Virus record (IMG/VR): IMGVR_UViG_2667527975_000009
Span: 1-47,773 of that record
DNA length: 47,773 bases
From: a virus
Taxonomy: Duplodnaviria; Heunggongvirae; Uroviricota; Caudoviricetes
Direction: 5' to 3' (one strand)
Made by a program: the position numbers and the translations under genes
Shown: positions 1 through 47,773 of the stretch, one piece after another
Position numbering within the stretch: position 1 is the first letter of the stretch
How the letters are laid out: each line of letters begins with the position of its first letter
The notes under the pieces: generated by a model
The model's database searches: none
Told to the model about the DNA's origin: nothing
The model's input: the letters and a program-made list of their open reading frames with translations, nothing else

Positions 1-1158
1 ATGCTCACTGTTAAGCAGATTGAAGCAGCAAAGCCGAAAGAAAAACCATACCGCCTTCTCGATGGTAATGGCCTGTACCTTTATGTCCCTGTATCCGGGA
101 AAAAGGTATGGCAGCTTCGCTACAAGATTGACGGTAAGGAGAAAATCCTGACCGTAGGAAAATATCCGCTAATGACTTTGCAGGAGGCAAGGGATAAGGC
201 ATGGACTGCGAGGAAAGACATCTCGGTTGGCATCGATCCGGTAAAGGCGAAAAAGGCTTCGTCTAACAACAATTCCTTTAGTGCGATTTACAAGGAATGG
301 TACGAGCACAAGAAGCAAGTCTGGTCAGTAGGCTATGCAACTGAACTTGCCAAAATGTTTGATGACGACATTTTACCCATCATCGGCGGTCTTGAGATTC
401 AGGATATTGAGCCGATGCAACTGCTGGAAGTAATCCGCAGATTTGAAGATCGCGGCGCAATGGAGCGAGCCAACAAAGCACGCAGAAGATGCGGCGAGGT
501 TTTCCGTTACGCTATTGTCACTGGTAGGGCTAAATATAACCCGGCACCTGACCTTGCTGACGCCATGAAGGGATACCGCAAGAAGAACTTCCCGTTTCTC
601 CCAGCAGACCAGATCCCTGCATTCAACAAAGCACTGGCAACATTTTCAGGAAGCATCATATCGCTCATTGCGACCAAAGTTTTACGCTACACAGCCCTAA
701 GAACGAAAGAGCTTCGTTCTATGCTATGGAATAACGTCGATTTTGAAAACAGGATTATCACTATCGACGCCAGTGTGATGAAGGGACGCAAGATTCATGT
801 GGTCCCGATGTCGGACCAGGTGGTTGAACTTCTCACTACGTTAAGCTCCATCACCAAACCAGTATCAGAGTTTGTTTTTGCCGGGCGTAACGATAAGAAG
901 AAGCCAATCTGCGAGAACGCGGTATTACTTGTGATCAAACGAATCGGCTATGAGGGTCTGGAAAGCGGTCACGGATTCAGGCATGAATTCAGCACGATTA
1001 TGAACGAGCACGAATGGCCTGCTGACGCTATTGAAGTGCAACTGGCACATGCCAACGGCGGATCTGTGCGCGGAATTTACAACCATGCTCAGTATCTCGA
1101 TAAGCGCAGAGAAATGATGCAGTGGTGGGCGGACTGGTTAGATGATAAGGTGGAGTGA
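1..1158 (+). CDS. int: Tyrosine integrase, P4/IntS type
   Basis: 385-aa ORF whose ATG is the first base of the window. N-terminal KPKEKPYRLLDGNGLYL motif and C-terminal HGFRH...RGIYNHAQY catalytic box are typical of P4-family integrases. Confidence 0.9.
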   Translation: MLTVKQIEAAKPKEKPYRLLDGNGLYLYVPVSGKKVWQLRYKIDGKEKILTVGKYPLMTLQEARDKAWTARKDISVGIDPVKAKKASSNNNSFSAIYKEWYEHKKQVWSVGYATELAKMFDDDILPIIGGLEIQDIEPMQLLEVIRRFEDRGAMERANKARRRCGEVFRYAIVTGRAKYNPAPDLADAMKGYRKKNFPFLPADQIPAFNKALATFSGSIISLIATKVLRYTALRTKELRSMLWNNVDFENRIITIDASVMKGRKIHVVPMSDQVVELLTTLSSITKPVSEFVFAGRNDKKKPICENAVLLVIKRIGYEGLESGHGFRHEFSTIMNEHEWPADAIEVQLAHANGGSVRGIYNHAQYLDKRREMMQWWADWLDDKVE

Positions 1159-1184
1159 ACCATCTTAAAAATCAATGAAAACAT

Positions 1185-1216
1185 GCAAGGCCTGGCACTC
1201 AAGTTACAGGCCTTGC
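1185..1216. terminator. Hairpin between convergent int and tailspike genes
   Basis: 10-bp inverted repeat GCAAGGCCTG / CAGGCCTTGC with a 12-nt loop; a short U-run follows on the minus-strand side. Confidence 0.45.
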
Positions 1217-1266
1217 GCATACAATTTATCAACTAATAATTTAATTTTTTAAAATATCAATTAATT

Positions 1267-3441
1267 CTATCTAATCCTGAACATTACAATTGGAGCAGAG
1301 CCAGAAGATAAAGGGCCTGACCAATGGTATCTAATTCTGAAAGAAGACTCACTTGGAGTTCCGATAATTTCTATTGGACTTAAAGTTGCACCTTCTGCAG
1401 AACCAGCAGGTTGTCTAAACCCCAACACAGCAATCTGGTTTGGTGTTGGGGCATACAGAAAATTATGCTCAATATCAACCTCGTTAGATTCGCTACCTGT
1501 TGGGTTTGGCATATTCCACTCAATATAATCGTCAGTTGATTTCCCATTTATTGAGTTTCCAACTGTTGCCATAATCGTCCACGTACACGTCCTGTTAAGG
1601 GCTGCCATTCTATCACCTAAAAACCTATTATAACCATTTGCGCCTGAAGTGATTAATCTTATATTCTCTGATGCACATGTGCCAATGCTGTTAAATCCAG
1701 TGCAATCAGAAGAAAGCCCCTTCGCAGTTATATCTACGCTGTTCGCAAAACAAATTGTTGTTGAATTTACTGCATCGCGAATAAGAGCAGAACCCGAAAA
1801 CAAATTATCACACGAACCTCTTATATTATTACCACCGCCGGATAAGTAACATAAATTTCCTTTTATCCTCTTGGATGTAAAAGTAACATTGTTATTGTCA
1901 CCAGTAACAGAAAGAAGCGAGGCTTTAATAGGGGCATTGTCACTCTGTAACTGACCAATTTGGTTTATTGTAACTACATTGTTGTTGCCTGATATAGCTA
2001 TCTGATACCCATCATCATCAATTGAAGGTGAATATCTTTGTGCTTTTATATTGATGTTAAGTGTCCAGATTGTACCGTTATCCAGAAGCATGTCGCGGAG
2101 AGGAGAAATTGAATCGCCAGTGTAGTTATCTGGCATTCTTCCGCACGCCCTGGCTTCTGCGATGGCAACAACACCATGTGCCCCGTTGGTAAACCAGTAA
2201 CCACCTAAACTATTATCAACACACACATGCCTCGCATTGAATCGGTTAACACCCAGCGTCTTAAATCCATAGCCATAATACGCAGCATATACATGGATGT
2301 AATTTATATCGACATGTCCTGTATAAGGAGACTGATTATCAAGAACAATTCCATGACATGGTTCTCCGGGATAAAGAAGGCTTTGTTGGCTTGTTGCTGT
2401 TAATCTTGCGCTGTAAGGAGGAAGTCCACACAGGCCAAAAACAATATAATCCATGTTAATATCACCTGGCCCCCTGAACACAACCCCCTCTCTCCCTGAA
2501 ATTCTTCCCGTTATCCTCACTTCAGAGGCGTGTTCCTGATTATCATGAAATGATCCATACCCCTCTGAATAGAGAGCATGTTCTGCAACATTATTAATCT
2601 CAACGTCAATGTGGTACATGCTGCCGAATATTTTAATGGCAGTTCCATAGTCATTGTTAACAGTGTCGCAAGTTCTCCATGAGTTTGTATCTCTTTGCAA
2701 GTCAAGATAATTACCATCAATGGTCATATCTTTTATGCTAAATCCATATGGCGCATCAGACAGATTTTCCACAACGCCAAAGCCATGTGTTTTAAATACA
2801 TCTGTATTACTACCTTTTTTAACATACAGAAATGTTGCTCTCTTTCCAGAGCCTTTATGATGAACGCCTGTATAAAGAATGATAGGAGAATCTATTAAAT
2901 AAACACCTGGAGGGTAAAATATTTCCCCGCCACCATTATTAAAAGCAGCTAATGCTGCGGCATTAATGGCATCAGAATCTGATGTCAATCCATCTGCTTT
3001 AGCTCCATAGTATTGAGGTGTTTTCCTGATTGCATCGTAAACCGTTGAAGCGCCGAAACCGATATATTTACTACCATCTGTACCGCCAATAAGTAATTTA
3101 AACTGATCCGGGTCATACTTCAGCACATTCGGAAAATAGAACTGCTGTGTACCATACGCATCATAAACAGCCATAGAATGGCCTTGCACGGTTACGAATT
3201 TGGCAATCTGTCCGTTATATACCGGATATCCAGCAGCGTTAATGATTATTGGTTGCGAAACAGGAACGTGAGAACCGTCTTCATTCTCCACATAAACCTG
3301 AATCTGGTTTTCAGGATTTACTGGGTCAGTGTCAATTTTACCGATATAAATTTTGCCATTAGCTACGGCTTTAAAAGAGCGGGCCATAGTGAAGAGTTGC
3401 GAAGGCATGCTCACTACAACATTGGCTGTAATGTCTGTCAT
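1267..3441 (-). CDS. Tailspike (P22 gp9 / HK620-type head-binding domain with a divergent receptor-binding domain)
   Basis: 724 aa. The first ~115 aa ([46 protein letters not shown]...) match the conserved head-binding domain of P22-like tailspikes; the remainder is unrelated to the P22 or HK620 sequences I recall. The gene is visibly more AT-rich than its neighbours. Confidence 0.9.
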
Positions 3442-3499
3442 TTAATTTGCTCCAGATACAAGGAATGGCCGCAGTGATGCATTATTAACCAAAAAATAC

Positions 3500-3512
3500 G
3501 ACCACCGTGGTC
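3500..3512. promoter_or_regulatory. Mnt-operator-like palindrome
   Basis: GACCAC-C-GTGGTC, a 13-bp palindrome between the divergent mnt and tailspike starts; it resembles the P22 Omnt core as I recall it. Confidence 0.45.
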
Positions 3513-3576
3513 TTATTGAGGATGCAACCAGCAGATAATAAGATGCCGATCCACTCACAAGAGCGAGGCATCAAGA

Positions 3577-3828
3577 ATGGGAAGAGATGACCCGCAATTT
3601 AATCTGCGGCTACCTTACGAATTAAAGGAAAAACTAAAACAGCGAGCCAAATCCAATGGCCGCTCTCTTAATTCAGAATTAGTTCAGATAGTGACTGATG
3701 CTGTATCAAGGCCATCCAAAATTTCAGGCTATCGAGACGATGCGGAACGCATCGCTGATGAGCAATCAGAGCTTGTTAAGAAGATGGTGTTTGATACGCT
3801 GAAGGATTTGTACAAAAAACCCACCTGA
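3577..3828 (+). CDS. mnt: Mnt repressor (ribbon-helix-helix, Arc/MetJ family)
   Basis: 83 aa, MGRDDPQFNLRLPYELKEKLKQRAKSNGRSLNSELVQIV...DAERIADEQSELVKKMVFDTLKDLYKK; near-colinear with P22 Mnt. Confidence 0.85.
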   Translation: MGRDDPQFNLRLPYELKEKLKQRAKSNGRSLNSELVQIVTDAVSRPSKISGYRDDAERIADEQSELVKKMVFDTLKDLYKKPT

Positions 3829-3844
3829 AGGTGGGTCCTATTTA

Positions 3845-4264
3845 TTAGTCTTGCTTTGTTGATGGTATAAGTGATGCATTTGCCTCTTTTGGCTTCAAGG
3901 TATACATCCCACCATTAAATGGATCTACAGCAAGCCAACCAATTAACCCACCAAACACAAGGTTTCCACCAATATACCAACCATTAGCATTGGCTTTGAT
4001 TGGCAAGGTTACTGGCTCGTACCCATCCTTTTCCATAGTGATCTGATAGCTCTTTTTGCCAAAATAACTACCATCTGACTTGGCAAGAGTTACTCCTTGC
4101 GGGGTCTTACCTTGCGCAACAATCACGCCTGATTCGTCTTTTACCTTAAAGCTCGCACCGGAAGGATTGCTGTTCACTTGCACAAGCTGTGTTTCGTCAC
4201 CAACAATAGTTGCGCACCCAGATAACAATATAGCGCCAGCAACGACGCCGATAATCCTCTTCAT
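3845..4264 (-). CDS. Lipoprotein (moron; possible superinfection exclusion)
   Basis: 139 aa with an N-terminal signal peptide and lipobox (AILLSGC); sits between mnt and the ejection-protein genes. Confidence 0.6.
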   Translation of the reverse strand: MKRIIGVVAGAILLSGCATIVGDETQLVQVNSNPSGASFKVKDESGVIVAQGKTPQGVTLAKSDGSYFGKKSYQITMEKDGYEPVTLPIKANANGWYIGGNLVFGGLIGWLAVDPFNGGMYTLKPKEANASLIPSTKQD

Positions 4265-4398
4265 ATTACTTTCCGTTTTGTTAGAATCAGAAAGATCTTA
4301 ATAATAAAAAGTATTTTCGTGAAGATATTGTCGATTGAGTTAATAACTCATTTACACCCAACAGTGCCATGATGGCAAAGATAAGGAGAGTTAATCAT

Positions 4399-4884
4399 AT
4401 GAAAAAATCACTGTTAATTATCCCGCTTCTGCTGGCAGGGTGTGCAAAGGTTAGCGACTATCAGGCAAGTTGCGAACAACGCTATCCAAAGCTTAGCGAT
4501 ATGGCTAATTGCCTTGATGCTAGCGTGAAGAACGACTCACGCATGGCATCAGCACCAACACCTAAGTTATATGTCCTTGCTGCGAAGATGCTCGGGCAGG
4601 GTGTCGATGATGGCAAGATAAGTGACGCGCAGGCAAGACTTGAGCTTCAGAATCTTTATGTTCAATTACAAAGCCAAGAACAAGCCCAACAAATAGCGCA
4701 AAGCCAAGCATTCCAGCAGGCTTTATTGAATTATCAGGCTGTAAACACAATGCAAGCGATCGAGCAAAAAGCGAGACAGCCTGTTATAACTCAACCCTAT
4801 CCAACACGAGTTGACACTTACACAAACTGCAATTCAGGGTTTGGTAATACAGTCACATGCAACAGTAGCAGTAACATCAGATAA
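4399..4884 (+). CDS. Lipoprotein with Q-rich region (moron)
   Basis: Start taken at MKKSLLIIPLLLAGC (lipobox), with AAGGAG about 9 nt upstream; Q-rich central segment; opposite strand to the structural genes. Confidence 0.6.
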   Translation: MKKSLLIIPLLLAGCAKVSDYQASCEQRYPKLSDMANCLDASVKNDSRMASAPTPKLYVLAAKMLGQGVDDGKISDAQARLELQNLYVQLQSQEQAQQIAQSQAFQQALLNYQAVNTMQAIEQKARQPVITQPYPTRVDTYTNCNSGFGNTVTCNSSSNIR

Positions 4885-4974
4885 CAATCAGCAAAGGTAT
4901 CGCCTATGCAGAGGGATACGATAAACCTCGCGTTCTACATATTTGGTTTTTGCACGTTCCTGGTGTTTGCGAAG

Positions 4975-6972
4975 CTATTCTGACAGCGCATCAGACTTAG
5001 CACCCTGAGTCAGGGCGTTAATGACCTTTTGTGCCTGCTGCATGGCTTTCTCAAACGCTGTTGATCCGCGTGGGGTGTTTGCCATTCGGAGCATTGCATT
5101 CCTGAATGGCTCGCTCTCATAGGCGCGAGTAAGAAGTCCGTAGCTTACTGCTGCACCAGTTGTCGCCGGGTTCATTGCCGTCCCATACCCAATAATGAAC
5201 GGGATGGTTTGCTGCCCTGTGGGTGTTGTTACTGCCGCTTTTGCAGCCTGCTGCGTGGATTGCAGGTAGTTTTTCAATCCTTTCAGATAAGCGGCTTCCT
5301 GACCTTTAAATGTGATGCCAGTCTGGTTTTGCAGGATGTTAAGCTGTCGAAGGAACTGGTCAGGGGATCCGCCAGATTTCTCCATCGCCTTTCCAATGAT
5401 GCCATTGCGCATTTGCGCCCTGCCAACACGACCAACTGAGTTATACAGCGTCTTAATTTCCGATTTGTTCTTGCTGAATAGCATGTTGTTGACAACTTCC
5501 GGCGTCAGGTCGCCTTTCATGAGAACATTCTTCAGCCTGGTATTCTTTAGTTTCGCCGCTTCGTCAGCGTAGACGGCATTGGCCTGCTGATATTTACGGA
5601 GAGTATCGTTGCCAAGATTCTGACCAATGGCACCATTGATATCGTCAGTCATTGCCTTGTAAACGCGCTGAATAGCAGCATCGGAACGGTTTGGTAACAC
5701 TGGTCGCTCACCCTTCACGTCCATTCTGAACTGGCTGCGCAGGTCGCTTAATTGCTTCAAATCCAGATTTACCGGACCATCAGGGCCAGCATTGCGAACA
5801 AGCTCATCACGATATGACTGAAGTTTTGAAATTGTCTCGTTATCAGCTACCTTACCAAGCTTCTGCAGATTAGATATCTCAGTATCAATCTGCTGAATTG
5901 CTCGCGCAGGCTGGATATTGACTCCCGCCATTGCATTCTGAACCTGCTCAAGACGGTTCCCTGCGGCACGACGAATTCCTGATGTTTTCGCTTTAAGGCT
6001 GTCAATAACAACCGCTGGATCATACTCACCGAATTTATCGGCAAATCTCTGCACCAACTGGCTTCTCGCTTCCTGTTGCGTTGCTCTCATTCCGCTTGTG
6101 CCAGCCAGAGGGATATTTTCTGCTGTAGTCTGCGCCATTTTTCCGACGCGGGAAGTGGGTTGTAACAGGTCTGTGGTGTGCAGAGGAACTCCTTCACGCT
6201 CTGCAAATCTGATAGCCTGCTGCGCTTCTGGCGCAATAGCACCACTAACGCCACGATAAGCAGCACCTAATCCACGTCCAGCAGCGTTAATAGCGCCGCC
6301 TGCCAGAACGCCAACACCTAAATCGGTGGCGAGGGCTTCCGCATCATCTTTCGCACTATTTGCAGCAAGTGACCCGACTGCGTTTTCAGCGAGAAGGCGA
6401 GTTGCACCCTGAGCGATTCTACCAGCTAGTGTTGGTGCCTGTGCCGCCGCTCTCTCAACGCCAGCAGGAGTGAGGTAAGGCAATGCTTCAGCAAATACCC
6501 TTCCCTCTGTCGTTTGTGGAGTCAGCGCGCCTTGCTGAAGGCCAAAGTCCTGCTCTAATCCCTGCGTTGTTACTCGTGGCGCTGGTTGATATGTACCATC
6601 GCCAATGCCGAGTTTACCGCCAGCCCAAGCCGCCGCGCTTGTTACAGCATCGGCAACTGATGCGGGTATGTTTGCCACGTTCACGCCAGCCTGCACCAGT
6701 CCGCGACCAGTCTCTTTTACTGCTTCGCCAAGATCAGACATAAATCCACTTTGCTGTGGTTGTTGCTGTGCTACTGGTTGCTGTGTCTCCACTTGCTGCG
6801 CAGATGGCAATGGATAGGCAGCATAGAAAGCTTGCTTGGCCTGCTCTGCATTTTCTCCGGCTTGCGGGGCAACGACTTCATTGAAGTATTGCTCCTGAGC
6901 CTGCGCTTTTTGTTCTGGTGCTAACGCCTGATACTGTGGAGAGGCGATAACATCTTTCCATGCTTTAGCCAT
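4975..6972 (-). CDS. Ejection (internal virion) protein, P22 gp16-like
   Basis: 665 aa, last gene in the gp7-gp20-gp16 order; Ala/Gly/Gln-rich composition. Confidence 0.75.
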   Translation of the reverse strand: MAKAWKDVIASPQYQALAPEQKAQAQEQYFNEVVAPQAGENAEQAKQAFYAAYPLPSAQQVETQQPVAQQQPQQSGFMSDLGEAVKETGRGLVQAGVNVANIPASVADAVTSAAAWAGGKLGIGDGTYQPAPRVTTQGLEQDFGLQQGALTPQTTEGRVFAEALPYLTPAGVERAAAQAPTLAGRIAQGATRLLAENAVGSLAANSAKDDAEALATDLGVGVLAGGAINAAGRGLGAAYRGVSGAIAPEAQQAIRFAEREGVPLHTTDLLQPTSRVGKMAQTTAENIPLAGTSGMRATQQEARSQLVQRFADKFGEYDPAVVIDSLKAKTSGIRRAAGNRLEQVQNAMAGVNIQPARAIQQIDTEISNLQKLGKVADNETISKLQSYRDELVRNAGPDGPVNLDLKQLSDLRSQFRMDVKGERPVLPNRSDAAIQRVYKAMTDDINGAIGQNLGNDTLRKYQQANAVYADEAAKLKNTRLKNVLMKGDLTPEVVNNMLFSKNKSEIKTLYNSVGRVGRAQMRNGIIGKAMEKSGGSPDQFLRQLNILQNQTGITFKGQEAAYLKGLKNYLQSTQQAAKAAVTTPTGQQTIPFIIGYGTAMNPATTGAAVSYGLLTRAYESEPFRNAMLRMANTPRGSTAFEKAMQQAQKVINALTQGAKSDALSE

Positions 6973-8267
6973 TAATCACCCCATAGTGAAGAAAAGTTAC
7001 TGCCAGTAGTAGATTGTTGCCCTGGCATATTCTGCACCGGCTCCTGATAATCAAACTGTTTTTTAACAGTGCTCAACTTGCTTTCAAGCTGATTTCTAAT
7101 CTTTCCGATAGAGTCACGAAAAGCCTTTTCACTCATTTTGGGACTTAGGGCACCAACCGCATCGGATAATTTTTTACCCTCAGCATCTGAAAGAGCGCCC
7201 ATACCCTTCAGGGACTGCACCATAGGAAGGAATGTTTGAGCTTTAAAGGTGTCGAGTCTTGCTTCAAAGTTAGCCGCATCAGATCCAGGAACTGTCGGAA
7301 ACGCTGAGCGAATGCCTACTGCTTTTGAAAGGCCGGGGCTTTGCTCTATCTCGTTGAGAGAATCAAGCGCAGTGCTGAACGTATCAACTGCACCCTGAGC
7401 GGCGGCCTGCCTGTCAGCGCGGGCTATGTCAGCCTTTTGCCTAACATCTGCCTGTTTCTGTTTTAGCTCTTCAAGCTTTAACTGATTGCTTTCTCTGGCT
7501 ATCTGTCTATCCAGAGCCTTCTCCTGTAATTCTGCTCTTTGTATTTCGCGGGAAAGAGCGGCATTCTGTGCGCTGATGTTCTGTCCACGTATCTGGATGT
7601 CCTGACCACGCGCTGTTAGTGCTTCTCCAGCCTGATTGCTGCGGATTGTCTCTGCCAGTCTGCCTCGGTCAATCTCACGACCAGCCATCTTGTCCTGAAC
7701 ATTGAAGTAGTCAATCGGACCGAGAGCAGCCATCCCAAGGTGATCAACAAACTCACCAAATCCTGAAGGGTTCTGCTGATACATCTGAGCAACGCTGTTA
7801 GGGTCAACACCGACGCGAGTCAGTTCCTTGGCGTTGTTTTGCAGCCATGATTGCATTGCTTCTGGAGACGATGACGCAAGGCGGGCGCCAGCCGCTAAGG
7901 TTCCGATAGAATTGCGCTGGTCTTCATCAATGAATCCCATGCCTTTACGAACGGATTCAATCTGGTCTGGATATTGAGTAGCCAACTGACGCAAAGCACC
8001 GCGATCACCAGACGCATAAGCATTAGCGTATGCCTGCTGAAATTCTTTCTGCCGCTGAGCCTGCTTTTCCTGCTGAAACACCCCCGCAATACCTGAAAGG
8101 CCTTGCAAAGCAGTCAGCCCAACATTGTTAGCGCCTGAACGCTCAATATCATTGTTCTGCCTAATAAGTTGAAGCGTATTGCCGATGTCATTTACGCTCG
8201 GAGCGTTTGAGTTGACGCCGCCGATACCAGCCAACAATCCGCCATTTGATCCTTGCCAAGTAGCCAT
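6972..8267 (-). CDS. Ejection protein, P22 gp20-like
   Basis: 431 aa, synteny between the gp7-like and gp16-like genes; coiled-coil-rich. Confidence 0.75.
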   Translation of the reverse strand: MATWQGSNGGLLAGIGGVNSNAPSVNDIGNTLQLIRQNNDIERSGANNVGLTALQGLSGIAGVFQQEKQAQRQKEFQQAYANAYASGDRGALRQLATQYPDQIESVRKGMGFIDEDQRNSIGTLAAGARLASSSPEAMQSWLQNNAKELTRVGVDPNSVAQMYQQNPSGFGEFVDHLGMAALGPIDYFNVQDKMAGREIDRGRLAETIRSNQAGEALTARGQDIQIRGQNISAQNAALSREIQRAELQEKALDRQIARESNQLKLEELKQKQADVRQKADIARADRQAAAQGAVDTFSTALDSLNEIEQSPGLSKAVGIRSAFPTVPGSDAANFEARLDTFKAQTFLPMVQSLKGMGALSDAEGKKLSDAVGALSPKMSEKAFRDSIGKIRNQLESKLSTVKKQFDYQEPVQNMPGQQSTTGSNFSSLWGD

Positions 8268-8276
8268 GATTACCCC

Positions 8277-8969
8277 TTAAAACAACGAGCCAAGCAATCC
8301 GATACCAGCACCAATGCCAGCGCCCCAAGGTGTTGATGTTTCCAAAAGGCTGGCAAGACCTGCACCGGCAATCGCACCGGACGTTCCGCCGCTAATTGCT
8401 GTCTGAAGACTTGATGGTTTGTTAGCATTAGCAGCGGCAAGAGCTGCGCTTTGCTGTGCAATGCTGCTCATGTTGTTGGCGTACGTCTGCCCGGCGTTTG
8501 CCTGACCTTGCAGAGCACCAAGGCCAATGTTTGCCAGATTGTTGTAGTTGCTCATCTGGTTCGACAACCACGACTGACCGAGAGTCGGGGCAATCGTGGC
8601 CAGTTGATTGCTTGTGGCTGTCGAGCCAAGTCCACCCGTCGCCTCCGCAGCAGCAAGACTCTGGTAACGCGCCTGACCTGCAAGGTCTTTATACTGCTGA
8701 GAGTTGTAATACTGATTAAGTGCCTGCCCCTGTCCTTCTAAACTGGAAAGATTCTGAAGCTGGTTAACATACTGCTCCGCAAGCGGCGTGAACGGAGCAA
8801 GGTTTTTCATGATCGTCTGCCACTGTTGATTTTGCAGGTCTGCGGCATACTTCTGAGCTTCTGCGGCATACTTTGCACTTTTATCAGAACTGCCACCTTT
8901 CCCGCCTTTTTCAGGGCAATAAGGTTCCTCGCCGCGCAGTTTTCTGCCCAGCTTAAATGCATATAACAT
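8277..8969 (-). CDS. Ejection protein, P22 gp7-like
   Basis: 230 aa; synteny, with a Gly/Ala-rich C-terminus. Confidence 0.7.
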   Translation of the reverse strand: MLYAFKLGRKLRGEEPYCPEKGGKGGSSDKSAKYAAEAQKYAADLQNQQWQTIMKNLAPFTPLAEQYVNQLQNLSSLEGQGQALNQYYNSQQYKDLAGQARYQSLAAAEATGGLGSTATSNQLATIAPTLGQSWLSNQMSNYNNLANIGLGALQGQANAGQTYANNMSSIAQQSAALAAANANKPSSLQTAISGGTSGAIAGAGLASLLETSTPWGAGIGAGIGLLGSLF

Positions 8970-8971
8970 GG

Positions 8972-9430
8972 CTATCTCCCGTGATTCAGGAAGTCGATTA
9001 GTTCTTCGCGTGTGGCGCTGTAAAACGTCACGTCATCAACGCCTTTGAAGTATTTCTTGATGGTTCCTACACGCTTAAGGCCAATCATTGCGCAGTACAT
9101 CTGACCGTGGCGGAATTTGCGTGCAGCGAACGATGTGACGCACTGAACAGTGGTGTTAGTCAGAATGTATCGCCAGAACGCCAGCCCGATTTCCTTGCTG
9201 AAGCCACGAACCTCTGGCAGGTACATGGCGTGGCAATCGAATGTCAGCGGCTGAATCTCCTGATAGTAAACAATGCCGCCAAACTGACCGTGCACGTTAA
9301 CCTCAAAGTAACGGCATTCAGGCTTGTAGTCGTATCCATCACCGTTGTTGCTCCCGGCAATAATGTCAGGGTGATTTCCGACTGCTTCGATCAGGTCGAT
9401 GTTTCGCGTTGGTTTGAACTGAATCATCAC
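8972..9430 (-). CDS. Virion protein, P22 gp14-like
   Basis: 152 aa between the needle and gp7-like genes (synteny only). Confidence 0.55.
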
Positions 9431-10380
9431 TGCTCCGCGATTATCTTGATGGTTGTGGCAGTAAACGCCGCCCCATTTGACTGGATGGTTAACGCACTGC
9501 CATTTGTGGCAAGAAAGCCGTCTTTATCCACGCTGAAGAACGTAGCTAACAGGATGTTATCGGTTGTTGTCGCCGAGTTGCGACTGCTTACCAGTGTGTC
9601 AGGAACAGAGCTGGAAAAGGTTAGCTGCATTGACCTGTTTGCGGTTCCGCTGGGCCACGTCCCGACGATCGACAGCTTGAAGAACAAGGTTTTGTTCTCG
9701 TTGAACACAACCATCTTGTTGTTAACGGTGTCGAAGAATGGTGCCAACGTGCCGGATGACGGCGTGAGCGTTTTCAGCAGGCTAACAAGGTTGGTCGGCG
9801 CTGTCGGGATGGTTACCGATACTCCTGAGTAAACAACCTCTGATTTCTTGCGCGTGGTGGCATACTCAAGCGCAGATATTCTTGTTGAGTGATCACCAAC
9901 TGTGTTTTGTAGTGTCGGAATACTTCCCTCTGCCGCTGTGAGCCTGGTATCAAGTGCGTCGATATCGGTTGTATTCTGAGTTATTCGCGCATCATGGTTT
10001 GCTAACTCAGATTCATTGGCAGCAATTCGCGTCTCGTGATCAGCCAGCTCTGTTTCGGCAGCCGTAATCCTTGTTTCATGATCTGCAAGAGTGCTTTCCG
10101 CTGCTGCAATTCTATGTTCATGATTGATGAGAGTTGCTTCAGCAGCTTCAATTCTGGATTCATGGTCTGCAAGGGTGACATCCTGCTCATCATTCTTCAC
10201 CTGTGCATCATAAGCCCCCTTCCCTGCTTCGTTGGCCTTGTTAGCCACGTTACCAACATCAGTGCCCTGTGCGATAACGTAAAGCAGATACGACTGCGAG
10301 AAGATATTGCGTGGAAGAACTGATGTATCGAGCCGCGTAGCCTGGATGATTACTGGCTCATTGAGATTCGAATCAGCCAT
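9427..10380 (-). CDS. Tail needle (P22 gp26-like) with extended C-terminal knob
   Basis: N-terminus [43 protein letters not shown]... matches P22 gp26; central 14-residue coiled-coil repeats ([14 protein letters not shown] and variants); 317 aa versus 233 aa for P22 gp26. Confidence 0.85.
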
Positions 10381-11798
10381 TACTCAATCCTTATCTGGCA
10401 GCCAGACAGAGTGACAGGTGACTTCGTGATAACGCGCAATTTGAAGCCAACATTTTTCCTGATGCGCCCGACTCGCTTCCACAAAACGCGTTTGTCGTAA
10501 ACGAACGGTTCATTCTGCTCAATCATCTGCTCACGTCCGTAATTGATGCCGTCAGTGGTTGCAGAGAGAAAAAGGCGGTCGGCGTACTGCGCAACGCCAG
10601 TTGACGATTCAACCTCAAAGTCAAACACCCTGGCGTTATCCGCTTTGAACAACGGAGTAAACAGCAGGTGTTCCTGTTGCTTGTCGTACTGGCTGCTAAT
10701 GTCGAACTGCAATTTCCCGGTCACGGATTCCAGCTTATCTCCGCACGTTATCTGATTGCCTTCGTAAATGAAGTCGATAGCGCGGTACACATCGTCATCC
10801 AGGCCTGTTTTCAGTACACACCATTGCGGACCATTGGCGCTTGAAGATGCGTCGTACACCAGTACATGGCGCGGAAGATGGATAATCAGCAACTCATGCG
10901 CATCAAATCGCAGCGATTCCATTACACCATCAGCCAGTTCATCAGCAGTGTAGGAGCGGAGAATTTTCTCAATGCTCGCGCTGGCGATTGGTGATACCTG
11001 ACCGGAGCCGATGATGTATACAGACGGCGCACCTGTTGCCGGATTGCTGATAAACGCATAGGAATCAGCAAACGGCGTTTTGCAGTAAGTTCCGGCAATG
11101 CCTTTCTGCACCATTAACGATGGCTGGGCGACATACAAAGCAGCACCAACGGTGGTTGCCCCAGTCAGGGAAAAATATTCAATCGTCGATGAACCAAAGC
11201 AGACGATGAAGTCTCGCCATGTTCCGATACCGATGATGCCGTCCGGCTGAGACTCGGCACGATATTGTGCGCTGTAACGGTCAGGATGCGATTCATCTTC
11301 AAGGTCAGTGATAAACCATGAATCAGTGCCGTCTTTTGACCACGCATAACGCCCACGTAAGCGCGTAATGTCGCGGACTGAGCCTAACTCATACTGAGTG
11401 AATCCACTGTCTGTAGGCCAGTTTGAGACGGTTTTAACCGTGCCATCATAGCGATACTCGACCAGTTGACCATTAACGCCTACAGCCTGAGATGTCCGAC
11501 CATGCGCCATTGATACGCGACCACTTCCGGCAACATCACCGACTTCACTTTCTCCTTTGTACAGCTTGCCACCACACACGCGATAAACAGCACTCTGCGC
11601 CATGTTGTACTCGACGCCGCGCGATACGCCGTTCACATCAGAACGTTTGGCAATGCCCGGGAATGAGCGAAGATATCCGCTGCTGTTCAGGATTTCTTTG
11701 GGTGTAGCCAGCATATTCACTGGCAGATAGTCGATATAGTCGGCGTTTCGGAAGTCTTTTCCGACACCTTTCATAAGCGGAAGTTGCTGAATCGGCAT
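10380..11798 (-). CDS. Tail hub protein, P22 gp10-like
   Basis: 472 aa, the same length as P22 gp10, and in the expected position. Confidence 0.8.
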
Positions 11799-12298
11799 TA
11801 TTTGCTCCCGTTATCGCAAGGTTCCTTTCGGTGGAAGTAATTCCACCCGTTCCACTTCGCCAACTGGTTTCCACTGCCAACAGGCATACGGTTTGGATAA
11901 CCGGACTTACATTTTGCGGCTTTTGCTCTGTCCATTGCAGACAGTTTGACGAGTCGCTCTTTCCCGTATCTGGCAGTGGTTATAAGTTTTGCAGACGCTT
12001 CCAGCGCATAATCTGGAGCAATGCGGCAGGCAAGGTTGAAAATGACGGCATTTATAGCGTTATTTGATAAGCCGTGCTCATCGCCCGGATCCGGAGCAAC
12101 ATCTGCATCAGCAAAAATGTAGCCAACGTTGATACCAGGTGACGCATCACCGCCAAGCCATTCAGCCATCATCATTTCAAGGTCGTTGACGCCGTCTTCC
12201 ATAGACTGCGGTTCGACATCGGTTAACGTGGCATTTGATGCCACACCGAGCTTACGTAATGCCGCAAGAACTAAATCACCCTTCGTTGTCAGGTTCAT
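11798..12298 (-). CDS. Head-to-tail adaptor, P22 gp4-like
   Basis: Start taken at the internal ATG ([33 protein letters not shown]...), which matches the P22 gp4 N-terminus; the longer ORF with an (SQ)n leader is probably an artefact. Confidence 0.8.
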
Positions 12299-12518
12299 CT
12301 GCTGCCGCCTTAGGTTTTCGACCAGGCTTTTTACGCTGTTTTTCTTCTGGCTCTGGCTCTGGCTCTGGCTCTGCAACATCCTTCAAAAGGTCATCAGGAT
12401 GTGAAAACCAGCCAGCATCCAGATATTCCTGTAGCTCTTCGGCTTTCACGATTTCAAAGTCGTATCCAACGCCTTTCCATTTCTTCATGTCGCCATGACG
12501 AAAGATCATGTGTGTCAT
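12276..12518 (-). CDS. Small acidic protein with (EP)4 repeat
   Basis: 80-aa ORF from MTHMIF with GGAGA 7 nt upstream; lies between the coat and gp4 genes. Confidence 0.45.
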
Positions 12519-12562
12519 GCTTGTCTCCAGATAAAAAAGGGAGCCGAAGCTCCCTCTGGTTA

Positions 12563-13858
12563 TCACGCGGTCTGGTTAGGCAGACCAACACCAATTGCCT
12601 CTGGTCGTACAGCACATGCTGAATACCACACAGCAATACGGCACTTACCAGACAGAGTATTGATATCACCCTGCGTTGCGAAGATGCCGTTAACACCAAT
12701 ACCAGGAATGCTGAAGGAAGACGTTTTCATGCCAGCAAACAGTTCATGGGTTACCGGAATCGGCTGAGACAGCAGGCGGATTGAGTCATCAGCCCAGAAC
12801 ACGTTAGCGGTGGTTGTTGCCACGTTCAGAACGTTTACCGGAGTGGAATCAGCAAGAGAGGTGTTTACGTTAGCGTAAGCCTTCTCTTCTTTTGTCAGTG
12901 ACGCGTCATCCAGCGCAATCGGCTTCGGCGTGATTTCGATATGAGTACCATCGATCACACGAGTGATTGAGAAAGTCGCATCATCAGTCAGCACGTTCTT
13001 CGCCATCTGAGACAGGAATTTCACACCAGTGAAGCTGATTTTGTCGCCGCGCTTAAATCCGGTGGTGGAGGATACGGTCACCGTTGCAACACGGTTATCG
13101 ACGTTCTCTTTGTTACCATCGGTATCAAGGGTGTATGCCTGCGGCTTAAACTTCTGCGCACCAGAAACAGTTACACCAGTAGCGGTTGACTTGGTAACTG
13201 CCGGAAGTTTCGGTGAGCGAAGAATTTCATCAAAGCCAGCAATCTGACGCTGAATAGTACCGTTGCGATACGCGTCTTCAGGAACGCGCCCAAAGATGTC
13301 ACCATCTACCAGGTTGCGGCCTGCTTTGCGGTAATCGTCCGGGTTCAGGAAGTAACTGATGCCCATATCGCGGTTTAGCTCACGGGAGAACATCAGGCGC
13401 TCTGCATCAGACACAAAATCCCAGCCAGACAGGCCAGTAGATGGACCAATTGCGCGGGTATCGTGAACAACAAGCGAGCCCATTTCAGTTGCCTGTTTGG
13501 CAATCGCTGACTCAATGTTATTCGCCAGTTTTTTGGCGGATGCCTGGATTCGGCGACGGTAAGAACGCTCATCACGCAGGTCATCTGCACGAAGCTCGAA
13601 GAAATCGTTATCCGGATCGCCCATGTTGCATTTCACGGACAGCTCCAGAATCCCGGTTGCGTTGCCAGTTAAATCCCAGCCAGTCTGAGTTGGCGCTTCC
13701 TGCTCAACAGGCATCCACACGGTGTTGCTTGAACGTTGCATGGATTCTGCCGGAGGGGTGTATTTTGTCACTTTTGACGCCATTGGCGTCAGGTTCTGGA
13801 CGGTTTCGATGATTTCATCCAGAGCATACGTGACCAGTTGACCTTCATTTAATGCCAT
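12563..13858 (-). CDS. Major coat protein, P22 gp5-like
   Basis: 431 aa, [29 protein letters not shown]...; colinear with the P22 coat protein along its length. Confidence 0.95.
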
Positions 13859-14769
13859 TATCGAATTCCTTTATTCAGTTGCGCCTTGAGCTTGCGGTAT
13901 GTCTCTACATCCCCTTTGTTTGCTGCCGCTTCCATCTGCTTTTCAATCGCAGAGATATTTGCAGCAACAGCATGTCCCTGAATTGGTTCATCAGGTAACG
14001 GGGCTTCTGAAACAGGCTTGGCTCGAGGCTTGAGAGTTAAACGTTCTGACAGTCGAGTGAGTTCAATAAGCGCGGATTGCCCGTCCATCGCCAGCAACTG
14101 GCGTGTTTTTTCAGGATTAGCACCAAGGTGATACATGAGAGCGGCGGATTTCTCCGGGAAGAGGCGCATGATGTCGGCACCGACTGCTGGCGGCACCAGT
14201 TGCATGAATGCATCCTCTTTCTCCTGATAGTCAGGGATATTGAGCTTTTCCGCTGCGTCGTAGTGCTTACGGGCTGCCTCGACGTATTGCGCTGATTGCT
14301 GGGTGAACTCCTGAGTTTTGCGACCCTGCTCGGCGACAGCCTGGCTTCGTGCGTCCATAGCCTTGATCTGCCATTCACTGTTTGCCTGCTGGAAGGCAGC
14401 CAGTGCGCGGCTCTGGTCATAGTCGTACTTAGCCAGTGCATCTTCGGAAAGATAATCGTTAGGGTCTGGTTGTTTTGGTAACTCAGGGTTCACCCGCAGG
14501 TGCTCCGGCAACTCTCCACGCTTAACCGCTTCCATCTGCTGCTCAAGCTCACGCTGGCGTTTGCGTTCGATGCGGCGACGGGCAAATTCAGCATTAGTTG
14601 CCGGGTCTTGTTTTGGTTTCTCATCGTCTTTCAGGACAATCTCGAAGCCTTCTTCCTGACCTGCGTTGTCGTTGGCATTATCGACAACTAAGCCATCAAC
14701 AGATGCCGCTGCATGATTGCCAGGCAGGGTTAATTCTTCAGAAGCCTGAATGTCGGTGGTTTGGTCCAT
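13858..14769 (-). CDS. Scaffolding protein, P22 gp8-like
   Basis: 303 aa, acidic and helix-rich, immediately upstream of the coat gene. Confidence 0.85.
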
Positions 14770-14782
14770 GATTAACTCTCTC

Positions 14783-16951
14783 TTATTGAGGTGTCTCGGC
14801 TACTCCGCCGGAGGGGATTTGAACTTGACGCATAAGATTCGCGAAATCCATGCGTTGTGAATGAGTCTGGTCTGCATCTTTAAGAAGCAGCTCAGCGTTA
14901 GCACGAGCATCTTTGCTGCGCTGTTGCTGGAATTGACCTACGAGCTTGAGGTACTCACGCAGTTCTGCCTGCTTGTCGAGGTCCATATTGTTGAATATTT
15001 CTGCAATCTTCGCGGCGTTGAGTTGGTTTTGGGCTTCAACCTTGGCGGCTTCAACCTGAATCTGCGCCTGTTGGTTCTCTGCCTTGAGCAATTCAGCCTG
15101 ACCTTGCAGAAGGATACCCTGCGCCTGAATTTGCTCTGCTGATGGCTGCTGCGGCTGTTGTTGTGCCTGCTGTACCATCTCCATCTCTTCAGGTGTTTCT
15201 GGTTTCTTCAGCCCCATCATCACCAGTTGCTTGTTCGCGTACTCTCGCATCATCTCGACGCCTTTACCGTCAAGCAGCGTGAAGTATTGCAGCATCAGCA
15301 TCTGGAACTCTGGAGTACCTTGCGGAACCTTGGTGAGTAACTCCTGAATCTCTGCGCGGTTCTGTTCCTTCATGCTCTGGAAGGATGGCCCAACGTCCGT
15401 ATAGCACTCATATCGACCACGAATGTCGTTGAGTGTGACCACATTGCCGGACTGGTAATCGACAACTTGCGCATAGAGTTGAACGTCTTTCTCGCTTCCA
15501 TCTTCAAGTGTCAGCGTTACATGACGAGGAACGTCATAAATATCGTTGACCATTGAGGCATAAATCTCGCCATCACGTCGCATTGCGGTAGCCAGGTTAT
15601 CCTGAAACACGTATGTCTCAAGGTCTGCCCGCATGTTCAGTTGATTGACGGTATCGAAAGCGACCTGACCATTTGCCGCCTGCGCATCCACGCCAAGACT
15701 AGCCACCTCTTTCACTGCGTTGGTGGCAGCCTCAAGCATGTAAGCGTTGGCTTGCGGCACTTCAGGGTTTTCCATGTAGGAGATTGGACCAATCGGCAGG
15801 TCGTTACCGTTTTCATCGGTCCTGTTCTGCAGATAGTACGGATAGTCATCATTTCCACCGTACATGTATTCGTAGCCTTCGATTTGCTCAGGGAAGAAGG
15901 TCGGTTTCTTCTTCGGTGAACGAGCAACAATATCGGCGTTGAACGACATGATCATGTTACGAAGGCGTTGACCGTCTTTCGTCAGCCTTACCACTCCTTC
16001 GTAGCACTCCTTGTCACCAGCGAATGACCATTCGCCATACACTGGAACGATTGGAATATGCTCTCCGGCTATCTTCTCGCGGTCTTTCAGTATCTGCGTG
16101 CAGGTGATGATCGACTTATACACACGCCGACGCTTGACCTTACGCTCTGCTACCTTAATGAATCCACGATTAGCCAGGTCGTCGATGACGTCTTTGATAT
16201 CCTGCTGGTAATAGCTGACCGGCTCACCTGTCAGCGGGTCGCGGTAGATGAAGACTTTCTCTTTCTTCTCTTCGACCTCGTAATACTCAGCGACGTAGAC
16301 GACATCATTCGATACCCACGGAAACAGCCATGTATCGTTCGGATTCTGGAAAGATGGCAAGGTGTCAGGATCAATACCGTAATCCTCTGCGAACTCTTTC
16401 CAGCCATTGCGTGACAAAGCGTTAATCACCGTGCAGTGCTTAGCGTCGCTCTTATCCATCTGCTTGCTGTTGGCGTCCCATATGACGTGTGAGCAGGCTT
16501 CATGGATTGGCAGGCGTCGGATTACCTGATTGTTGCTTGTTGGGTCGTTGTCTTCGTACTGTGTGACCAGACGCCATGCACCAACGCCGGACTCTATCTG
16601 CTCACGAACGCCAACGTTAACGGCAATCTTTGCCGTGTTATGGCGCATATCAGTACGATACATTCCCATCAACACATCGGCAGCATCAGGATTAGCGCCG
16701 TCTTTGGGTCGGAAGAGAACGTCGATAGGGTTCCGGCGCATCTCTGCGACCAGTTTCCTGACCACCGGGCGAACAACATCGAATTGTCCGCGATATTGCA
16801 GGGTAGTGTAGTTTGATAGCCAGTCATCCCATTGCGACACTCGGCTAAAATACAGGTCATTTGTCGCCTCGGTTCTGGCCTCATCGCTTGCTGCCCAATC
16901 CCTGTCAAACCGAAGGAGAATGGTTCGCAATTTGTCGTCTTGGTCGGCCAT
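14783..16951 (-). CDS. Portal protein, P22 gp1-like
   Basis: 722 aa with a Q/A-rich C-terminal coiled-coil barrel segment; synteny. Confidence 0.9.
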
Positions 16952-18411
16952 TATCTACCTCTGGAAATTGGACGAATTGGAGCCGGTAATGGCTTAGTTG
17001 GTTTGTTTTTGACTACCGGGAATGCAAACGTCAGGGCTAACGCATCAGCGCGGTTTGGTGAAGGAACCCCACGGCGCTTCATGTCATCTTTGGCCTCAAG
17101 GACGATGCGCCCATCGAGCTTAACCCTGTACTCAGGAGCAACGATTTCGTCAGCTGTTTGCTGATCATCGATACTTCCCCCTTCTTTGAGCCATGACTTC
17201 ATTGAGTTCCACATCTCACCGCGCTTGTTCAGCATGCCGGGGTCTTTGGATTCACCCCCAAAGTTAACCAGCTGCCACTTCCTTCCCCACGACCTACCTA
17301 TTGAGTGAATTCCGGTGCCATACCCGAAGTCTATGAACACTGCATCTGCCTTATGCTCATCCTCAAATCCTGCGACGATTTGCGCGAACTTAACGTCGTC
17401 ATCTGTTTTCGGGTAGGTGCCAAGCAGGCGCGCATGAAGACCCTGGCGAAGGTAAATTGATGCCTCATCACTACCTGTGTAAGCAGGGTCAACGCCGATT
17501 ATTTTGGATGCGAATGTGTAAGAGCCGGGTTCAAGCGTGCGAGACATGGCCTCATCCACATATGCCTGAGGTATGAACTGGACTTCTGATGTCGATGGGA
17601 ATAGACCGCGAACACGTACTTTAAAGAAATCGCTGTCTTCACCGTAATCCTTGCGCCACTCTTCGATGAGCTCTTTGTTGGTCATCTTTGCCAGGCGGCT
17701 ATCAATTTGACGTCGACGCCATCGGTGTTTGAACTTGCGGAAGCACTCTCGGAATCGACCGGTGTTACGCGTCGGGTTCCCAAATGCAAACCAGAAAGGC
17801 TCGCCGTCAGTAAGGCCGCCCTCTGCTACTTCCCAAATTTTGTCAGGAACCGCTGAGGCTTCATCGAAGATGTAGAACGGGCTTGAGTTAGCTGCATGCA
17901 GGCCAGCAAATGACTCGCTGTTCTCTTCCCGACACGTCTGGCCGTCACAGCGCCATGATTCCATGTGATCCACATGGTAGATGTTCATGTTGCCTTTGCC
18001 GTTGTTGTACTCAAACCAGTGACCGGTGATGCACCGCTTCTTCCACTTGCCCAGCTCGCCCCATGTTTTGGTGCGAAGCTGTTCAGAGGTATTGGCTGTC
18101 ACGACGCCCTTGCAGAAAGGACGAGTGCTGAGGATGTACAGAATGACCCAGGCAGTTAGAGCACTTTTACCGATACCGTGACCAGAGCTGGTAGCGCAAC
18201 GATAGGCTTCAACAGGTTTAACACCGTCGAAGTTATTAGTCCTGATTGCGTCTCCCCAATCTGTCAGAAACTCTTTCTGCCATTCATCGGGGCCGTCAAA
18301 GCCCTCAAGCTCACCAGTTCCCCAATCAAACGCATACATAACGAAGCCAAGCGGATCGTAAAAGAATCGACCCATATCATCGGCAAGCATTGCCTCGAAT
18401 TCTGACGACAT
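16951..18411 (-). CDS. Terminase large subunit
   Basis: 486 aa with an ATPase N-terminal region and nuclease C-terminal region; sits between the small terminase and portal genes. Confidence 0.9.
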
Positions 18412-18848
18412 TACTCACCTCTCGCGCGTTTTCTGGCCTCCTGAATGCGCTGAATCAGGTTAACCTCTCCGGTGTGTTCAACTTCTTGCTTATCGCGCCA
18501 TTTATCCTTCTGTCGGTTCTTAAGCCAGAAGATGGCGGCCGTTGTATCAGGCGGGTAATACTTCTCAAGCGGAGTTTCGACAATTCTGTTTTCAATAACA
18601 CGAATATCGATGTCTGGAGCCACGAAGCCCATAGCGCGTTGATAAAGACGATCACTAACTTCTGCATCAGCGACGGCCTTACCCTTTTTTATGGACTCCG
18701 AAAACTCAGGATAATCAAGCTTCCACTTGTTAATAGTTGACTCACTGACTTCGAAGAAATCAGCAAGCTCTGCATCGGTGTAGCCCAGCAAGCACAGTTT
18801 GCGTGCCTGTTCGGCGTACGCCTCTTGATACTTTGTTGGGCGCGCCAT
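18411..18848 (-). CDS. Terminase small subunit
   Basis: 145 aa with an N-terminal HTH-like segment (LGYTDAELADFFEVSESTINKWK), directly upstream of the large terminase. Confidence 0.8.
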   Translation of the reverse strand: MARPTKYQEAYAEQARKLCLLGYTDAELADFFEVSESTINKWKLDYPEFSESIKKGKAVADAEVSDRLYQRAMGFVAPDIDIRVIENRIVETPLEKYYPPDTTAAIFWLKNRQKDKWRDKQEVEHTGEVNLIQRIQEARKRARGE

Positions 18849-18850
18849 GT

Positions 18851-19093
18851 TTATGCTCCGGTAGTGAACAGGTCTAACGCTTCCTTCGATTTACGCACTG
18901 CTTCGAATGTGCGGATCGTGATATCCGAATTAGCGCCGCCTGACTGGAAGTGAATTTTGAATAGCTCAAGCTTCAGTTCGTCAGTGCCAATGAACTGAAA
19001 TGCTTCCTCTGCGGCTGCGTTCTGGTTCATGACCAGTTTGTAAATCTCTAGCTGGAATTTCTGTTCTTCAGTCATGGGAATAATCTCTGCCAT
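18851..19093 (-). CDS. Hypothetical protein
   Basis: 80-aa ORF translationally coupled to the small terminase gene. Confidence 0.5.
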   Translation of the reverse strand: MAEIIPMTEEQKFQLEIYKLVMNQNAAAEEAFQFIGTDELKLELFKIHFQSGGANSDITIRTFEAVRKSKEALDLFTTGA

Positions 19094-19196
19094 TGTTGGC
19101 TCCGTTTATCCGTTAAAAGGGATATCAGTTAAGTTATCCCGTGTAGGGTATAAGCCATTATCAAAGCCATTCTGTAGGGAATGGCTTTTGTAATAA

Positions 19197-19553
19197 CTAC
19201 TGTTCGCTTAGCTTCTGCTTCAGCAAGTAACCTTCGAGCATCCAGATTTTGTTTACAGCATTCTGCCGGGCAATCTTCCGACCAATTTCTGCATCAAAGT
19301 TTTCCGGGCTTGCACAGGCACTCTCTCCGGTGACGGTGAAGCCATTCTTCAGCACCAGTACGCAGAAAGTCAGGAGGTCTGTAGATTTATGCGCTGTCCA
19401 TGAATCGCCAACGCCCATATTGGCAGCACGAATGCCGTCATAAGCAGTAAAGAAATGCTCTTCAAGAATGATGCTTTCGATATATTGAGGCGTAACTCGC
19501 GGAGCGGTTTTTCCTTTCTCAACGATTTCTTTTTCGATTTGCTGATCGTTCAT
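19197..19553 (-). CDS. Hypothetical protein
   Basis: 118-aa ORF between the lysis and packaging modules. Confidence 0.5.
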   Translation of the reverse strand: MNDQQIEKEIVEKGKTAPRVTPQYIESIILEEHFFTAYDGIRAANMGVGDSWTAHKSTDLLTFCVLVLKNGFTVTGESACASPENFDAEIGRKIARQNAVNKIWMLEGYLLKQKLSEQ

Positions 19554-19779
19554 AATTATGACCCTGTGGAGTGGTTGCTTGATTAGGATGTCTTTCCATC
19601 AGTCCGCCACCACAAAGAATCTTTTTTGCCATAAGGCAGGAGGTTCATCTTTCAGTGGCTGCCAGTGTTATTTCCCCACTTACTGGCTTGGGTTGTATCG
19701 CTGTACTGCCGTTAATTAGTGACCAGAAATTAACTCCGGTTTCATTATCAAGCCCACCCGTAGGTAGGCTTTGTAATGG

Positions 19780-20037
19780 CTACTTCGCTTTTGCTTCCGC
19801 TCGCTTACGCCGGCGCTCTTCTTTCCTCTCGGCTTTTGCCATGTCCATGAATGCCTGCATGATCGAGTTCCGCATCATGTAGCTAACAAAGTGATGATTG
19901 ACACAGCCGTTGAGGCGCAGCTGCTCGCCAAACTCATCCACCGAGGCCAATGCTTCCATCATGCCCTTCTCGCCTTTCATGAACTCTGAGAAGTCGCGCC
20001 CCGCTCTGGAGGCGCATTCAATGACACGATCACTCAT
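19780..20037 (-). CDS. Hypothetical basic protein (coupled to KilA-N gene)
   Basis: 85 aa with a K/R/E-rich C-terminus; its start overlaps the KilA-N stop by 4 nt (ATGA). Confidence 0.5.
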   Translation of the reverse strand: MSDRVIECASRAGRDFSEFMKGEKGMMEALASVDEFGEQLRLNGCVNHHFVSYMMRNSIMQAFMDMAKAERKEERRRKRAEAKAK

Positions 20038-20531
20038 CCCGGAAGCCCGGGGATCGTAATCTGCAGCTGGTTAGCCAGGGAGTTAATCTCAGCGACCAAC
20101 ACTGGCTTCGTATAGCGCCATGCCGCCAGTCCTTGTCCGCAGAAGCTCGCCATGTCTTTCTTCTGGTCAAACTCATGACATTTCATGTTGAGCTGCGCAC
20201 TTAAGCTGTTGCGATGCTGAAGTTCTCCGGTGAAGTAGTCATCGAGGACTTTATAGGCCGCGTACTTGAACCCGGGGTTTAACCAAGCCGCATAATCGTA
20301 AGCAACAAACTTCCCGCCATATGTTCCACCGTGTACACCGCGCTCAGTAAAAACCACAGATTCGTGGTTTTTCTCCAGCTCGGCTAAGAACTCTTTGGTC
20401 TGCTTGTTTCGCAGGTAGTGGTACGGAGATTCAGATTCACTTTTACCACTGGCTTTCCACATATCAGTGAGGCAGATCATGCCATCTTCACCGATACGAA
20501 TTGGTTGATTGAAGAGGGTTAATGATTTCAT
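20034..20531 (-). CDS. KilA-N domain protein
   Basis: 165 aa with a KilA-N-like N-terminus (IRIGEDGMICLTDMWKASGK...). Confidence 0.7.
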   Translation of the reverse strand: MKSLTLFNQPIRIGEDGMICLTDMWKASGKSESESPYHYLRNKQTKEFLAELEKNHESVVFTERGVHGGTYGGKFVAYDYAAWLNPGFKYAAYKVLDDYFTGELQHRNSLSAQLNMKCHEFDQKKDMASFCGQGLAAWRYTKPVLVAEINSLANQLQITIPGLPG

Positions 20532-20731
20532 AGCGTGTACCTACTCTTTGAAATGAACCTTTGCCGCACAGGAAACCAGCCCACCGAGGCTCGCCAGCAC
20601 TAACTGGTATCCTCAAAGGCCCATTCCAAAGGGGCAGGTTCGGTGTAAAAACATGCGTTGCGGTACGCATTTATTGCAAAAAGCCCCGCATCGCGAGGCT
20701 CATTAAATTGACTTTGTGATTTGCAAAAAAA

Positions 20732-21169
20732 TTATTTCAGGCACTGAGTCCTGATGTACTCCTGCAGGTAGTTAACCTGCGCGGTTATCTTGTCGATTCC
20801 ACTTCGGAGACGGTAATAATTGAGTTCAGCATCTGCTGTAAGTCTTGGGCTTTCTCCATCGCCCATGCTGCTGGCTCCGGTCGTTGACTTTGCACAGGTG
20901 GCGGCGACTTGCAGGCGCTTACGCCCAGCAGAAACATCAGCACGAAGGCTTTCGATAGTAGCGTTAGCATCAGCAAGCTCCTTTGTGTATCTGGCGTCGA
21001 GTTCTGCTACATCACGTTGACGCTTCTGCATATCAGCGATGATGGATGTGGCTTTGTCGCGCTGGTCTTTATAGGCGATGGCGTTATCACGGTAATGATT
21101 AACCGCCCATGAAAGGCAGACGATGACGCAGATAACCAGAGCGGAGATAATCGCGGTTATTCTGCTCAT
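20732..21169 (-). CDS. Rz: i-spanin Rz
   Basis: 145 aa, [31 protein letters not shown]...; near-identical to lambda Rz at the N-terminus. Confidence 0.9.
20785..20976 (-). CDS. Rz1: o-spanin Rz1 (embedded in Rz, alternative frame)
   Basis: Lipobox LLGVSAC followed by a Pro-rich segment, nested inside Rz. Confidence 0.75.
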
Positions 21170-21642
21170 ACCTCACTCTCTCTGAGCGTTCCGCCAGCTT
21201 CTTTGAATTTTGCAATCAGGCTGTCAGCCTTATGCTCGAACTGACCATAACCAGCGCCCGGCAGTGAAGCCCAGATATTGCTGCAACGGTCGATTGCCTG
21301 ACGGATATCACCGCGATCAATCATCGGTAAGGCGCCACGCTCTTTAATCTGCTGCAATGCCACAGCGTCCTGGCTTTTCGGAGAGAAGTCTTTCAGGCCA
21401 AGCTGCTTACGGTAGGCATCCCACCAACGGGAAAGAAGCTGGTAACGTCCGGCTGCTGTTGATTTGAGTTTTGGGTTTAGCGTGACAAGTTTGCGAGGGT
21501 GATCGGAGTAATCAGTGAATAGCTCTCCACCAACAATGACGTCATAACCATGATTTCTGGTTTTCTGTCGTCCGTTATCTGTTCCCTCTGACCACGCCAG
21601 CATATCGAGGAACGCCTTACGTTGATTATTGATTTCCACCAT
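21166..21642 (-). CDS. R: Endolysin R (lytic transglycosylase)
   Basis: 158 aa, [39 protein letters not shown]...; essentially the lambda R sequence. Confidence 0.95.
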
Positions 21643-21949
21643 CTTCTACTCCGGCTTTTTTAGCAGCGAAGCGTTTGATAAGCGAACCAATCGAGTCAGT
21701 ACCGATGTAGCCGATGAACACGCTCGTTATATAAGCGAGGTTGCTACTTAGTCCGGCGAAGTCGAGAAGGTCACGAATGAACCAGGCGATAATGGCGCAC
21801 ATCGTTGCGTCGATTACTGTTTTTGTAAACGCACCGCCATTATATCTGCCGCGAAGGTACGCCATTGCAAACGCAAGGATTGCCCCGATGCCTTGTTCCT
21901 TTGCCGCGAGAATGGCGGCTAACAGGTCATGTTTTTCTGGCATCTTCAT
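21626..21949 (-). CDS. S: Holin S (dual-start S107/S105)
   Basis: 107 aa beginning [10 protein letters not shown], as in lambda S. Confidence 0.95.
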
Positions 21950-22346
21950 GTCTTACCCCCAATAAGGGGATTTGCTCTATTTAATTAGGAATAAGGTCGA
22001 TTACTGATAGAACAAATCCAGGCTACTGTGTTTAGTAATCAGATTTGTTCGTGACCGATATGCACGGGCAAAACGGCAGGAGGTTGTTAGCGCAGCCTCT
22101 TGCTACCCGCTTTCACGAAGGTCATGTGTAGAAGGCCGCAGCATAACTATCACTGATGAATCTAGGATAGCCAGTGGCTACGGCTCAGTTTGGGTTGTGC
22201 TGTTGCTGGGCGGCGATGACGCCTGTACGCATTTGGTGATCCGGTTCTGCTTCCGGTATTCGCTTAATTCAGCACAACGGAAAGAGCACTCAATGCATTT
22301 AAGCCAAGACCCATAAGGGAGAATGCTCTTACCTGTTACACAGATA

Positions 22347-22406
22347 TAAAAAATCCCGAAACCGTTATGCAGGCTCTAACTATTACCTGCGAACTGTTTC
22401 GGGATT
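22347..22406 (-). terminator. tR'-like intrinsic terminator ending the short pR' transcript
   Basis: Stem ATCCCGAAAC...GTTTCGGGAT followed by a T-run on the minus strand. Confidence 0.8.
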
Positions 22407-22576
22407 GCATTTTGCAGACCTCTCAGCCTGCGATGGTTGGAGTTCCAGACGATACGTCGAAGTGACCAACTAGGCGGAATCGGTAGTAAGCACCGCCTCT
22501 TTTCATCTCACTACCACAACGAGCGAATTAACCCATCGTTGGGTCAAATTTACCCAACTTTATTCAAAAAGTCAAT
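22407..22576 (-). promoter_or_regulatory. Late promoter pR' with qut site and 6S-RNA-like leader
   Basis: On the minus strand, TTGACT (-35), then 17 nt, then TAAATT (-10), then ...ACGATGGGTTAATTCG; this matches the lambda pR'/qut region I recall and lies directly downstream of Q. Confidence 0.8.
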
Positions 22577-22617
22577 ATTATGCCGTTAATATGTTGCCAT
22601 CCGTGGCAATCATGCTG

Positions 22618-23241
22618 CTAACGTGTGACCGCGTTCAAAATGTTGTCTGCGATTGACTCTTCCTTGTGGCATTGCACCACTAGAGCGTCATACAGCGGCT
22701 TAACAGTGCGTGACCAGGTGGGTTGGGTAAGGTTTGGGATTAGCATCGTTACAGCGCGATATGCGGCGCTTGCTGGCATCCTGGAATAGCCGACGCCTTT
22801 GCATCTTCCGCACTCTTTCTCAACAACTCTCCCCCACTGCTCTGTTTTTGCTATATCAACCGCACGGCCTGTACCGTGACAATCTCTGCATCTTGCGCCA
22901 GGCGTCGCGGCACTACGGCAATAATCCGCATAAGCGAATGTTGCGAGCACTTGCAGTACCTTTGCCTTAGTATTTCCTTCGAGCTTTGCCACACCACGGT
23001 ATTTCCCCGATACCTTGTGTGCAAATTGCATCAGATAGTTGATAGCCTTTTGTTTGTCGTTCTGGCTGAGTTCGTGCTTACCACAGAATGCAGCCATTCC
23101 GAATCCGGCTTGTGATTGCGCCATCCCCATAGCAGCCATCACATCAGTACCGGAAAGAGAGTCAGAAGCCGTAGCCCGTGGTGAGTCGCTCATCATCGGG
23201 CTTTTTGGCGAATGAAATTTAGCTACGCTTTCGAGTCTCAT
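22618..23241 (-). CDS. Q: Late antiterminator Q
   Basis: 207 aa, [31 protein letters not shown]...; lambda Q. Confidence 0.95.
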
Positions 23242-23903
23242 GCGCCTTCTCCCTGTACCTGAATCAATGTGAGGTTTCCGCAGAACACTGCGCCGGTATC
23301 GATATACATCTGGTTGGCAAATTTGAGTGGTTTCACTGCTGGCGTATGACCAAAGATAAACGTGTCCGCGCCTTTAATTTCTTTCACGATCCCGTCTTGT
23401 GAGTTGCTGATTCGTTCGCGGTTCCAGATTACCTGCTGATGATCAACTGGCTTTCCAAACTCGTATTCGTCACAAGGATAATCGGCGTGGCAGATGACAT
23501 ATTTTTTATCTTTGCTCACCAGTTCGATGATTAACGGAAGTTCATCTGCTTTATGGGCAAGAGCTTTAGCCAGAATTTCTTTGTCGTAATCGAGATTAAA
23601 GAACCAGCCACCGCCATTAAACAGCCAGTGATTGACGTTTCCACGCTCTGATAAGCCATCAATCATCATTTGCTCATGGTTTCCACGTACAGCTCTGAAC
23701 CAGGGGAATGTGATTAATTCCAGGCATTCGACGTTCTCTGCACCACGATCGACCAAATCGCCAACCGAGATAAGCAGGTCTTTTTGGGTGTCGAATCCAA
23801 TCGTATCCAGTTTTCTCATCAGGTTCGTGTAGCATCCGTGCAGGTCGCCAACTACCCAAATATTTCGGTATTTGCTGCCATCAATTCTTTCGTAATAGCG
23901 CAT
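23238..23903 (-). CDS. Ser/Thr protein phosphatase (lambda NinI/ORF221-like)
   Basis: Metallophosphatase motifs GDLHG...GDLVDRG...GNHE; 221 aa from the internal start MRYYERIDG. Confidence 0.9.
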
Positions 23904-24087
23904 CTCTTTCACTCCATCCGCGATGAACCATGAGAACGTCGTTGACGATGGCGTGCATTTTCCCGTCTTTATCATCAACGTATTTTCTGACCGTACCGCG
24001 ACTACATTTCAGTCTGCGTGCTACTTCTGTCTGGTTTCCGTATGCTTCAACGAGCATGTCTGGAATGGTTTTTACTGAGAACGTCAT
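23881..24087 (-). CDS. ninH: NinH
   Basis: 68 aa, [36 protein letters not shown]... Confidence 0.85.
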
Positions 24088-24695
24088 GCGGCCTCACTTC
24101 TGCTGTTTCGCAGGTCTTTGAGTTTCTGCTGATACTCCGCCTTGATGGCCCTGCACTCTTCGACAGTCCAGCGATGGCGGCTATGGTTTGATTCGATTTC
24201 GTCTACTGCTTCCTGCCCGATGCGGCTAATCAGTTCGACGCGATACGGAACGAGATTTCCGCTTTTGTGCTGGTTGCACACCACGCATTGCTTGTGAATA
24301 TTGCGTTCATCAAATCGGAGTTGAGGTGCCGCAGCAGTTGTCCGGTAATGTCCGGCATCCCACTGAGCAGACGTGAGCGTTCCGCACGAGATACATGGTA
24401 AGTCGCGGTCTCTTTCTCTGATGAAGGCGTTTACGGCTTGTTGGGCTTGTTTAATCCAGTAACTGCGGGGCTTTAAGGCGAGTTTTCGAATCTTAAGTTT
24501 ATCTTTCTGTTTCTGCTCCTCTCGTCGTCGTTTCTTCTCTGCTGCTTTTTCCGCTTTTTCGCGTTCTTTGCTTCGTCGTTCCAGTGCTATCTTTGTTCCA
24601 CACTCTGGAGAGCACCACCACTGATTAGCGAATGCAGGGTGAAACCATTCCCGACATTCATCGTTTTTACATCGTCTTCGCGCTGGTTTAGCCAT
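24084..24695 (-). CDS. ninG: NinG (Rap-like recombination endonuclease)
   Basis: 203 aa, [22 protein letters not shown]..., Cys-rich. Confidence 0.9.
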
Positions 24696-24864
24696 CGTCT
24701 TCTTCCTCGTGCATTGAGCTATTCGGATCGCTCATCAGTTCTGCGCAGCAGTGCTCACACACGTGAACTTCCAGCACATGCAGCTTCTGGCCGCAGTTAG
24801 CGCACGTTAAAGCTCGCTCGACGCTTTCTTTCTGGTATTGAAGGGATTGGGATGGGCTAAGCAT
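24688..24864 (-). CDS. ninF: NinF
   Basis: 58-aa ORF found by hand (below the ORF-track cutoff): [58 protein letters not shown]. Confidence 0.8.
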
Positions 24865-25247
24865 TATTGGATTCTCCGCATCATGAGAAAGACAATCATG
24901 GCGGCACGGAGTGGATTGTCATATGCGACACCAACATTCGGTCCGGCATCATCAAACAAGTCCCTTGCGTTGTCTGTAGCGCACGGCATTGAGGGATTGT
25001 CTAAAATTATGCTGATGTTGTTTTCAGTGATAATCGGCCATGCGTCTGCTGGGTTTGCGCATGGGTTAAAGGATCCGCGCTCAACTTCTACTTCAACTGC
25101 GTCTCCGTTTACAATGTCTCCCTCAAATGAGATAAACACCATCGCGCCATTCTCACCTTCTTTGTAATCCGGTGATCCGTTATGAATGGCTTCGAATACT
25201 GCCACGTTAATTTCAAAATCACTTAACTGTGAATAATCCATTGTCAT
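24864..25247 (-). CDS. Hypothetical nin-region protein
   Basis: 127 aa from [24 protein letters not shown]...; its ATG overlaps the ninE stop (ATGA). Confidence 0.6.
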
Positions 25248-25420
25248 TTCCTCGCACGATGTCTTAGCCACCGGATATCCCACAGGTGAGCCGTGTAATT
25301 GAAGGTTTTTACGTCAGATTCTTTCGGGATTGGCTTGCGTTTATTTCTGGAGCGTTTCGTTGGAAGGTATTTGCAGTTTTCGCAGATGATGTCGGTGATA
25401 CTTCGTCGCTGTCGTCTCAT
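25244..25420 (-). CDS. ninE: NinE
   Basis: [51 protein letters not shown]... Confidence 0.85.
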
Positions 25421-25944
25421 GCCGCCCTCCTGACGCCCTGCCCGATCGCCATCAATGCCGCTTTGGATACGGTAGTAAACATCCGTCGAGGACTGATGAA
25501 CGGTCGCCAAATCAGCAGCATTGAGCCTTTGCTGTTTCCCTTCTTCTCCAGCCCTGTCGATGGTTCGATAAAATTAATCCGTCCATCAGTGATAATACGA
25601 ACTTCGTCAACACTCTCCAGAGCCTTGCTGAACCATCCGACAGACATATCCTCTGGCACAAGCATCACTACCGTCTGTCGTTGTTGTATGCACTGCTCAG
25701 CGGCTTTTTCCACCCACGGCCTGATATTGCTGTACGGTGGGTTATTCCAGATTGCACCGTGGCTTACCCACTCAGAATTGAGCGCGTCGTCGGCCTCAGT
25801 TAGCCAGTGAGCACACAGAGCATTTTTGTCGCTCGCTGCCGAATCCAGCCAGAATCCAAACTCAATATCCAGTGCATCAAAAAGCCAAAGCGGCGTTTGC
25901 CAGCAGTCCTTGTCGTGTGCTGGCGTATTTGATTTGATAGTCAT
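25417..25944 (-). CDS. DNA N6-adenine methyltransferase (phage Dam-like)
   Basis: NPPY motif (IWNNPPYSN) with a conserved N-terminal [12 protein letters not shown] segment; internal start at MTIKSNTP. Confidence 0.8.
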
Positions 25945-26381
25945 GCAGCCCGATCTCCCCATCTCGCTTTCCACTCCAGAGCCAGTCGCGCTTCGTCTGA
26001 CCACTTAACGCCACGCTCTGTACCGAATGCCTGTATAAGCTCTAATAGCTCCGCAAATTCGCTTACACGCATCCTGCTGGTTGACTGGCCTATTACCACA
26101 AAGCCATTCCCGGCAAGGTTAGGAACAACATCCTGCTGCTTTAAGGCTGCGGTAAAAACGCACTTCCAGCTTTCTGCATCCAGCCAGCGACCATGCCATT
26201 CAACCTGACGCGAAACGTCGCCAAGGCAAGCCCAAAGCTTCCGATTTTGGTCTAAGCTGCGGTTGCGCTCCTGAATGGTTACTACGATTGGTTTGGTTGG
26301 GTCCGGAAGGATTTTCTGGATGGCTTGAATGGCGTTCTGCTGATGGATGGGGCTTCTTAGTTCAAACGTTAGTTTCCTCAT
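25941..26381 (-). CDS. ninB: NinB (Orf-family recombination mediator)
   Basis: 146 aa, MRKLTFELRSPIHQQNAIQAIQKILPDPTKPIVVTIQERNRSLDQNRKLWA... Confidence 0.9.
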   Translation of the reverse strand: MRKLTFELRSPIHQQNAIQAIQKILPDPTKPIVVTIQERNRSLDQNRKLWACLGDVSRQVEWHGRWLDAESWKCVFTAALKQQDVVPNLAGNGFVVIGQSTSRMRVSEFAELLELIQAFGTERGVKWSDEARLALEWKARWGDRAA

Positions 26382-26598
26382 GGGATGAACTCCAGTGTGT
26401 GATGTTAAATTCCCATTTAATTACCTTTGCATACCCAATTTTGAACCCATCAATACCTATCCACCGGTTGCCACTCCAATAAGCTGTACCACTTTGCTTG
26501 AAATGATGTGGATGCCTAGATTTAGTGGTCACTGTTACAGGTAAATATGGCTTCGGGTATTCCCCATTTCCTGGATAACCAGATTTAATTCTGCTCAT
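26362..26598 (-). CDS. Hypothetical protein
   Basis: 78-aa ORF, translationally coupled to its neighbours. Confidence 0.4.
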   Translation of the reverse strand: MSRIKSGYPGNGEYPKPYLPVTVTTKSRHPHHFKQSGTAYWSGNRWIGIDGFKIGYAKVIKWEFNITHWSSSHEETNV

Positions 26599-26921
26599 TG
26601 ATACCCTCTCTCACTTAATCGCCTCCACGCTTCGTTAAACTCTTCTCGAGTTGCGCCGGATTTTCTTTCTTCAAACATCATGCATTCGCTGATGTCTCCC
26701 CATGACTTTGGTCGCTTTTCAGCGAACAGATCATCCCATTCGAATACCCAGCGGCCTGATTTTCGGTAGTGGTAAATGGTCAGCCATGTTGTGCTGTTCG
26801 CTGGATACCCATAGAGAACTTCGACTTTTTGATCACGGTCTTTATGCTTCTTCAGCAGGATAAAGCCAGCAACCAGCGAAGTTCCGGCAAGAATGATGAT
26901 TGGAATTTGCCAGTCAGCCAC
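26595..26921 (-). CDS. Hypothetical membrane protein
   Basis: 108 aa with an N-terminal transmembrane segment (IPIIILAGTSLVAGFILL). Confidence 0.5.
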   Translation of the reverse strand: MADWQIPIIILAGTSLVAGFILLKKHKDRDQKVEVLYGYPANSTTWLTIYHYRKSGRWVFEWDDLFAEKRPKSWGDISECMMFEERKSGATREEFNEAWRRLSERGYQ

Positions 26922-26996
26922 ACTTCCCTCTCCCCCAAATAAAAAGGCCTGCGATTACCAGCAGGCCTGTTATTAGCTCAGTGATGTAGATGGTCA

Positions 26997-28448
26997 TCAG
27001 AATCCTCCTTTCTTCTTGGACTGCGGTTCCTCGCGTTCACGTCGGCGCATTTCAGCAGACTGTTGGTCTGTGTCATAAATAGCGCCATTTGCCTGAATGC
27101 AATACACCGTGCCGGTATTGCCATGACGATTGAGACGAAGGATTAGTTCGGTTTCACCAGGTGGAACACTGTCATCAAAAGCGCCTTCACGATGGATCCC
27201 AACCCAATAATCGCAATCCTGTTCAATCTGCCCTGTATCTCGTGAGTCACTTGGTAATGGGCGTTTATTGGTTCGGCTTTCCAGTGCGCGGTTAAGCTGT
27301 GTCAGAAGCACAACAACGCAATCAAGCTCTTTGGCAAGGTTCTTCAGTCCTTTGGTGATCATGCCGTAAGCAAGGTCGTTGCGATCGGCCTTCTCAGCGG
27401 TCATTAGTGTCAGGTAATCGACCAGAATCATGCCAACACATCCTTTTTCTCGCTTGATTCGACGGCTTTCGCTGACGATTTGAGCCAGAGATAATCCCGG
27501 CGTGTCGTCGATGTAAAGCATGTCGATTTCACTCAAGCGATTAGCTGTTTCGATCGCCCTGTTGAAGTCACCATCGTAATCACCCTGATAGCCGTCATCA
27601 GCGTCATTTGTCGCCGGAAGGTAAAAAATATTCGGGTTAACACCTGACTTCTGTCCCACCAGTTTTTCCAGTATCTGGTCACCTGGCATTTCAAGGCTGA
27701 ACATCAGAGCGGGCTTTTTCTCATGCACTGCGCAGTTGATTGCCATCTGGCTGTATAGCGTCGTTTTCCCCATCTTAGGGCGAGCGCCAATGACAAACAG
27801 AGAGCCTTTCACCAGACCTTTCGGTGACAGCATCCTGTCCAGCGATGGGATCCCTGTGCTCATTCCTCGTTGTTCGCCTGACGGGTCAAATCGCTTCTCA
27901 AGGTCGCTAACCCAGTCTTCCATGACCTCACCAAATGAGCGAAGGCCGCGACGCGATCCGGTTTTTGCATGGTCTGTCAGTTGCGTGAAAATCGCCTGAA
28001 TAGCTTCGTACTTCTGCGTTGCAGTCATTCCGTTGCGGGAATAGAGAAATTCCGTCGCTTCAGTCATGCGGTTGATGGCGTAGCGTTCCATTGCGGTTTC
28101 ACGAACCTGCATTGCATAGGCAACAATGTTTGCTACGCTTGGCGTGTTCTTTGCGAGCTCAGCGATATAAGCAAAACCGCCAACAGACGCCGTTAACGAT
28201 TTACGCTCCAGTTCATCGAAAAGCGTCAGGCCATCTACTGGCTTTTGCTCCCGGTGCATTCTGGTTATTTCTTCGAAAAGGATTTTGTGTGGTCGGCCGT
28301 AAAATGAATCAGGCTTCAGCATCGCCAGAACTTTCTGGACGCGCTCACTGCTGTCATCATCCAGAAGCAATCCACCAATCACCGCCTGCTCTGCCTCGAT
28401 GCTATGGGGCGGCGCATAAAAATTATCGGTCATCGTGTTCACCCTCAC
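26997..28448 (-). CDS. Replicative DNA helicase (DnaB family)
   Basis: 483 aa with a DnaB N-terminal domain (HSIEAEQAVIGGLLLD) and Walker A motif GARPKMGKTT. Confidence 0.9.
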   Translation of the reverse strand: MRVNTMTDNFYAPPHSIEAEQAVIGGLLLDDDSSERVQKVLAMLKPDSFYGRPHKILFEEITRMHREQKPVDGLTLFDELERKSLTASVGGFAYIAELAKNTPSVANIVAYAMQVRETAMERYAINRMTEATEFLYSRNGMTATQKYEAIQAIFTQLTDHAKTGSRRGLRSFGEVMEDWVSDLEKRFDPSGEQRGMSTGIPSLDRMLSPKGLVKGSLFVIGARPKMGKTTLYSQMAINCAVHEKKPALMFSLEMPGDQILEKLVGQKSGVNPNIFYLPATNDADDGYQGDYDGDFNRAIETANRLSEIDMLYIDDTPGLSLAQIVSESRRIKREKGCVGMILVDYLTLMTAEKADRNDLAYGMITKGLKNLAKELDCVVVLLTQLNRALESRTNKRPLPSDSRDTGQIEQDCDYWVGIHREGAFDDSVPPGETELILRLNRHGNTGTVYCIQANGAIYDTDQQSAEMRRREREEPQSKKKGGF

Positions 28449-29313
28449 GAACTTTCAGGTAGGTATTATCGTTAAGCAGGAAATCAAATCCCTTTTTGTG
28501 CCAGACAGTTCCGCGTTGATGGTTTGGACGCTCTTCGAACATCCATCGGCAATTTTCGCCTACGTAGCTCAAATAATTTCTCCAGTCCTGCATCGTGAAC
28601 CCATGCCCGTCAAGCTGGCGGGTTATCACTCCGGCTTTGCGCCAGAACGTTCGGATCTGGTTTTTACGCTTGTCATTCAGTGCGCGGATTTTTGGCGCTT
28701 CAGGAAGGATTTCGTGGTAAGCATCGACAACATCCTGACAGCTAACGGAAGGTTTTTTCTTGTCAGACTTTTTGTCTGCTGTGGCACTCTCTAATACGTC
28801 AGTATTAGAGATATTATTTATATTATTGTTTATGGACAACCGTTGGACAACCGTTGGACAATCTCCGCTGAGAGCCGCGCCATTACTGGTGTTTGCGTTG
28901 GACAACCGTTGGACAACCGTTGGACAATTTTTTGCCTGAAAATCGTCATATTTAACGATTGTAAACAGGCTAAATTTCTTCCCCATCGAGCAAATATTAA
29001 GCATCCCTTTCGACTCAAAAGTCCGTAATAAGCTCCTAACTTTGTTGTCGGGGATGAATGTTTCTCTGACCAGCGACGGGCGTCCAGTTATCATCTGACC
29101 GCGATCAACAGTTATCGGACCGATATCAGTATTGACGACAGTAGATTCGTGATTAGCCTTGAGGATTAAGTGAAGCCAAAGATGTACTGCCTGAGAGTCC
29201 TTATAGAGCCTGCTGTCCATAAACTGGCGGTGTATAGAGACATACCCCATACTGGATGCCTCCTGATGTTGTACAGGGTTATGCCTGTAATCAGCTAACT
29301 TAACGACGCCCAT
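28423..29313 (-). CDS. Replication initiation protein (lambda O-like) containing the origin
   Basis: 296 aa; the iteron array lies inside the coding sequence, so the peptide CPTVVQRLS is encoded twice. The true start may be an internal Met. Confidence 0.8.
   Translation of the reverse strand: MGVVKLADYRHNPVQHQEASSMGYVSIHRQFMDSRLYKDSQAVHLWLHLILKANHESTVVNTDIGPITVDRGQMITGRPSLVRETFIPDNKVRSLLRTFESKGMLNICSMGKKFSLFTIVKYDDFQAKNCPTVVQRLSNANTSNGAALSGDCPTVVQRLSINNNINNISNTDVLESATADKKSDKKKPSVSCQDVVDAYHEILPEAPKIRALNDKRKNQIRTFWRKAGVITRQLDGHGFTMQDWRNYLSYVGENCRWMFEERPNHQRGTVWHKKGFDFLLNDNTYLKVREGEHDDR
28834..28927. repeat. Origin iterons (GGACAACCGTT in two clusters of three) beside an AT-rich tract
   Basis: Direct repeats at 28834-28861 and 28898-28927, with an AT-rich stretch at 28809-28833. 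Confidence 0.8.
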
Positions 29314-29461
29314 GTTTCACTCCTGCTTTGGCTAGTCTGTAAACACCAACAAGGCGCTCTGCGAACGCCCTGTTATTTGCTGCGGCTACCACTAATCCCT
29401 CAGGTGAATCAGGGTGTCGAATCTCTTCTTTTTCCTGGTATTTCTTACGACGTTTTGTCAT
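29300..29461 (-). CDS. Small basic ORF between cII and the replication gene
   Basis: 53-aa ORF found by hand (MTKRRKKYQEKEEIRHPDS...); no homology recognised. Confidence 0.25.
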   Translation of the reverse strand: MTKRRKKYQEKEEIRHPDSPEGLVVAAANNRAFAERLVGVYRLAKAGVKHGRR

Positions 29462-29495
29462 AATTACTCCTGTGGATTGATCCAGTCTTTCTACA

Positions 29496-29774
29496 TCAGG
29501 CCTCGAAGAATTCGCCGTTCTTCGGGGCTTTTTCTTTTGTCAGCATTCTGGCTACTTTCTTAGCCAGTTCCGCCAATTCCTCGTCTTCAACACCCCATTC
29601 AAGAACAGCCAGAAGCATTCCCATTTTTGGGATAAAGCTGTCTTTCCATCGCGAAATTTGCGATTCATTGATCCCTAATGCATCAGCAACCTTTCGCTGA
29701 CCACGTACAGCAATTCGATTCAGGATGTTGCTTGTAATTGCATTCGCTTTCTTGCGAGTACTTGTAAGTTGCAT
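29496..29774 (-). CDS. cII: CII-like transcriptional activator
   Basis: Internal start MQLTSTRKKANAITSNILNRIAVRGQRKVADALGINESQISRWK...MLLAVLEWGV; resembles lambda CII. Confidence 0.85.
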   Translation of the reverse strand: MQLTSTRKKANAITSNILNRIAVRGQRKVADALGINESQISRWKDSFIPKMGMLLAVLEWGVEDEELAELAKKVARMLTKEKAPKNGEFFEA

Positions 29775-29893
29775 ATGTAAGTATTTCCTTAGATAACAAT
29801 TGATTGAATGTATGCAAATAAATGCATACACCATAGGTGTGGTTTAATTTGATGCCCTTTTTCAGGGCTGGGATGTGTAAGAGCGTTGATAAC

Positions 29894-30124
29894 TTAAGCA
29901 GCCATTAATTCAGGCCAGATGCTTTCCCAATCAACCGGATGAAGGTCTTTGCGAGTCACTTCACCATTGCTGAACTTCTCAATCAGAACACAAAGTGCTG
30001 CGCCCAATTCATGATTACGGCTAAGTGCTTTCCTCAAATAGCCGATAGAAGTTCCGCACTTGGTGGCAAATTCTCTCTGCTCTTCCAGTGAAAGGGAGTT
30101 CAGATACAAGCGGAGTTCTTCCAT
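29894..30124 (-). CDS. cro: Cro-like repressor
   Basis: 76-aa HTH protein, divergent from cI across the operator region. Confidence 0.75.
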   Translation of the reverse strand: MEELRLYLNSLSLEEQREFATKCGTSIGYLRKALSRNHELGAALCVLIEKFSNGEVTRKDLHPVDWESIWPELMAA

Positions 30125-30157
30125 TTGCTATCTCCTTCCCGTTGTTGAATAAGGTAA

Positions 30158-30213
30158 GTTTACCTGCAGGTAAAAAACAAATCAATACCCACAGGTTATT
30201 TACCGATAGGTAA
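30158..30213. promoter_or_regulatory. OR operators with pRM/pR
   Basis: Perfect 16-bp palindrome TTTACCTGCAGGTAAA (30159-30174) and a second site TTTACCGATAGGTAA (30199-30213) between cro and cI. Confidence 0.7.
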
Positions 30214-30232
30214 TCAAAGATAGAATTAAATC

Positions 30233-30919
30233 ATGGATAAATACGAACAAAGACGACTAAGGCTGATAGAGATAAGAGACCGATTCTGTAATGGAAAGGC
30301 CTCAGAGTTGGCTCGTCGAATAGAAAGGGAACCATCATACGTTTCCAGGATGCTGTATCCGGAAGGAAAAAGCGGAAAAAAACGCATTGCTGACGATATG
30401 ATGGAACTAATTGAAAAATCTTTTAATCTCCCACGCGGATGGATGGACATGCTTGCAGATGGTAAAGCTGGAGCTACGGACCATCTTGAGTTTGCGGGTA
30501 ACGTTCGTGCGGGTTTTGTTCCGGTAATTGGTGAAGCCGTTTTGGGAGTTGATGGCTCAGTGGATATGATTGAATTCAGATCCGGTTGGTTAAGCATCTA
30601 CAGCGGCGATAAAGATGCTTACGGTCTGAAGGTTAAGGGTGACAGCATGTGGCCAAGGATTCAGTCAGGAGAATATGTTGTTATTGAACCAAATACGCCA
30701 GTACATCCAGGTGATGAAGTCTTTGTAAGGACAAAAGACGGTCACAACATGATAAAGATCATGAACAAAACAAGAGACGGTGATTATCAGTTTAGTAGCA
30801 TAAACAGTGATCACCGCCCAATCACTCTTCCTGTTGAAGAAGTTGATAAAATGCATTTTGTTTCAGCTATTGTGAAACACACCAGGTACGTAGACCAGGA
30901 CGATCTGCCAAAAGTTTGA
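30233..30919 (+). CDS. cI: CI-type prophage repressor (HTH plus S24 LexA-like peptidase domain)
   Basis: 228 aa; the C-terminal GDSMWPRIQSGEYVVIE region is an S24 autocleavage domain. Confidence 0.9.
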   Translation: MDKYEQRRLRLIEIRDRFCNGKASELARRIEREPSYVSRMLYPEGKSGKKRIADDMMELIEKSFNLPRGWMDMLADGKAGATDHLEFAGNVRAGFVPVIGEAVLGVDGSVDMIEFRSGWLSIYSGDKDAYGLKVKGDSMWPRIQSGEYVVIEPNTPVHPGDEVFVRTKDGHNMIKIMNKTRDGDYQFSSINSDHRPITLPVEEVDKMHFVSAIVKHTRYVDQDDLPKV

Positions 30920-31230
30920 GGATAAAGCAGCAAATGTTTATACCCGGCATAGTAGTCGCTGTTGTAATCATCTGCTTCATATGGGCAAAGTTATCTCCTG
31001 TAAGCTCTAAGCATACAGCTGAACTCATGAGGAAGAAGCATCTTATACATGAGGCAGAATCGATAATTAAAAAGTTCAAAGGCATGTCATACGACGACAT
31101 GTCATCAGAGCAGATTGCTATGTATAAATGCGCCATTAAGCGCCTTGACTACTTAAACGGACTCAAACCCAAACACACCCCAGTAGAATCAAAATTGCCG
31201 CAATGGCCAAGCAATCCAAATAGCTTCTGA
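30916..31230 (+). CDS. Small membrane protein co-transcribed with cI
   Basis: 104 aa with an N-terminal transmembrane helix (IPGIVVAVVIICFIWA); overlaps the cI stop and is followed by a terminator. Confidence 0.6.
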   Translation: MRIKQQMFIPGIVVAVVIICFIWAKLSPVSSKHTAELMRKKHLIHEAESIIKKFKGMSYDDMSSEQIAMYKCAIKRLDYLNGLKPKHTPVESKLPQWPSNPNSF

Positions 31231-31241
31231 CATCTCCTTTC

Positions 31242-31266
31242 AGCCCGCAAAGCGGGCTTTTTTATA
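31242..31266 (+). terminator. Intrinsic terminator after the cI operon
   Basis: AGCCCGC-AAA-GCGGGCT followed by TTTTTTAT. Confidence 0.8.
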
Positions 31267-31283
31267 TCAATCCAAAAAATTAA

Positions 31284-31366
31284 TTACCTGAAAATTCAAG
31301 CAGGTAAACTCTCACATCAATTTTATTTACCTACAGGTATAGACAGAGGTTTTACCTGTAGGTATA
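31284..31366. promoter_or_regulatory. OL operators with pL
   Basis: TTTACCTACAGGTAT (31326-31340), TTTACCTGTAGGTAT (31351-31365) and TTACCTG...CAGGTAA (31284-31307), the same half-sites as OR. Confidence 0.65.
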
Positions 31367-31409
31367 TTTTAAGCCATCAGCAGGACGCACTGACCACCAT
31401 GAAGGTGAG

Positions 31410-31439
31410 GCTCTTAAAAATTAAGCCCTGAAGAAGGGC
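31410..31439 (+). promoter_or_regulatory. nutL (boxA plus boxB hairpin)
   Basis: GCTCTTAAAAATTAA GCCCTGAAGAAGGGC; the boxB stem-loop matches lambda nutL. Confidence 0.85.
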
Positions 31440-31637
31440 GGCATTCAAAGCAGAAGGCTTTGGGATTGGATGAATGAGCAGGCTGATGCTCGACCAATGT
31501 ATAAACAGCGCTCATGGCAAGCAGTAACCAATCTGCGCCTCAAGACAGCGTCACTGGTAGTGCGGGCGCTCTAACCAGTAAGCCGGGGTTCAGCGCCGGC
31601 CATCCAATCACCAAAGCTAACTGACAGGAGAATCCAG

Positions 31638-31964
31638 ATGGATGCACAAACACGCCGCCGCGAACGTCGCGCAGAGAAACAGGCTCAATGGAAAGCAGCA
31701 AATCCCCTGTTGGTTGGGGTAAGCGCAAAACCAGTTAACCGCCCTATTCTCTCGCTGAATCGCAAACCGAAATCACGAGTAGAAAGCGCACTGAATCCGA
31801 TAGACCTTACGGTGCTGGCTGAATACCACGAACAGATTGAAAGCAACCTGCAGCGTATTGAGCGCAAGAATCAGCGCACATGGTACAGCAAGCCACGCAG
31901 TGAAATGGGTGTGACTTGTGTTGGTCGACAGAAAATGAAATTAGGCAGCAAACCACTTATTTGA
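31638..31964 (+). CDS. N: Antiterminator N
   Basis: 108 aa, MDAQTRRRERRAEKQAQWKAANPLLVGVSAKPVNRPILSL...; lambda N with an Arg-rich motif. Confidence 0.95.
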   Translation: MDAQTRRRERRAEKQAQWKAANPLLVGVSAKPVNRPILSLNRKPKSRVESALNPIDLTVLAEYHEQIESNLQRIERKNQRTWYSKPRSEMGVTCVGRQKMKLGSKPLI

Positions 31965-31972
31965 GGTGATAT

Positions 31973-32296
31973 ATGGAAGCATTAGTAGTAGAGCGAAGCG
32001 AGGATGGCTACTGGACGCACCCAGAATACGCCAACCTGTTTGGGGATAGAGAGGTAATTTCAGCTGATGAGTTCAGATCTTTCTGCAAGCAGCATGGCAT
32101 TGAATCATCAATTGTTGAAATGGAAAACGACAACAATCAAACGGTAATTGACGCGTATTTTGAAGATGGGAATCAAAACATCAGTGGATGGGAGCCAAGC
32201 ATGCCAGATGGAGAAGGATGGTTTGTCGGTTCGATTCACGATACAGAAGACGGTCCGATCTGCGTTTGGTTCAGGAATGTAGATAAGGACGAATAG
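31973..32296 (+). CDS. Acidic hypothetical protein directly downstream of N
   Basis: 107 aa with a high Asp/Glu content; no recognisable homology. Confidence 0.55.
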   Translation: MEALVVERSEDGYWTHPEYANLFGDREVISADEFRSFCKQHGIESSIVEMENDNNQTVIDAYFEDGNQNISGWEPSMPDGEGWFVGSIHDTEDGPICVWFRNVDKDE

Positions 32297-32430
32297 TCGG
32301 CCTTTATTTTTGGCATAAACAACAGAATAAACATTGCACTGTGTATTCATTCCAACGAGTGAATACACGGAGCAATGTCGCTCGTAACTAAACAGGAGCC
32401 GACTTGTTCTGATTATTGGAAATCTTCTTT

Positions 32431-32456
32431 GCCCTCCAGTGTGAGGGCCTTTTTAT
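32431..32456 (+). terminator. Intrinsic terminator (tL-like)
   Basis: GCCCTC-CAGTGT-GAGGGC followed by CTTTTTAT. Confidence 0.6.
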
Positions 32457-32520
32457 ATGCATACCAATAACGCTTCACTCGAGGCGTTTTCGTTATGCAA
32501 TCAAACAGAAGGAGCATCCT

Positions 32521-32691
32521 ATGCAACAGTTCGCTATTGCAGGGGCGGCATCGGTTCGCCCTTTCAACCCGATTTTATCGGTACAGCATTCACGAAAAAA
32601 TATTTTAACCGGAGCAGACTTTAAACAACCAAGAATGAAAAGCTTGCTCGAAAAGCTTTGGGATATTTTGAAACAACAAGGCCGTCCATGA
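32521..32691 (+). CDS. Small hypothetical protein
   Basis: 56-aa ORF with AAGGAG 7 nt upstream, coupled by an ATGA overlap to the next ORF. Confidence 0.35.
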   Translation: MQQFAIAGAASVRPFNPILSVQHSRKNILTGADFKQPRMKSLLEKLWDILKQQGRP

Positions 32692-32846
32692 GTTTTACAG
32701 ATAACTGGTCAGACGAAGAGTTCATTCGTCAGATGAAAGAATTAATCGGTAACGAAGGAGATATTCATGTCACTTGCAACCACAGTGAAGGAGAGCAAGT
32801 TACAGAGACGCATGTACACGCAGAAAGCTCTCTGGTATCGCCATAA
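32688..32846 (+). CDS. Small acidic hypothetical protein
   Basis: 52-aa ORF from MSFTDNW, translationally coupled. Confidence 0.3.
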   Translation: MSFTDNWSDEEFIRQMKELIGNEGDIHVTCNHSEGEQVTETHVHAESSLVSP

Positions 32847-32945
32847 TGGTGACCGCGAAGGAATGCGGGTATGCCTTAATTTGTCCCGAGTCGAAGTATT
32901 AAATCAGCGTTATTTCCTTGGGCCGTGTCCATTCTGAGGTGAATT

Positions 32946-33653
32946 ATGGATTTGAACAAATTCGATGAGCCATTCAGCCCTGAAGATATCGAATGGCGAA
33001 TACAGCAAAGCGGTAAAACACGCGATGGCAAAGTGTGGGCTATGGTGCTGGCTTATGTCACGAACCGGGCAATCATGAAACGCCTGGACGATGTTTGCGG
33101 CAAAGCAGGATGGAGCAATGAATACCGCGATATTCCCAACAACGGCGGCGTTGAATGCGGCATATCAATAAAGATTGATTCCGAATGGGTAACCAAATGG
33201 GATGCTGCTGAAAACACGCAGGTAGAAGCCGTCAAAGGTGGTCGTTCCGGTGCAATGAAGCGCGCTGCCGTTCAGTGGGGAATCGGTCGGTATCTGTATA
33301 ACCTTGAGGAAGGTTTCGCACAAACATCTCTCGATAAAAAGCAGGGGTGGCACAGGGCAAAACTGAAGGATGGAACAGGATTTTACTGGCTCCCTCCATC
33401 ACTGCCGGGATGGGCAATCCCAGCATCAGATAACAAACCATCACCAGAAAATACCAACCAGAAATCTCCATCGGTTGACTGCGAACAAATCCTGAAAGAC
33501 TTCAGCGATTATGCGTCAACAGAAACTGACAAGAAAAAACTCATCGAGCGTTATCAGCGTGACTGGCAATTAATGGCTGGAAACGAGGAGGCGCAGGCTA
33601 AATGCGTTCAGGTAATGAACATCAGAGTTAACGAGCTAAAACAGGCGGCATAA
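32946..33653 (+). CDS. Rad52-like single-strand annealing protein
   Basis: 235 aa; the N-terminal motifs GWSNEYRDIPNNGGVECGISIKID...AAVQWGIGRYLY resemble Rad52/Sak-type recombinases; followed by ssb. Confidence 0.75.
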   Translation: MDLNKFDEPFSPEDIEWRIQQSGKTRDGKVWAMVLAYVTNRAIMKRLDDVCGKAGWSNEYRDIPNNGGVECGISIKIDSEWVTKWDAAENTQVEAVKGGRSGAMKRAAVQWGIGRYLYNLEEGFAQTSLDKKQGWHRAKLKDGTGFYWLPPSLPGWAIPASDNKPSPENTNQKSPSVDCEQILKDFSDYASTETDKKKLIERYQRDWQLMAGNEEAQAKCVQVMNIRVNELKQAA

Positions 33654-34169
33654 ATGGCAAGCAGAGGCGTAAATAAGGTGATCATTATTGGTCGCCTTGG
33701 GCATGATCCAGAAATCAGATATTCACCATCTGGAACGGCATTTGCAAACCTTACCGTTGCTACGTCAGAACAATGGCGTGATAAGCAAACTGGAGAGCAA
33801 AAGGAGCAGACGGAGTGGCACCGCGTGGTAATGAGCGGGAAACTGGCAGAAATTGCCAGCGAATATCTGCGAAAAGGCTCTGAGGTTTATCTTGAAGGCA
33901 AATTGCGGACAAGAAAATGGCAGGATCAAAGCGGACAGGATCGGTTCACTACCGAAGTCATCGTGGGCGTTGGTGGAACCATGCAAATGCTTGGTGGCAA
34001 GCAAGGAGGCAATGAACAGTCTTCACCTCAGCGAAATAATGGTCAGCAACAAAGACAGCAACCTCAGCAGCAGGGAAATCACAGCGAACCACCTATGGAT
34101 TTTGACGACGATATCCCCTTTGCACCAGTAACTCTCCCTTTCCCTCGTCACGCTATTCACGCAATTTAA
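33654..34169 (+). CDS. ssb: Single-stranded DNA-binding protein
   Basis: OB-fold N-terminus, Gly/Gln-rich linker and acidic DFDDDIPF tail, followed by 15 extra residues. Confidence 0.9.
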
Positions 34170-34177
34170 GGACTTAC

Positions 34178-34726
34178 ATGAATCACTTGATGGTTGACCT
34201 TGAAACAATGGGCAACGGGCCATACGCGCCAGTTATTTCTATTGGGGCGGTATTCTTTGACCCGAATACCGGAGAAACAGGAGAAGAGTTCTCGGTAAAT
34301 ATCTCGCTTGAGTCATCAATGCGATATCGAGCGCGTCCTGACGCTTCAACGATTTTATGGTGGATGGAACAGAGTGAAGAAGCCAGAAAATCGCTAACCA
34401 GCAACACTCAGGAGCTTTCAACGGCTCTTTCATGGTTATCTGAATTCATCATAAAGAACGCTAACCACAAATTCGTTCAGGTTTGGGGGAATGGAGCATC
34501 ATTTGACTGCGTTATTCTCCGAAACAGTTATTCGCTGACAGGGCAGCCAGTTCCGTGGCAGTGGTGGAATGACCGCGACGTAAGAACAATCGTCGAGCTT
34601 GGAAAGGTAATAGGATTCGACCCTAAGCGAGATATGCCATTCAAAGGAACTCGCCACAACGCGCTTGATGATGCCATCCACCAAGCCAAATACGTTTCAG
34701 CGATCTGGAAAAAGTTAGCTAAATAA
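34178..34726 (+). CDS. 3'-5' exonuclease (DnaQ-like DEDD family)
   Basis: 182 aa with Exo motifs (DLETMG...; HNALDDAIHQAKY). Confidence 0.75.
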   Translation: MNHLMVDLETMGNGPYAPVISIGAVFFDPNTGETGEEFSVNISLESSMRYRARPDASTILWWMEQSEEARKSLTSNTQELSTALSWLSEFIIKNANHKFVQVWGNGASFDCVILRNSYSLTGQPVPWQWWNDRDVRTIVELGKVIGFDPKRDMPFKGTRHNALDDAIHQAKYVSAIWKKLAK

Positions 34727-34742
34727 TCAACAGGAGAAAACC

Positions 34743-35036
34743 ATGCCAGCGCCTCTGTATGGTGCGGATAACGCGCGCCGCTGTTCCGGCAATTCCGTAT
34801 CGGAGGTGCTGGATAAATTCAGGAAAAACTACGATCGGATAATGTCGCTACCGCAGGAAACGAAAGAGGAAAAGGAATTTCGCCACTGTATATGGCTTGC
34901 AGAGAAAGAAGAACGAGAGCGAATTTACCAGACATCAATCCGACCATTCCGCAAAGCCACATACACCCACTTCCCTGAAATTGACCCGCGCCTGCGTAAT
35001 TACCGCTCACGCTATGGCGCTATCAGTAATGACTGA
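34743..35036 (+). CDS. Abc2-like anti-RecBCD protein (tentative)
   Basis: 97 aa beginning MPAPLYGADNARRCSGNSVSEVLDKF...; the size, position and N-terminus agree with P22 Abc2 as I recall it. Confidence 0.5.
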   Translation: MPAPLYGADNARRCSGNSVSEVLDKFRKNYDRIMSLPQETKEEKEFRHCIWLAEKEERERIYQTSIRPFRKATYTHFPEIDPRLRNYRSRYGAISND

Positions 35037-35046
35037 GGAATTAACA

Positions 35047-35337
35047 ATGAAAACAATGAAGCTAAACATCGACCTCGGAAAATACGTTATTACCGGAACC
35101 AAACACGACCTGATTCTTAGTGAAAGAGGAATTATCAAAGAAGGTGAGAATGCAGGGAAAGAAACACTAAGCCGTATCGGTTATTACAGCAAGTTTGAGC
35201 ATCTGGTTAAAGAGTTATGCAACCGTGAAATTCTGTTATCTCAGGCGCAGACGCTACAGGATATTCAGCAGAATATCGAGACTTTGGGTGTGTCACTTAG
35301 CATGGCTATTGACCAGTTAGTGGAGAGTAAATCATGA
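35047..35337 (+). CDS. Hypothetical protein
   Basis: 96 aa from [13 protein letters not shown], with GAGGAA upstream. Confidence 0.5.
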
Positions 35338-35501
35338 GAGGACTTGCATACAATCCCGGCATTCTTCCGGCAGAAATGATTATTCGCCAACGCGTAAAGC
35401 CAATGCCATCGAGAGAGGAATTGCTTAAGAGAAATTCTTTTCCATCAGTGAATCAAAACAAATATCTGAATGCGATGTGGCGCAAAGGAGGCAAGCAGTG
35501 A
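35334..35501 (+). CDS. Small hypothetical protein
   Basis: 55-aa ORF ([24 protein letters not shown]...), coupled at both ends. Confidence 0.35.
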
Positions 35502-35797
35502 GTGTATATCTCATTGATAAACGTCGACGTGGGCAACAAATACCACCTGTAGGAATTCCGAATCACACATGGTTTTGCGTACTTGATATCGATGGTATGG
35601 ATGCGTTGGTTGACACTCGTCATTACTGCGATACCGCAACAGCTACTCCGGCGAAAGCAAAGAAAATGGCTGCTCTGATAGAAAACTGGACTCCACCTGA
35701 TGGTTGGTGCAATGGGAATGATCGAGATTGGCATGAAAAAATGAAGGGCTATATCTGCGATTTCTTACGTAAATGCAACGGATTCAGGGTGATGTGA
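35498..35797 (+). CDS. Hypothetical Cys-rich protein
   Basis: GTG start with AAAGGAGG 6 nt upstream ([14 protein letters not shown]...). Confidence 0.45.
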
Positions 35798-35798
35798 C

Positions 35799-36437
35799 AT
35801 GAGCAAGATTGACTATCAGGCACTGCGTGAAGCGGCAGAGAAAGCAACGTGTGGTGTGTGGTCGCTCGAATATGGAGAGGGCCGATTTGATGGTGATGAT
35901 GCACTAATTCATCGCGAGGCTGCTGGATATATTCCCATTTGCAGAATTGAAGGAGCGCATCCTGAAAGCGGTTTCGATGAAGATTTCCAAATAGAACAGC
36001 AGGCCAATGCTGAATTCATCGCCGCAGCCAATCCAGCTACCGTCTTGGCGCTGCTGGGCGAGCTGGAAACAGCAAAAAAGCGCATAGCAGAACTGGAAGC
36101 CGAACCTGTAAGCCAAACTTGCAAGTTGAACGAGCCATCGGGCAACTCTCCGGTAATTCCGGATGGTTGGATAAGCTGTAGTGAGCAGATGCCTGTAATC
36201 GGCGAGCTAAATTGGAGAACTAGTTTTCCTTTACTGGTTACGTGTGAGATCGGCGTTATACCTGCTTATTACGGCTTTGTGAGCGTTAATGGTGATAGAC
36301 ATTATGGCTTTATGGAGAGTCTTAAATACGGAGACGATAACGGCAACCATCCTCAAACTAATGAATATGGTCTGATTAGCAATGTCACACACTGGATGCC
36401 TCTACCAGAACCGCCTCAGGAGGTTAACCGTGGCTAA
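35799..36437 (+). CDS. Ead/Ea22-like protein (DUF551-type C-terminus)
   Basis: 212 aa with a C-terminal THWMPLPEPP motif. Confidence 0.65.
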   Translation: MSKIDYQALREAAEKATCGVWSLEYGEGRFDGDDALIHREAAGYIPICRIEGAHPESGFDEDFQIEQQANAEFIAAANPATVLALLGELETAKKRIAELEAEPVSQTCKLNEPSGNSPVIPDGWISCSEQMPVIGELNWRTSFPLLVTCEIGVIPAYYGFVSVNGDRHYGFMESLKYGDDNGNHPQTNEYGLISNVTHWMPLPEPPQEVNRG

Positions 36438-36714
36438 TCTGCAACTTGCCGTTAAAGGTGAATACTTCGATGCCATGATTCGCGGGGAGAAAACGGAAGA
36501 GTATCGCTTGTGTAATAACTACTGGAATAAGCGAATTATGTTCCGGGAGTATGACCGCCTGATTATCACGAAGGGATATCCGAAGCGCGACGATTCCAGC
36601 CGAAGAATTGACGTCCCGTATGACGGATATGAAATCAAGACAATCACACATCCGCACTTCGGTGATAAACCGGTAAAGGTGTTCGCGATAAAAGTGAATA
36701 TCGGCAATGAATAA
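36430..36714 (+). CDS. ASCH-domain protein
   Basis: GTG start after GGAGG; motif KGEYFDAMIRGEKTEEYR. Confidence 0.5.
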   Translation: MANLQLAVKGEYFDAMIRGEKTEEYRLCNNYWNKRIMFREYDRLIITKGYPKRDDSSRRIDVPYDGYEIKTITHPHFGDKPVKVFAIKVNIGNE

Positions 36715-36773
36715 CAATCCTCGCACTCGCGGGGATTTCTTTTATCTGAACTCGCTACGGCGAGTTTTGTTTT

Positions 36774-37085
36774 ATGGAGATGATTATGGCCTGTTCAACA
36801 TTCAACCCTCTAACGTTACAGAAATACCAGCCAAACCCTGAAGATTTATGCTCACTGCGTGGCGGAAATCATGGTAAATCCGCCATGATCGAATGTAAGG
36901 ACAAAATCCACATTTGCCTTAATTGCGTTGATGTCCTCGTTGATATCAAAAATGAGAGAGAAGATAAAAAGCGTAGCGAGGCTGTTCGCGCCTTAGATTC
37001 ATGGATGCGGGATGGATATAGTGCCGCGCAAATTTATGACTTAGCAATATCAAAAGGTGAAATACCAGGAGTGCGTATCGAATAA
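36774..37085 (+). CDS. Hypothetical protein (last gene of the early-left operon)
   Basis: 103-aa ORF followed by a strong terminator. Confidence 0.5.
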   Translation: MEMIMACSTFNPLTLQKYQPNPEDLCSLRGGNHGKSAMIECKDKIHICLNCVDVLVDIKNEREDKKRSEAVRALDSWMRDGYSAAQIYDLAISKGEIPGVRIE

Positions 37086-37127
37086 GACGTAACCAATATT
37101 CGAATTGAAGAACTGAAAGAACACCAA

Positions 37128-37150
37128 GCCGCCTGATGGCGGTTTTTTAT
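37128..37150 (+). terminator. Intrinsic terminator at the end of the early-left operon
   Basis: GCCGCC-TGAT-GGCGGT followed by TTTTTTAT. Confidence 0.8.
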
Positions 37151-37158
37151 TGCCTGAT

Positions 37159-37174
37159 TTGCAGGTTCGATTCC
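37159..37174 (+). other. tRNA T-arm-like motif (candidate att core / junction of the two elements)
   Basis: TTGCAGGTTCGATTCC contains the canonical GGTTCGAnTCC T-loop motif, but the flanks do not fold into a tRNA; it lies between the prophage terminator and the alpA-int module. Confidence 0.5.
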
Positions 37175-37193
37175 CTATTCGGAGATAGCACTC

Positions 37194-37394
37194 ATGCAAC
37201 ACGAACTACAGCCTGATTCACTGGTTGATTTGAAATTCATCATGGCCGATACTGGCTTCGGTAAAACCTTCATCTATGACCGGATTAAGTCCGGCGACCT
37301 GCCAAAAGCCAAAGTTATCCACGGGCGAGCAAGATGGTTATATCGTGACCATTGTGAATTCAAAAATAAGCTCTTAAGCCGCGCCAATGGGTAA
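37194..37394 (+). CDS. AlpA/Vis-like excisionase or regulator (MerR-like HTH)
   Basis: 66 aa; the pattern ...IMADTGFGKTFIYDRIKSGDLPKAKVIHGRARWLYRDHCEF... fits AlpA-family proteins. Confidence 0.7.
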   Translation: MQHELQPDSLVDLKFIMADTGFGKTFIYDRIKSGDLPKAKVIHGRARWLYRDHCEFKNKLLSRANG

Positions 37395-37642
37395 AATAGC
37401 GGGTAAAACATTTCTCACATCTAAAAAATACCATTCCAATCAATCCCCTGCCGCTTCAAGTAGATGTCTGCAGGGGACACCATGAACACTTCTCACTAAG
37501 TTCAATTAATTCCATAACTCACTGTTTTAACTGATATCATCTCCTTATACTCGTCCAGCAAAGTACCATTATTTCTAATGGAATCTATACATCTTTGCGT
37601 ATAACATTGTGTATAACTGAGTTCGATCTTTTTTCTATACAC

Positions 37643-38818
37643 ATGCTGCTATCTGACATCCAAATAAAAAGAGCAAAACCGAAGGACAAACCCTATACGC
37701 TTAACGATGGTATGGGGCTATCACTCCTGATCGACACAGCGGGCAGTAAAGGCTGGCGTTTTCGCTATCGCTTTGCAGGTAAGCCTAAGATGATTTCCTT
37801 TGGCGTATATGGCGATGTGTCGTTGGCACAGGCACGTACCAAACGTGATGAAGCGCGTTCGATGTTAGCCAACGGGATAAACCCAAGTGAAGCCAGAAAA
37901 GCAGATAAGATTGCTTTGCAGTTCGCGCATGAGAACAGCTTTGAGTCTGTGGCCAGAGAATGGCACTCATCGAAAAAAGCCACCTGGTCAGAGGGTTATG
38001 CAAAAGAGGTTCTCAATTGTATGGAAAAGGATATTTTTCCTTTTATCGGCCAGCGCCCAATTGAGCAGATTGAACCATTAGAACTGCTAACCGTCCTGCA
38101 AAAAATAGAGAAAAGAGGTGCGCTAGAGCAAACCAGTAAGATCCGCCGCCGCTGTGGTGAAGTGCTTCGTTATGCTGTTGCCACTGGTAGAGCAAAGTAT
38201 AATTTTGCACCCGATTTAGCTATCGCACTCAACAAACCTAAAACCCAACACTTCCCGTTCCTGACTGAAAGCGAGTTGCCCGAGTTCGTTAATGCTCTGG
38301 ATAACTATCAGGGCAGTTTAGTTACCAAATACGCCACGCAGCTGTTGATGCTAACAGGCGTGCGAACAATTGAACTACGTGCAGCGGAATGGGCTGAGTT
38401 TGATTTAGATAATGCCTTATGGGAGATCCCCAAAGAACGGATGAAGAAACGCCGCCCCCATCTGGTTCCGTTATCAACTCAGGCGATCAATATCCTGAAA
38501 AAGCTGCAAGAAATAACAGGGAATTACAGCCTCGTTTTCCCTGGCCGGAATGACGTCAGTAAACCAATGAGCGAAGCCAGCATCAACAAAGTGATAAAAC
38601 TACTGGGTTATCACGGTCGGTTAACGGGTCACGGTTTCAGGCATACCATGAGCACCATCTTGCATGAGCATGGGTTTGAAAGTGCCTGGATTGAAATGCA
38701 GCTTGCGCATGTTGATAAGAACTCTATTCGAGGTACTTACAATCATGCGCAATATATTAAAGATCGACAAGTAATGATGGAATGGTACGCTAGCTTATTA
38801 AATACGACCTGCTATTAA
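37643..38818 (+). CDS. int: Tyrosine integrase, P4 type (second integrase)
   Basis: Start taken at the internal Met (MLLSDIQIKRAKPKDKPYTLNDGMGL...); homologous to but clearly distinct from the integrase at 1..1158. Confidence 0.9.
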   Translation: MLLSDIQIKRAKPKDKPYTLNDGMGLSLLIDTAGSKGWRFRYRFAGKPKMISFGVYGDVSLAQARTKRDEARSMLANGINPSEARKADKIALQFAHENSFESVAREWHSSKKATWSEGYAKEVLNCMEKDIFPFIGQRPIEQIEPLELLTVLQKIEKRGALEQTSKIRRRCGEVLRYAVATGRAKYNFAPDLAIALNKPKTQHFPFLTESELPEFVNALDNYQGSLVTKYATQLLMLTGVRTIELRAAEWAEFDLDNALWEIPKERMKKRRPHLVPLSTQAINILKKLQEITGNYSLVFPGRNDVSKPMSEASINKVIKLLGYHGRLTGHGFRHTMSTILHEHGFESAWIEMQLAHVDKNSIRGTYNHAQYIKDRQVMMEWYASLLNTTCY

Positions 38819-39748
38819 ATCCAGCATGAAACAAATATGGTGAGTAATTTGATACTGTTTGTTTTTTGGCAACCCAGGGAAATGCCTTACAGTTGGTTGA
38901 CTATTGTAATAATAATAGTTAAGACCAATGTTGCTGCCAAACTGGGTTGGATGTTGGGGAACAAGATTTGTAATTTGATCTGAAACATCTAAAAATTTTG
39001 CAGTAACATTTGAACTTCCTCGTTGCGTGTTGCTTGATACAAAATGACGAATCCAAACTGTATTCGCTTGTAAATTCTTGAACACCAAATGTGCGGCAAC
39101 AGCAGAAGGTTGACCACCTCCAAGATCTAGTACCTGGCCAGTAATTGTATAATCGCCAAATCCTAAGTAATTTTGTCCCACGAATTGATGTGCGTGCGTG
39201 AAAAGTTCCGGCCCATTATAATCAGCATTTTTTGCTAACTTTCTAAAGTTATCGCTAATAATAATTAACTTCGACAAAGGAAGAAGAGCGCACTGATTAG
39301 GAAGCATTTTATTATTTAAAACAACATGATAACTAATCAATTGATTTGTCGCCAACAACTGAATATCAGAGTTGGATAATGATGGATTATCATATAGAAG
39401 TGCAACTCGTCTATTTAAGTTAGCATTCAACCAATTATTAATATCATTAATCGTTGTATTGGGCTGAATAAGATATCCAGAGATGATATTATTTTTATTT
39501 GTTAATACACTTGATAAATTTTGATTTAAAGTTAAGACGTTATTGTGTGAAGAAAAATCTTCCTGATAAGGATTAAGGATAACAATTATGTCAGAATTCC
39601 AAACATTTAAACATGTTAATAAATTTCTCGTATTGACGTTAATTGGTTCTAAAATTGGTAGCAGACCATTTAGGCTAACTCCCTTCGCAACGAGGTCCCT
39701 AAGGCATAATAACTCTGTACTTCTCGCATACAAATATGGGCTATACAT
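38798..39748 (-). CDS. Cargo protein B (unknown function; AT-rich accessory gene)
   Basis: 316 aa, Asn/Leu/Ser-rich, low GC; second gene of a two-gene operon, and its 3' end overlaps the 3' end of int by 21 bp. Confidence 0.7.
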   Translation of the reverse strand: MYSPYLYARSTELLCLRDLVAKGVSLNGLLPILEPINVNTRNLLTCLNVWNSDIIVILNPYQEDFSSHNNVLTLNQNLSSVLTNKNNIISGYLIQPNTTINDINNWLNANLNRRVALLYDNPSLSNSDIQLLATNQLISYHVVLNNKMLPNQCALLPLSKLIIISDNFRKLAKNADYNGPELFTHAHQFVGQNYLGFGDYTITGQVLDLGGGQPSAVAAHLVFKNLQANTVWIRHFVSSNTQRGSSNVTAKFLDVSDQITNLVPQHPTQFGSNIGLNYYYYNSQPTVRHFPGLPKNKQYQITHHICFMLDLIAGRI

Positions 39749-39769
39749 AACTTACAACTCCTGAGGATA

Positions 39770-40651
39770 TCAACAAATTTTAATTTTTACATCCATCAAA
39801 TTCATGATGAATTCTTTTTGCTTTCTTGATAATGGTGTTGCATAACCTAAAACACGTAAACATGCTGGAAGAGAATAAATATAATCCAAAAAAACTTTAT
39901 CGTTACATCTTTTTTTCATAGCAGAGATAAAGTATTTATTTGCTATGTTTAATGGCATCTGCATGAATATCTCTTTACAATATTCATAAACCAATCCGTT
40001 AGGCATATTTATTTTAGTTGAAGTGTAATCTTCTATTATAGCTAAGAACTCTTCCTTTCTAAGAACTGAAAACAAGCTGTCACTTTTAATATAATCAATA
40101 TTTGAATCTGCCTCCTTAATGACACTCAATTGATCTTTTTTATTCAAAACCATAACTCCCACTCTGGGGAGATTTAAAGCACAATATTTACTTGCATACT
40201 CTGGATGTGTAACTATATACACTTTATCAAAAACATCCAAATAATCAGGGGCTTGAGTAATCAACCTTTTTGGTGAATCATACTCTGTCTTAATCTCGTA
40301 AGCTGTAGACGTACCATTAAACACCGCAACATCCACTATAGAGTTTTTAATTGGTAACTCTATGGACGACGAACTTGTTTTTGGGCTGTGCTTACCGAAT
40401 ATTATTTTATTGACAAGTGCTGTCTTATAAACATATTCATTTCTATAATTCAGACGCAAAAAATCATATAATGATGTAAATAAATCCCTTAGTGAAATCT
40501 CATGTTCATTATTATCATTGTTTGAAAACAGTGTTTCATAGCAGTAAGAATCAAAACTCCCAAATAAATCCGAAATATCCTTACCTTTTGCTAAGGATGA
40601 AAAAATGGGGCGACGGAAAAATTTAGCATATTCCTTTTTATTATGACTCAT
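39770..40651 (-). CDS. Cargo protein A (unknown function; possible PD-(D/E)xK nuclease-like motif)
   Basis: 293 aa, AT-rich; contains ...SIVDVAVFNGTSTAYEIKTEYD..., which resembles a D...E-x-K nuclease core. Confidence 0.7.
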   Translation of the reverse strand: MSHNKKEYAKFFRRPIFSSLAKGKDISDLFGSFDSYCYETLFSNNDNNEHEISLRDLFTSLYDFLRLNYRNEYVYKTALVNKIIFGKHSPKTSSSSIELPIKNSIVDVAVFNGTSTAYEIKTEYDSPKRLITQAPDYLDVFDKVYIVTHPEYASKYCALNLPRVGVMVLNKKDQLSVIKEADSNIDYIKSDSLFSVLRKEEFLAIIEDYTSTKINMPNGLVYEYCKEIFMQMPLNIANKYFISAMKKRCNDKVFLDYIYSLPACLRVLGYATPLSRKQKEFIMNLMDVKIKIC

Positions 40652-41332
40652 TACTCATACTCTATAAACATCATGCAATTTGATAAGTTATGACGAATTC
40701 TCACCATCCAGTTACTACCTGTATACATACTAATCAAAAAAAACGAGTACGCAAGATACGAAAGTACTTTTCTTGTTCACCAGTTAGCTTACCTTGATCC
40801 TCACCAGCGACTGGAAGATAGGTAGCAGTATATGTGGAAACCTTCCCCTAGCTAGGTCTACAAACGTAGTTTGGGCATTTAGGCTCCACGATTCACGGTT
40901 TGACACGGCCTGATATCTGCACATTCGTTTTGATATGCAGCAATCGTGAAAAAGGAAAATATACGCTCGACAGACCAAAACGGCACTACACCGCACCCGC
41001 CTGCGGTTTTCATATCACTAAAAATTTTCAGCCTGGATTTTTTACAAACGATACCGCCAGTCCGTGCCAGTCCTCGAGATGTACTGCGATACAGGAACTG
41101 AAAAGAATGAAAAGAAATTCATTTTTTTTCAGTTTTACTGTCCGTCGAATCTATGGCCTGAATACGCAACTCTATGATATTAAATGGATAATTAATTTTA
41201 GGTGTGTGATTTTATGAAGGTTTGTGAAACATGAAGAAGATAACCAGTTGAAAAATAATAATTTTATGACCGTATAAACTGAAATCCTGTGTTCAGGTTC
41301 CGGGAACAGATCGGCCATTCCCGACGCATACT

Positions 41333-41605
41333 TTACCCATTCTTTTGCGCAGCCAGCAGCAACTTTAAAGCCTTTTCCCGTTCCTCGGGTGGAATTGCAT
41401 CAATCAGCTCTTTAACCCTTCCCTGCCCGTTCAGCGCGCTTGGACTAACGGAATGGGAGAAAGCAACATTCATCACAAACGAGTGACCGCACTCCACATT
41501 AGAGCAATAGCAGTACACATCGTACAGTTGTGGGTGTTTCCTGTTTGTTTTACCTATCCGTGCTACTGCCTGACATGTGGGGCAGTACATTCTCATCATC
41601 TTCAT
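41333..41605 (-). CDS. Ogr/Delta-family zinc-finger transcriptional activator
   Basis: 90 aa with C-x2-C...C-x4-C (MYCPTCQAVARIG...CYCSNVECGHSF). Confidence 0.8.
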   Translation of the reverse strand: MKMMRMYCPTCQAVARIGKTNRKHPQLYDVYCYCSNVECGHSFVMNVAFSHSVSPSALNGQGRVKELIDAIPPEEREKALKLLLAAQKNG

Positions 41606-41679
41606 CGTTCTGTGCCCTATACTGTTGCCCGCCAGAAGAAGGGATTTGGATCCCTACCTCTTGTTCTGAACGTGTAACA

Positions 41680-41862
41680 CTGGTAACACGTGTAACGCTA
41701 TTGATTTAAAAGGATTTAATCTGTTACCAGTTAGCAAAATCAAGAGGTAACGCGTGGTAACACACCATTTTTTGTTACCTCTGTTACCAGTCAGTATTTT
41801 TGACTGGTAACACTGAAGAACCGCATCAGTAACGGGTGTTACCTCTGTTACCAGTGTTACCT
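41680..41862. repeat. Iteron array (TGTTACC / GGTAACA, at least 10 copies in both orientations); putative satellite ori
   Basis: Visible directly, for example CTGTTACCAG four times, GGTAACAC and GTGTTACCTC, immediately downstream of the primase gene. Confidence 0.65.
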
Positions 41863-41887
41863 CATAAAAATAAGACTCACGCGATAA

Positions 41888-44575
41888 TCACTCAGGTTCA
41901 GCGCTTCCCAGTACCTGTGTATTGAACTGGTACACACGTTTAAGCCCTATTTCTGGCAGGCGAATGCTGTTTTGCGTCCGGCCATCTTCACCGGGTTTCA
42001 GCCAGCCCGCGTCCACACACAACCTGGCCACCTTACGCGAGTCAAATCCCTTACAGATCTCCTTCCAGCCTGACGGGAGAACGTAGAACGTCACAACCGG
42101 CTCTGTCACGTTGTCTCCTTTATCGACTTTTCTGAATCCCATCATTGAAACAGGCCGGTTCCTGTCGTCATTCCAGTCAGCAAACCGACTGAACTGATTA
42201 CGCGTCATGAAGTCCCGAACCTGTTCAAGTGCCGCTTTATCTTCCTGATTAGCTGTATGGCCCCGGTCAGCCATCCATGCAGCCAGACAGCTTTGAGCGG
42301 CACGAAAGGCCTCTCCCTCCGGCCATCCTGTGATGCCCGCTTTTGTGGCCAGCTCCCCGGCCATCGCAACCAGAGCAAAACGGGTAACAGCCCGGCCAAC
42401 CTGATTCCCGGCATTTTCCGGCGTCAGCCTTCGGGTATACTCTTTCAATAAGGCTTTCGCCTGACTGGTCAGTTCCGGCAGATCAGCGGTCAGGCAATAC
42501 AGCCAGTCGCGGAATGGTGCACCATGATAATGCGCTACGTGCTGCTCAAGATGCTCAGCCAGGGTTTTCCCGCTACTGAAGCCATGAAGTTCTTCAAACA
42601 CGCCATACTTGCCCGAATCGCTTGGGATCTGGATCATTCTGACCTCAACCCCGGCATACGTACGTTCCCCGGCGCTTGCCGCATGCTCTACCAGTGACAG
42701 TTCCCCGGTAGACAGAAACAACAGATTCCAGCGGTTGGTTTCCCTTACCGAACCATCTGTTCTGGCTCTGGCTTTGCCCTGCCCGTTAGCCAGCATATAA
42801 GCGATATTTCCCGCCTCCCTGCCGTCAACCTCCCGGATTTCATCCAGCATCAGCGTGGCATCATTGCGGCGGCTCGCCGTTCCTTCTAAGGCATTCCCCG
42901 TCGCCCGCCACGTATGCCAGAAATCTGTTCCACCACATACTGATGCAGCCACTTTCATCGTCGTGGTTTTACCGTCTGTGGATTCCCCTTTGAGGTGATA
43001 ACCTCCACCGCCGATACCAACCAGTTTCAGAAGGGGGGCAGCAAATGCCAGACTCACCGCAAAGGCAAGACGGGCATTCTTTATGCAATAACGGCCTATA
43101 TTTTCACGCCAGCCCTCTGATGTGCCGCTGACACGAAAATCACGCCCCTGCACACTCGATGTTTGTAAGATGACTGACTGGGCTTCGCGCCCTATCACTT
43201 CATCCTGGAGAACGTAAACCCCGCCGTGCCAGCCAGTTTTATTCACACAGGTTACTTTTCTGTCCGGTTTACACAGCGAGATATATTCCATCAGGAATGC
43301 TCTGGCCATGCCGTTAATGTTGATGTAAGAAAGCCCGTTAACCAGCAGAACGCGGCGCAGTTCTTCCCCGCTACCGCCCAGCATCTCCATCGGCATTGCC
43401 CATTTACGGCTGTTTCCGTTGGTATCTTCCCATTCCAGCAAACGCCCGTAATTACTTCCATCAGCATCACTGGTGATTGCCGTCACCCGCAACGGACTGC
43501 AAATTTTGATATTACGTATCTCTGTATCACCATCAGACTTATTAACCAGCTTGTCGTACCACAAATATTCTTTTGTCAGCCGGAACCCTTCTGGTAAACG
43601 GGTCTGCCCTTTGCCATGCAGCGTCATTTCTTCACGAAAGGCATCTCTCGCCCGTTCTTTCCCCACTTCCTGCCGATAATCATCCCAGTCAGCCTTATGG
43701 CGTACCGGAGGGAGCGTTACCCAGCCATCCACCGCTTTGGCGGCTTTCTCTGCCTGAATACGCCCGGTGTTTTCTTTGCCGTCAGCCAGATCATTATCTC
43801 CGGCCAGAATGATCCGGGTTTCCGGCCAGCGTTTTCGGATCTGCTCCGTCACCTTCAGTAAATTGGTGGCAGCGACAGCCGCCACGATCCATCCTTCAGT
43901 CAGCAGACTGACGGTAAGCGCCGTGGCAAAACCCTCAGTGATAATCACCTGTTCAGGTGTTTCAGCGGGTATATCGGTCAGGGCAATGAATGCGCCAGAC
44001 AGCTGGCTACCGGGCAGCAGACTTTTATCCCCGTCAGGATTGATAAGCTGGCCACCAGTAATATTCCCGGAAATATCCGTCAAAGGCAGCAGTAATGAAC
44101 CGGTGGAAAATGTTATTCCGGCCAGATTCAAAGGCTGTGACAGCAAGGGAAGTGAATACCCGTGTAAGCTCTTATTTGTCAGATAGACCGGCTCACCATT
44201 GCAGGACTGCTGTCTGAGTCTGGTATATCGCTCCGCGCCCGCTTCTTTTCCTGCGGCCTTTTTCCTGGCTGGCAATGCGGGCTTCTCCTGTATTTCTGGT
44301 AATGCAAGCGCCTCAGATACCATCCCGGCGACTTCTTTTATCTTTCTTCCTGTCACCAGACGAACCAGATCAAGACCATCGCCATGACCGCACTGATTAC
44401 AAAACCACGTCCCTCGCCCCGCTTTATCGTCCAGTCGAAAACGATCTTTTCCACCACAGGCAGGGCAAGCCCCATGATGTCCTGCGGACGGTACTTTAAT
44501 ACCTAATGCTGACAGGATATAAGGCCAGCGCCCAATTGCAGCTCCGGAAATCGTGGATACAGACGGTGTTTTCAC
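41888..44575 (-). CDS. Primase-helicase (P4 alpha-like)
   Basis: 895 aa with an N-terminal Zn-ribbon (CPACGGKDRF...CNQCGHGDG), a TOPRIM-like region (IITEGFATAL...AGDNDLADG) and Walker A motif GESTDGKTT. Confidence 0.9.
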   Translation of the reverse strand: MKTPSVSTISGAAIGRWPYILSALGIKVPSAGHHGACPACGGKDRFRLDDKAGRGTWFCNQCGHGDGLDLVRLVTGRKIKEVAGMVSEALALPEIQEKPALPARKKAAGKEAGAERYTRLRQQSCNGEPVYLTNKSLHGYSLPLLSQPLNLAGITFSTGSLLLPLTDISGNITGGQLINPDGDKSLLPGSQLSGAFIALTDIPAETPEQVIITEGFATALTVSLLTEGWIVAAVAATNLLKVTEQIRKRWPETRIILAGDNDLADGKENTGRIQAEKAAKAVDGWVTLPPVRHKADWDDYRQEVGKERARDAFREEMTLHGKGQTRLPEGFRLTKEYLWYDKLVNKSDGDTEIRNIKICSPLRVTAITSDADGSNYGRLLEWEDTNGNSRKWAMPMEMLGGSGEELRRVLLVNGLSYININGMARAFLMEYISLCKPDRKVTCVNKTGWHGGVYVLQDEVIGREAQSVILQTSSVQGRDFRVSGTSEGWRENIGRYCIKNARLAFAVSLAFAAPLLKLVGIGGGGYHLKGESTDGKTTTMKVAASVCGGTDFWHTWRATGNALEGTASRRNDATLMLDEIREVDGREAGNIAYMLANGQGKARARTDGSVRETNRWNLLFLSTGELSLVEHAASAGERTYAGVEVRMIQIPSDSGKYGVFEELHGFSSGKTLAEHLEQHVAHYHGAPFRDWLYCLTADLPELTSQAKALLKEYTRRLTPENAGNQVGRAVTRFALVAMAGELATKAGITGWPEGEAFRAAQSCLAAWMADRGHTANQEDKAALEQVRDFMTRNQFSRFADWNDDRNRPVSMMGFRKVDKGDNVTEPVVTFYVLPSGWKEICKGFDSRKVARLCVDAGWLKPGEDGRTQNSIRLPEIGLKRVYQFNTQVLGSAEPE

Positions 44576-44982
44576 AGCAGCACCTCCTGACCTTCCGGCT
44601 TCACAAATTCAAAACCTTCGGGTAGTTCGCCATCAGGTGCTCCGAAAATAATATCCCGGTAAACCTCACGCATCTCTGTGACACCAAAAACTGACAGGCG
44701 AATATTTTCTGACATAAAGCCTGGTTTAAGCATTTTTTCCAGTTTCTCTGCGGCCAGTATGCAACCAGCATCAGCCCCAAACTCATTCACCCACGGCATT
44801 TCAATATGGTAAATAATATTACTCACCACTTTTTCGTGGGAGAGTTCTATTCGTTCGCCATCTTCAATATAAACAGGTTCATTATGAACACGCACCATTA
44901 AGGAAATGAATGCATCAGCAATGTAGTAGCGTAAGACTGCTGTTCGTAAAGCATGCGCCTTTAAATTTTGATTATTATTCAT
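44572..44982 (-). CDS. Hypothetical protein (primase operon)
   Basis: 136-aa ORF overlapping the primase start by 4 nt. Confidence 0.55.
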   Translation of the reverse strand: MNNNQNLKAHALRTAVLRYYIADAFISLMVRVHNEPVYIEDGERIELSHEKVVSNIIYHIEMPWVNEFGADAGCILAAEKLEKMLKPGFMSENIRLSVFGVTEMREVYRDIIFGAPDGELPEGFEFVKPEGQEVLL

Positions 44983-45211
44983 CGCGCATCACTCCCTTAA
45001 TTGTGCTGGTTTCCTTAACAACGCCATCCAGTTGTTCGGCAATACAGGCCACTAAAGCCGCAGCGCCTTCCGCTGAAACAGTTCTCGCTCCATTCACTGT
45101 GGGCACGGACAAGACCTCTGCAAGAAACTCACTGGCCAGTGCCGCCCGTAACAGACGACTCTCCCCCTGTTCACTCAATATGCAGCCTTGCTTAAAATTC
45201 ATGGATTTCAT
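44975..45211 (-). CDS. Hypothetical protein (primase operon)
   Basis: 78-aa ORF, coupled. Confidence 0.5.
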   Translation of the reverse strand: MKSMNFKQGCILSEQGESRLLRAALASEFLAEVLSVPTVNGARTVSAEGAAALVACIAEQLDGVVKETSTIKGVMRDE

Positions 45212-45411
45212 GCAACCACCTCCCCGGCTCTTTTCACAGGGATACGGGCAGCAAAGCTCAGGATAAATTCAGTGGCAAGTTTAAGGCGTGCAGCATGCTC
45301 GCATTCTGCGATTACACGCACAGGGCGTGGACGGGCATCACGGTCTGTACGGCGGACAGCCAGAAAGACAAAGGTAAATTCAGGGTGAGATAAAGCAGGG
45401 ACTGTAGCCAT
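45208..45411 (-). CDS. Hypothetical protein (first gene of the primase operon)
   Basis: About 67 aa from MATVPALSHPEF with GAAGGAGG 8 nt upstream; the longer 196-aa ORF upstream is low-complexity. Confidence 0.45.
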   Translation of the reverse strand: MATVPALSHPEFTFVFLAVRRTDRDARPRPVRVIAECEHAARLKLATEFILSFAARIPVKRAGEVVA

Positions 45412-45630
45412 AATGGCAACCTCCTTCAGATAGCGGGTAACGCTACCACCGGAGTTCCTACGCTCATGGGTGGTAGCCCAGACGGGGGTAGGAATACCGG
45501 CTCTGAAGGATACCGGCCAGCCCGAAAGCTGCCCCGCCTGGACTACCATAATTCTGATGATGTGGCGTAAAAAATAAAAAAATACAATCAGCCACCACAC
45601 CATAAATTTTAGGTGAGTCAAAGCTGCGAC

Positions 45631-45655
45631 ACAAAAAAACACGCCTAGCGCGTGT
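45631..45655 (-). terminator. Intrinsic terminator or attenuator in the leader upstream of the primase operon
   Basis: On the minus strand, ACACGC-GCTAG-GCGTGT followed by UUUUUU. Confidence 0.6.
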
Positions 45656-45848
45656 AGTATCGCCTTCAGATAACACGGGTTCCTACGCCCGGCTGCCGAT
45701 TTTGCGGCAACCTTTAAACTATATCCCGCGCATTCCTGGTGAGGCAAGAAATTTATAACCGAAAACTGATCATTGCCTGGATTAATTAACGCTGGCATGC
45801 TTAAGCCTCTGCTTAAAAATAGTTCTTCATTTTTCCTGATGCTGTAAA

Positions 45849-45875
45849 CGAGACCCGCCTCTGAGCGGGTCTTTC
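45849..45875 (-). terminator. Hairpin after the 334-aa gene
   Basis: GACCCGC-TCAGA-GCGGGTC followed by a weakly T-rich tail. Confidence 0.4.
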
Positions 45876-45885
45876 TGTCGCTAAG

Positions 45886-46890
45886 TCAATCCGCAAACGT
45901 CAGGGTGCACTCATCAACAGCCGCGTACAGTTCAGGTTCACCGAGTGCATAACCTTCATTGCGCAGGTAGGAATGCACGTATTCACTGCTTTCATCATCA
46001 AACTCAGCACGAAACCAGCGTGTTATCGCCTGAGTGTAAATATGCAGATTATCCAGCGTCGTTACTGCCAGACGCTTACCCGGCATAAACGGGGGAATAA
46101 ACGCAAAGCGGCCAGCAACAGAACTTGTAGCCATCTGTGCCGCATTCACATCAGACGGGCGGTCTGCGGCATTAAATAACTTCAGGCGTTGATGTGCTGC
46201 CAGCTCTGCCCCAACCAGTACAACCAGACGAGGATCTTCACGAAACTGCTCAGCAATAAGCTCTGTAATCAGATGGTTGGCCAGAGCATCAATATTTTTC
46301 CAGGTGCCAGTCTCTCCCAGAGTGACAGGCTCAGAGATGATTTGCTTTCCGTTCCCGTAGGCTTTCGCCAGTGCATGCCAGCCAATATTGACATCCTCGC
46401 CTTTTTTATTGATTTCCGGGTTTGTAGTATTTGCAATCGACACACCGTTGAAACCGACCCGCAGCATGTCCAGCGCATATGCCTGGGCAAAAAAGCTCTC
46501 AACCGTTTTCTCAAACTCATCCGGCACGCCGGTATGGTAAATATGAGACATATCGGAATAGCTGATCCGGGCGCAGGTATCCGTCTCTGTCAGAAAGAAC
46601 TCCGTACCATTGATTGCCATTTTTTTGTGGAAACGGCCACCATCCACACGTCCGGTATACAGTTCACTGGCACCAATATTGACGGCATTACCTGACACGG
46701 CGTTAACATCACGTAGGGTAATATTTTTAATAAGCCACCCGGATTCCAGAATTGAGGTACGCAGTATATTTTCAGTAGGTTCGCTTAATGCAAAGCGTCT
46801 GTTTGATTCTTCCTGATAGTTAGTGCCAGTGACGAATTTATTATGATAACGACGTGCTGCGTCCGGCCTTTCAGTTTTGAAGGCATACAT
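45886..46890 (-). CDS. Putative P2-family major-capsid-like protein (uncertain)
   Basis: 334 aa; the segments GFNGV..., EDPRLVVLVGAELAA and TLDNLHIYT resemble P2 GpN as I recall it. Not verified. Confidence 0.35.
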   Translation of the reverse strand: MYAFKTERPDAARRYHNKFVTGTNYQEESNRRFALSEPTENILRTSILESGWLIKNITLRDVNAVSGNAVNIGASELYTGRVDGGRFHKKMAINGTEFFLTETDTCARISYSDMSHIYHTGVPDEFEKTVESFFAQAYALDMLRVGFNGVSIANTTNPEINKKGEDVNIGWHALAKAYGNGKQIISEPVTLGETGTWKNIDALANHLITELIAEQFREDPRLVVLVGAELAAHQRLKLFNAADRPSDVNAAQMATSSVAGRFAFIPPFMPGKRLAVTTLDNLHIYTQAITRWFRAEFDDESSEYVHSYLRNEGYALGEPELYAAVDECTLTFAD

Positions 46891-46912
46891 AGTTTTTCAC
46901 CTTTTTAAGTAT

Positions 46913-47773
46913 TTAAGAAAAGATTTTATTTTTGTACTCAGTAACCAGATTGTATTTCATTACATGCTCAACATAATCCCGGTCACTTACGACTGAACGT
47001 AATACATAATTATCTGCTCGATAGTACTCCCTGTAAGCCATAGCTCTTGCCATTCCACCGTTATTTAATACATAACGATCAGTTGGAACGCTACAACGAC
47101 TAATAATTTCACTCACGGAATCAGATAAAGACTTGAGTGCATCAGTAATAAATTTAATATCACGGACAACGTCACTGTCATTAAATACAGAAATAAAATC
47201 AGCAGGGATCTGGCCGGATTGAGGAAATATATTCAGTAAACGCTTATCGATTCCCTTCCCAATGTAGTTTCCTTCATCGGCCAGTACTCCCGGCAAAAGC
47301 TTGATCGTGCTCAATCGACTATGTTGTTCATTCAACCGGGAAACAGCCAGATGGTAATACCGTTCAGCATCCGCTCGTTCAGCATGCCCCATTTTATTCG
47401 TTTTGGCTTCAGCAATGCTACTGACGCCGTTTTTTGAGAATGTGCTTTTCCATGCAACTTCCGCATTTGTCACTTCACGCTGCCGGAAAGATAACTCTTC
47501 CTCTTCCTGACGACACAACTGGGCATAACGGCTCAGGAGCAGGTTGATCTCATTCGCCACAGTTTCCGTATCAGGTACTGTTAACCCCGTAAGTGAATAC
47601 AGCTTTTCACCTTTAGCTCGCAGCTTATTCAGTGAATATATTTCAATAATACGCACAATACAGGCCGTGTCGCTATGAGTCTCTTTAAATGATCTTACTT
47701 TGTAACTATCTAACACCGACACATGTTCGTTCTTAATTGATGCCAATTTCTTCTTAAAAACATTGTCAACCAT
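46913..47773 (-). CDS. Hypothetical protein
   Basis: 286-aa ORF whose ATG sits at the window edge; coiled-coil-like central region. Confidence 0.5.
   Translation of the reverse strand: MVDNVFKKKLASIKNEHVSVLDSYKVRSFKETHSDTACIVRIIEIYSLNKLRAKGEKLYSLTGLTVPDTETVANEINLLLSRYAQLCRQEEEELSFRQREVTNAEVAWKSTFSKNGVSSIAEAKTNKMGHAERADAERYYHLAVSRLNEQHSRLSTIKLLPGVLADEGNYIGKGIDKRLLNIFPQSGQIPADFISVFNDSDVVRDIKFITDALKSLSDSVSEIISRCSVPTDRYVLNNGGMARAMAYREYYRADNYVLRSVVSDRDYVEHVMKYNLVTEYKNKIFS

Follow-up and report, generated by a model that had tools for sequence, protein, structure and literature searches.

A gop-less two-gene relative of P4 gop-β-cII, probably an anti-phage module, in the cargo slot of a P4-related satellite

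Two validated defence systems, gop-β-cII and PD-λ-2, contain a Beta component for which neither a mechanism nor a structure is known. The gop-β-cII locus of P4 protects against λ and P1; the published phenotype is that of the three-gene P4 locus only, and gop and β were originally regarded as a pair of the toxin-antitoxin type (Rousset et al. 2022, PMC9122126). The cell-death phenotype of gop-β-cII is set off by an accessory gene of a phage (bioRxiv 10.1101/2023.04.06.535777). PD-λ-2 is also derived from a toxin-antitoxin system; defence depends on its component C, which belongs to the Beta family, whereas neutralisation of the toxin does not (Vassallo et al. 2022, PMC9519451). One construct that carried cll together with PD-λ-2 C and B protected against λ, P1 and T7-like phages.

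The locus considered here lies in a stretch of viral DNA of 47,773 nucleotides (IMG/VR record IMGVR_UViG_2667527975_000009), which we call the window, and it consists of two genes, A and B (Table 1). Since A belongs to the cII family and B appears to be a remote homologue of Beta, sequence comparison indicates that the pair is most likely a gop-less, co-directional two-gene relative of the validated gop-β-cII system rather than something altogether new. The first-pass annotation of this DNA had proposed a novel anti-phage system. Defence is retained as the best reading, but the claim of an entirely new kind is not, because of the relationship to gop-β-cII and because the pair has already been named by NCBI. 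The same annotation held that matches to characterised proteins would speak against its proposal: such matches were found, to a family with a defence phenotype, whereas the architecture itself is not among the characterised ones.

Table 1. Coordinates in the window of the A-B cassette and of the satellite features around it
Feature	Position	Strand	Basis or remark
argW tRNA-Arg 3'-end remnant, ctgcaggggacacca, left attachment site of the satellite	37468..37482	+	aligns with the final 15 nt of tRNA-Arg as annotated in SK1144
P4-type tyrosine integrase (int)	37640..38818	+	Pfam Arm-DNA-bind_3 + Phage_int_M + Phage_integrase; RefSeq annotation
Swapped cargo cassette, ~2.2 kb, GC 0.336	38788..40972	.	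BLASTN breakpoints
Gene B: sce7725 family, 316 aa, TIM-barrel fold, remote P4 Beta homologue, putative sensor/regulator enzyme	38798..39748	-	
Gene A: sce7726 / Phage_P4_cII family, 293 aa, PD-(D/E)xK nuclease fold, putative effector	39770..40651	-	
Cassette-specific region 5' of gene A, presumed own promoter and 5' UTR	40652..40972	-	within the variable segment
Terminator-like hairpin, conserved/variable boundary, 3' of ogr/delta	40980..40997	-	consensus scan only; coincides with the right breakpoint
Ogr/Delta-like zinc-finger gene, borders the slot	41333..41605	-	Pfam Ogr_Delta, E 5e-14
P4 alpha-like primase-helicase, Zn ribbon + Toprim + DUF927	41888..44575	-	Pfam

The two co-directional open reading frames, of 293 and then 316 amino acids, are present on the minus strand exactly as first described, with an intergenic gap of 21 bp and a GGAG just 5' of the gene B ATG; the gene B stop and the 3' end of int overlap by 21 bp. 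Chance ORFs can be dismissed, since both score far above the cutoffs of NCBIfam models and are annotated by RefSeq in complete E. coli genomes: A reaches 175.6 bits with sce7726_fam (NF033832, cutoff 70) and B 242.2 bits with sce7725_fam (NF033831, cutoff 60), over model positions 1-311 of 312. The AT-richness reported initially was also found, with a GC content of 0.306 for gene A and 0.340 for gene B, as compared to 0.463 for int, 0.519 for ogr-primase (i.e. 31-34% versus 46-52%) and 0.48 for the remaining window. The region 5' of gene A presumably contains the promoter and 5' UTR of the cassette; a consensus scan gave a weak sigma-70-like match at 40668-40640, and an Rfam scan of positions 37000-42000 gave no credible family match.

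The carrier has a P4-type integrase, an alpha-type primase and an Ogr/Delta regulator, all identified with Pfam, and can thus be classified as a P4-like satellite; it is integrated at a tRNA-Arg gene (argW) in E. coli. The complete element of strain SK1144 has neither psu nor sid, the P4 capsid-size genes, but instead a homologue of the P2-family major capsid protein. The proposed location of the pair, between int and the Ogr/primase core, agrees with the Pfam-supported gene order. BLASTN comparison with loci L003-L006 placed the left breakpoint at 38759-38787, so that the last ~20 int codons fall within the swapped segment, and the right one at 40972-40976. Outside this segment, sister satellites are 87-97% identical. 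Between identical breakpoints, related E. coli satellites carry one of three alternatives: Kiwa; an AAA-ATPase paired with a DUF4435 protein, which we interpret as PARIS; or a reverse transcriptase with a SLATT protein. The presence of other defence systems at the same place supports the earlier suggestion that the A-B segment is horizontally acquired cargo, and it shows that the int-to-ogr interval is a truly variable slot.

Neither protein, according to the first-pass annotation, could be assigned to a named defence family. For A this no longer holds, as it belongs to the P4 cII family: P4 cII itself scores 151.4 bits (E 2.5e-44) with the sce7726_fam model, the PADLOC 'cll' model (PDLC02989, a part of Rst_gop_beta_cll) matches residues 71-252 of A with an E-value of 1.2e-18, and Pfam Phage_P4_cII (PF26915) is a precomputed match on the cluster representative 100% identical to A (P0074), as well as on all the listed homologues of A. 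The PD-(D/E)xK-like motif noticed at the outset (IVDVAVF...AYEIKTE) proved to be genuine. Its residues D107, E119 and K121 are invariant across 45 family members, and remain so after addition of P4 cII; fold comparison agrees, revealing an αβββαβ core of the restriction-endonuclease-like type that bears the D...(D/E)xK motif. A is a putative metal-dependent nuclease with an intact catalytic motif. Core fold and catalytic motif are the same as in MmcB-like and restriction-endonuclease-like PD-(D/E)xK proteins (PDB 3dnx, PaqCI, NucS), but identity to these is only 13-15% over ~130 residues and, unlike them, A has extra helical regions at both its N- and C-termini as well as an obligate TIM-barrel partner. 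A link of P4 cII to MmcB-like proteins had already been made with HHpred (Rousset et al. 2022, PMC9122126). Compared to P4 cII, A is longer by ~65 amino acids at its N-terminus, and this extension is conserved.

B, in which no domain had been recognised at first, is a member of the sce7725 family, has a confident TIM-barrel structure model and is, as judged from sequence profiles, a remote homologue of P4 Beta. The link comes from one profile-profile comparison (hhalign), in which the B profile was aligned with a profile built from Beta homologues with a probability of 91% and an E-value of 1e-6, over 252 columns that include the common motifs Y-x-P-x-L-x-x-R-x-x-E and G-D-[YH]; with the single P4 beta sequence, the match of the B profile was weak (E 0.005) and limited to the N-terminus. 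BLASTP of B against P4 beta gave nothing significant. With HMMER, B was matched neither by Pfam Beta_protein (PF14350) nor by the PADLOC 'beta' model (PDLC02985) at E-values up to 1, nor by the PADLOC PD-Lambda-2_C models, and a custom-built Beta HMM likewise left it undetected; the same PDLC02985 model matches P4 beta at 8e-188. Because homology was found only at the profile-profile level, we place B in the Beta superfamily but outside the Pfam Beta_protein family. Many polar residues of the barrel are invariant, and B is therefore probably an enzyme. With a Pfam set that lacks PF26915, the only match for either protein, a sub-threshold one of B to NAD_synthase, was taken as noise. When PDB sequences were searched with profiles of the A, B and Beta families, no solved relatives came up, and the one meaningful match in a viral fold library was an uncharacterised Gordonia phage protein.

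How close is the locus to those already described? Like P4 gop-β-cII (Rst_gop_beta_cll in DefenseFinder), it associates a cII-family PD-(D/E)xK protein with a probable Beta-superfamily TIM-barrel protein, and both are AT-rich accessory cargo that occupies the defence slot beside the integrase gene of a P4-type satellite. In contrast, gop, a small toxin with two transmembrane segments and the known toxic component in P4, is absent here: phmmer with P4 gop against all the window ORFs of at least 25 amino acids gave nothing below E ~1. The arrangement differs too, since A and B follow each other in one operon, whereas gop-β is convergent with cII in P4. Of the Rst_gop_beta_cll components, cll is recognised at the present locus but gop and beta are not, B being too diverged for the beta HMMs, unlike P4 beta. 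As to PD-λ-2, its Beta-family component C is accompanied by a HigB-like protein (A) and an Xre-peptidase protein (B), and not by a cII-type nuclease; neither window protein matches any of the PADLOC PD-Lambda-2 models.

The pair is widespread. Among related loci, collected using the A alignment, an sce7726 gene is followed by an adjacent sce7725 gene on the same strand in 37 out of 38 informative cases, which cover at least six phyla and include Proteobacteria, Acidobacteriota, Actinobacteria, Bacteroidota, Cloacimonadota and Mycoplasma. When clustered at 50% identity, the sce7725 family itself amounts to ~1,200 clusters (E up to 1e-10), again from six or more phyla. Phmmer with P4 gop found no homologue in 41 related loci, and no third conserved gene emerged among 129 neighbours, which include LmuB, ThsB/TIR, GajA, KwaB, CapP, HipA and P4-type integrases. 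Genes are split in 3 of the 38 loci, and an IS1 is inserted in the sce7725 gene in two of the 422 complete E. coli genomes for which RefSeq annotates A and B; such occasional inactivation fits a pattern common for defence genes. The present locus obtains full scores in both NCBIfam families (NF033831 and NF033832), but the names sce7725 and sce7726 say nothing about function; what we add is the relationship to gop-β-cII, the folds and the placement in a hotspot. A literature search with these names, the RefSeq accessions and the NCBIfam identifiers returned incidental annotation only and no functional work, and we found no published experiment on the pair in its two-gene form. The P4 cargo constructs synthesised by Moura de Sousa et al. 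2026 contain none of six exact 21-24-mers (three taken from genes A and B, and their reverse complements), none of the new systems named in that study matches the pair, and both accessions are absent among the rows listed in the supplements of Rousset 2022.

These data are best explained if A and B form a two-gene module that is complete in itself and travels as exchangeable cargo on a P4-related satellite at argW, and we consider it probable that this module belongs to the cII/Beta lineage and acts against phages. Weighing against this reading are the lack of HMMER matches between B and the Beta models and the absence of gop, the toxic component in P4, where cII may or may not take part in defence. 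Other functions have to be weighed. In P4 genetics, the cII gene is defined by a mutation that gives clear plaques. This origin, together with the proximity of int and ogr/delta, could point to a role in the life cycle of the satellite, be it in the lysogeny decision, as the name cII hints, in exploitation of the helper or in processing of helper DNA, rather than in host defence. But most loci have no satellite or phage genes nearby, and the pair exists in phyla without P2/P4-type elements; moreover, the pair cannot be essential to the element, since unrelated defence systems replace it in sister satellites, and a life-cycle role thus seems quite improbable. Some more credit, though still little, may be given to an addiction or stabilisation module of the toxin-antitoxin type, which would keep the satellite in the chromosome and for which phage resistance would be incidental. 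The toxin-antitoxin-like origin of gop and β and the ancestry of PD-λ-2 are in its favour, as is the location of the pair, always on mobile elements or islands. It accounts less well for the bona fide defence systems that fill the same slot in sister elements, for the copies found at chromosomal sites between housekeeping genes, with no obvious element, and for the split genes and IS1 insertions, which indicate that loss of either gene is apparently tolerated.

A restriction-modification-like distinction of self from non-self is another unlikely option: the TIM barrel would modify nucleic acid, or exchange bases in it, so as to mark host DNA, or would recognise modified phage DNA, and the nuclease would then cut the unmarked, or the marked, DNA. 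That A and B would be an ordinary metabolic or housekeeping pair, for instance an aldolase or lyase accompanied by an accessory protein and placed in an island by chance, is scarcely credible, given an identity of only 7-10%, the lack of a match to any Pfam enzyme family, an obligate partner with a restriction-endonuclease fold, and a patchy, island-borne distribution.

If the locus is indeed an anti-phage module, we infer a defence phenotype for the two-gene architecture, separate tasks for A and B, and a target, as follows. Both proteins would be co-expressed from a promoter within the cassette and would work jointly, probably in a complex, in which B would be the sensing or licensing component, probably as an enzyme; that PD-λ-2 C is needed for defence and dispensable for toxin neutralisation supports such a role for the barrel. 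Infection, perhaps via a phage accessory protein, would lead B to release or activate the nuclease A, which would cut phage and/or host DNA and block phage replication, possibly by abortive infection. This specific order of events is a tentative proposal, which may well turn out to be different. More speculative still, and rather doubtful, is the idea that a cII nuclease and a Beta TIM barrel are the ancient minimal core of a large immune superfamily that spans phyla, to which gop or the HigB and Xre-peptidase proteins would have been added as effectors, the barrel being a new enzymatic sensor of infection. If true, the barrel would make, destroy or transfer a small molecule or a nucleic-acid moiety and thereby license the nuclease, a sensor mechanism with no described counterpart among known defence systems.

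Our results suggest that the cII nuclease and a Beta-like barrel, even without further partners, make up a conserved pair. With only two genes, it would be a minimal model in which to study the sensing or catalysis carried out by the barrel. With the PADLOC v2 models, only an orphan 'cll' would be flagged at this locus, and the module is therefore probably under-counted, the 422 complete E. coli genomes included. All the copies in these genomes, at least one of which is labelled ST131, are at least 99% identical and thus represent a clonal element, so that their frequency is uninformative on selection.

Two co-directional ORFs, noted in the first-pass annotation as much more AT-rich than the flanking integrase and primase genes, were recovered with exact coordinates on the minus strand, 21 bp apart and with GGAG ahead of the B ATG. 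The difference in composition is also confirmed, with a GC of 0.306 in A and 0.340 in B, versus 0.463 in the integrase gene and 0.519 across ogr-primase. Since long ORFs are not expected by chance in AT-rich DNA, and since both products score far above the curated NCBIfam cutoffs (A for sce7726_fam, B for sce7725_fam), we consider A and B to be real genes.

Coordinates of the features in the window
Feature	Position	Strand	Remark
A	40651..39770	minus	ORF, 293 aa
B	39748..38798	minus	ORF, 316 aa
P2-family major capsid protein homologue of the satellite	45886-46890	minus	Pfam Phage_cap_P2, E 9.5e-67
ORF	45208-45798	minus	196 aa as listed
P22-like prophage	1-37467		left three quarters of the window

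Protein A had been thought unassignable to a named defence family. Judged by its sequence, it belongs to the family of P4 cII: the PADLOC ‘cll’ model matches A at 1.2e-18, Pfam PF26915 (Phage_P4_cII) is found on all A homologues, P4 cII is itself an sce7726 family protein in RefSeq and scores 2.5e-44 in the sce7726 model, and the two proteins are 39% identical across the catalytic core (BLASTP). The PD-(D/E)xK-like motif seen earlier in A is real. Within the A family six residues never vary (E72, E98, D107, E119, K121 and Q133), and the last four, D107, E119 and K121 of the motif among them, stay constant when P4 cII is added to the alignment. Residues 1-70 of A (gene 39770-40651) form a conserved helical N-terminal extension, with R14 and F17 nearly invariant, which is typical of two-gene-type sce7726 proteins and is missing from P4 cII; it could be an interface with sce7725 or a substitute for a gop-dependent function.

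Protein B, in which no domain had been recognised, is an sce7725_fam member with a confident barrel model (pLDDT 95, pTM 0.93). No link to P4 Beta was detected with HMMER-level tools. When a profile of 44 sce7725 proteins was compared with a profile of 41 Beta-family proteins, 252 columns were aligned (probability 91%, E 1e-6), including an N-terminal Y-x-P-x-L-x-x-R-x-x-E and a G-D-[YH] motif, both invariant in both families. On the strength of this alignment and these common motifs, we regard B as remotely homologous to Beta, though not as belonging to Pfam Beta_protein. The large number of polar residues that are invariant in B (E12, E34, N59, D199, H220, H235, S238, K297 and H304) suggests a putative enzyme.

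The phenotype of related systems is known. P4 gop-β-cII confers protection from λ and P1, and its Gop component is toxic when β is missing (PMC9122126). Gop itself is small and has two TM segments. The cell death associated with gop-β-cII is set off by orf184, an accessory gene of a phage (bioRxiv 10.1101/2023.04.06.535777). The third component of PD-λ-2 is a Beta-family protein (PMC9519451; PADLOC link), which is needed for defence and dispensable for toxin neutralisation (PMC9519451). In both replicates, λ, P1, CLB_P2 and T7-like phages plated less well in the presence of a P4 locus in which PD-λ-2 C and B are accompanied by a cll gene. For the sce7726-sce7725 pair itself we found no published test, the gop-β-cII, PD-λ-2 and P4 cargo literature included.

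A scan with the sce7726 profile, using one genome per species, gave 41 loci from Gamma- and Betaproteobacteria, Acidobacteriota, Actinobacteria, Bacteroidota, Cloacimonadota and one Mycoplasma MAG. sce7725 directly follows sce7726 on the same strand in 37 of the 38 loci with downstream sequence available, none of the 41 contains a gop homologue, and no third gene is common to the 129 nearest neighbours of the pair. These neighbours include P4-type integrases, HipA, TIR/ThsB, LmuB, GajA, KwaB, CapP and a methyl-directed restriction enzyme, with housekeeping genes mixed in. In Pseudomonas aeruginosa and Methylibium, by contrast, Beta-family genes have the P4 layout, with a small ORF ahead of Beta and with Phage_P4_cII facing them convergently, so that the same two protein superfamilies occur in two conserved architectures. 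The sce7725 family comprises 1,490 clusters (50% identity) at E ≤1e-3 and 1,183 at E ≤1e-10; among the best 150 of the 1,490, almost all lengths are about 300-325 aa, and there is no fusion among these 150 matches listed. Few of its members are found on plasmids (14 records) or in phages (3 records).

Comparison of related elements bore out the idea that the int-to-ogr interval is variable: it is a real hotspot, with identical breakpoints and different cargo. Sister elements are 87-97% nucleotide-identical on both sides and diverge from about 38760-38788 to 40972-40976. The slot holds a reverse transcriptase and SLATT in strain 377323_2f, Kiwa KwaA/KwaB in CT01, and an AAA ATPase with DUF4435, which we read as PARIS, in FDAARGOS_1261 and PEC1011. 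As the left breakpoint lies within the final codons of int, whose stop is overlapped by about 20 bp by the last cargo gene in every cargo variant (38759-38818), the integrase C-terminus is exchanged along with the cargo. The right breakpoint is at a terminator-like hairpin downstream of ogr, and about 320 bp upstream of A are cassette-specific. The same pair, 65% identical, is present at the same place in an element of this type from Morganella psychrotolerans.

Several rival functions, all less likely, may be envisaged: restriction-modification-like action in which the barrel is the modifying enzyme, addiction, a role in the satellite life cycle, or a metabolic gene pair. The best-supported reading is that the two genes would form an anti-phage module belonging to the cII/Beta lineage, given its homology to validated systems, the hotspot, the defence-island neighbours and the patchy mobile distribution. 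In such a module the A nuclease would be the effector and the B barrel a sensing or licensing partner, a division of labour suggested by the intact nuclease motif of A and by the PD-λ-2 Beta being needed only for defence. The earlier proposal of a novel defence system holds in part. The pair is not categorically new, since A belongs to the family of the named cII component of gop-β-cII, a validated system, and since NCBI already names the pair; what is distinct, as far as sequences tell, is the architecture, which differs from gop-β-cII in lacking gop, in its co-directional genes and in a barrel diverged past HMM recognition. Its value is that of a minimal system for studying the chemistry of Beta and cII, as yet unexplained, and present-day annotation of defence genes probably overlooks it.

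The locus comes from E. coli and is found at ≥99% identity in 422 of 5,426 complete genomes, always on the chromosome; the integrase is found at ≥99% in the same number, so that this is one clonal element. At least one carrier record is labelled ST131. The element, with its P4-type integrase, P4 alpha-like primase and Delta/Ogr regulator, lies in strain SK1144 at tRNA-Arg, between yfdC and dsdC, in the order int, sce7725, sce7726, ogr/delta-like, DUF927 primase, two hypothetical genes, Icd-like/Ash, P2-family major capsid homologue, hypothetical, HTH. There it directly abuts the tRNA, without the P22-like prophage that in the window stands in tandem with it at a single tRNA-Arg (argW) site and shares about 96% identity with phage IME10 and BASEL phages in the portal-to-tail-needle region. 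P4-type satellites normally redirect the capsid protein of their helper. A capsid homologue of its own, with psu and sid absent from the complete SK1144 element, is unusual for such a satellite, which may build or remodel capsids with this copy.

A few further observations concern the homologues. In several distant loci of the cross-species scan (L013, L024, L028, L037, L041 and L045), sce7725 is immediately followed on its strand by another ORF, 180-375 aa long, which is not conserved between loci. A full-length sce7725 homologue is present in the satellite-sized (10.5 kb) Listeria phage LM 4-14-1 (OR848224.1, database match H102; 25% identity), and another homologue in a 7.8-kb human-gut ‘Bacteriophage sp.’ record; both may be small Gram-positive satellites with the same module. 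In the E. coli records NZ_AP022549.1 and NZ_CM135823.1 (matches H1 and H2), the locus matches in two pieces with an IS1 transposase annotated there, and sce7725 is annotated twice in H1, which suggests insertion of IS1 into sce7725 in these two genomes. A or B is also split in three of the 38 cross-species loci (L019, L036 and L043).

Follow-up and report, generated by a model that had tools for sequence, protein, structure and literature searches.

SaPI Reps are self-loading helicases whose C-terminal winged helix binds penta- or hexanucleotide iterons, and neither binding nor melting requires ATP (PMC9371898). Between 6 and 12 such iterons lie directly 3' of the rep ORF, arranged around an AT-rich center on whose two sides they have opposite orientations; in SaPI5, Rep is fused to the primase, and the working model for SaPI Rep also invokes hexamer-hexamer interactions (PMC9371898). 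[quoted passage not shown] We located EcCICFT073 in CFT073, and in its origin CTGTCTACC-type words of either orientation surround an A+T stretch. In the P4 satellite, which can be maintained as a plasmid, ori and crr are both required in cis. The annotated P4 record places crr, 10 type-1 repeats TGTTCACC in both orientations, right after the alpha stop, with the ori cluster 4.5 kb away.

Here, we analyzed a window of 47,773 nucleotides (the whole stretch of DNA under study, 47.8 kb) whose right end is a P4-like satellite at tRNA-Arg (argW), in which an array of short repeats adjoins the gene of a primase-helicase. Sequence comparison and structure modeling suggest that the array is most likely a one-piece origin of the SaPI/PICI type, bound by the primase-helicase's own C-terminal domain. 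The kind is a known and expected one, an iteron origin adjoining the initiator gene in a phage satellite. As in SaPI and PICI Rep-ori systems, the helicase of the satellite is homologous to SaPI Rep and Cch (DUF927), its predicted C-terminal winged helix is closest to that of SaPIbov1 Rep, its 12 short iterons fall within the 6-12 range and directly follow the initiator ORF, an AT-rich segment lies between iterons of opposite direction, and the array is free of DnaA boxes; as in SaPI5, primase and initiator are fused. Unlike these systems, the satellite has an off-center AT-rich element where that of the SaPIs is central, the backbone of a P4-like Enterobacterales satellite rather than a staphylococcal island, a fused primase domain of the P4 alpha Toprim type, and a fixed 12-site grammar in which a 3-1-2 pattern is mirrored as 2-1-3. 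EcCICFT073 follows the same origin logic but represents a different family with different iterons, and its 584-aa primase is unrelated by BLASTP to that of the satellite.

The locus also resembles P4, in that an iteron block in both orientations sits right after the primase stop, as crr does, and in having a related word (GGTAACA in the satellite and GGTGAACA in P4, next to GGTGGAACA and GGTGTAACA in sister elements), with 9-bp tandems in both. It differs from P4 in its helicase, which is DUF927 rather than the P4 alpha helicase and comes without a sequence-similar C-terminal domain, and in its word, TGTTACC(A/T), which is one base apart from the type-1 repeat. The initial annotation had described the motif as resembling, yet differing from, the P4 iterons, a wording that is accurate because the annotated type-1 repeat is TGTTCACC. 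The parallel with P4 holds for primase residues 1-317, which are P4 alpha-like, but not for the helicase and DNA-binding domain, which are of the SaPI/PICI Rep type; the closest analogue of the array is PICI Rep-ori rather than P4 ori/crr. The shared position nevertheless invites a reading of the array as a crr-like auxiliary element, a cis-acting enhancer to which the initiator would bind and which would contact, by looping, a true origin at another place in the island. We consider this quite unlikely: although P4 crr lies in the same place, directly past the alpha stop and a terminator, contains 9-bp-spaced tandems (GGTGAACAgtGTGAACA) of its own, and is served by a protein whose N-terminal primase domain the satellite shares, a k-mer cluster scan that recovers both clusters of P4 (ori and crr) returned a single cluster in the island plus its flanks (L001). 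Moreover, the array is fully dyad-symmetric and includes an AT-rich spacer of its own, and the helicase/DNA-binding domain is of the SaPI Rep type, whose single origin occupies exactly this position.

The satellite and a P22-like prophage (positions 1-37467; 96.6% identical to IME10) are inserted in tandem at the same tRNA site, with a shared att core, CTGCAGGGGACACCA, beginning at 37468. In strain SA186, the island extends from tRNA-Arg (argW), next to yfdC, to dsdC. It begins with genes for integrase, sce7725, sce7726 and Ogr/Delta, after which come the array and the DUF927 primase gene; two small ORFs, one Ash/Icd-like ORF, the gene of a P2-family major capsid protein, a 286-aa ORF of unknown function and AlpA complete the order. 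Rfam places C4 antisense RNA and isrK inside the Ash/Icd ORF, corresponding to P4-type RNA immunity; sce7726 belongs to the family of P4 cII, and the ORF upstream of the primase has a weak match to DUF5375, the P4 orf106 family, a match that is strong in the sister element L046. On the basis of these RNAs, the cII-family gene and the orf106-like ORF, we regard the island as a probable P4-like satellite, in which int, AlpA, Ogr/Delta and the primase N-terminal domain are present as well. The sid and psu genes are absent from the island, which instead has the capsid gene and the 286-aa ORF. A megablast search of the primase region against a phage collection gave no match, and the P2 cos sequence was not found in the window.

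The array region matches many E. coli chromosomes at 100% identity, and among 5426 complete E. coli genomes the array-bearing element occurs in 466 (~9%), 421 of them at ≥99% identity. All 469 placements are chromosomal and none is on a plasmid, which argues against the array being a copy-number, incompatibility or partition locus of a plasmid state that would act by handcuffing or as a centromere, with initiation occurring elsewhere or through host functions. Such a role would be in keeping with the plasmid state of P4 and with the setting of copy number by plasmid iteron arrays, and the many specificity classes described below would suit the avoidance of cross-talk among co-resident elements. 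We nonetheless regard it as very improbable, as no ParA/ParB-like genes were found in the island and handcuffing is an added property of origin iterons rather than an alternative to them. An additional copy-number or incompatibility role, exerted through the same iterons, is plausible.

Counting both strands, the window contains 29 copies of GGTAAC, compared to 12.6 ± 3.1 copies expected, and 0 of 100 shuffles reached this number; 10 of the 29 copies lie inside 41682-41861. At the rate seen outside the array, 181 bp of the window would be expected to hold 0.07 copies, where we count ten exact copies of GGTAAC/GTTACC (Poisson P ~1e-18), and TGTTACC has 9 of its 12 window matches in the array. 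The 5-bp core GTAAC defines 13 sites in 41674-41860, namely the ten GGTAAC copies, two GTGTAAC variants (41672-41679 and 41690-41697) and one AGTAACG. All except AGTAACG (12 of 13) are conserved in relatives, and this last copy is probably fortuitous. The iteron consensus is approximately (T/A)GGTAACA, or TGTTACC(A/T) on the reverse strand, and occurs in both orientations with a spacing of 9-10 bp between neighbors within a block. The array is flanked by the stop of the 895-aa primase-helicase ORF (41888), from which the first of the 12 conserved sites is 25 bp away, and by the start of a 90-aa Ogr/Delta ORF (41605). The initial annotation had reported at least ten motif copies in ~180 bp, in both orientations, between the primase stop and the Ogr-like gene, and the ten exact and two variant copies in 41672-41862 bear this out; its bounds of 41680-41862 were right except that they missed the first variant repeat, which starts at 41672. 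With this degree of enrichment, a layout that is base-conserved across genera and a word that co-varies with the tip of the primase (see below), there is next to no probability that the array is a chance or decaying repeat, or a set of recombinase arm sites, lacking any role in replication. Integrase arm-type sites are short repeats in both orientations as well, but 2.9 kb separate the array from the integrase gene, and the att core at 37468 is 4.2 kb away from it. The features of the locus are compiled in Table 1.

Table 1. Features of the iteron array and of the neighboring genes (window positions).
Feature	Positions	Strand	Remarks
Whole array, 12 conserved sites as 3-1-2 mirrored 2-1-3	41672..41862		Two-fold symmetry about ~41767
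Ogr/Delta-like zinc-finger gene, 90 aa	41333..41605	-	Neighbor of the array, outside the origin
Ogr-side outer triplet GTGTAACA, TGGTAACA, GTGTAACG, 9-bp period	41672..41697	+	Last triplet after the primase gene in relatives too
AT-rich spacer (~86% A+T) with conserved TTTAAATCAAYG; candidate DNA-unwinding element	41698..41721		
Lone inverted iteron TGTTACCA	41722..41729	-	
Inner pair AGGTAACG / TGGTAACA, 10-bp spacing	41745..41762	+	
Dyad center of the array (CACCATTTTTTG region)	41763..41772		Best self-reverse-complement span and mirrored offset sums
Inner pair TGTTACCT / TGTTACCA, 9-bp spacing	41773..41789	-	
Perfect 12-bp palindrome TGTTACCAGTCA-N7-TGACTGGTAACA: inverted iteron pair with A+T loop	41782..41812		100% complementary
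Lone iteron TGGTAACA	41805..41812	+	
Degenerate 13th copy AGTAACG in G+C-richer spacer, probably fortuitous	41828..41834	+	GCTAC at the same place in L004
Primase-side outer triplet TGTTACCT, TGTTACCA, TGTTACCT, 9-bp period	41837..41862	-	
Non-iteron box GAGTCTTATTTTTAT between primase stop and first iteron	41864..41878	-	Single copy in the window; conserved across iteron classes
Primase-helicase gene, 895 aa	41888..44575	-	Pfam Zn_Ribbon_Prim + Toprim_3 + DUF927
Predicted C-terminal winged-helix domain (aa 798-889), proposed iteron reader	41909..42184	-	
Wing hairpin GRTQNSIRLPEIGLKRVY, aa 865-882	41930..41983	-	Residues change along with the iteron word

Measured from the primase stop in the sense of the gene, the cores of the 12 conserved sites are offset by 27, 36, 45, 76, 100, 109, 126, 136, 160, 191, 200 and 209, with orientations >>> < >> << > <<<. 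The offsets of mirrored sites sum to 235-236, and the array is therefore two-fold symmetric about ~41767. Consistent with this layout, 41674-41860 is 58% identical to its own reverse complement, compared to 26 ± 4% for shuffled sequences, and folding of the array as single-stranded DNA gave z = -5.2. Composition breaks the symmetry, since the AT-rich spacer at 41698-41721, which lies off-center in the array between the forward triplet and an inverted site and has 85% A+T over 41700-41719, has a mirror image with ~50% A+T. Given the 9-10 bp spacing, consecutive sites would be displaced by ~50 degrees around the helix, so that the iterons presumably cannot all share one helix face. Neither DnaA boxes nor a full IHF consensus were found in any of 52 arrays, the WATCAA core alone recurring at a fixed offset in one clade. 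An Rfam scan returned no family over the array, and a promoter and terminator scan of the minus strand at the array gave nothing convincing, including no sigma-70-like promoter.

To place the array among its relatives, we went from an alignment of 15 homologues to 55 loci taken from one-genome-per-species contigs; homologues at E ≤ 1e-10 numbered 819. In nearly all of 52 relatives, among them Citrobacter, Enterobacter, Pantoea, Pectobacterium, Xenorhabdus, Proteus, Yersinia, Serratia and Rahnella, a short word is repeated 10-13 times in the 300 bp that follow the primase stop; at three loci the array is found ~1 kb further from the stop, beyond an inserted gene, and the primase gene of the one locus without an array (L058) is frameshifted. 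The 12-site grammar and its spacing are kept almost to the base in ~45-50 related loci, with near base-exact layouts in Citrobacter, Enterobacter, Kosakonia, Pantoea, Pectobacterium, Brenneria, Xenorhabdus, Proteus, Morganella, Yersinia and Rahnella. The compositional asymmetry is retained as well, the AT-rich spacer averaging 80% A+T in 19 loci and the mirror spacer 45%. On this scaffold we distinguish at least eight classes of iteron word: TGGTAACA (this window), GGGTAACA, GGTGTAACA, GGTGGAACA, GGATACA, GGTTACA/GGTGACA, CATGTAGTACA and GTGGGAACA. Each element uses its own word at all twelve sites, and all 12 switch together between lineages; because a helicase-core tree shows these classes to be polyphyletic, the word must have switched repeatedly. 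Judged from the sequences, many sites that change in unison while their scaffold stays fixed are the hallmark of targets bound by a cognate protein which the element itself encodes.

The primase gene and the array form a module common to different backbones. The Ogr gene is next to it in the window, and sid-like, psu and delta genes are next in the Shigella element L046, whose Ogr/Delta gene is divergent and lies 1.7 kb further on, past the sid-like and psu genes. A BLASTP search with E. coli Ogr had suggested that many array loci are without Ogr, a result that the divergent Ogr/Delta gene of L046 identifies as a false negative; in its place we rely on the variation of the array-adjacent gene between backbones and on the identical Ogr finger of two loci, L009 and L022.

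The primase-helicase comprises a zinc ribbon (aa 33-68), a Toprim domain (aa 210-307), a DUF927 helicase (aa 331-614; Pfam E 3.9e-91) and a C-terminal helical region followed by a winged helix. Residues 418-648 matched SaPIbov1 Rep (8tch, 1.5e-13) and Cch (5dgk, 1.3e-12) in phmmer searches, and in tblastn residues 1-317 were 38% identical to P4 alpha (E 1e-34), with the similarity ending at residue 317. The C-terminal 199 residues showed no sequence similarity to P4 alpha, and a sequence search with the C-terminal region against PDB chains revealed no similarity. AlphaFold models, built on 41 fairly similar sequences, reached a pLDDT of 77 for aa 637-895 and a pLDDT of 83 with a pTM of 0.77 for aa 790-895. 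In the modeled C-terminal fold, a helical region leads into a winged helix of the order strand-strand-helix-helix-hairpin, in which residues 865-880 form the hairpin wing and positions 846 and 850 lie at the start of the second helix. The best structural match of the predicted winged helix was the iteron-binding domain of SaPIbov1 Rep. PDB 1KA8, the solved P4 origin-binding domain, was not among the structural matches of the C-terminal domain model. The replication module is a chimera, in which a P4-type primase domain is joined to a SaPI/PICI-type helicase with a predicted origin-binding domain.

We then asked which residues change when the word changes, using six independent switch pairs, in which closely related primases (16-113 differences in ~895 residues) are accompanied by different iteron classes, and 44 same-class pairs. 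A 15-aa sliding scan of the whole primase, run without prior choice of a region, placed the largest share of substitutions at aa 857-875 (8% vs 2.6% in the same-class pairs), and only within aa 853-892 were windows changed in all six switch pairs. For the wing itself (aa 865-880), a window picked after inspection, 18 of 300 substitutions compare with 5.4 expected (P ~1e-5), in agreement with the unbiased scan; positions 846 and 850 were also changed in some switch pairs. Arg866 is present in every class-A (TGGTAACA) sequence, the distant L036 included, and all sequences of the GGGTAACA, GGTGTAACA and GGTGGAACA classes have Lys866, even L015, whose nearest neighbors in the tree are Arg-bearing class-A sequences from Xenorhabdus. 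These data do not yield a simple code relating residues to bases, as Arg866 also occurs in classes D to G, which use four further words, and class A itself is variable at position 870.

All other proteins of the island differ more than the primase in these switch pairs, apart from the Ogr zinc finger: L009 and L022 have identical fingers although their iteron classes differ. A test for invariance is powerless to exclude island proteins other than Ogr because all of them diverge more than the primase, and covariation cannot formally single out the primase as the reader. These comparisons also bear on whether the array could be a transcriptional operator or roadblock at which the primase, or Ogr/Delta, AlpA or the Ash/Icd-like protein, controls read-through into late-type genes, with no role as an origin. 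The recognition sequence of Ogr/Delta is TGT-N12-ACA, and in every iteron class the word opens with TGT and closes with ACA, each on its respective strand, as Ogr/Delta half-sites would; the array also fills the intergenic region upstream of the Ogr-like gene, and initiators commonly autoregulate via their own iterons. Yet TGT-N12-ACA is unconserved, one occurrence in the window overlapping the last iteron and none being found there in relatives, and the adjacent gene changes with the backbone (Ogr here, sid-like in L046) while the Ogr finger of L009 and L022 stays the same across a change of class. Because the minus strand is also devoid of a predicted sigma-70-like promoter, and because an operator would leave the AT-rich spacer and the 12-site symmetry unexplained, we assign this explanation a very low probability.

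The initial annotation had proposed that the array is an origin bound by the C-terminal domain of the primase-helicase. Several observations point the same way: the array accompanies the primase gene in different genera and on different backbones, its twelve repeats change in concert between close relatives, the substitutions linked to these switches concentrate in the wing of the winged helix, and the domain model best matches the iteron-binding domain of SaPIbov1 Rep.

For the vegetative replication origin favored here, we envision that induction of the satellite would lead to expression of the 895-aa primase-helicase, each subunit of which may read one (T/A)GGTAACA iteron through its winged helix, with the probable contacts made by the wing hairpin (aa 865-880) and by the beginning of the recognition helix, as suggested by the covariation and the modeled fold. 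The twelve sites could, speculatively, act as two mirror sets of six that bring in the DUF927 ring helicase and set its orientation on either side of the dyad, conceivably as two head-to-head hexamers with one iteron per subunit (12 = 2 x 6). The duplex would then be expected to open in the AT-rich spacer. Host DnaA would not be needed, because DnaA boxes are absent; judging from its domain content, the protein would load itself like SaPI Rep, and its own N-terminal Toprim primase would make the first primers.

A bolder version of this scheme, which we offer tentatively and think rather less likely to be correct than not, treats the 12-site mirror grammar and its 9-bp phasing as a one-iteron-per-subunit template for head-to-head double hexamers of a self-loading primase-helicase, which would make the array a bacterial counterpart of the SV40/E1 origins, and in which one to three wing residues repeatedly re-code specificity and thereby keep co-resident satellites orthogonal. 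R866K, together with changes at 867 or 870, might be an example of such re-coding, a suggestion we advance with the same reserve. If true, this would provide at least eight natural orthogonal and compact (3 kb) initiator-origin pairs, along with a readable protein-DNA recognition code.

The arrangement is similar, in logic only, to the origins of SV40 large T antigen and papillomavirus E1, where inverted groups of words surround a center next to an A+T-rich element and the initiator is a ring helicase with its own origin-binding domain, as predicted for the satellite. There are 12 sites in the satellite vs 4-6 in those origins, and a double hexamer of the satellite protein is speculative. Iteron plasmids such as pSC101, F, P1, R6K and RK2 also combine multiple short repeats with an element-encoded winged-helix initiator and an adjacent A+T-rich region, and the specificity classes of the satellites resemble incompatibility groups. 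Plasmid iterons, however, are ~17-22 bp long and mostly direct, and they operate with DnaA boxes and host DnaB/DnaC, whereas the words of the satellite are 7-9 bp long and mirror-symmetric, without DnaA boxes, and the initiator is itself the primase-helicase.

General concepts are unchanged by a candidate satellite origin, and an origin beside the initiator gene is the expectation. What is new is the assignment of a candidate origin to a lineage found in about 9% of complete E. coli genomes and in many other Enterobacterales; a chimeric replication module that unites a P4-type primase with a SaPI/PICI-type helicase and a predicted origin-binding domain; an invariant 12-site mirror grammar; and a naturally occurring set of eight or more specificity classes linked to a few residues of the wing. 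With one scaffold, at least eight words and few protein changes, this comparative series offers a ready system for studying how the wing of a winged helix reads DNA, and it may find use in orthogonal replicons or satellite-based delivery vectors.

Two short sequences outside the iterons accompany the array of the argW satellite, one (GAGTCTTATTTTTAT) in the gap that separates the primase stop from the first iteron and the other (YTTATTYCTGGCRGGC) 50-80 nt past the last iteron. Both are kept across genera and iteron classes (the lineage-specific repeat words of the arrays), and we looked for both in P4, where they are missing. At the related locus L036, the box YTTATTYCTGGCRGGC is inverted and lies at the opposite side of the array. 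At related loci the array can be displaced or lost: at three of them (L039, L045 and L056) an inserted gene has moved it (GTGGGAACA) about 1 kb downstream, and at L058, from a Pantoea sp. that is a stink-bug symbiont, no array remains and the primase gene carries many frameshifts throughout, suggesting that gene and origin decay together. A separate repeat, a dense tandem of the hexamer CAGCCC, lies at the island's far end, in the alpA-dsdC interval outside the window (L001, the island with its flanks, 20776-21050), and reaches 17 copies in 250 bp.

Two or three primase-array modules were found within single genomes, namely those of Pantoea leporis (L044 and L043), Pantoea stewartii (L027 and L054) and Enterobacter intestinihominis (L005, L038 and L051). 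In every genome with both arrays readable, to which the comparison is confined, the classes differ (A and B in P. leporis; C and B in P. stewartii), as would be expected if the classes prevent cross-talk between co-resident satellites.

Next to the satellite in the window stands a P22-like prophage with 96.6% identity to phage IME10 across 77% of 25 kb, whose gene content also includes a portal, a terminase, a DnaB-like helicase and Erf. This is a non-P2-type phage and therefore not an obvious helper for the satellite. No tRNA gene lies within the window; in E. coli strain SA186, which is without the prophage, homology to the window begins exactly at the final 15 nt of tRNA-Arg (CTGCAGGGGACACCA).

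Features of the prophage and satellite, in window coordinates
Feature	Position	Strand	Remark
P22-like prophage	1-37467		in tandem with satellite at argW
Prophage integrase	1-1158		
Prophage tailspike	1267-3441		
att core	37468-37482		last 15 nt of tRNA-Arg, CTGCAGGGGACACCA
Two-gene cargo	38798-40651	minus	annotated sce7725 and sce7726 families; between integrase and Ogr gene
Box YTTATTYCTGGCRGGC	41627-41637	minus	conserved, non-iteron
Box GAGTCTTATTTTTAT	41864-41878	minus	conserved, non-iteron
C4 antisense RNA	45466-45553	minus	Rfam, 81 bits
isrK	45634-45711	minus	Rfam, 69 bits
c4-a1b1 target	45672-45724	minus	Rfam
Major capsid gene, P2 family	45886-46890	minus	satellite; Pfam E 9.5e-67
286-aa ORF	46913-47773	minus	precedes capsid gene

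The three Rfam elements are all contained in an Ash/Icd-like ORF (45208-45798), and together they constitute a P4-type CI RNA immunity system. The cargo has a G+C content of 33-35%, compared with about 50%, and its sce7726 protein, which shares its family annotation with P4 cII, matches the PADLOC 'cll' model; the region is probably the defence hotspot of the satellite.

Neither sid nor psu was found in the satellite, and the 286-aa ORF had no Pfam or PHROG match. In place of this ORF and the capsid gene, the Shigella sister element (L046) instead carries psu and a sid-like gene. A P4-like element with a capsid protein of its own may redirect capsid size by a different route.

What the first reader, a model, noticed from the sequence alone, without database searches (positions are those of the whole stretch)
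45412..45885. Leader region with intrinsic terminator and direct repeats upstream of the primase operon: possible RNA-based immunity control
A roughly 440-bp stretch without credible ORFs lies upstream of the small-ORF/primase operon. It contains a clean minus-strand terminator (hairpin plus U6 at 45631-45655) and two direct repeats (CCTTCAGATA...GTTCCTACGC at about 45422-45462 and 45661-45688). The layout is reminiscent of P4 immunity, in which a small RNA causes premature termination of the replication operon transcript.
Basis: partly seen in the sequence, partly recalled or inferred. Interest (0 to 1): 0.5.

Follow-up and report, generated by a model that had tools for sequence, protein, structure and literature searches.

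The report
P4-type RNA immunity region (IsrK/C4)
This stretch is the RNA-based "immunity" switch of a P4-like phage satellite: a small antisense RNA (C4/CI) lies between two copies of its own target sequence and is inferred to keep the satellite's replication genes off; the mechanism is well known, so this is an ordinary instance of it.

Summary
The terminator and the two direct repeats are real and lie within 1-2 bases of the stated positions. Between the repeats lies an 88-nt C4/CI antisense RNA (45553-45466, minus strand; Rfam RF01695, 81 bits). Its two exposed boxes are complementary to both repeat copies. The upstream repeat plus the terminator is an IsrK/seqA-type leader (45711-45634; RF01394, 69 bits). 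The downstream repeat covers the ribosome-binding site of the first gene of the primase operon, a 67-aa Kil/Icd-like protein.

The whole layout is colinear with the phage P4 immunity region (promoter, seqA, terminator t1, CI, seqC, kil), at 71% BLAST identity to P4. Window and P4 differ mainly in the pairing boxes, and those changes are compensatory at all three sites. Across 123 related loci, 98-99.8% of box-target pairs are kept, with many two-sided changes.

The claim of "no credible ORFs" is wrong. A conserved 196-codon reading frame (45798-45208), the homologue of P4 eta, runs through the RNA genes.

Verdict: the P4-immunity idea is essentially correct. This is an already known system with an immunity specificity different from P4's. 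Interest is low. One by-product is more interesting: the same module coincides with the unexplained "Hft" region upstream of traA in IncI conjugative plasmids.

The parts
45851..45872 (-). GC-rich hairpin (AGACCCGCU-CAGA-GGCGGGUCU) just after the stop of the P2-family capsid gene. It has a weak U-tract, so it is a possible partial terminator of the upstream operon.
   Evidence: -17.5 kcal/mol, z = -3.5. Not called by the terminator scan because the U-run is short.
45208..45798 (-). eta-like long ORF of 196 codons (SD GAGG at 45809-45806, ATG at 45798). It reads through the promoter, the IsrK/seqA leader, t1, C4/CI and seqC, in phase with kil. It could only be translated from transcripts that start upstream.
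   Evidence: The Pfam Phage_ASH match covers aa 26-141. P4 eta logic is summarised in PMC10111431.
45718..45747 (-). PLE-like sigma-70 promoter inside the eta frame: -35 TTGCCT, 18-nt spacer, -10 TATAGT. The predicted transcription start is about 45711.
   Evidence: The TA...T positions of the -10 are invariant in 123 loci and CTTGC of the -35 is conserved. The isrK model starts at 45711.
45634..45711 (-). IsrK-like / seqA leader RNA: hairpin 1 (45711-45692), hairpin 2 (45691-45676) showing the b-box GUAGGAA (45686-45680) in its loop, single-stranded a-box UCUGAAGG (45670-45663), then terminator t1.
   Evidence: Rfam RF01394, 68.9 bits against a gathering score of 50. c4-a1b1 RF03163 scores 43.8 bits, just below its 46.7 threshold. 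Hairpin 1 has two-sided changes at 6 of 7 pairs.
45632..45655 (-). Intrinsic terminator t1 (stem 45655-45639, U7 at 45638-45632).
   Evidence: Conserved in 120 of 123 loci (helix 4).
45466..45553 (-). C4 / CI antisense RNA. It has a 17-bp closing stem (45548-45532 with 45487-45471), hairpin I (45531-45518), hairpin II (45517-45496) with the a' box UCCUUCAGA (45510-45502) in its 12-nt loop, and the single-stranded b' box UUCCUAC (45494-45488).
   Evidence: Rfam RF01695, 81.1 bits against a gathering score of 45. The MFE fold equals the Rfam structure: -47.8 kcal/mol, z = -5.3. 99.9% of cells paired in 123 loci.
45442..45477 (-). Alternative hairpin. The last 7 nt of the CI closing stem plus 2 nt (GCUACCACC, 45477-45469) pair with GGUGGUAGC (45450-45442). 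This places the seqC b-box in the loop and excludes the base of the CI stem.
   Evidence: pair I9; 98.5% paired, 7 of 9 pairs with two-sided changes.: -19.3 kcal/mol.
45422..45461 (-). seqC target: b-box GUAGGAA (45461-45455) and a-box UCUGAAGGA (45430-45422). The a-box overlaps the Shine-Dalgarno sequence AAGGAGG (45426-45420) of kil.
45208..45411 (-). kil / Icd-like ORF, 67 aa (ATG at 45411-45409). It is the first translated gene downstream of the internal promoter, and its stop overlaps the start of the next ORF.
   Evidence: NCBIfam NF033153 phage_ICD_like, 68 bits, confined to this part. ATG conserved in 121 of 123 loci. Homologues are 63-67 aa; P4's is 65 aa.
41888..45211 (-). Regulated operon with overlapping starts and stops: orf78 (45211-44975), orf136 (44982-44572) and a primase-helicase of 895 aa (44575-41888).
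   Evidence: Pfam Zn_Ribbon_Prim + Toprim_3 + DUF927. The N-terminal 317 aa are 38% identical to P4 alpha.

Best explanation
This is the immunity (lysogeny-maintenance) region of a P4-related satellite island, and it is orthologous to the P4 PLE-seqA-t1-cI-seqC-kil/eta region.

Proposed sequence of events:
1. A constitutive promoter (45747-45718) starts a leader transcript at about 45711.
2. Many transcripts stop at the intrinsic terminator t1, giving a roughly 80-nt IsrK-like RNA that carries target copy 1 (seqA).
3. Read-through transcripts contain the C4/CI RNA (45553-45466). This is cut out, by RNase P at the 5' end and by 3' trimming as in P1 and P4, to give a stable antisense RNA.
4. The two exposed boxes of CI (a' UCCUUCAGA and b' UUCCUAC) pair with the b/a boxes of seqA in nascent leaders. 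In P4 this raises termination at t1 and so autoregulates CI.
5. The same boxes pair with seqC, whose a-box covers the ribosome-binding site of kil. Untranslated kil RNA is then terminated prematurely (Rho-dependent in P4), so the translationally coupled orf78-orf136-primase operon stays off.
6. Transcripts from an upstream promoter would escape this control, because ribosomes translating the long eta frame run through seqA, t1, CI and seqC.

The box sequences set the immunity specificity, and here they differ from P4's.

Shown here: the sequence elements, their folds, homology to P4, and strong covariation of both intermolecular pairings. Inferred from P4, P1 and Gifsy-1 work: RNA processing, termination, Rho dependence and the biological role.
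For: - Rfam hits above the gathering scores for C4 (81.1 bits) and isrK (68.9 bits), in the order and on the strand expected. P4 itself gives the same hits in the same order.
- 71% BLAST identity to the P4 cI region. In the colinear alignment the differences concentrate in the a/b boxes and are compensatory at seqA, the CI loops and seqC.
- In 131 unique relatives, the locus's own b' box has a perfect 7/7 complement upstream in 128 and downstream in 129. With boxes swapped between loci the figures are 8 of 655 and 0 of 655.
- On the 123-sequence alignment, seqA:CI helices are 99.0-99.8% paired and 13 of 15 pairs show two-sided changes. CI:seqC helices are 98.0-99.7% paired and 12 of 16 pairs show two-sided changes. 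Slid controls give 36-51% paired.
- The C4 fold is confirmed.
- Predicted duplexes of the window's own CI with its targets are -29.6 and -31.3 kcal/mol. Crosses between window and P4 partners give -12.7 to -20.1 kcal/mol.
- The seqC a-box overlaps the SD of a conserved Icd-like ORF.
- The eta-like frame is conserved as open.
- Literature: IsrK and C4 are the same as seqA and CI RNA of P4-like prophages (PMC3632133). The P4 mechanism is summarised in PMC4825925 and PMC10111431.
Against: - There are no expression, processing or termination data for this element. Every functional step is carried over from P4, P1 and Gifsy-1.
- The island is not a canonical P4. It has no sid, psu or epsilon homologues, and no P4/P2 cos 19-mer within 3 mismatches in the 24.8-kb reference locus. 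Its helicase domain differs from P4 alpha's. It carries a P2-family capsid gene directly upstream. The biological meaning of 'immunity' could therefore differ.
- In Gifsy-1 the short IsrK RNA activates downstream translation (PMC4825925), so the net sign of regulation by the short transcript is not settled.
- How CI binding at seqA promotes termination at t1 could not be derived from the sequence.
- eta here is separated from the upstream gene by 87 nt and a hairpin, unlike the translational coupling to alpA described for P4.
Confidence: 0.85

Rival explanations
1. The short transcript ending at t1 (IsrK-like, 45711 to about 45632) is the main regulator and acts positively. As in Gifsy-1, it would bind the read-through transcript or the C4-like RNA in trans, titrate or remodel it, and switch on translation of the downstream ORFs. 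This would make the region an induction switch rather than a repressor.
For: The isrK family hit is above threshold. In Salmonella Gifsy-1, short IsrK arises by partial termination. It activates translation of the downstream 'orf45'-anrP message about 140-fold, through pairing with sequence that is processed into an RNA of about 80 nt, STnc1160 (PMC4825925). seqA is complementary to the CI loops here, so a decoy effect is physically plausible.
Against: This does not exclude the repressor model; it is more likely an added layer. In P4-like prophages of S. Typhi the IsrK-like element behaves as required under TraDIS, which the authors take to suggest a role in lysogenic maintenance (PMC3632133). 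The downstream copy seqC masks the kil SD when paired with CI, which is a repressive geometry. The context here (kil plus replication genes) is that of P4, not of the Gifsy-1 antirepressor operon.
Confidence: 0.3
2. The region is simply protein-coding: a 196-aa 'Ash/Icd-like' protein, as annotated by PGAP and matched by Pfam Phage_ASH. On this reading the repeats and hairpins are incidental.
For: RefSeq annotates the whole 45208-45798 ORF as an Icd-like protein. Pfam PF10554 matches aa 26-141 at 112 bits. The frame is kept open in most relatives.
Against: The ORF is real but does not replace the RNA elements. Two Rfam covariance models score far above threshold. RNA helices and the intermolecular pairings show many two-sided compensatory changes, which protein coding does not predict. 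A conserved promoter and an intrinsic terminator sit inside the frame. The curated Icd-like domain is confined to the last 48-60 residues. The internal ATG with a strong SD is conserved in 121 of 123 loci. In P4, the immunity factor is described as the CI RNA, processed from an untranslated transcript (PMC4825925; PMC10111431).
Confidence: 0.05
3. The direct repeats are protein-binding sites (operators or iterons) for a satellite or helper DNA-binding protein, and the terminator merely insulates the upstream capsid operon from the primase operon.
For: Repeated 10-mers near a promoter and upstream of a replication operon are typical of operators or iterons. The island encodes an HTH protein and an Ogr/Delta-like zinc-finger protein.
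Against: Both repeats lie downstream of the promoter, in transcribed sequence. They are exactly complementary to the loops of the RNA between them and co-vary with those loops across 123 loci. The terminator lies downstream of, not upstream of, the conserved internal promoter. A separate hairpin follows the capsid gene.
Confidence: 0.03

Closest known systems
Phage-plasmid P4 immunity region (PLE - seqA - t1 - cI/CI RNA - seqC - kil/eta)
   Same: Same order, strand and spacing of every element. 71% BLAST identity and a colinear alignment. Same Rfam hits. A kil-sized first ORF (67 aa against 65 aa) and an eta-like overlapping frame with 49% identity. The operon ends in a primase whose N-terminal domain is 38% identical to P4 alpha.
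   Different: The a/b specificity boxes differ: a' UCCUUCAGA against UCCUGUGAA, and b' UUCCUAC against UUCUCAC. Heteroimmunity is therefore predicted. The spacer between t1 and CI is shorter. The genes after kil are unrelated to epsilon and orf151. eta starts after a capsid gene and a hairpin rather than being coupled to the alpA homologue. The island lacks sid, psu and the cos 19-mer.
P1/P7 immI region: C4 antisense RNA with a1/b1 and a2/b2 targets upstream of icd-ant (Rfam RF01695, RF03163)
   Same: A processed antisense RNA is encoded in the same transcript as its two target copies. The second copy covers the ribosome-binding site of an Icd-type gene. Specificity is set by two short boxes. 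The window matches the C4 model at 81 bits and the a1b1 model at 43.8 bits.
   Different: The downstream cargo here is a replication (primase) operon, not the antirepressor ant. The c4-a1b1 hit is just below its gathering score (46.7).
Salmonella Gifsy-1 IsrK - orf45 (STnc1160) - anrP locus (Rfam RF01394)
   Same: A short sRNA is made by partial termination at an intrinsic terminator. It is followed by a processed RNA of about 80 nt that is complementary to it, and then by a small ORF (PMC4825925). The window matches isrK at 68.9 bits.
   Different: In Gifsy-1 the reported effect of short IsrK is activation of an antirepressor, leading to growth arrest. The context is a lambdoid prophage, not a satellite replication operon.
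IncI1/I-gamma plasmid 'Hft' region upstream of traA (pESBL-EA11, R64)
   Same: Same module: promoter, IsrK-like leader with b and a boxes, C4 RNA (77.5 bits), and a second b/a copy over the SD of the first gene. The b' box UUCCUAC is identical.
   Different: It controls a conjugation regulator (traA), not a primase operon. The a' box differs (CGAUGAC). The isrK-like part scores below threshold (31.6 bits). The published Hft papers read here do not mention a C4-type RNA.

Membership tests
C4 antisense RNA / P4 CI RNA (Rfam RF01695) | Covariance-model score at or above the curated gathering score (45 bits), full length | tested here: met
   81.1 bits, model positions 1-87 of 87, window 45553-45466 minus strand
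C4 antisense RNA / P4 CI RNA (Rfam RF01695) | Long closing stem enclosing two hairpins, supported by covariation | tested here: met
   The MFE fold equals the Rfam consensus, z = -5.3. 27 pairs are 99.9% paired in 123 loci and 8 pairs show two-sided changes. Slid controls give 29-51%.
C4 antisense RNA / P4 CI RNA (Rfam RF01695) | Two exposed boxes (a', b') complementary to two target copies, one upstream and one downstream in the same transcript | tested here: met
   (I3, I6, I8); own boxes match 128 and 129 of 131, swapped boxes 8 and 0 of 655; 98-99.8% paired with abundant compensatory changes.
C4 antisense RNA / P4 CI RNA (Rfam RF01695) | The downstream target overlaps the ribosome-binding site of an icd/kil-type gene | tested here: met
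   The a-box (45430-45422) overlaps the SD AAGGAGG (45426-45420), with the ATG at 45411. The ORF matches NF033153 phage_ICD_like.
C4 antisense RNA / P4 CI RNA (Rfam RF01695) | Mature RNA released from the leader by RNase P and 3' trimming; acts as immunity repressor | not testable with these tools
   Needs Northern blot or RNA-seq, an rnpA(ts) strain and genetics.
isrK / P4 seqA leader (Rfam RF01394) | Covariance-model score at or above the gathering score (50 bits) | tested here: met
   68.9 bits, model positions 1-77 of 77, window 45711-45634
isrK / P4 seqA leader (Rfam RF01394) | Own promoter immediately upstream and an intrinsic terminator at the 3' end | tested here: met
   -35 TTGCCT / -10 TATAGT at 45747-45718 and a terminator stem plus U7 at 45655-45632. 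Both are conserved in relatives.
isrK / P4 seqA leader (Rfam RF01394) | Hfq binding and accumulation of the short RNA | not testable with these tools
   Needs co-immunoprecipitation or Northern blot.
c4-a1b1 (Rfam RF03163) | Covariance-model score at or above the gathering score (46.7 bits) | tested here: not met
   43.8 bits at 45724-45672, E = 1e-9. P4 itself scores 44.1 bits, also just below. The same sequence is covered by the isrK model.
P4 eta/kil nested genes | A long ORF that starts upstream of the internal promoter, is in phase with the short first ORF, and is conserved as open | tested here: met
   The 196-codon ORF runs from 45798 to 45208. It is 49% identical to the P4 frame. The in-phase frame has 0.82 stops per 390 nt against 6.5 and 4.3 in 122 loci.
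P4 eta/kil nested genes | Translation of eta from upstream-promoter transcripts prevents termination | not testable with these tools
   Described for P4 (PMC10111431). It needs nonsense mutants and reporters here.
P4-like satellite (core set: int, psu, delta, sid, alpA, epsilon, alpha; PMC8628076) | Integrase, Delta/Ogr-like activator, AlpA-like HTH and alpha-type primase are present | tested here: met
   Pfam hits for the integrase and for Ogr_Delta. An HTH gene sits at the far end of the island in L001. The primase N-terminal domain is 38% identical to P4 alpha.
P4-like satellite (core set: int, psu, delta, sid, alpha, epsilon, alpA; PMC8628076) | sid, psu, epsilon and a P2/P4-type cos site are present | tested here: not met
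   No such genes appear in the island annotation. orf78 and orf136 are unrelated to epsilon and orf151. There is no match to the cos 19-mer with up to 3 mismatches in L001. The island instead carries a P2-family major capsid gene.

The most novel reading that the evidence does not exclude
The a'/b' boxes may form a modular two-part address code. In the loci sampled there are about 24 a' alleles and 4-5 b' alleles in 36 combinations, and 8 a' alleles occur with more than one b' allele. The code is shared by satellites, N15-like phage-plasmids and IncI conjugative plasmids.

On this reading, co-resident elements are either orthogonal or cross-regulate. The three genomes with two copies all carry types that differ in both boxes. 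The window's b' box is identical to that of the C4 RNA in the IncI 'Hft' region, which controls traA. A satellite could therefore partly influence plasmid conjugation, or the plasmid could influence the satellite.

The conserved alternative hairpin (45477-45442) might be the switch that decides between CI maturation and termination.
Probability: 0.12. Interest if true: 0.55.

Novelty: already known. Interest (0 to 1): 0.15.

Why it matters
For this window it matters mainly as annotation. Two RNA genes, a promoter and a regulated terminator are unannotated in RefSeq, where the whole stretch is labelled as one 'Icd-like' protein. Hundreds of E. coli genomes carry the identical sequence (at least 421 at 99% identity or more).

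It also shows that this atypical satellite island has kept the complete P4 immunity logic with a different specificity. The island has its own P2-type capsid gene and lacks sid and psu. Immunity specificity bears on which satellites can coexist or exclude one another.

The broader value lies in two by-products. The first is a quantitative picture of how loop and target boxes co-evolve as swappable modules. The second is the observation that the IncI plasmid 'Hft' superspreader region coincides with the same RNA module.

Tried and rejected
1. My first genome-wide pattern scan had a miscounted gap (7 N instead of 6) and found nothing. I corrected and relaxed the pattern.

2. I first treated the 196-aa ORF, and the Pfam Phage_ASH match to it, as a spurious translation of RNA genes. 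I withdrew that after finding the frame conserved as open in relatives and the published eta/kil logic. My first frame test was off by one base, because the ATG is at 45411, not 45412. I repeated it.

3. I looked for an antiterminator pairing between CGUGU (just 5' of the a-box) and the left arm of t1. The two do not co-vary in the alignment, so I dropped the idea.

4. tRNA search: there is none in the window. In this genome type a P22-like/lambdoid prophage sits between the argW tRNA site and the island, unlike strain SA186.

5. The P4 cos 19-mer is not found in the island.

6. orf78 and orf136 compared with P4 epsilon and orf151 show no similarity.

7. The primary P4 papers (Sabbattini 1995; Forti 1999; Briani 2000) are not held in the library. 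Their content is taken from summaries in PMC4825925, PMC3632133 and PMC10111431. For t1/t4 and CI-dependent termination at t1 I rely on my own recollection of Briani et al. 2000.

8. The folding energy of the IsrK-like leader alone is not significant (z = -0.57). Support for it comes from the covariance model and covariation instead.

Full report
**1. What is in the sequence**

All features lie on the minus strand and are listed in the direction of transcription.
- The P2-family capsid gene ends at 45886 and is followed by a GC-rich hairpin (45872-45851).
- An ORF of 196 codons starts at 45798, with GAGG 7 nt upstream.
- Inside that ORF is a sigma-70-type promoter: -35 TTGCCT, 18-nt spacer, -10 TATAGT (45747-45718).
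- From about 45711 comes a leader with two hairpins. The second shows GUAGGAA (the 'b-box') in its loop. A single-stranded UCUGAAGG (the 'a-box') follows.
- After an 80-nt A/U-rich spacer lies an 88-nt highly structured RNA (45553-45466; MFE -47.8 kcal/mol, z = -5.3).
- Immediately downstream the b-box (45461-45455) and the a-box (45430-45422) occur again. This time the a-box overlaps the Shine-Dalgarno AAGGAGG of a 67-codon ORF starting at 45411.
- That ORF is followed, with overlapping stop and start codons, by orf78, orf136 and an 895-aa primase-helicase.

**2. Checking the observation**

The terminator and both direct repeats are exactly there. Two repeated 10-mers in 474 nt are uncommon by chance: 22 of 1000 dinucleotide shuffles.

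The statement that the stretch has no credible ORF does not hold (see section 5).

**3. Identity**

A scan of the whole window against Rfam at curated thresholds gives exactly two hits, both here:
- C4 antisense RNA (RF01695), 81.1 bits against a gathering score of 45, at 45553-45466.
- isrK (RF01394), 68.9 bits against a gathering score of 50, at 45711-45634.

With a relaxed threshold, the 'a1,b1 targets of C4' model (RF03163) also matches the leader at 43.8 bits, just under its cut-off.

A BLAST search against phages finds the cI immunity region of satellite phage P4 at 71% identity. P4 itself gives the same three Rfam hits in the same order.

The pairwise alignment is colinear from the promoter to the first ORF. 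[quoted passage not shown]

**4. Evidence for the pairing mechanism**

*Window against P4.* The differences cluster in the boxes and are compensatory at all three sites.
- Targets: GUAGGAA / UCUGAAGG in the window, GUGAGAA / UUCACAGG in P4.
- CI loops: UUCCUAC / CCUUCAGA in the window, UUCUCAC / CCUGUGAA in P4.

*Wider sample.* A degenerate pattern that fixes only the invariant CI stem bases retrieved 49 loci from species-representative genomes and at least 119 from viral contigs. They are almost all Enterobacterales. They carry 36 different a'/b' combinations.

*Own boxes against swapped boxes.* In 131 unique loci, the locus's own b' box has a perfect complement upstream in 128 and downstream in 129. 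With boxes swapped between loci the figures are 8 of 655 and 0 of 655.

*Pair counts on a 123-sequence alignment (A2):*

| Pairing | Cells paired | Pairs with two-sided changes |
|---|---|---|
| seqA:CI helices | 99.8% and 99.0% | 13 of 15 |
| CI:seqC helices | 99.7% and 98.0% | 12 of 16 |
| Slid controls for these two | 36-51% | - |
| CI's own fold | 99.9% | 8 of 27 |

*Predicted duplexes.* The window's CI loop region with its own seqA and seqC gives -29.6 and -31.3 kcal/mol. Crosses between window and P4 partners give -12.7 to -20.1 kcal/mol. The element should therefore be heteroimmune to P4.

**5. The overlapping reading frame**

RefSeq annotates 45208-45798 as one 196-aa 'Icd-like' protein, and Pfam Phage_ASH matches aa 26-141. 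The curated Icd-like domain, however, lies only in the last part, within the 67-aa ORF. The internal ATG is conserved in 121 of 123 loci.

I first took the long ORF for an artefact. The in-phase frame upstream of the ATG has only 0.82 stops per 390 nt in 122 relatives, against 6.5 and 4.3 in the other frames. Long ORFs of 170-219 codons are the rule.

This matches P4's nested genes. kil is the short ORF, 65 aa in P4 by my own parse. eta is the long frame that begins upstream of the internal promoter. As summarised in PMC10111431, eta is translated only from an upstream late promoter, and its translation prevents termination. The window's long ORF is 49% identical to the P4 eta frame. The region therefore encodes RNA genes embedded in a conditionally translated ORF.

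**6. How it most likely works**

The steps are given under Best explanation. Two groups should be kept apart.

Shown here:
- The elements themselves and their conservation.
- The RNA folds.
- Both intermolecular pairings, with covariation.
- The overlap of seqC with the kil ribosome-binding site.
- The tightly overlapping operon downstream.

Inferred from P4, P1 and Gifsy-1:
- Maturation of CI by RNase P and 3' trimming.
- CI-enhanced termination at t1 (autoregulation). This rests on my recollection of Briani et al. 2000, which is cited but was not readable here.
- Block of kil translation with premature (Rho-dependent) termination.
- Escape of upstream-promoter transcripts through eta translation.
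- A possible decoy or activating role of the short IsrK-like RNA.

**7. Context**

The island is about 11 kb. In strain SA186 it lies at tRNA-Arg between yfdC and dsdC. Its genes, in order, are: integrase, sce7725/sce7726 genes, Ogr/Delta-like, primase, orf136, orf78, kil/eta, P2-family major capsid, a 286-aa unknown, and an HTH protein. P4's own cII is annotated as sce7726 family.

In the window's genome type a P22-like/lambdoid prophage lies in tandem beside the island, and no tRNA is in the window.

The 801-nt region is at least 99% identical in 421 E. coli records, and related sequences occur in 1675 of 5426 complete genomes.

The island is P4-related but atypical. It has no sid, psu or epsilon, no P4 cos 19-mer, and a different helicase domain.

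**8. Extra observations**

(a) A 9-bp alternative helix joins the 3' strand of the CI closing stem to a segment between the seqC boxes (45477-45469 with 45450-45442). It is 98.5% paired, with two-sided changes at 7 of 9 pairs. The same 3'-strand changes are only tolerated as G·U pairs in the CI stem. It places the seqC b-box in a hairpin loop, as hairpin 2 does for seqA. It may correspond to P4's atypical terminator t4, but that link is speculative.

(b) About 1400 conjugative plasmids match the C4 part at about 83% identity. The two I opened are typed IncI-gamma/K1. In pSPA440915 and pESBL-EA11, a promoter, an IsrK-like leader, C4 (77.5 bits) and a second b/a copy over the traA ribosome-binding site lie between repZ and traA.

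The published 270-bp 'Hft' region of pESBL-EA11 (35394-35663) spans from just upstream of the seqC a-box to the promoter -10, that is, this module. Transposon insertions or point mutations there give roughly 20-fold higher transfer and roughly 50-fold higher traA expression. The mechanism was left open, and no C4-type RNA is mentioned.

**9. Verdict**

The system is already known and is recognised by curated models. This copy adds only a different specificity allele in an atypical satellite. Interest is low (0.15).

Noticed in passing
L175 (NC_018659.1 pESBL-EA11) 482-773, i.e. record about 35381-35672; L172 3480-3790: IncI-type conjugative plasmids carry a complete IsrK-like / C4 (77.5 bits) / second-target module between repZ and traA. 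The second a-box lies over the traA Shine-Dalgarno sequence, and the b' box is identical to the window's. The module coincides with the published 270-bp 'Hft' region (35394-35663). Insertions or point mutations there make 'superspreader' plasmids. The Hft papers read here do not mention a C4-type RNA.
   Followed up: partly
window 45442-45477 (minus strand): A conserved alternative hairpin pairs the 3' strand of the CI closing stem with GGUGGUAGC between the seqC boxes. It is 98.5% paired in 123 loci, with two-sided changes at 7 of 9 pairs. It is mutually exclusive with the base of the CI stem and shows the b-box in its loop. It could be a processing or termination switch, perhaps P4's t4.
   Followed up: partly
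window 45208-45798; Pfam PF10554: The Pfam 'Phage_ASH' domain (aa 26-141 of the long ORF) is the translation of the promoter, IsrK/seqA, C4 and seqC segment in the eta frame. Its sequence conservation is therefore largely imposed by the RNA genes. RefSeq names the whole ORF 'Icd-like' although that domain covers only the last 48 residues or so.
   Followed up: yes
L003-L169 (loci): The specificity boxes behave as swappable modules. There are about 24 a' alleles and 4-5 b' alleles in 36 combinations, and 8 a' alleles are found with more than one b' allele. In the three genomes that contributed two loci (Citrobacter youngae, Enterobacter intestinihominis, Mangrovibacter yixingensis), the two copies differ in both boxes.
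   Followed up: partly
window 45886-47773 (and L001 12737-14869): The satellite island carries its own P2-family major capsid gene (334 aa; TIGR01551 at 204.6 bits, just under the equivalog cut-off) and a 286-aa protein with no family match. It has no sid or psu, and no P4/P2 cos 19-mer was found. It is therefore an atypical P4-related satellite whose capsid strategy may differ from P4's.
   Followed up: partly
window 38798-40651: An sce7725-family / sce7726-family gene pair lies next to the integrase. P4's own cII is annotated as sce7726 family, and the window's sce7726-family protein matches the PADLOC model 'cll'. This looks like the satellite's defence-hotspot cargo.
   Followed up: partly
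window 1-37500: The rest of the window is a P22-like/lambdoid prophage (portal, scaffold, lysis, nin region, cII, N, Rad52-type recombinase, torI). It lies in tandem with the satellite. In strain SA186 the same island sits directly next to tRNA-Arg without it. The window contains no tRNA gene.
   Followed up: partly
L111 (IMGVR_UViG_2660238469_000005) 3153-3188 and 5770-5805: One 11.6-kb viral contig holds two C4 cores of the same specificity type, 2.6 kb apart. This could be a tandem or duplicated immunity region.
   Followed up: no

What the first reader, a model, noticed from the sequence alone, without database searches (positions are those of the whole stretch)
45886..47773. Possible capsid-like gene inside the P4-like element
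The 334-aa protein has several segments that I recall as characteristic of P2-family major capsid proteins (GFNGV, EDPxLVVxVG, LxNLxIY). Canonical P4 satellites carry Sid and Psu rather than a capsid gene, so a capsid homolog here would be unusual. The 286-aa upstream protein is unassigned. My identification is from memory and could be wrong.
Basis: inference. Interest (0 to 1): 0.55.

Follow-up and report, generated by a model that had tools for sequence, protein, structure and literature searches.

The report
P4-like satellite carrying its own capsid gene
An 11-kb phage satellite in the E. coli chromosome lacks the usual P4 capsid-shrinking genes Sid and Psu, carries instead a full-length capsid gene captured from its probable helper phages plus an unknown helical partner protein, and shares those phages' DNA-packaging site, which points to an undescribed way of hijacking a phage.

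Summary
Window 45886-46890 (-) encodes a full-length P2-family major capsid protein (MCP): Pfam PF05125 scores 226 bits, and the best fold match is gpN in the P4 procapsid. The 286-aa gene upstream has no known family. Both genes lie in an 11,034-bp P4-related island at tRNA-Arg. The island has int, a defence hotspot, Ogr/Delta, an alpha-like primase, Ash/Icd and AlpA, but no Sid and no Psu.

This is a conserved lineage, not a remnant. In 23 loci from about 15 genera of Enterobacterales the order is alpA/int, orf286, MCP, ash, alpha, delta, with no portal, terminase or tail genes. The satellite MCPs form one clade nested inside the MCPs of ESSI-2/ev015-like Peduoviridae, at about 46% identity to them and about 25% to P2 gpN. 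MCP and orf286 are both under purifying selection. Satellites outside Enterobacteriaceae also carry a gpO protease domain without its scaffold half.

A conserved non-coding block (window 40970-41137) holds an invariant 22-mer identical to the joined termini (cos) of phage ESSI-2. No P2/P4 cos is present. So the helpers are probably ESSI-2-like phages.

My inference is that MCP plus orf286 build or redirect satellite-sized capsids. I found no paper describing this. I rate it a new variant of a known kind.

The parts
37468..37483 (.). Partial att copy (CTGCAGGGGACACCAT) at the junction between the P22-like prophage and the satellite. It marks the left boundary of the island in this window.
   Evidence: In strain SA186 the island is bounded by the 20-nt direct repeat ATTCCTGCAGGGGACACCAT at the tRNA-Arg 3' end and again 11,034 bp further on. 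The window has a single partial copy.
37595..38818 (+). Tyrosine integrase of the satellite.
   Evidence: Pfam Arm-DNA-bind_3, Phage_int_M and Phage_integrase. It is 40% identical to P4 Int.
38798..40651 (-). Cargo or defence hotspot: the gene pair sce7725 (38798-39748) and sce7726 (39770-40651).
   Evidence: RefSeq names. sce7726 matches the PADLOC 'cII' model at E 1.2e-18 and is 39% identical to part of P4 cII. The position between int and cos is the same as the P4 hotspot (PMC13586616).
40970..41137 (.). Putative cos packaging site. The invariant 22-mer GCACTACACCGCACCCGCCTGC lies at 40983-41004 and is flanked on one side by TTTCAG/CTGAAA repeats.
   Evidence: This non-coding block is conserved at 68-81% in all related satellites, and the 22-mer is near-invariant (at most 1 mismatch) in them. 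Its reverse complement, GCAG|GCGGGTGCGGTGTAG|TGC, equals the joined termini of Cronobacter phage ESSI-2; both ends of that record carry GCGGGTGCGGTGTAG. The block also matches the record ends of ESSI2_ev015 and the near-terminal regions of ev040 and ev129. The exact 22-mer occurs in at least 120 IMG/VR contigs, many of about 30 kb. No P2/P4 cos is found at up to 3 mismatches.
41333..41605 (-). Ogr/Delta-like zinc-finger protein, a putative activator of late genes.
   Evidence: Pfam PF04606 at E 5e-14. It is 45-57% identical to the Ogr-like gene next to the portal gene in ESSI-2-like prophages.
41640..41870 (.). Iteron cluster (GGTAACAC / GTGTTACC, about 12 copies in both orientations), the probable replication origin or crr.
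   Evidence: It lies directly downstream of alpha, as crr does in P4.
41888..44575 (-). Alpha-like primase/helicase, 895 aa.
   Evidence: Pfam Zn_Ribbon_Prim, Toprim_3 and DUF927. The N-terminal 311 aa are 38% identical to P4 alpha.
44572..45211 (-). Two small genes of the alpha operon with unknown function: orf136 (44572-44982) and orf78 (44975-45211).
   Evidence: PHROG 5991 and PHROG 38507, both of unknown function. They are conserved in related satellites.
45208..45798 (-). Ash/Icd-like protein, 196 aa, corresponding to the P4 cI/immunity region.
   Evidence: Pfam PF10554 Phage_ASH at E 3e-32, NCBIfam Icd-like, and 58% identity to the P4 'cI' ORF.
45851..45872 (-). GC-rich hairpin (AGACCCGC, 6-nt loop, GCGGGTCT) 14 nt downstream of the MCP stop codon. 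It may act as an attenuator or terminator between the capsid genes and ash.
   Evidence: Read from the sequence. The T-tract on the minus strand is weak, and the site did not pass the terminator scan.
45886..46890 (-). Satellite-encoded P2-family major capsid protein, 334 aa, full-length HK97 fold.
   Evidence: It is 48% identical to the ESSI2_ev015 MCP. The satellite MCPs form a single clade. dN/dS is 0.07-0.17.
46913..47773 (-). orf286, an all-alpha coiled-coil protein of a satellite-specific family. It sits upstream of the MCP, where phages have the gpO scaffold gene. I propose it is a scaffold or size-determining partner.
   Evidence: No known family. The AlphaFold model has pLDDT 87.6 and is entirely helical. 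The family has 105 clusters at 90% identity and 53 representatives at 50%, nearly all about 280-300 aa, with short fragments and one 886-aa weak match. It is present upstream of the MCP in every satellite locus with sequence available there. dN/dS is 0.18-0.27.

Best explanation
The region is the helper-exploitation module of a distinct lineage of P4-related satellites. These elements keep the P4-type backbone: int, AlpA/Vis, the Ash/cI region, an alpha primase with iterons, an Ogr/Delta zinc finger, and a cargo hotspot next to cos. In place of Sid and Psu they carry a captured Peduoviridae major capsid gene preceded by a lineage-specific helical protein, orf286. Outside Enterobacteriaceae they also carry the protease half of gpO without its scaffold half.

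Their cos site is that of ESSI-2/ev015-like Peduoviridae (genomes of 28.8-30.9 kb), not that of P2. So these phages are the probable helpers and would supply terminase, portal, head-completion proteins, tail and lysis.

Proposed mechanism (inferred, not shown): after helper infection or induction, the AlpA-led operon expresses orf286 and the satellite MCP. The satellite MCP, guided by orf286 acting as a replacement scaffold or size determinant, either assembles around the helper portal or co-assembles with helper MCP. The result is a small shell, T=4-like, that fits the 11.0-kb satellite genome (0.36-0.38 of the helper genome, close to the P4/P2 ratio) and excludes the helper genome. The helper terminase then cuts and packages satellite concatemers at the shared cos.

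Shown here: gene identities, the absence of Sid and Psu, conserved synteny, a single MCP clade, purifying selection, and identity of the cos core. Inferred: that the MCP is incorporated into particles, that small capsids form, the role of orf286, and which phage actually mobilises the island.
For: 1. MCP identity and integrity. Pfam gives 225.8 bits over nearly the whole profile. The best Foldseek match is gpN in the P4 procapsid, 7JW1, at E 4e-23. Length stays at 330-342 aa across satellites.

2. This is not a prophage. tblastn finds no portal, terminase, full scaffold, adaptor, sheath or tube in L001 or in satellite loci L004-L026 and L082. All are present in the phage loci L027-L083.

3. 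A conserved lineage. The gene order is the same in about 23 loci from Escherichia, Citrobacter, Enterobacter, Franconibacter, Siccibacter, Kosakonia, Phytobacter, Intestinirhabdus, Buttiauxella, Erwinia, Brenneria, Pectobacterium, Yersinia, Rahnella, Xenorhabdus and Proteus. The satellite MCPs form one clade on a long stem, nested within phage MCPs.

4. Selection. For pairs where dS is not saturated, dN/dS is 0.07-0.17 for MCP and 0.18-0.27 for orf286.

5. Sid and Psu are absent from every such locus.

6. cos. The 22-mer, identical in most satellites and differing at one base in a few, equals the joined ESSI-2 termini, and about 150 nt on one side is about 75% identical to the ESSI-2 right end. 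No P2 cos is present.

7. Size. The island is 11,034 bp, against 28,765-30,927 bp for the phages.

8. Other module parts. A gpO protease-only ORF of 169-177 aa (PF05929 positions 3-139 of 268) follows the MCP in 11 satellites. orf286 occupies the gpO position upstream of the MCP and is a confident all-helical coiled coil.

9. Co-residence. Satellite and ESSI-2-like prophage occur in the same genome in at least 6 assemblies: L016/L028, L008/L040, L025/L054, L013/L048, L019/L034 and L012/L051.

10. Precedent. A satellite-encoded MCP homologue, Ccm of SaPIbov5, redirects capsid size (PMC6893505).
Against: There is no experimental evidence of induction, packaging or small capsids for any member.

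orf286 has no detectable similarity to any scaffold, Sid or Psu, so its role rests only on position, co-inheritance and helical character.

The late-promoter dyad found between terL and the scaffold gene in the phages (TTCGG-N13-CCGAA) is absent from the satellites. A TGT-N12-ACA site upstream of alpA occurs only in the E. coli and Citrobacter copies. Co-regulation with helper late genes is therefore not shown.

ESSI-2-like prophages are rare in E. coli: 29 of 5426 complete genomes at 80% or more coverage. The island is in 444 genomes, 421 of them at 99% identity or more. I take this to reflect clonal inheritance, probably in a heavily sequenced lineage such as ST131 (strain names suggest this; not checked here), rather than recent mobility.

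The E. coli clade lacks the protease ORF, so any MCP maturation would depend on the helper.

Co-resident satellite-phage pairs share no extra non-coding similarity within the 20-kb windows I examined, but the phage cos lies outside those windows.

The MCP scores 204.6 bits against NCBIfam TIGR01551, below its equivalog cutoff of 219.65.
Confidence: 0.6

Rival explanations
1. Ccm-like co-assembly. The satellite MCP cannot build a shell alone. It is incorporated at particular positions (for example pentamers, or a portal-proximal nucleus) among helper MCP subunits and biases assembly towards small capsids. orf286 would be an accessory factor, for example a decoration or stabilising protein like Psu, rather than a scaffold.
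For: In SaPIbov5, Ccm is an MCP homologue and helper CP is still required (PMC6893505). The satellites lack a portal and, in the E. coli clade, any scaffold or protease. Only 14 alignment columns separate all satellite MCPs from all phage MCPs, so most interfaces may remain compatible.
Against: Satellite and phage MCPs are only about 46% identical (median), which is further apart than one would expect for subunits that must interlock. The satellites consistently keep a second co-inherited protein and, ancestrally, a protease. This looks like a self-contained shell module.
Confidence: 0.25
2. Interference or defence only. The MCP homologue and orf286 poison helper capsid assembly as dominant-negative subunits. 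They protect the host population but play no part in packaging the island, which is either packaged as multimers in full-size helper capsids or is no longer mobile.
For: Satellites commonly interfere with helpers, and the island carries a defence hotspot. EcCICFT073 also encodes a capsid homologue yet is packaged in full-size capsids (PMC6893505). Three copies of the 11.0-kb island would roughly fill a 29-31 kb head.
Against: The MCP is conserved at full length with an intact HK97 fold and dN/dS of about 0.1 over long divergence, together with the conserved cos. That fits a structural role tied to transfer. A pure poison would not need the protease domain retained in half of the lineage.
Confidence: 0.1
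3. Decaying mosaic. The capsid gene is a leftover of a Peduoviridae prophage that recombined with a P4-like island, and it has no current function.
For: The island sits at a tRNA hotspot beside another prophage. In E. coli the copies are almost clonal.
Against: The two-gene module occurs in the same place in about 23 loci from about 15 genera. Reading frames are intact, selection is purifying, the MCPs form one clade, and no other head or tail remnants are present.
Confidence: 0.03

Closest known systems
Satellite phage P4 and SatelliteFinder 'P4-like' elements (core genes: int, psu, delta, sid, alpA, ash/epsilon, alpha)
   Same: The size is similar: 11.0 kb against 11.6 kb. The element integrates at a tRNA through a P4-type integrase (40% identity). 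It has AlpA/Vis, the Ash/cI region, an alpha primase domain followed by iterons, and an Ogr/Delta zinc finger. Its cargo hotspot lies next to cos and holds a cII-like sce7726 gene. It depends on a Peduoviridae helper through a shared cos.
   Different: There is no Sid and no Psu. The cos is of ESSI-2 type, not P2 type. delta lies downstream of alpha rather than in a sid-delta-psu operon. The C-terminal part of alpha is DUF927. An MCP gene and orf286 are inserted between alpA and ash. It would score 5 of 7 core genes ('Type C'). De Sousa et al. noted Type C subfamilies whose missing functions are unexplained (PMC10085698).
Ccm of SaPIbov5 (helper: cos phage phi12)
   Same: A satellite-encoded HK97-fold homologue of the helper's major capsid protein, in a cos-packaged satellite, that redirects assembly to small T=4 capsids (PMC6893505). 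The MCP model here also matches the SaPIbov5 procapsid chains in 7RWZ at E 2e-8.
   Different: It belongs to an unrelated satellite family (a Gram-positive PICI) and an unrelated MCP lineage. Ccm is 23% identical to its helper CP, against about 46% here. No orf286-like partner or protease-only gene is described for Ccm. The function here is untested.
Capsid-forming PICIs (cf-PICI, for example EcCIEDL933 and PmCI172)
   Same: These satellites encode their own major capsid protein and steal other virion parts from the helper (PMC10085698).
   Different: cf-PICIs also encode portal, protease, head-tail adaptor and connector, TerS and TerL, and take only tails. This element has none of those, so it would still need the helper's portal, terminase and head-completion proteins. 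Its backbone is P4-type, not PICI-type.
P2 gpN / gpO head module of Peduoviridae (ESSI-2, ESSI2_ev015)
   Same: The MCP is a clear homologue: 48% to ev015 and structurally closest to gpN. Gene order mimics O-N, with orf286 in the gpO position. Distant satellites keep the gpO serine-protease domain.
   Different: The flanking Q, P, M and L genes are missing. The scaffold half of gpO is missing, and orf286 shows no similarity to it (hhalign probability 2%). The satellite MCPs form their own clade on a long branch.

Membership tests
P2-family major capsid protein (Pfam PF05125 / NCBIfam TIGR01551) | Full-length match to the family profile above the curated cutoff | tested here: met
   PF05125 scores 225.8 bits against a cutoff of 27, covering profile positions 16-326 of 327. 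Against the stricter NCBIfam equivalog model TIGR01551 it scores 204.6 bits, below the cutoff of 219.65. It is therefore a family member but not an 'equivalog' by that model.
P2-family major capsid protein (Pfam PF05125 / NCBIfam TIGR01551) | HK97 fold matching solved P2-type capsid proteins | tested here: met
   The AlphaFold model has pLDDT 83.5. Foldseek finds 7JW1 gpN at E 4.3e-23 with TM 0.70-0.78, and 7OZ4 phiRSA1 at E 6.6e-22.
P2-family major capsid protein (Pfam PF05125 / NCBIfam TIGR01551) | Encoded within a Q-P-O-N-M-L head-gene cluster of a complete phage | tested here: not met
   No portal, terminase, gpO, gpM or gpL homologue is found in the island or in related satellite loci.
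P2-family major capsid protein (Pfam PF05125 / NCBIfam TIGR01551) | Assembles into an icosahedral shell | not testable with these tools
   This needs expression with electron microscopy, or particle proteomics.
P4-like satellite (SatelliteFinder core genes) | Integrase, AlpA, alpha primase, Ash/epsilon region and Delta | tested here: met
   int is 40%, ORF88/AlpA 46%, cI/Ash 58% and the alpha N-terminal domain 38% identical to the P4 proteins. Pfam finds Phage_AlpA, Ogr_Delta, Phage_ASH, Toprim_3 and Zn_Ribbon_Prim. alpA lies just outside the window. P4 epsilon itself has no significant match (E 0.019).
P4-like satellite (SatelliteFinder core genes) | Sid (external size-determining scaffold) | tested here: not met
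   tblastn with P4 Sid finds nothing in the island at E<1 and nothing in 29 related loci at E<1e-3. hhalign of the orf286 family against Sid gives probability 0.4%.
P4-like satellite (SatelliteFinder core genes) | Psu (capsid decoration / Rho inhibitor) | tested here: not met
   The best tblastn E-value is 0.55 and there are no hits in related loci. hhalign of the orf286 family against Psu gives probability 1.3%.
P4-like satellite (SatelliteFinder core genes) | P2/P4-type cos (GGCGAGGCGGGGAAAGCAC) | tested here: not met
   No match in the window at up to 3 mismatches. An ESSI-2-type cos is present instead.
Capsid-forming PICI | Own capsid plus portal, protease, head-tail adaptor and connector, TerS and TerL | tested here: not met
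   Only the capsid gene is present, plus a protease domain in distant relatives.
Ccm-type size-redirecting capsid homologue | Satellite gene homologous to the helper's MCP, in a satellite that shares the helper's cos | tested here: met
   Median identity to ESSI-2-like phage MCPs is 46%. The 22-nt cos core is identical to the ESSI-2 termini. That these phages are the actual helpers is an inference.
Ccm-type size-redirecting capsid homologue | Causes formation of small capsids and interferes with the helper | not testable with these tools
   This needs helper infection, electron microscopy and deletion mutants.
gpO capsid scaffold (PF05929), considered for orf286 | Sequence or profile similarity to gpO | tested here: not met
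   No Pfam hit. BLASTP against the ev015 and SI7 scaffolds gives E>1. hhalign against an alignment of 53 phage scaffolds gives probability 2%. Only the gene position (upstream of the MCP) and the helical character agree.

The most novel reading that the evidence does not exclude
This is a previously unrecognised class of P4-related satellites, which I would call 'shell-forming'. They have replaced Sid and Psu with a captured and neofunctionalised capsid protein plus a new scaffold-like protein, orf286. Together these would intrinsically specify a small capsid assembled on the helper's portal. That is an intermediate strategy between P4 (which steals everything and reshapes it) and cf-PICIs (which steal only tails). 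The satellites target ESSI-2-like Peduoviridae across Enterobacterales.
Probability: 0.45. Interest if true: 0.78.

Novelty: new variant of a known kind. Interest (0 to 1): 0.62.

Why it matters
Capsid-size piracy is a textbook case of molecular parasitism. Within the P4 family only the Sid/Psu solution is known. A 2023 survey stated that cf-PICIs are the only satellites known to hijack just part of the virion (PMC10085698).

A conserved P4-type lineage that carries its own capsid protein, but no portal or terminase, would be a third strategy. It would show that one satellite backbone can swap its helper-exploitation module when it changes helper lineage. It would also explain 'Type C' P4-like elements whose missing Sid and Psu functions were left open.

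The MCP, orf286 and protease-only set is a compact natural experiment on what determines the T number in HK97-fold shells.

The element is common in the collection searched here, in about 8% of complete E. coli genomes. I take most of these to be one heavily sequenced clone, probably ST131, although that was not checked. It carries a defence hotspot, so its mobility matters for the spread of defence genes. The shared cos predicts specific helpers (ESSI2_ev015, ev040, ev129 and ESSI-2) that already exist as isolates, so the hypothesis can be tested directly.

Tried and rejected

2. P2 as helper. No P2/P4 cos is present, and the MCP is only about 25% identical to P2/186 gpN.

3. cos by whole-element blastn against the phage loci. 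Only coding similarity (MCP, delta/ogr) appeared, because the phage cos lies outside the ±10 kb windows. cos was found instead from conservation among satellites, followed by a search of annotated phages. A weaker 22-mer look-alike between terS and the adaptor gene in some phages (4-5 mismatches) lies in a GC-rich intergenic stretch and I set it aside as probably chance.

4. Shared late promoter. TGT-N12-ACA is not conserved in either the satellites or the phages. The phage dyad TTCGG-N13-CCGAA is absent from the satellites. Regulation is unresolved.

5. 'Salmonella phage S.Kent 1-2-1' (7.8 kb) as a packaged satellite. It is a fragment of an ESSI-2-like phage covering tail genes up to cos.

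6. Terminator after the MCP. A hairpin is present, but it fails the consensus scan.

7. Two dN/dS pairs involving L008 gave implausible values, probably from an ORF-extraction error, and I ignored them.

8. Literature. Eight full-text searches and six papers read turned up no description of MCP-bearing P4-like satellites. The library does not hold most subscription journals, so prior description cannot be excluded.
Full report
**Observation.** One is 45886..46890 (-), 334 aa. The other is 46913..47773 (-), 286 aa, with its ATG at the last base of the window. The recalled motifs are in the translation: GFNGV, EDPRLVVLVG and LDNLHIY. They align to the same motifs in solved P2-family capsid proteins.

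The 334-aa protein matches Pfam PF05125 (Phage_cap_P2) at E 9.5e-67, 225.8 bits, over profile positions 16-326 of 327. It matches PHROG 70 'major head protein' at E 1.8e-86 and P2 gpN itself (7jw1_A) at E 2.7e-16. An AlphaFold model (pLDDT 83.5) has gpN in the P4 procapsid (7JW1, E 4.3e-23, TM 0.70-0.78) and the phiRSA1 capsid (7OZ4) as its best Foldseek matches. It is therefore a full-length HK97-fold capsid protein of the P2 family. One caveat applies: it scores 204.6 bits on the stricter NCBIfam equivalog model, whose cutoff is 219.65. The 286-aa protein has no Pfam, NCBIfam or PADLOC match.

**Context.** The window is E. coli. Positions 1 to about 37,400 are a P22-like prophage. The remainder is an island that, in strain SA186, lies alone between tRNA-Arg and dsdC. 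There it is bounded by the 20-nt direct repeat ATTCCTGCAGGGGACACCAT, with copies 11,034 bp apart. The window keeps a partial att copy at 37468-37483.

The gene order is:
- int (+)
- sce7725 and sce7726 (-)
- a non-coding block
- an Ogr/Delta zinc finger (-)
- iterons
- an 895-aa primase with Zn-ribbon, Toprim and DUF927 domains (-)
- orf136, orf78 and an Ash/Icd-like gene (-)
- a hairpin
- the MCP and orf286 (-)
- just beyond the window, a 75-aa AlpA-family regulator

Compared with P4, the island has homologues of Int (40%), ORF88/Vis (46%), the cI/Ash ORF (58%), the alpha primase domain (38%) and part of cII (39%). It has nothing for Sid or Psu. It is thus P4-related, with 5 of the 7 SatelliteFinder core genes (core list from PMC13586616), but it lacks the P4 capsid-hijacking proteins.

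**A lineage, not a remnant.** I scanned one genome per species with an MCP alignment and ran tblastn with island and phage proteins against the hits. The loci split cleanly into two groups.

Loci whose MCP is 50-99% identical to the query come from Citrobacter, Enterobacter, Franconibacter, Siccibacter, Kosakonia, Phytobacter, Intestinirhabdus, Buttiauxella, 'Ca. Erwinia dacicola', Brenneria, Pectobacterium, Yersinia, Rahnella, Xenorhabdus and Proteus. All of these show the satellite order (alpA or int, orf286, MCP, ash, alpha, delta) and contain no portal, terminase, adaptor, sheath or tube. Loci at 44-52% identity are complete Peduoviridae prophages with the order portal, terL, scaffold, MCP, terS, adaptor, sheath, tube.

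Further evidence points the same way:
- In a neighbour-joining tree the 23 satellite MCPs form one clade on a long stem, nested among the phage MCPs.
- Median identity is 56% between satellites, 46% between satellites and phages, and 72% among phages.
- For pairs with unsaturated dS, dN/dS is 0.07-0.17 for the MCP, 0.18-0.27 for orf286 and 0.03-0.10 for alpha.
- No satellite locus contains Sid or Psu.
- orf286 homologues sit upstream of the MCP wherever that sequence is available.

The orf286 family is small and specific: 105 clusters at 90% identity, all unnamed, and 53 representatives at 50%, nearly all about 280-300 aa.

**An extra component in half of the lineage.** In the Yersiniaceae, Pectobacteriaceae and Morganellaceae satellites, the MCP is followed by a conserved ORF of 169-177 aa. 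This ORF matches only the N-terminal serine-peptidase half of gpO (PF05929 positions 3-139 of 268, E 1.5e-40). The motifs ATEGxTxDGR, IWEEH and LAVTDSPAS are conserved. The C-terminal scaffold half of gpO is missing. The Enterobacteriaceae clade, which includes this window, has no such ORF: only 87 nt with a hairpin separate the MCP from ash.

**Which helper?** The intergenic region between the hotspot and delta contains a block of about 165 nt (window 40970-41137) that is conserved at 68-81% in every satellite, including those whose proteins are only about 50% identical. Within it, the 22-mer GCACTACACCGCACCCGCCTGC (40983-41004) is identical in most satellites and differs at one base in a few.

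A search of annotated phages placed this block at the ends of the linear genome records of Cronobacter phage ESSI-2 and Escherichia phage ESSI2_ev015, and within about 50 bp and 1 kb of the record ends of ev129 and ev040. The ESSI-2 record begins GCGGGTGCGGTGTAGTGCC... and ends ...CTTGCAGGCGGGTGCGGTGTAG. Both ends carry the same 15 nt, and the joined ends read GCAG|GCGGGTGCGGTGTAG|TGC. That is the exact reverse complement of the satellite 22-mer. A further 150 nt or so on the right-end side, with TTTCAG/CTGAAA repeats, is about 75% identical.

The exact 22-mer occurs in at least 120 IMG/VR contigs. Many are about 30 kb and carry ev015-like sheath and tube genes. The P2/P4 cos is absent from the window. 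So the satellites carry the cos of ESSI-2/ev015-like Peduoviridae (Seongnamvirus, Quadragintavirus and relatives). This is the same lineage from which their MCP derives, and their delta is 45-57% identical to the Ogr-like gene of these phages.

These phages are 28.8-30.9 kb and the island is 11.0 kb. The ratio of 0.36-0.38 is essentially the P4/P2 ratio. Satellite and ESSI-2-like prophage co-reside in at least six of the assemblies sampled. In E. coli, however, such prophages are rare, in 29 of 5426 complete genomes. The island region is present at 80% or more coverage in 444 genomes, 421 of them at 99% identity or more. I read this as largely clonal, probably ST131-like on the basis of strain names; I did not check this.

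**Most likely mechanism.** The following are shown:
- a P4-type backbone
- replacement of Sid and Psu by MCP plus orf286 (with or without the protease domain)
- a single ancient capture of the MCP
- purifying selection on both genes
- a cos core identical to that of a specific phage lineage
- a satellite one-third the size of that phage's genome

The rest is inferred. After helper infection or induction, the alpA-led operon expresses orf286 and the satellite MCP. These build, or bias assembly towards, a small shell on the helper portal. The helper terminase then packages the island at the shared cos, and helper head-completion, tail and lysis functions finish the particle.

The main rival is Ccm-like co-assembly with helper MCP, as in SaPIbov5 (PMC6893505). 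A pure interference role is possible but less likely. A decaying remnant is effectively excluded.

Regulation is unresolved. The phage late-promoter dyad TTCGG-N13-CCGAA is absent from the satellites, and a TGT-N12-ACA site upstream of alpA is confined to the E. coli and Citrobacter copies.

**Comparison with what is known.** The element works most like Ccm of SaPIbov5, a satellite MCP homologue that redirects size. In part it resembles cf-PICIs, which have their own capsid, but it lacks their portal, adaptor, connector and terminase genes. By backbone it is a P4 relative, yet it fails three P4 membership features that I tested: Sid, Psu and the P2-type cos.

De Sousa et al. reported distinctive 'Type C' P4-like subfamilies in Escherichia and Salmonella that lack two core genes. 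They left open whether other components complement the missing functions (PMC10085698). This lineage may be among them; I could not run SatelliteFinder to check. Dokland's review states that P4-like elements acquired size redirection independently because phages have no Sid-like proteins (PMC6893505). Here a P4-type element has instead taken the phage's own capsid gene.

RefSeq already labels the gene 'P2 family phage major capsid protein', so the gene call is known. Eight full-text searches found no paper describing the satellite subfamily, its cos or its helper link. That library omits most subscription journals.

**Verdict.** I rate the finding a new variant of a known kind, with interest 0.62. 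Helper phages exist as isolates, so the hypothesis is directly testable.

Noticed in passing
window 1-37400: This is a complete-looking P22-like prophage, with tailspike, portal, gp10, P22-type capsid and ejection proteins. It is integrated in tandem with the satellite at the argW tRNA-Arg site. Only 3 of 5426 E. coli genomes share 80% or more of the first 24 kb of the window (1-24000).
   Followed up: partly
window 41640-41870: A dense cluster of GGTAACAC / GTGTTACC iterons, about 12 copies in both orientations and including two perfect 19-nt repeats, lies between alpha and delta. It is probably the satellite origin or crr.
   Followed up: partly
window 38798-40651: The sce7725/sce7726 gene pair occupies the P4-type cargo hotspot. 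sce7726 matches the PADLOC 'cII' model and P4 cII, while sce7725 matches no library. Other satellites of the family carry different cargo at this position, for example a 519-aa ORF in L018 at 16952-18511.
   Followed up: partly
L001 21793-21885 (about 500 nt beyond the window end, between alpA and attR): A perfect pentanucleotide microsatellite, (GGGCT)n / (CCCAG)n of about 18 units, lies upstream of the alpA-orf286-MCP operon. It could be a phase-variable spacer for the operon's promoter region.
   Followed up: no
L018 10978-11499 (and L016, L017, L019, L020, L022-L026, L082): A gpO-like ORF of 169-177 aa with the serine-protease domain only follows the satellite MCP in the Yersiniaceae, Pectobacteriaceae and Morganellaceae satellites. 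It is absent from the Enterobacteriaceae clade.
   Followed up: yes
L005, L006, L008, L010, L016, L019, L021 compared with L001, L007, L009, L018, L020, L024: There are two integrase arrangements in the family. In one, int (about 60% identical) lies upstream of orf286 on the same strand and there is no AlpA hit. In the other, int (71-89% identical) lies beyond delta and the hotspot on the opposite strand, and alpA is present. This suggests that integration modules have been swapped.
   Followed up: no
L206 (ESSI-2) 1-198 and 27869-28765; L002, L035 and others: In ESSI-2-like Peduoviridae the cos site lies between int and the last tail gene, not next to the portal gene as in P2. Their terL-scaffold intergenic region carries a conserved dyad, TTCGG-N13-CCGAA, which is probably the late-activator site.
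   Followed up: partly
L205 (OR850886, 'Salmonella phage S.Kent 1-2-1', 7.8 kb): This unannotated record matched the cos block. It is a fragment of an ESSI-2-like phage covering tail genes up to cos, not a satellite.
   Followed up: yes
window 45208-45798: The 196-aa Ash/Icd-like ORF overlaps a long antisense ORF. It corresponds to the P4 cI/immunity region, where P4 immunity is RNA-based. I did not examine whether a CI-like RNA is encoded here.
   Followed up: no
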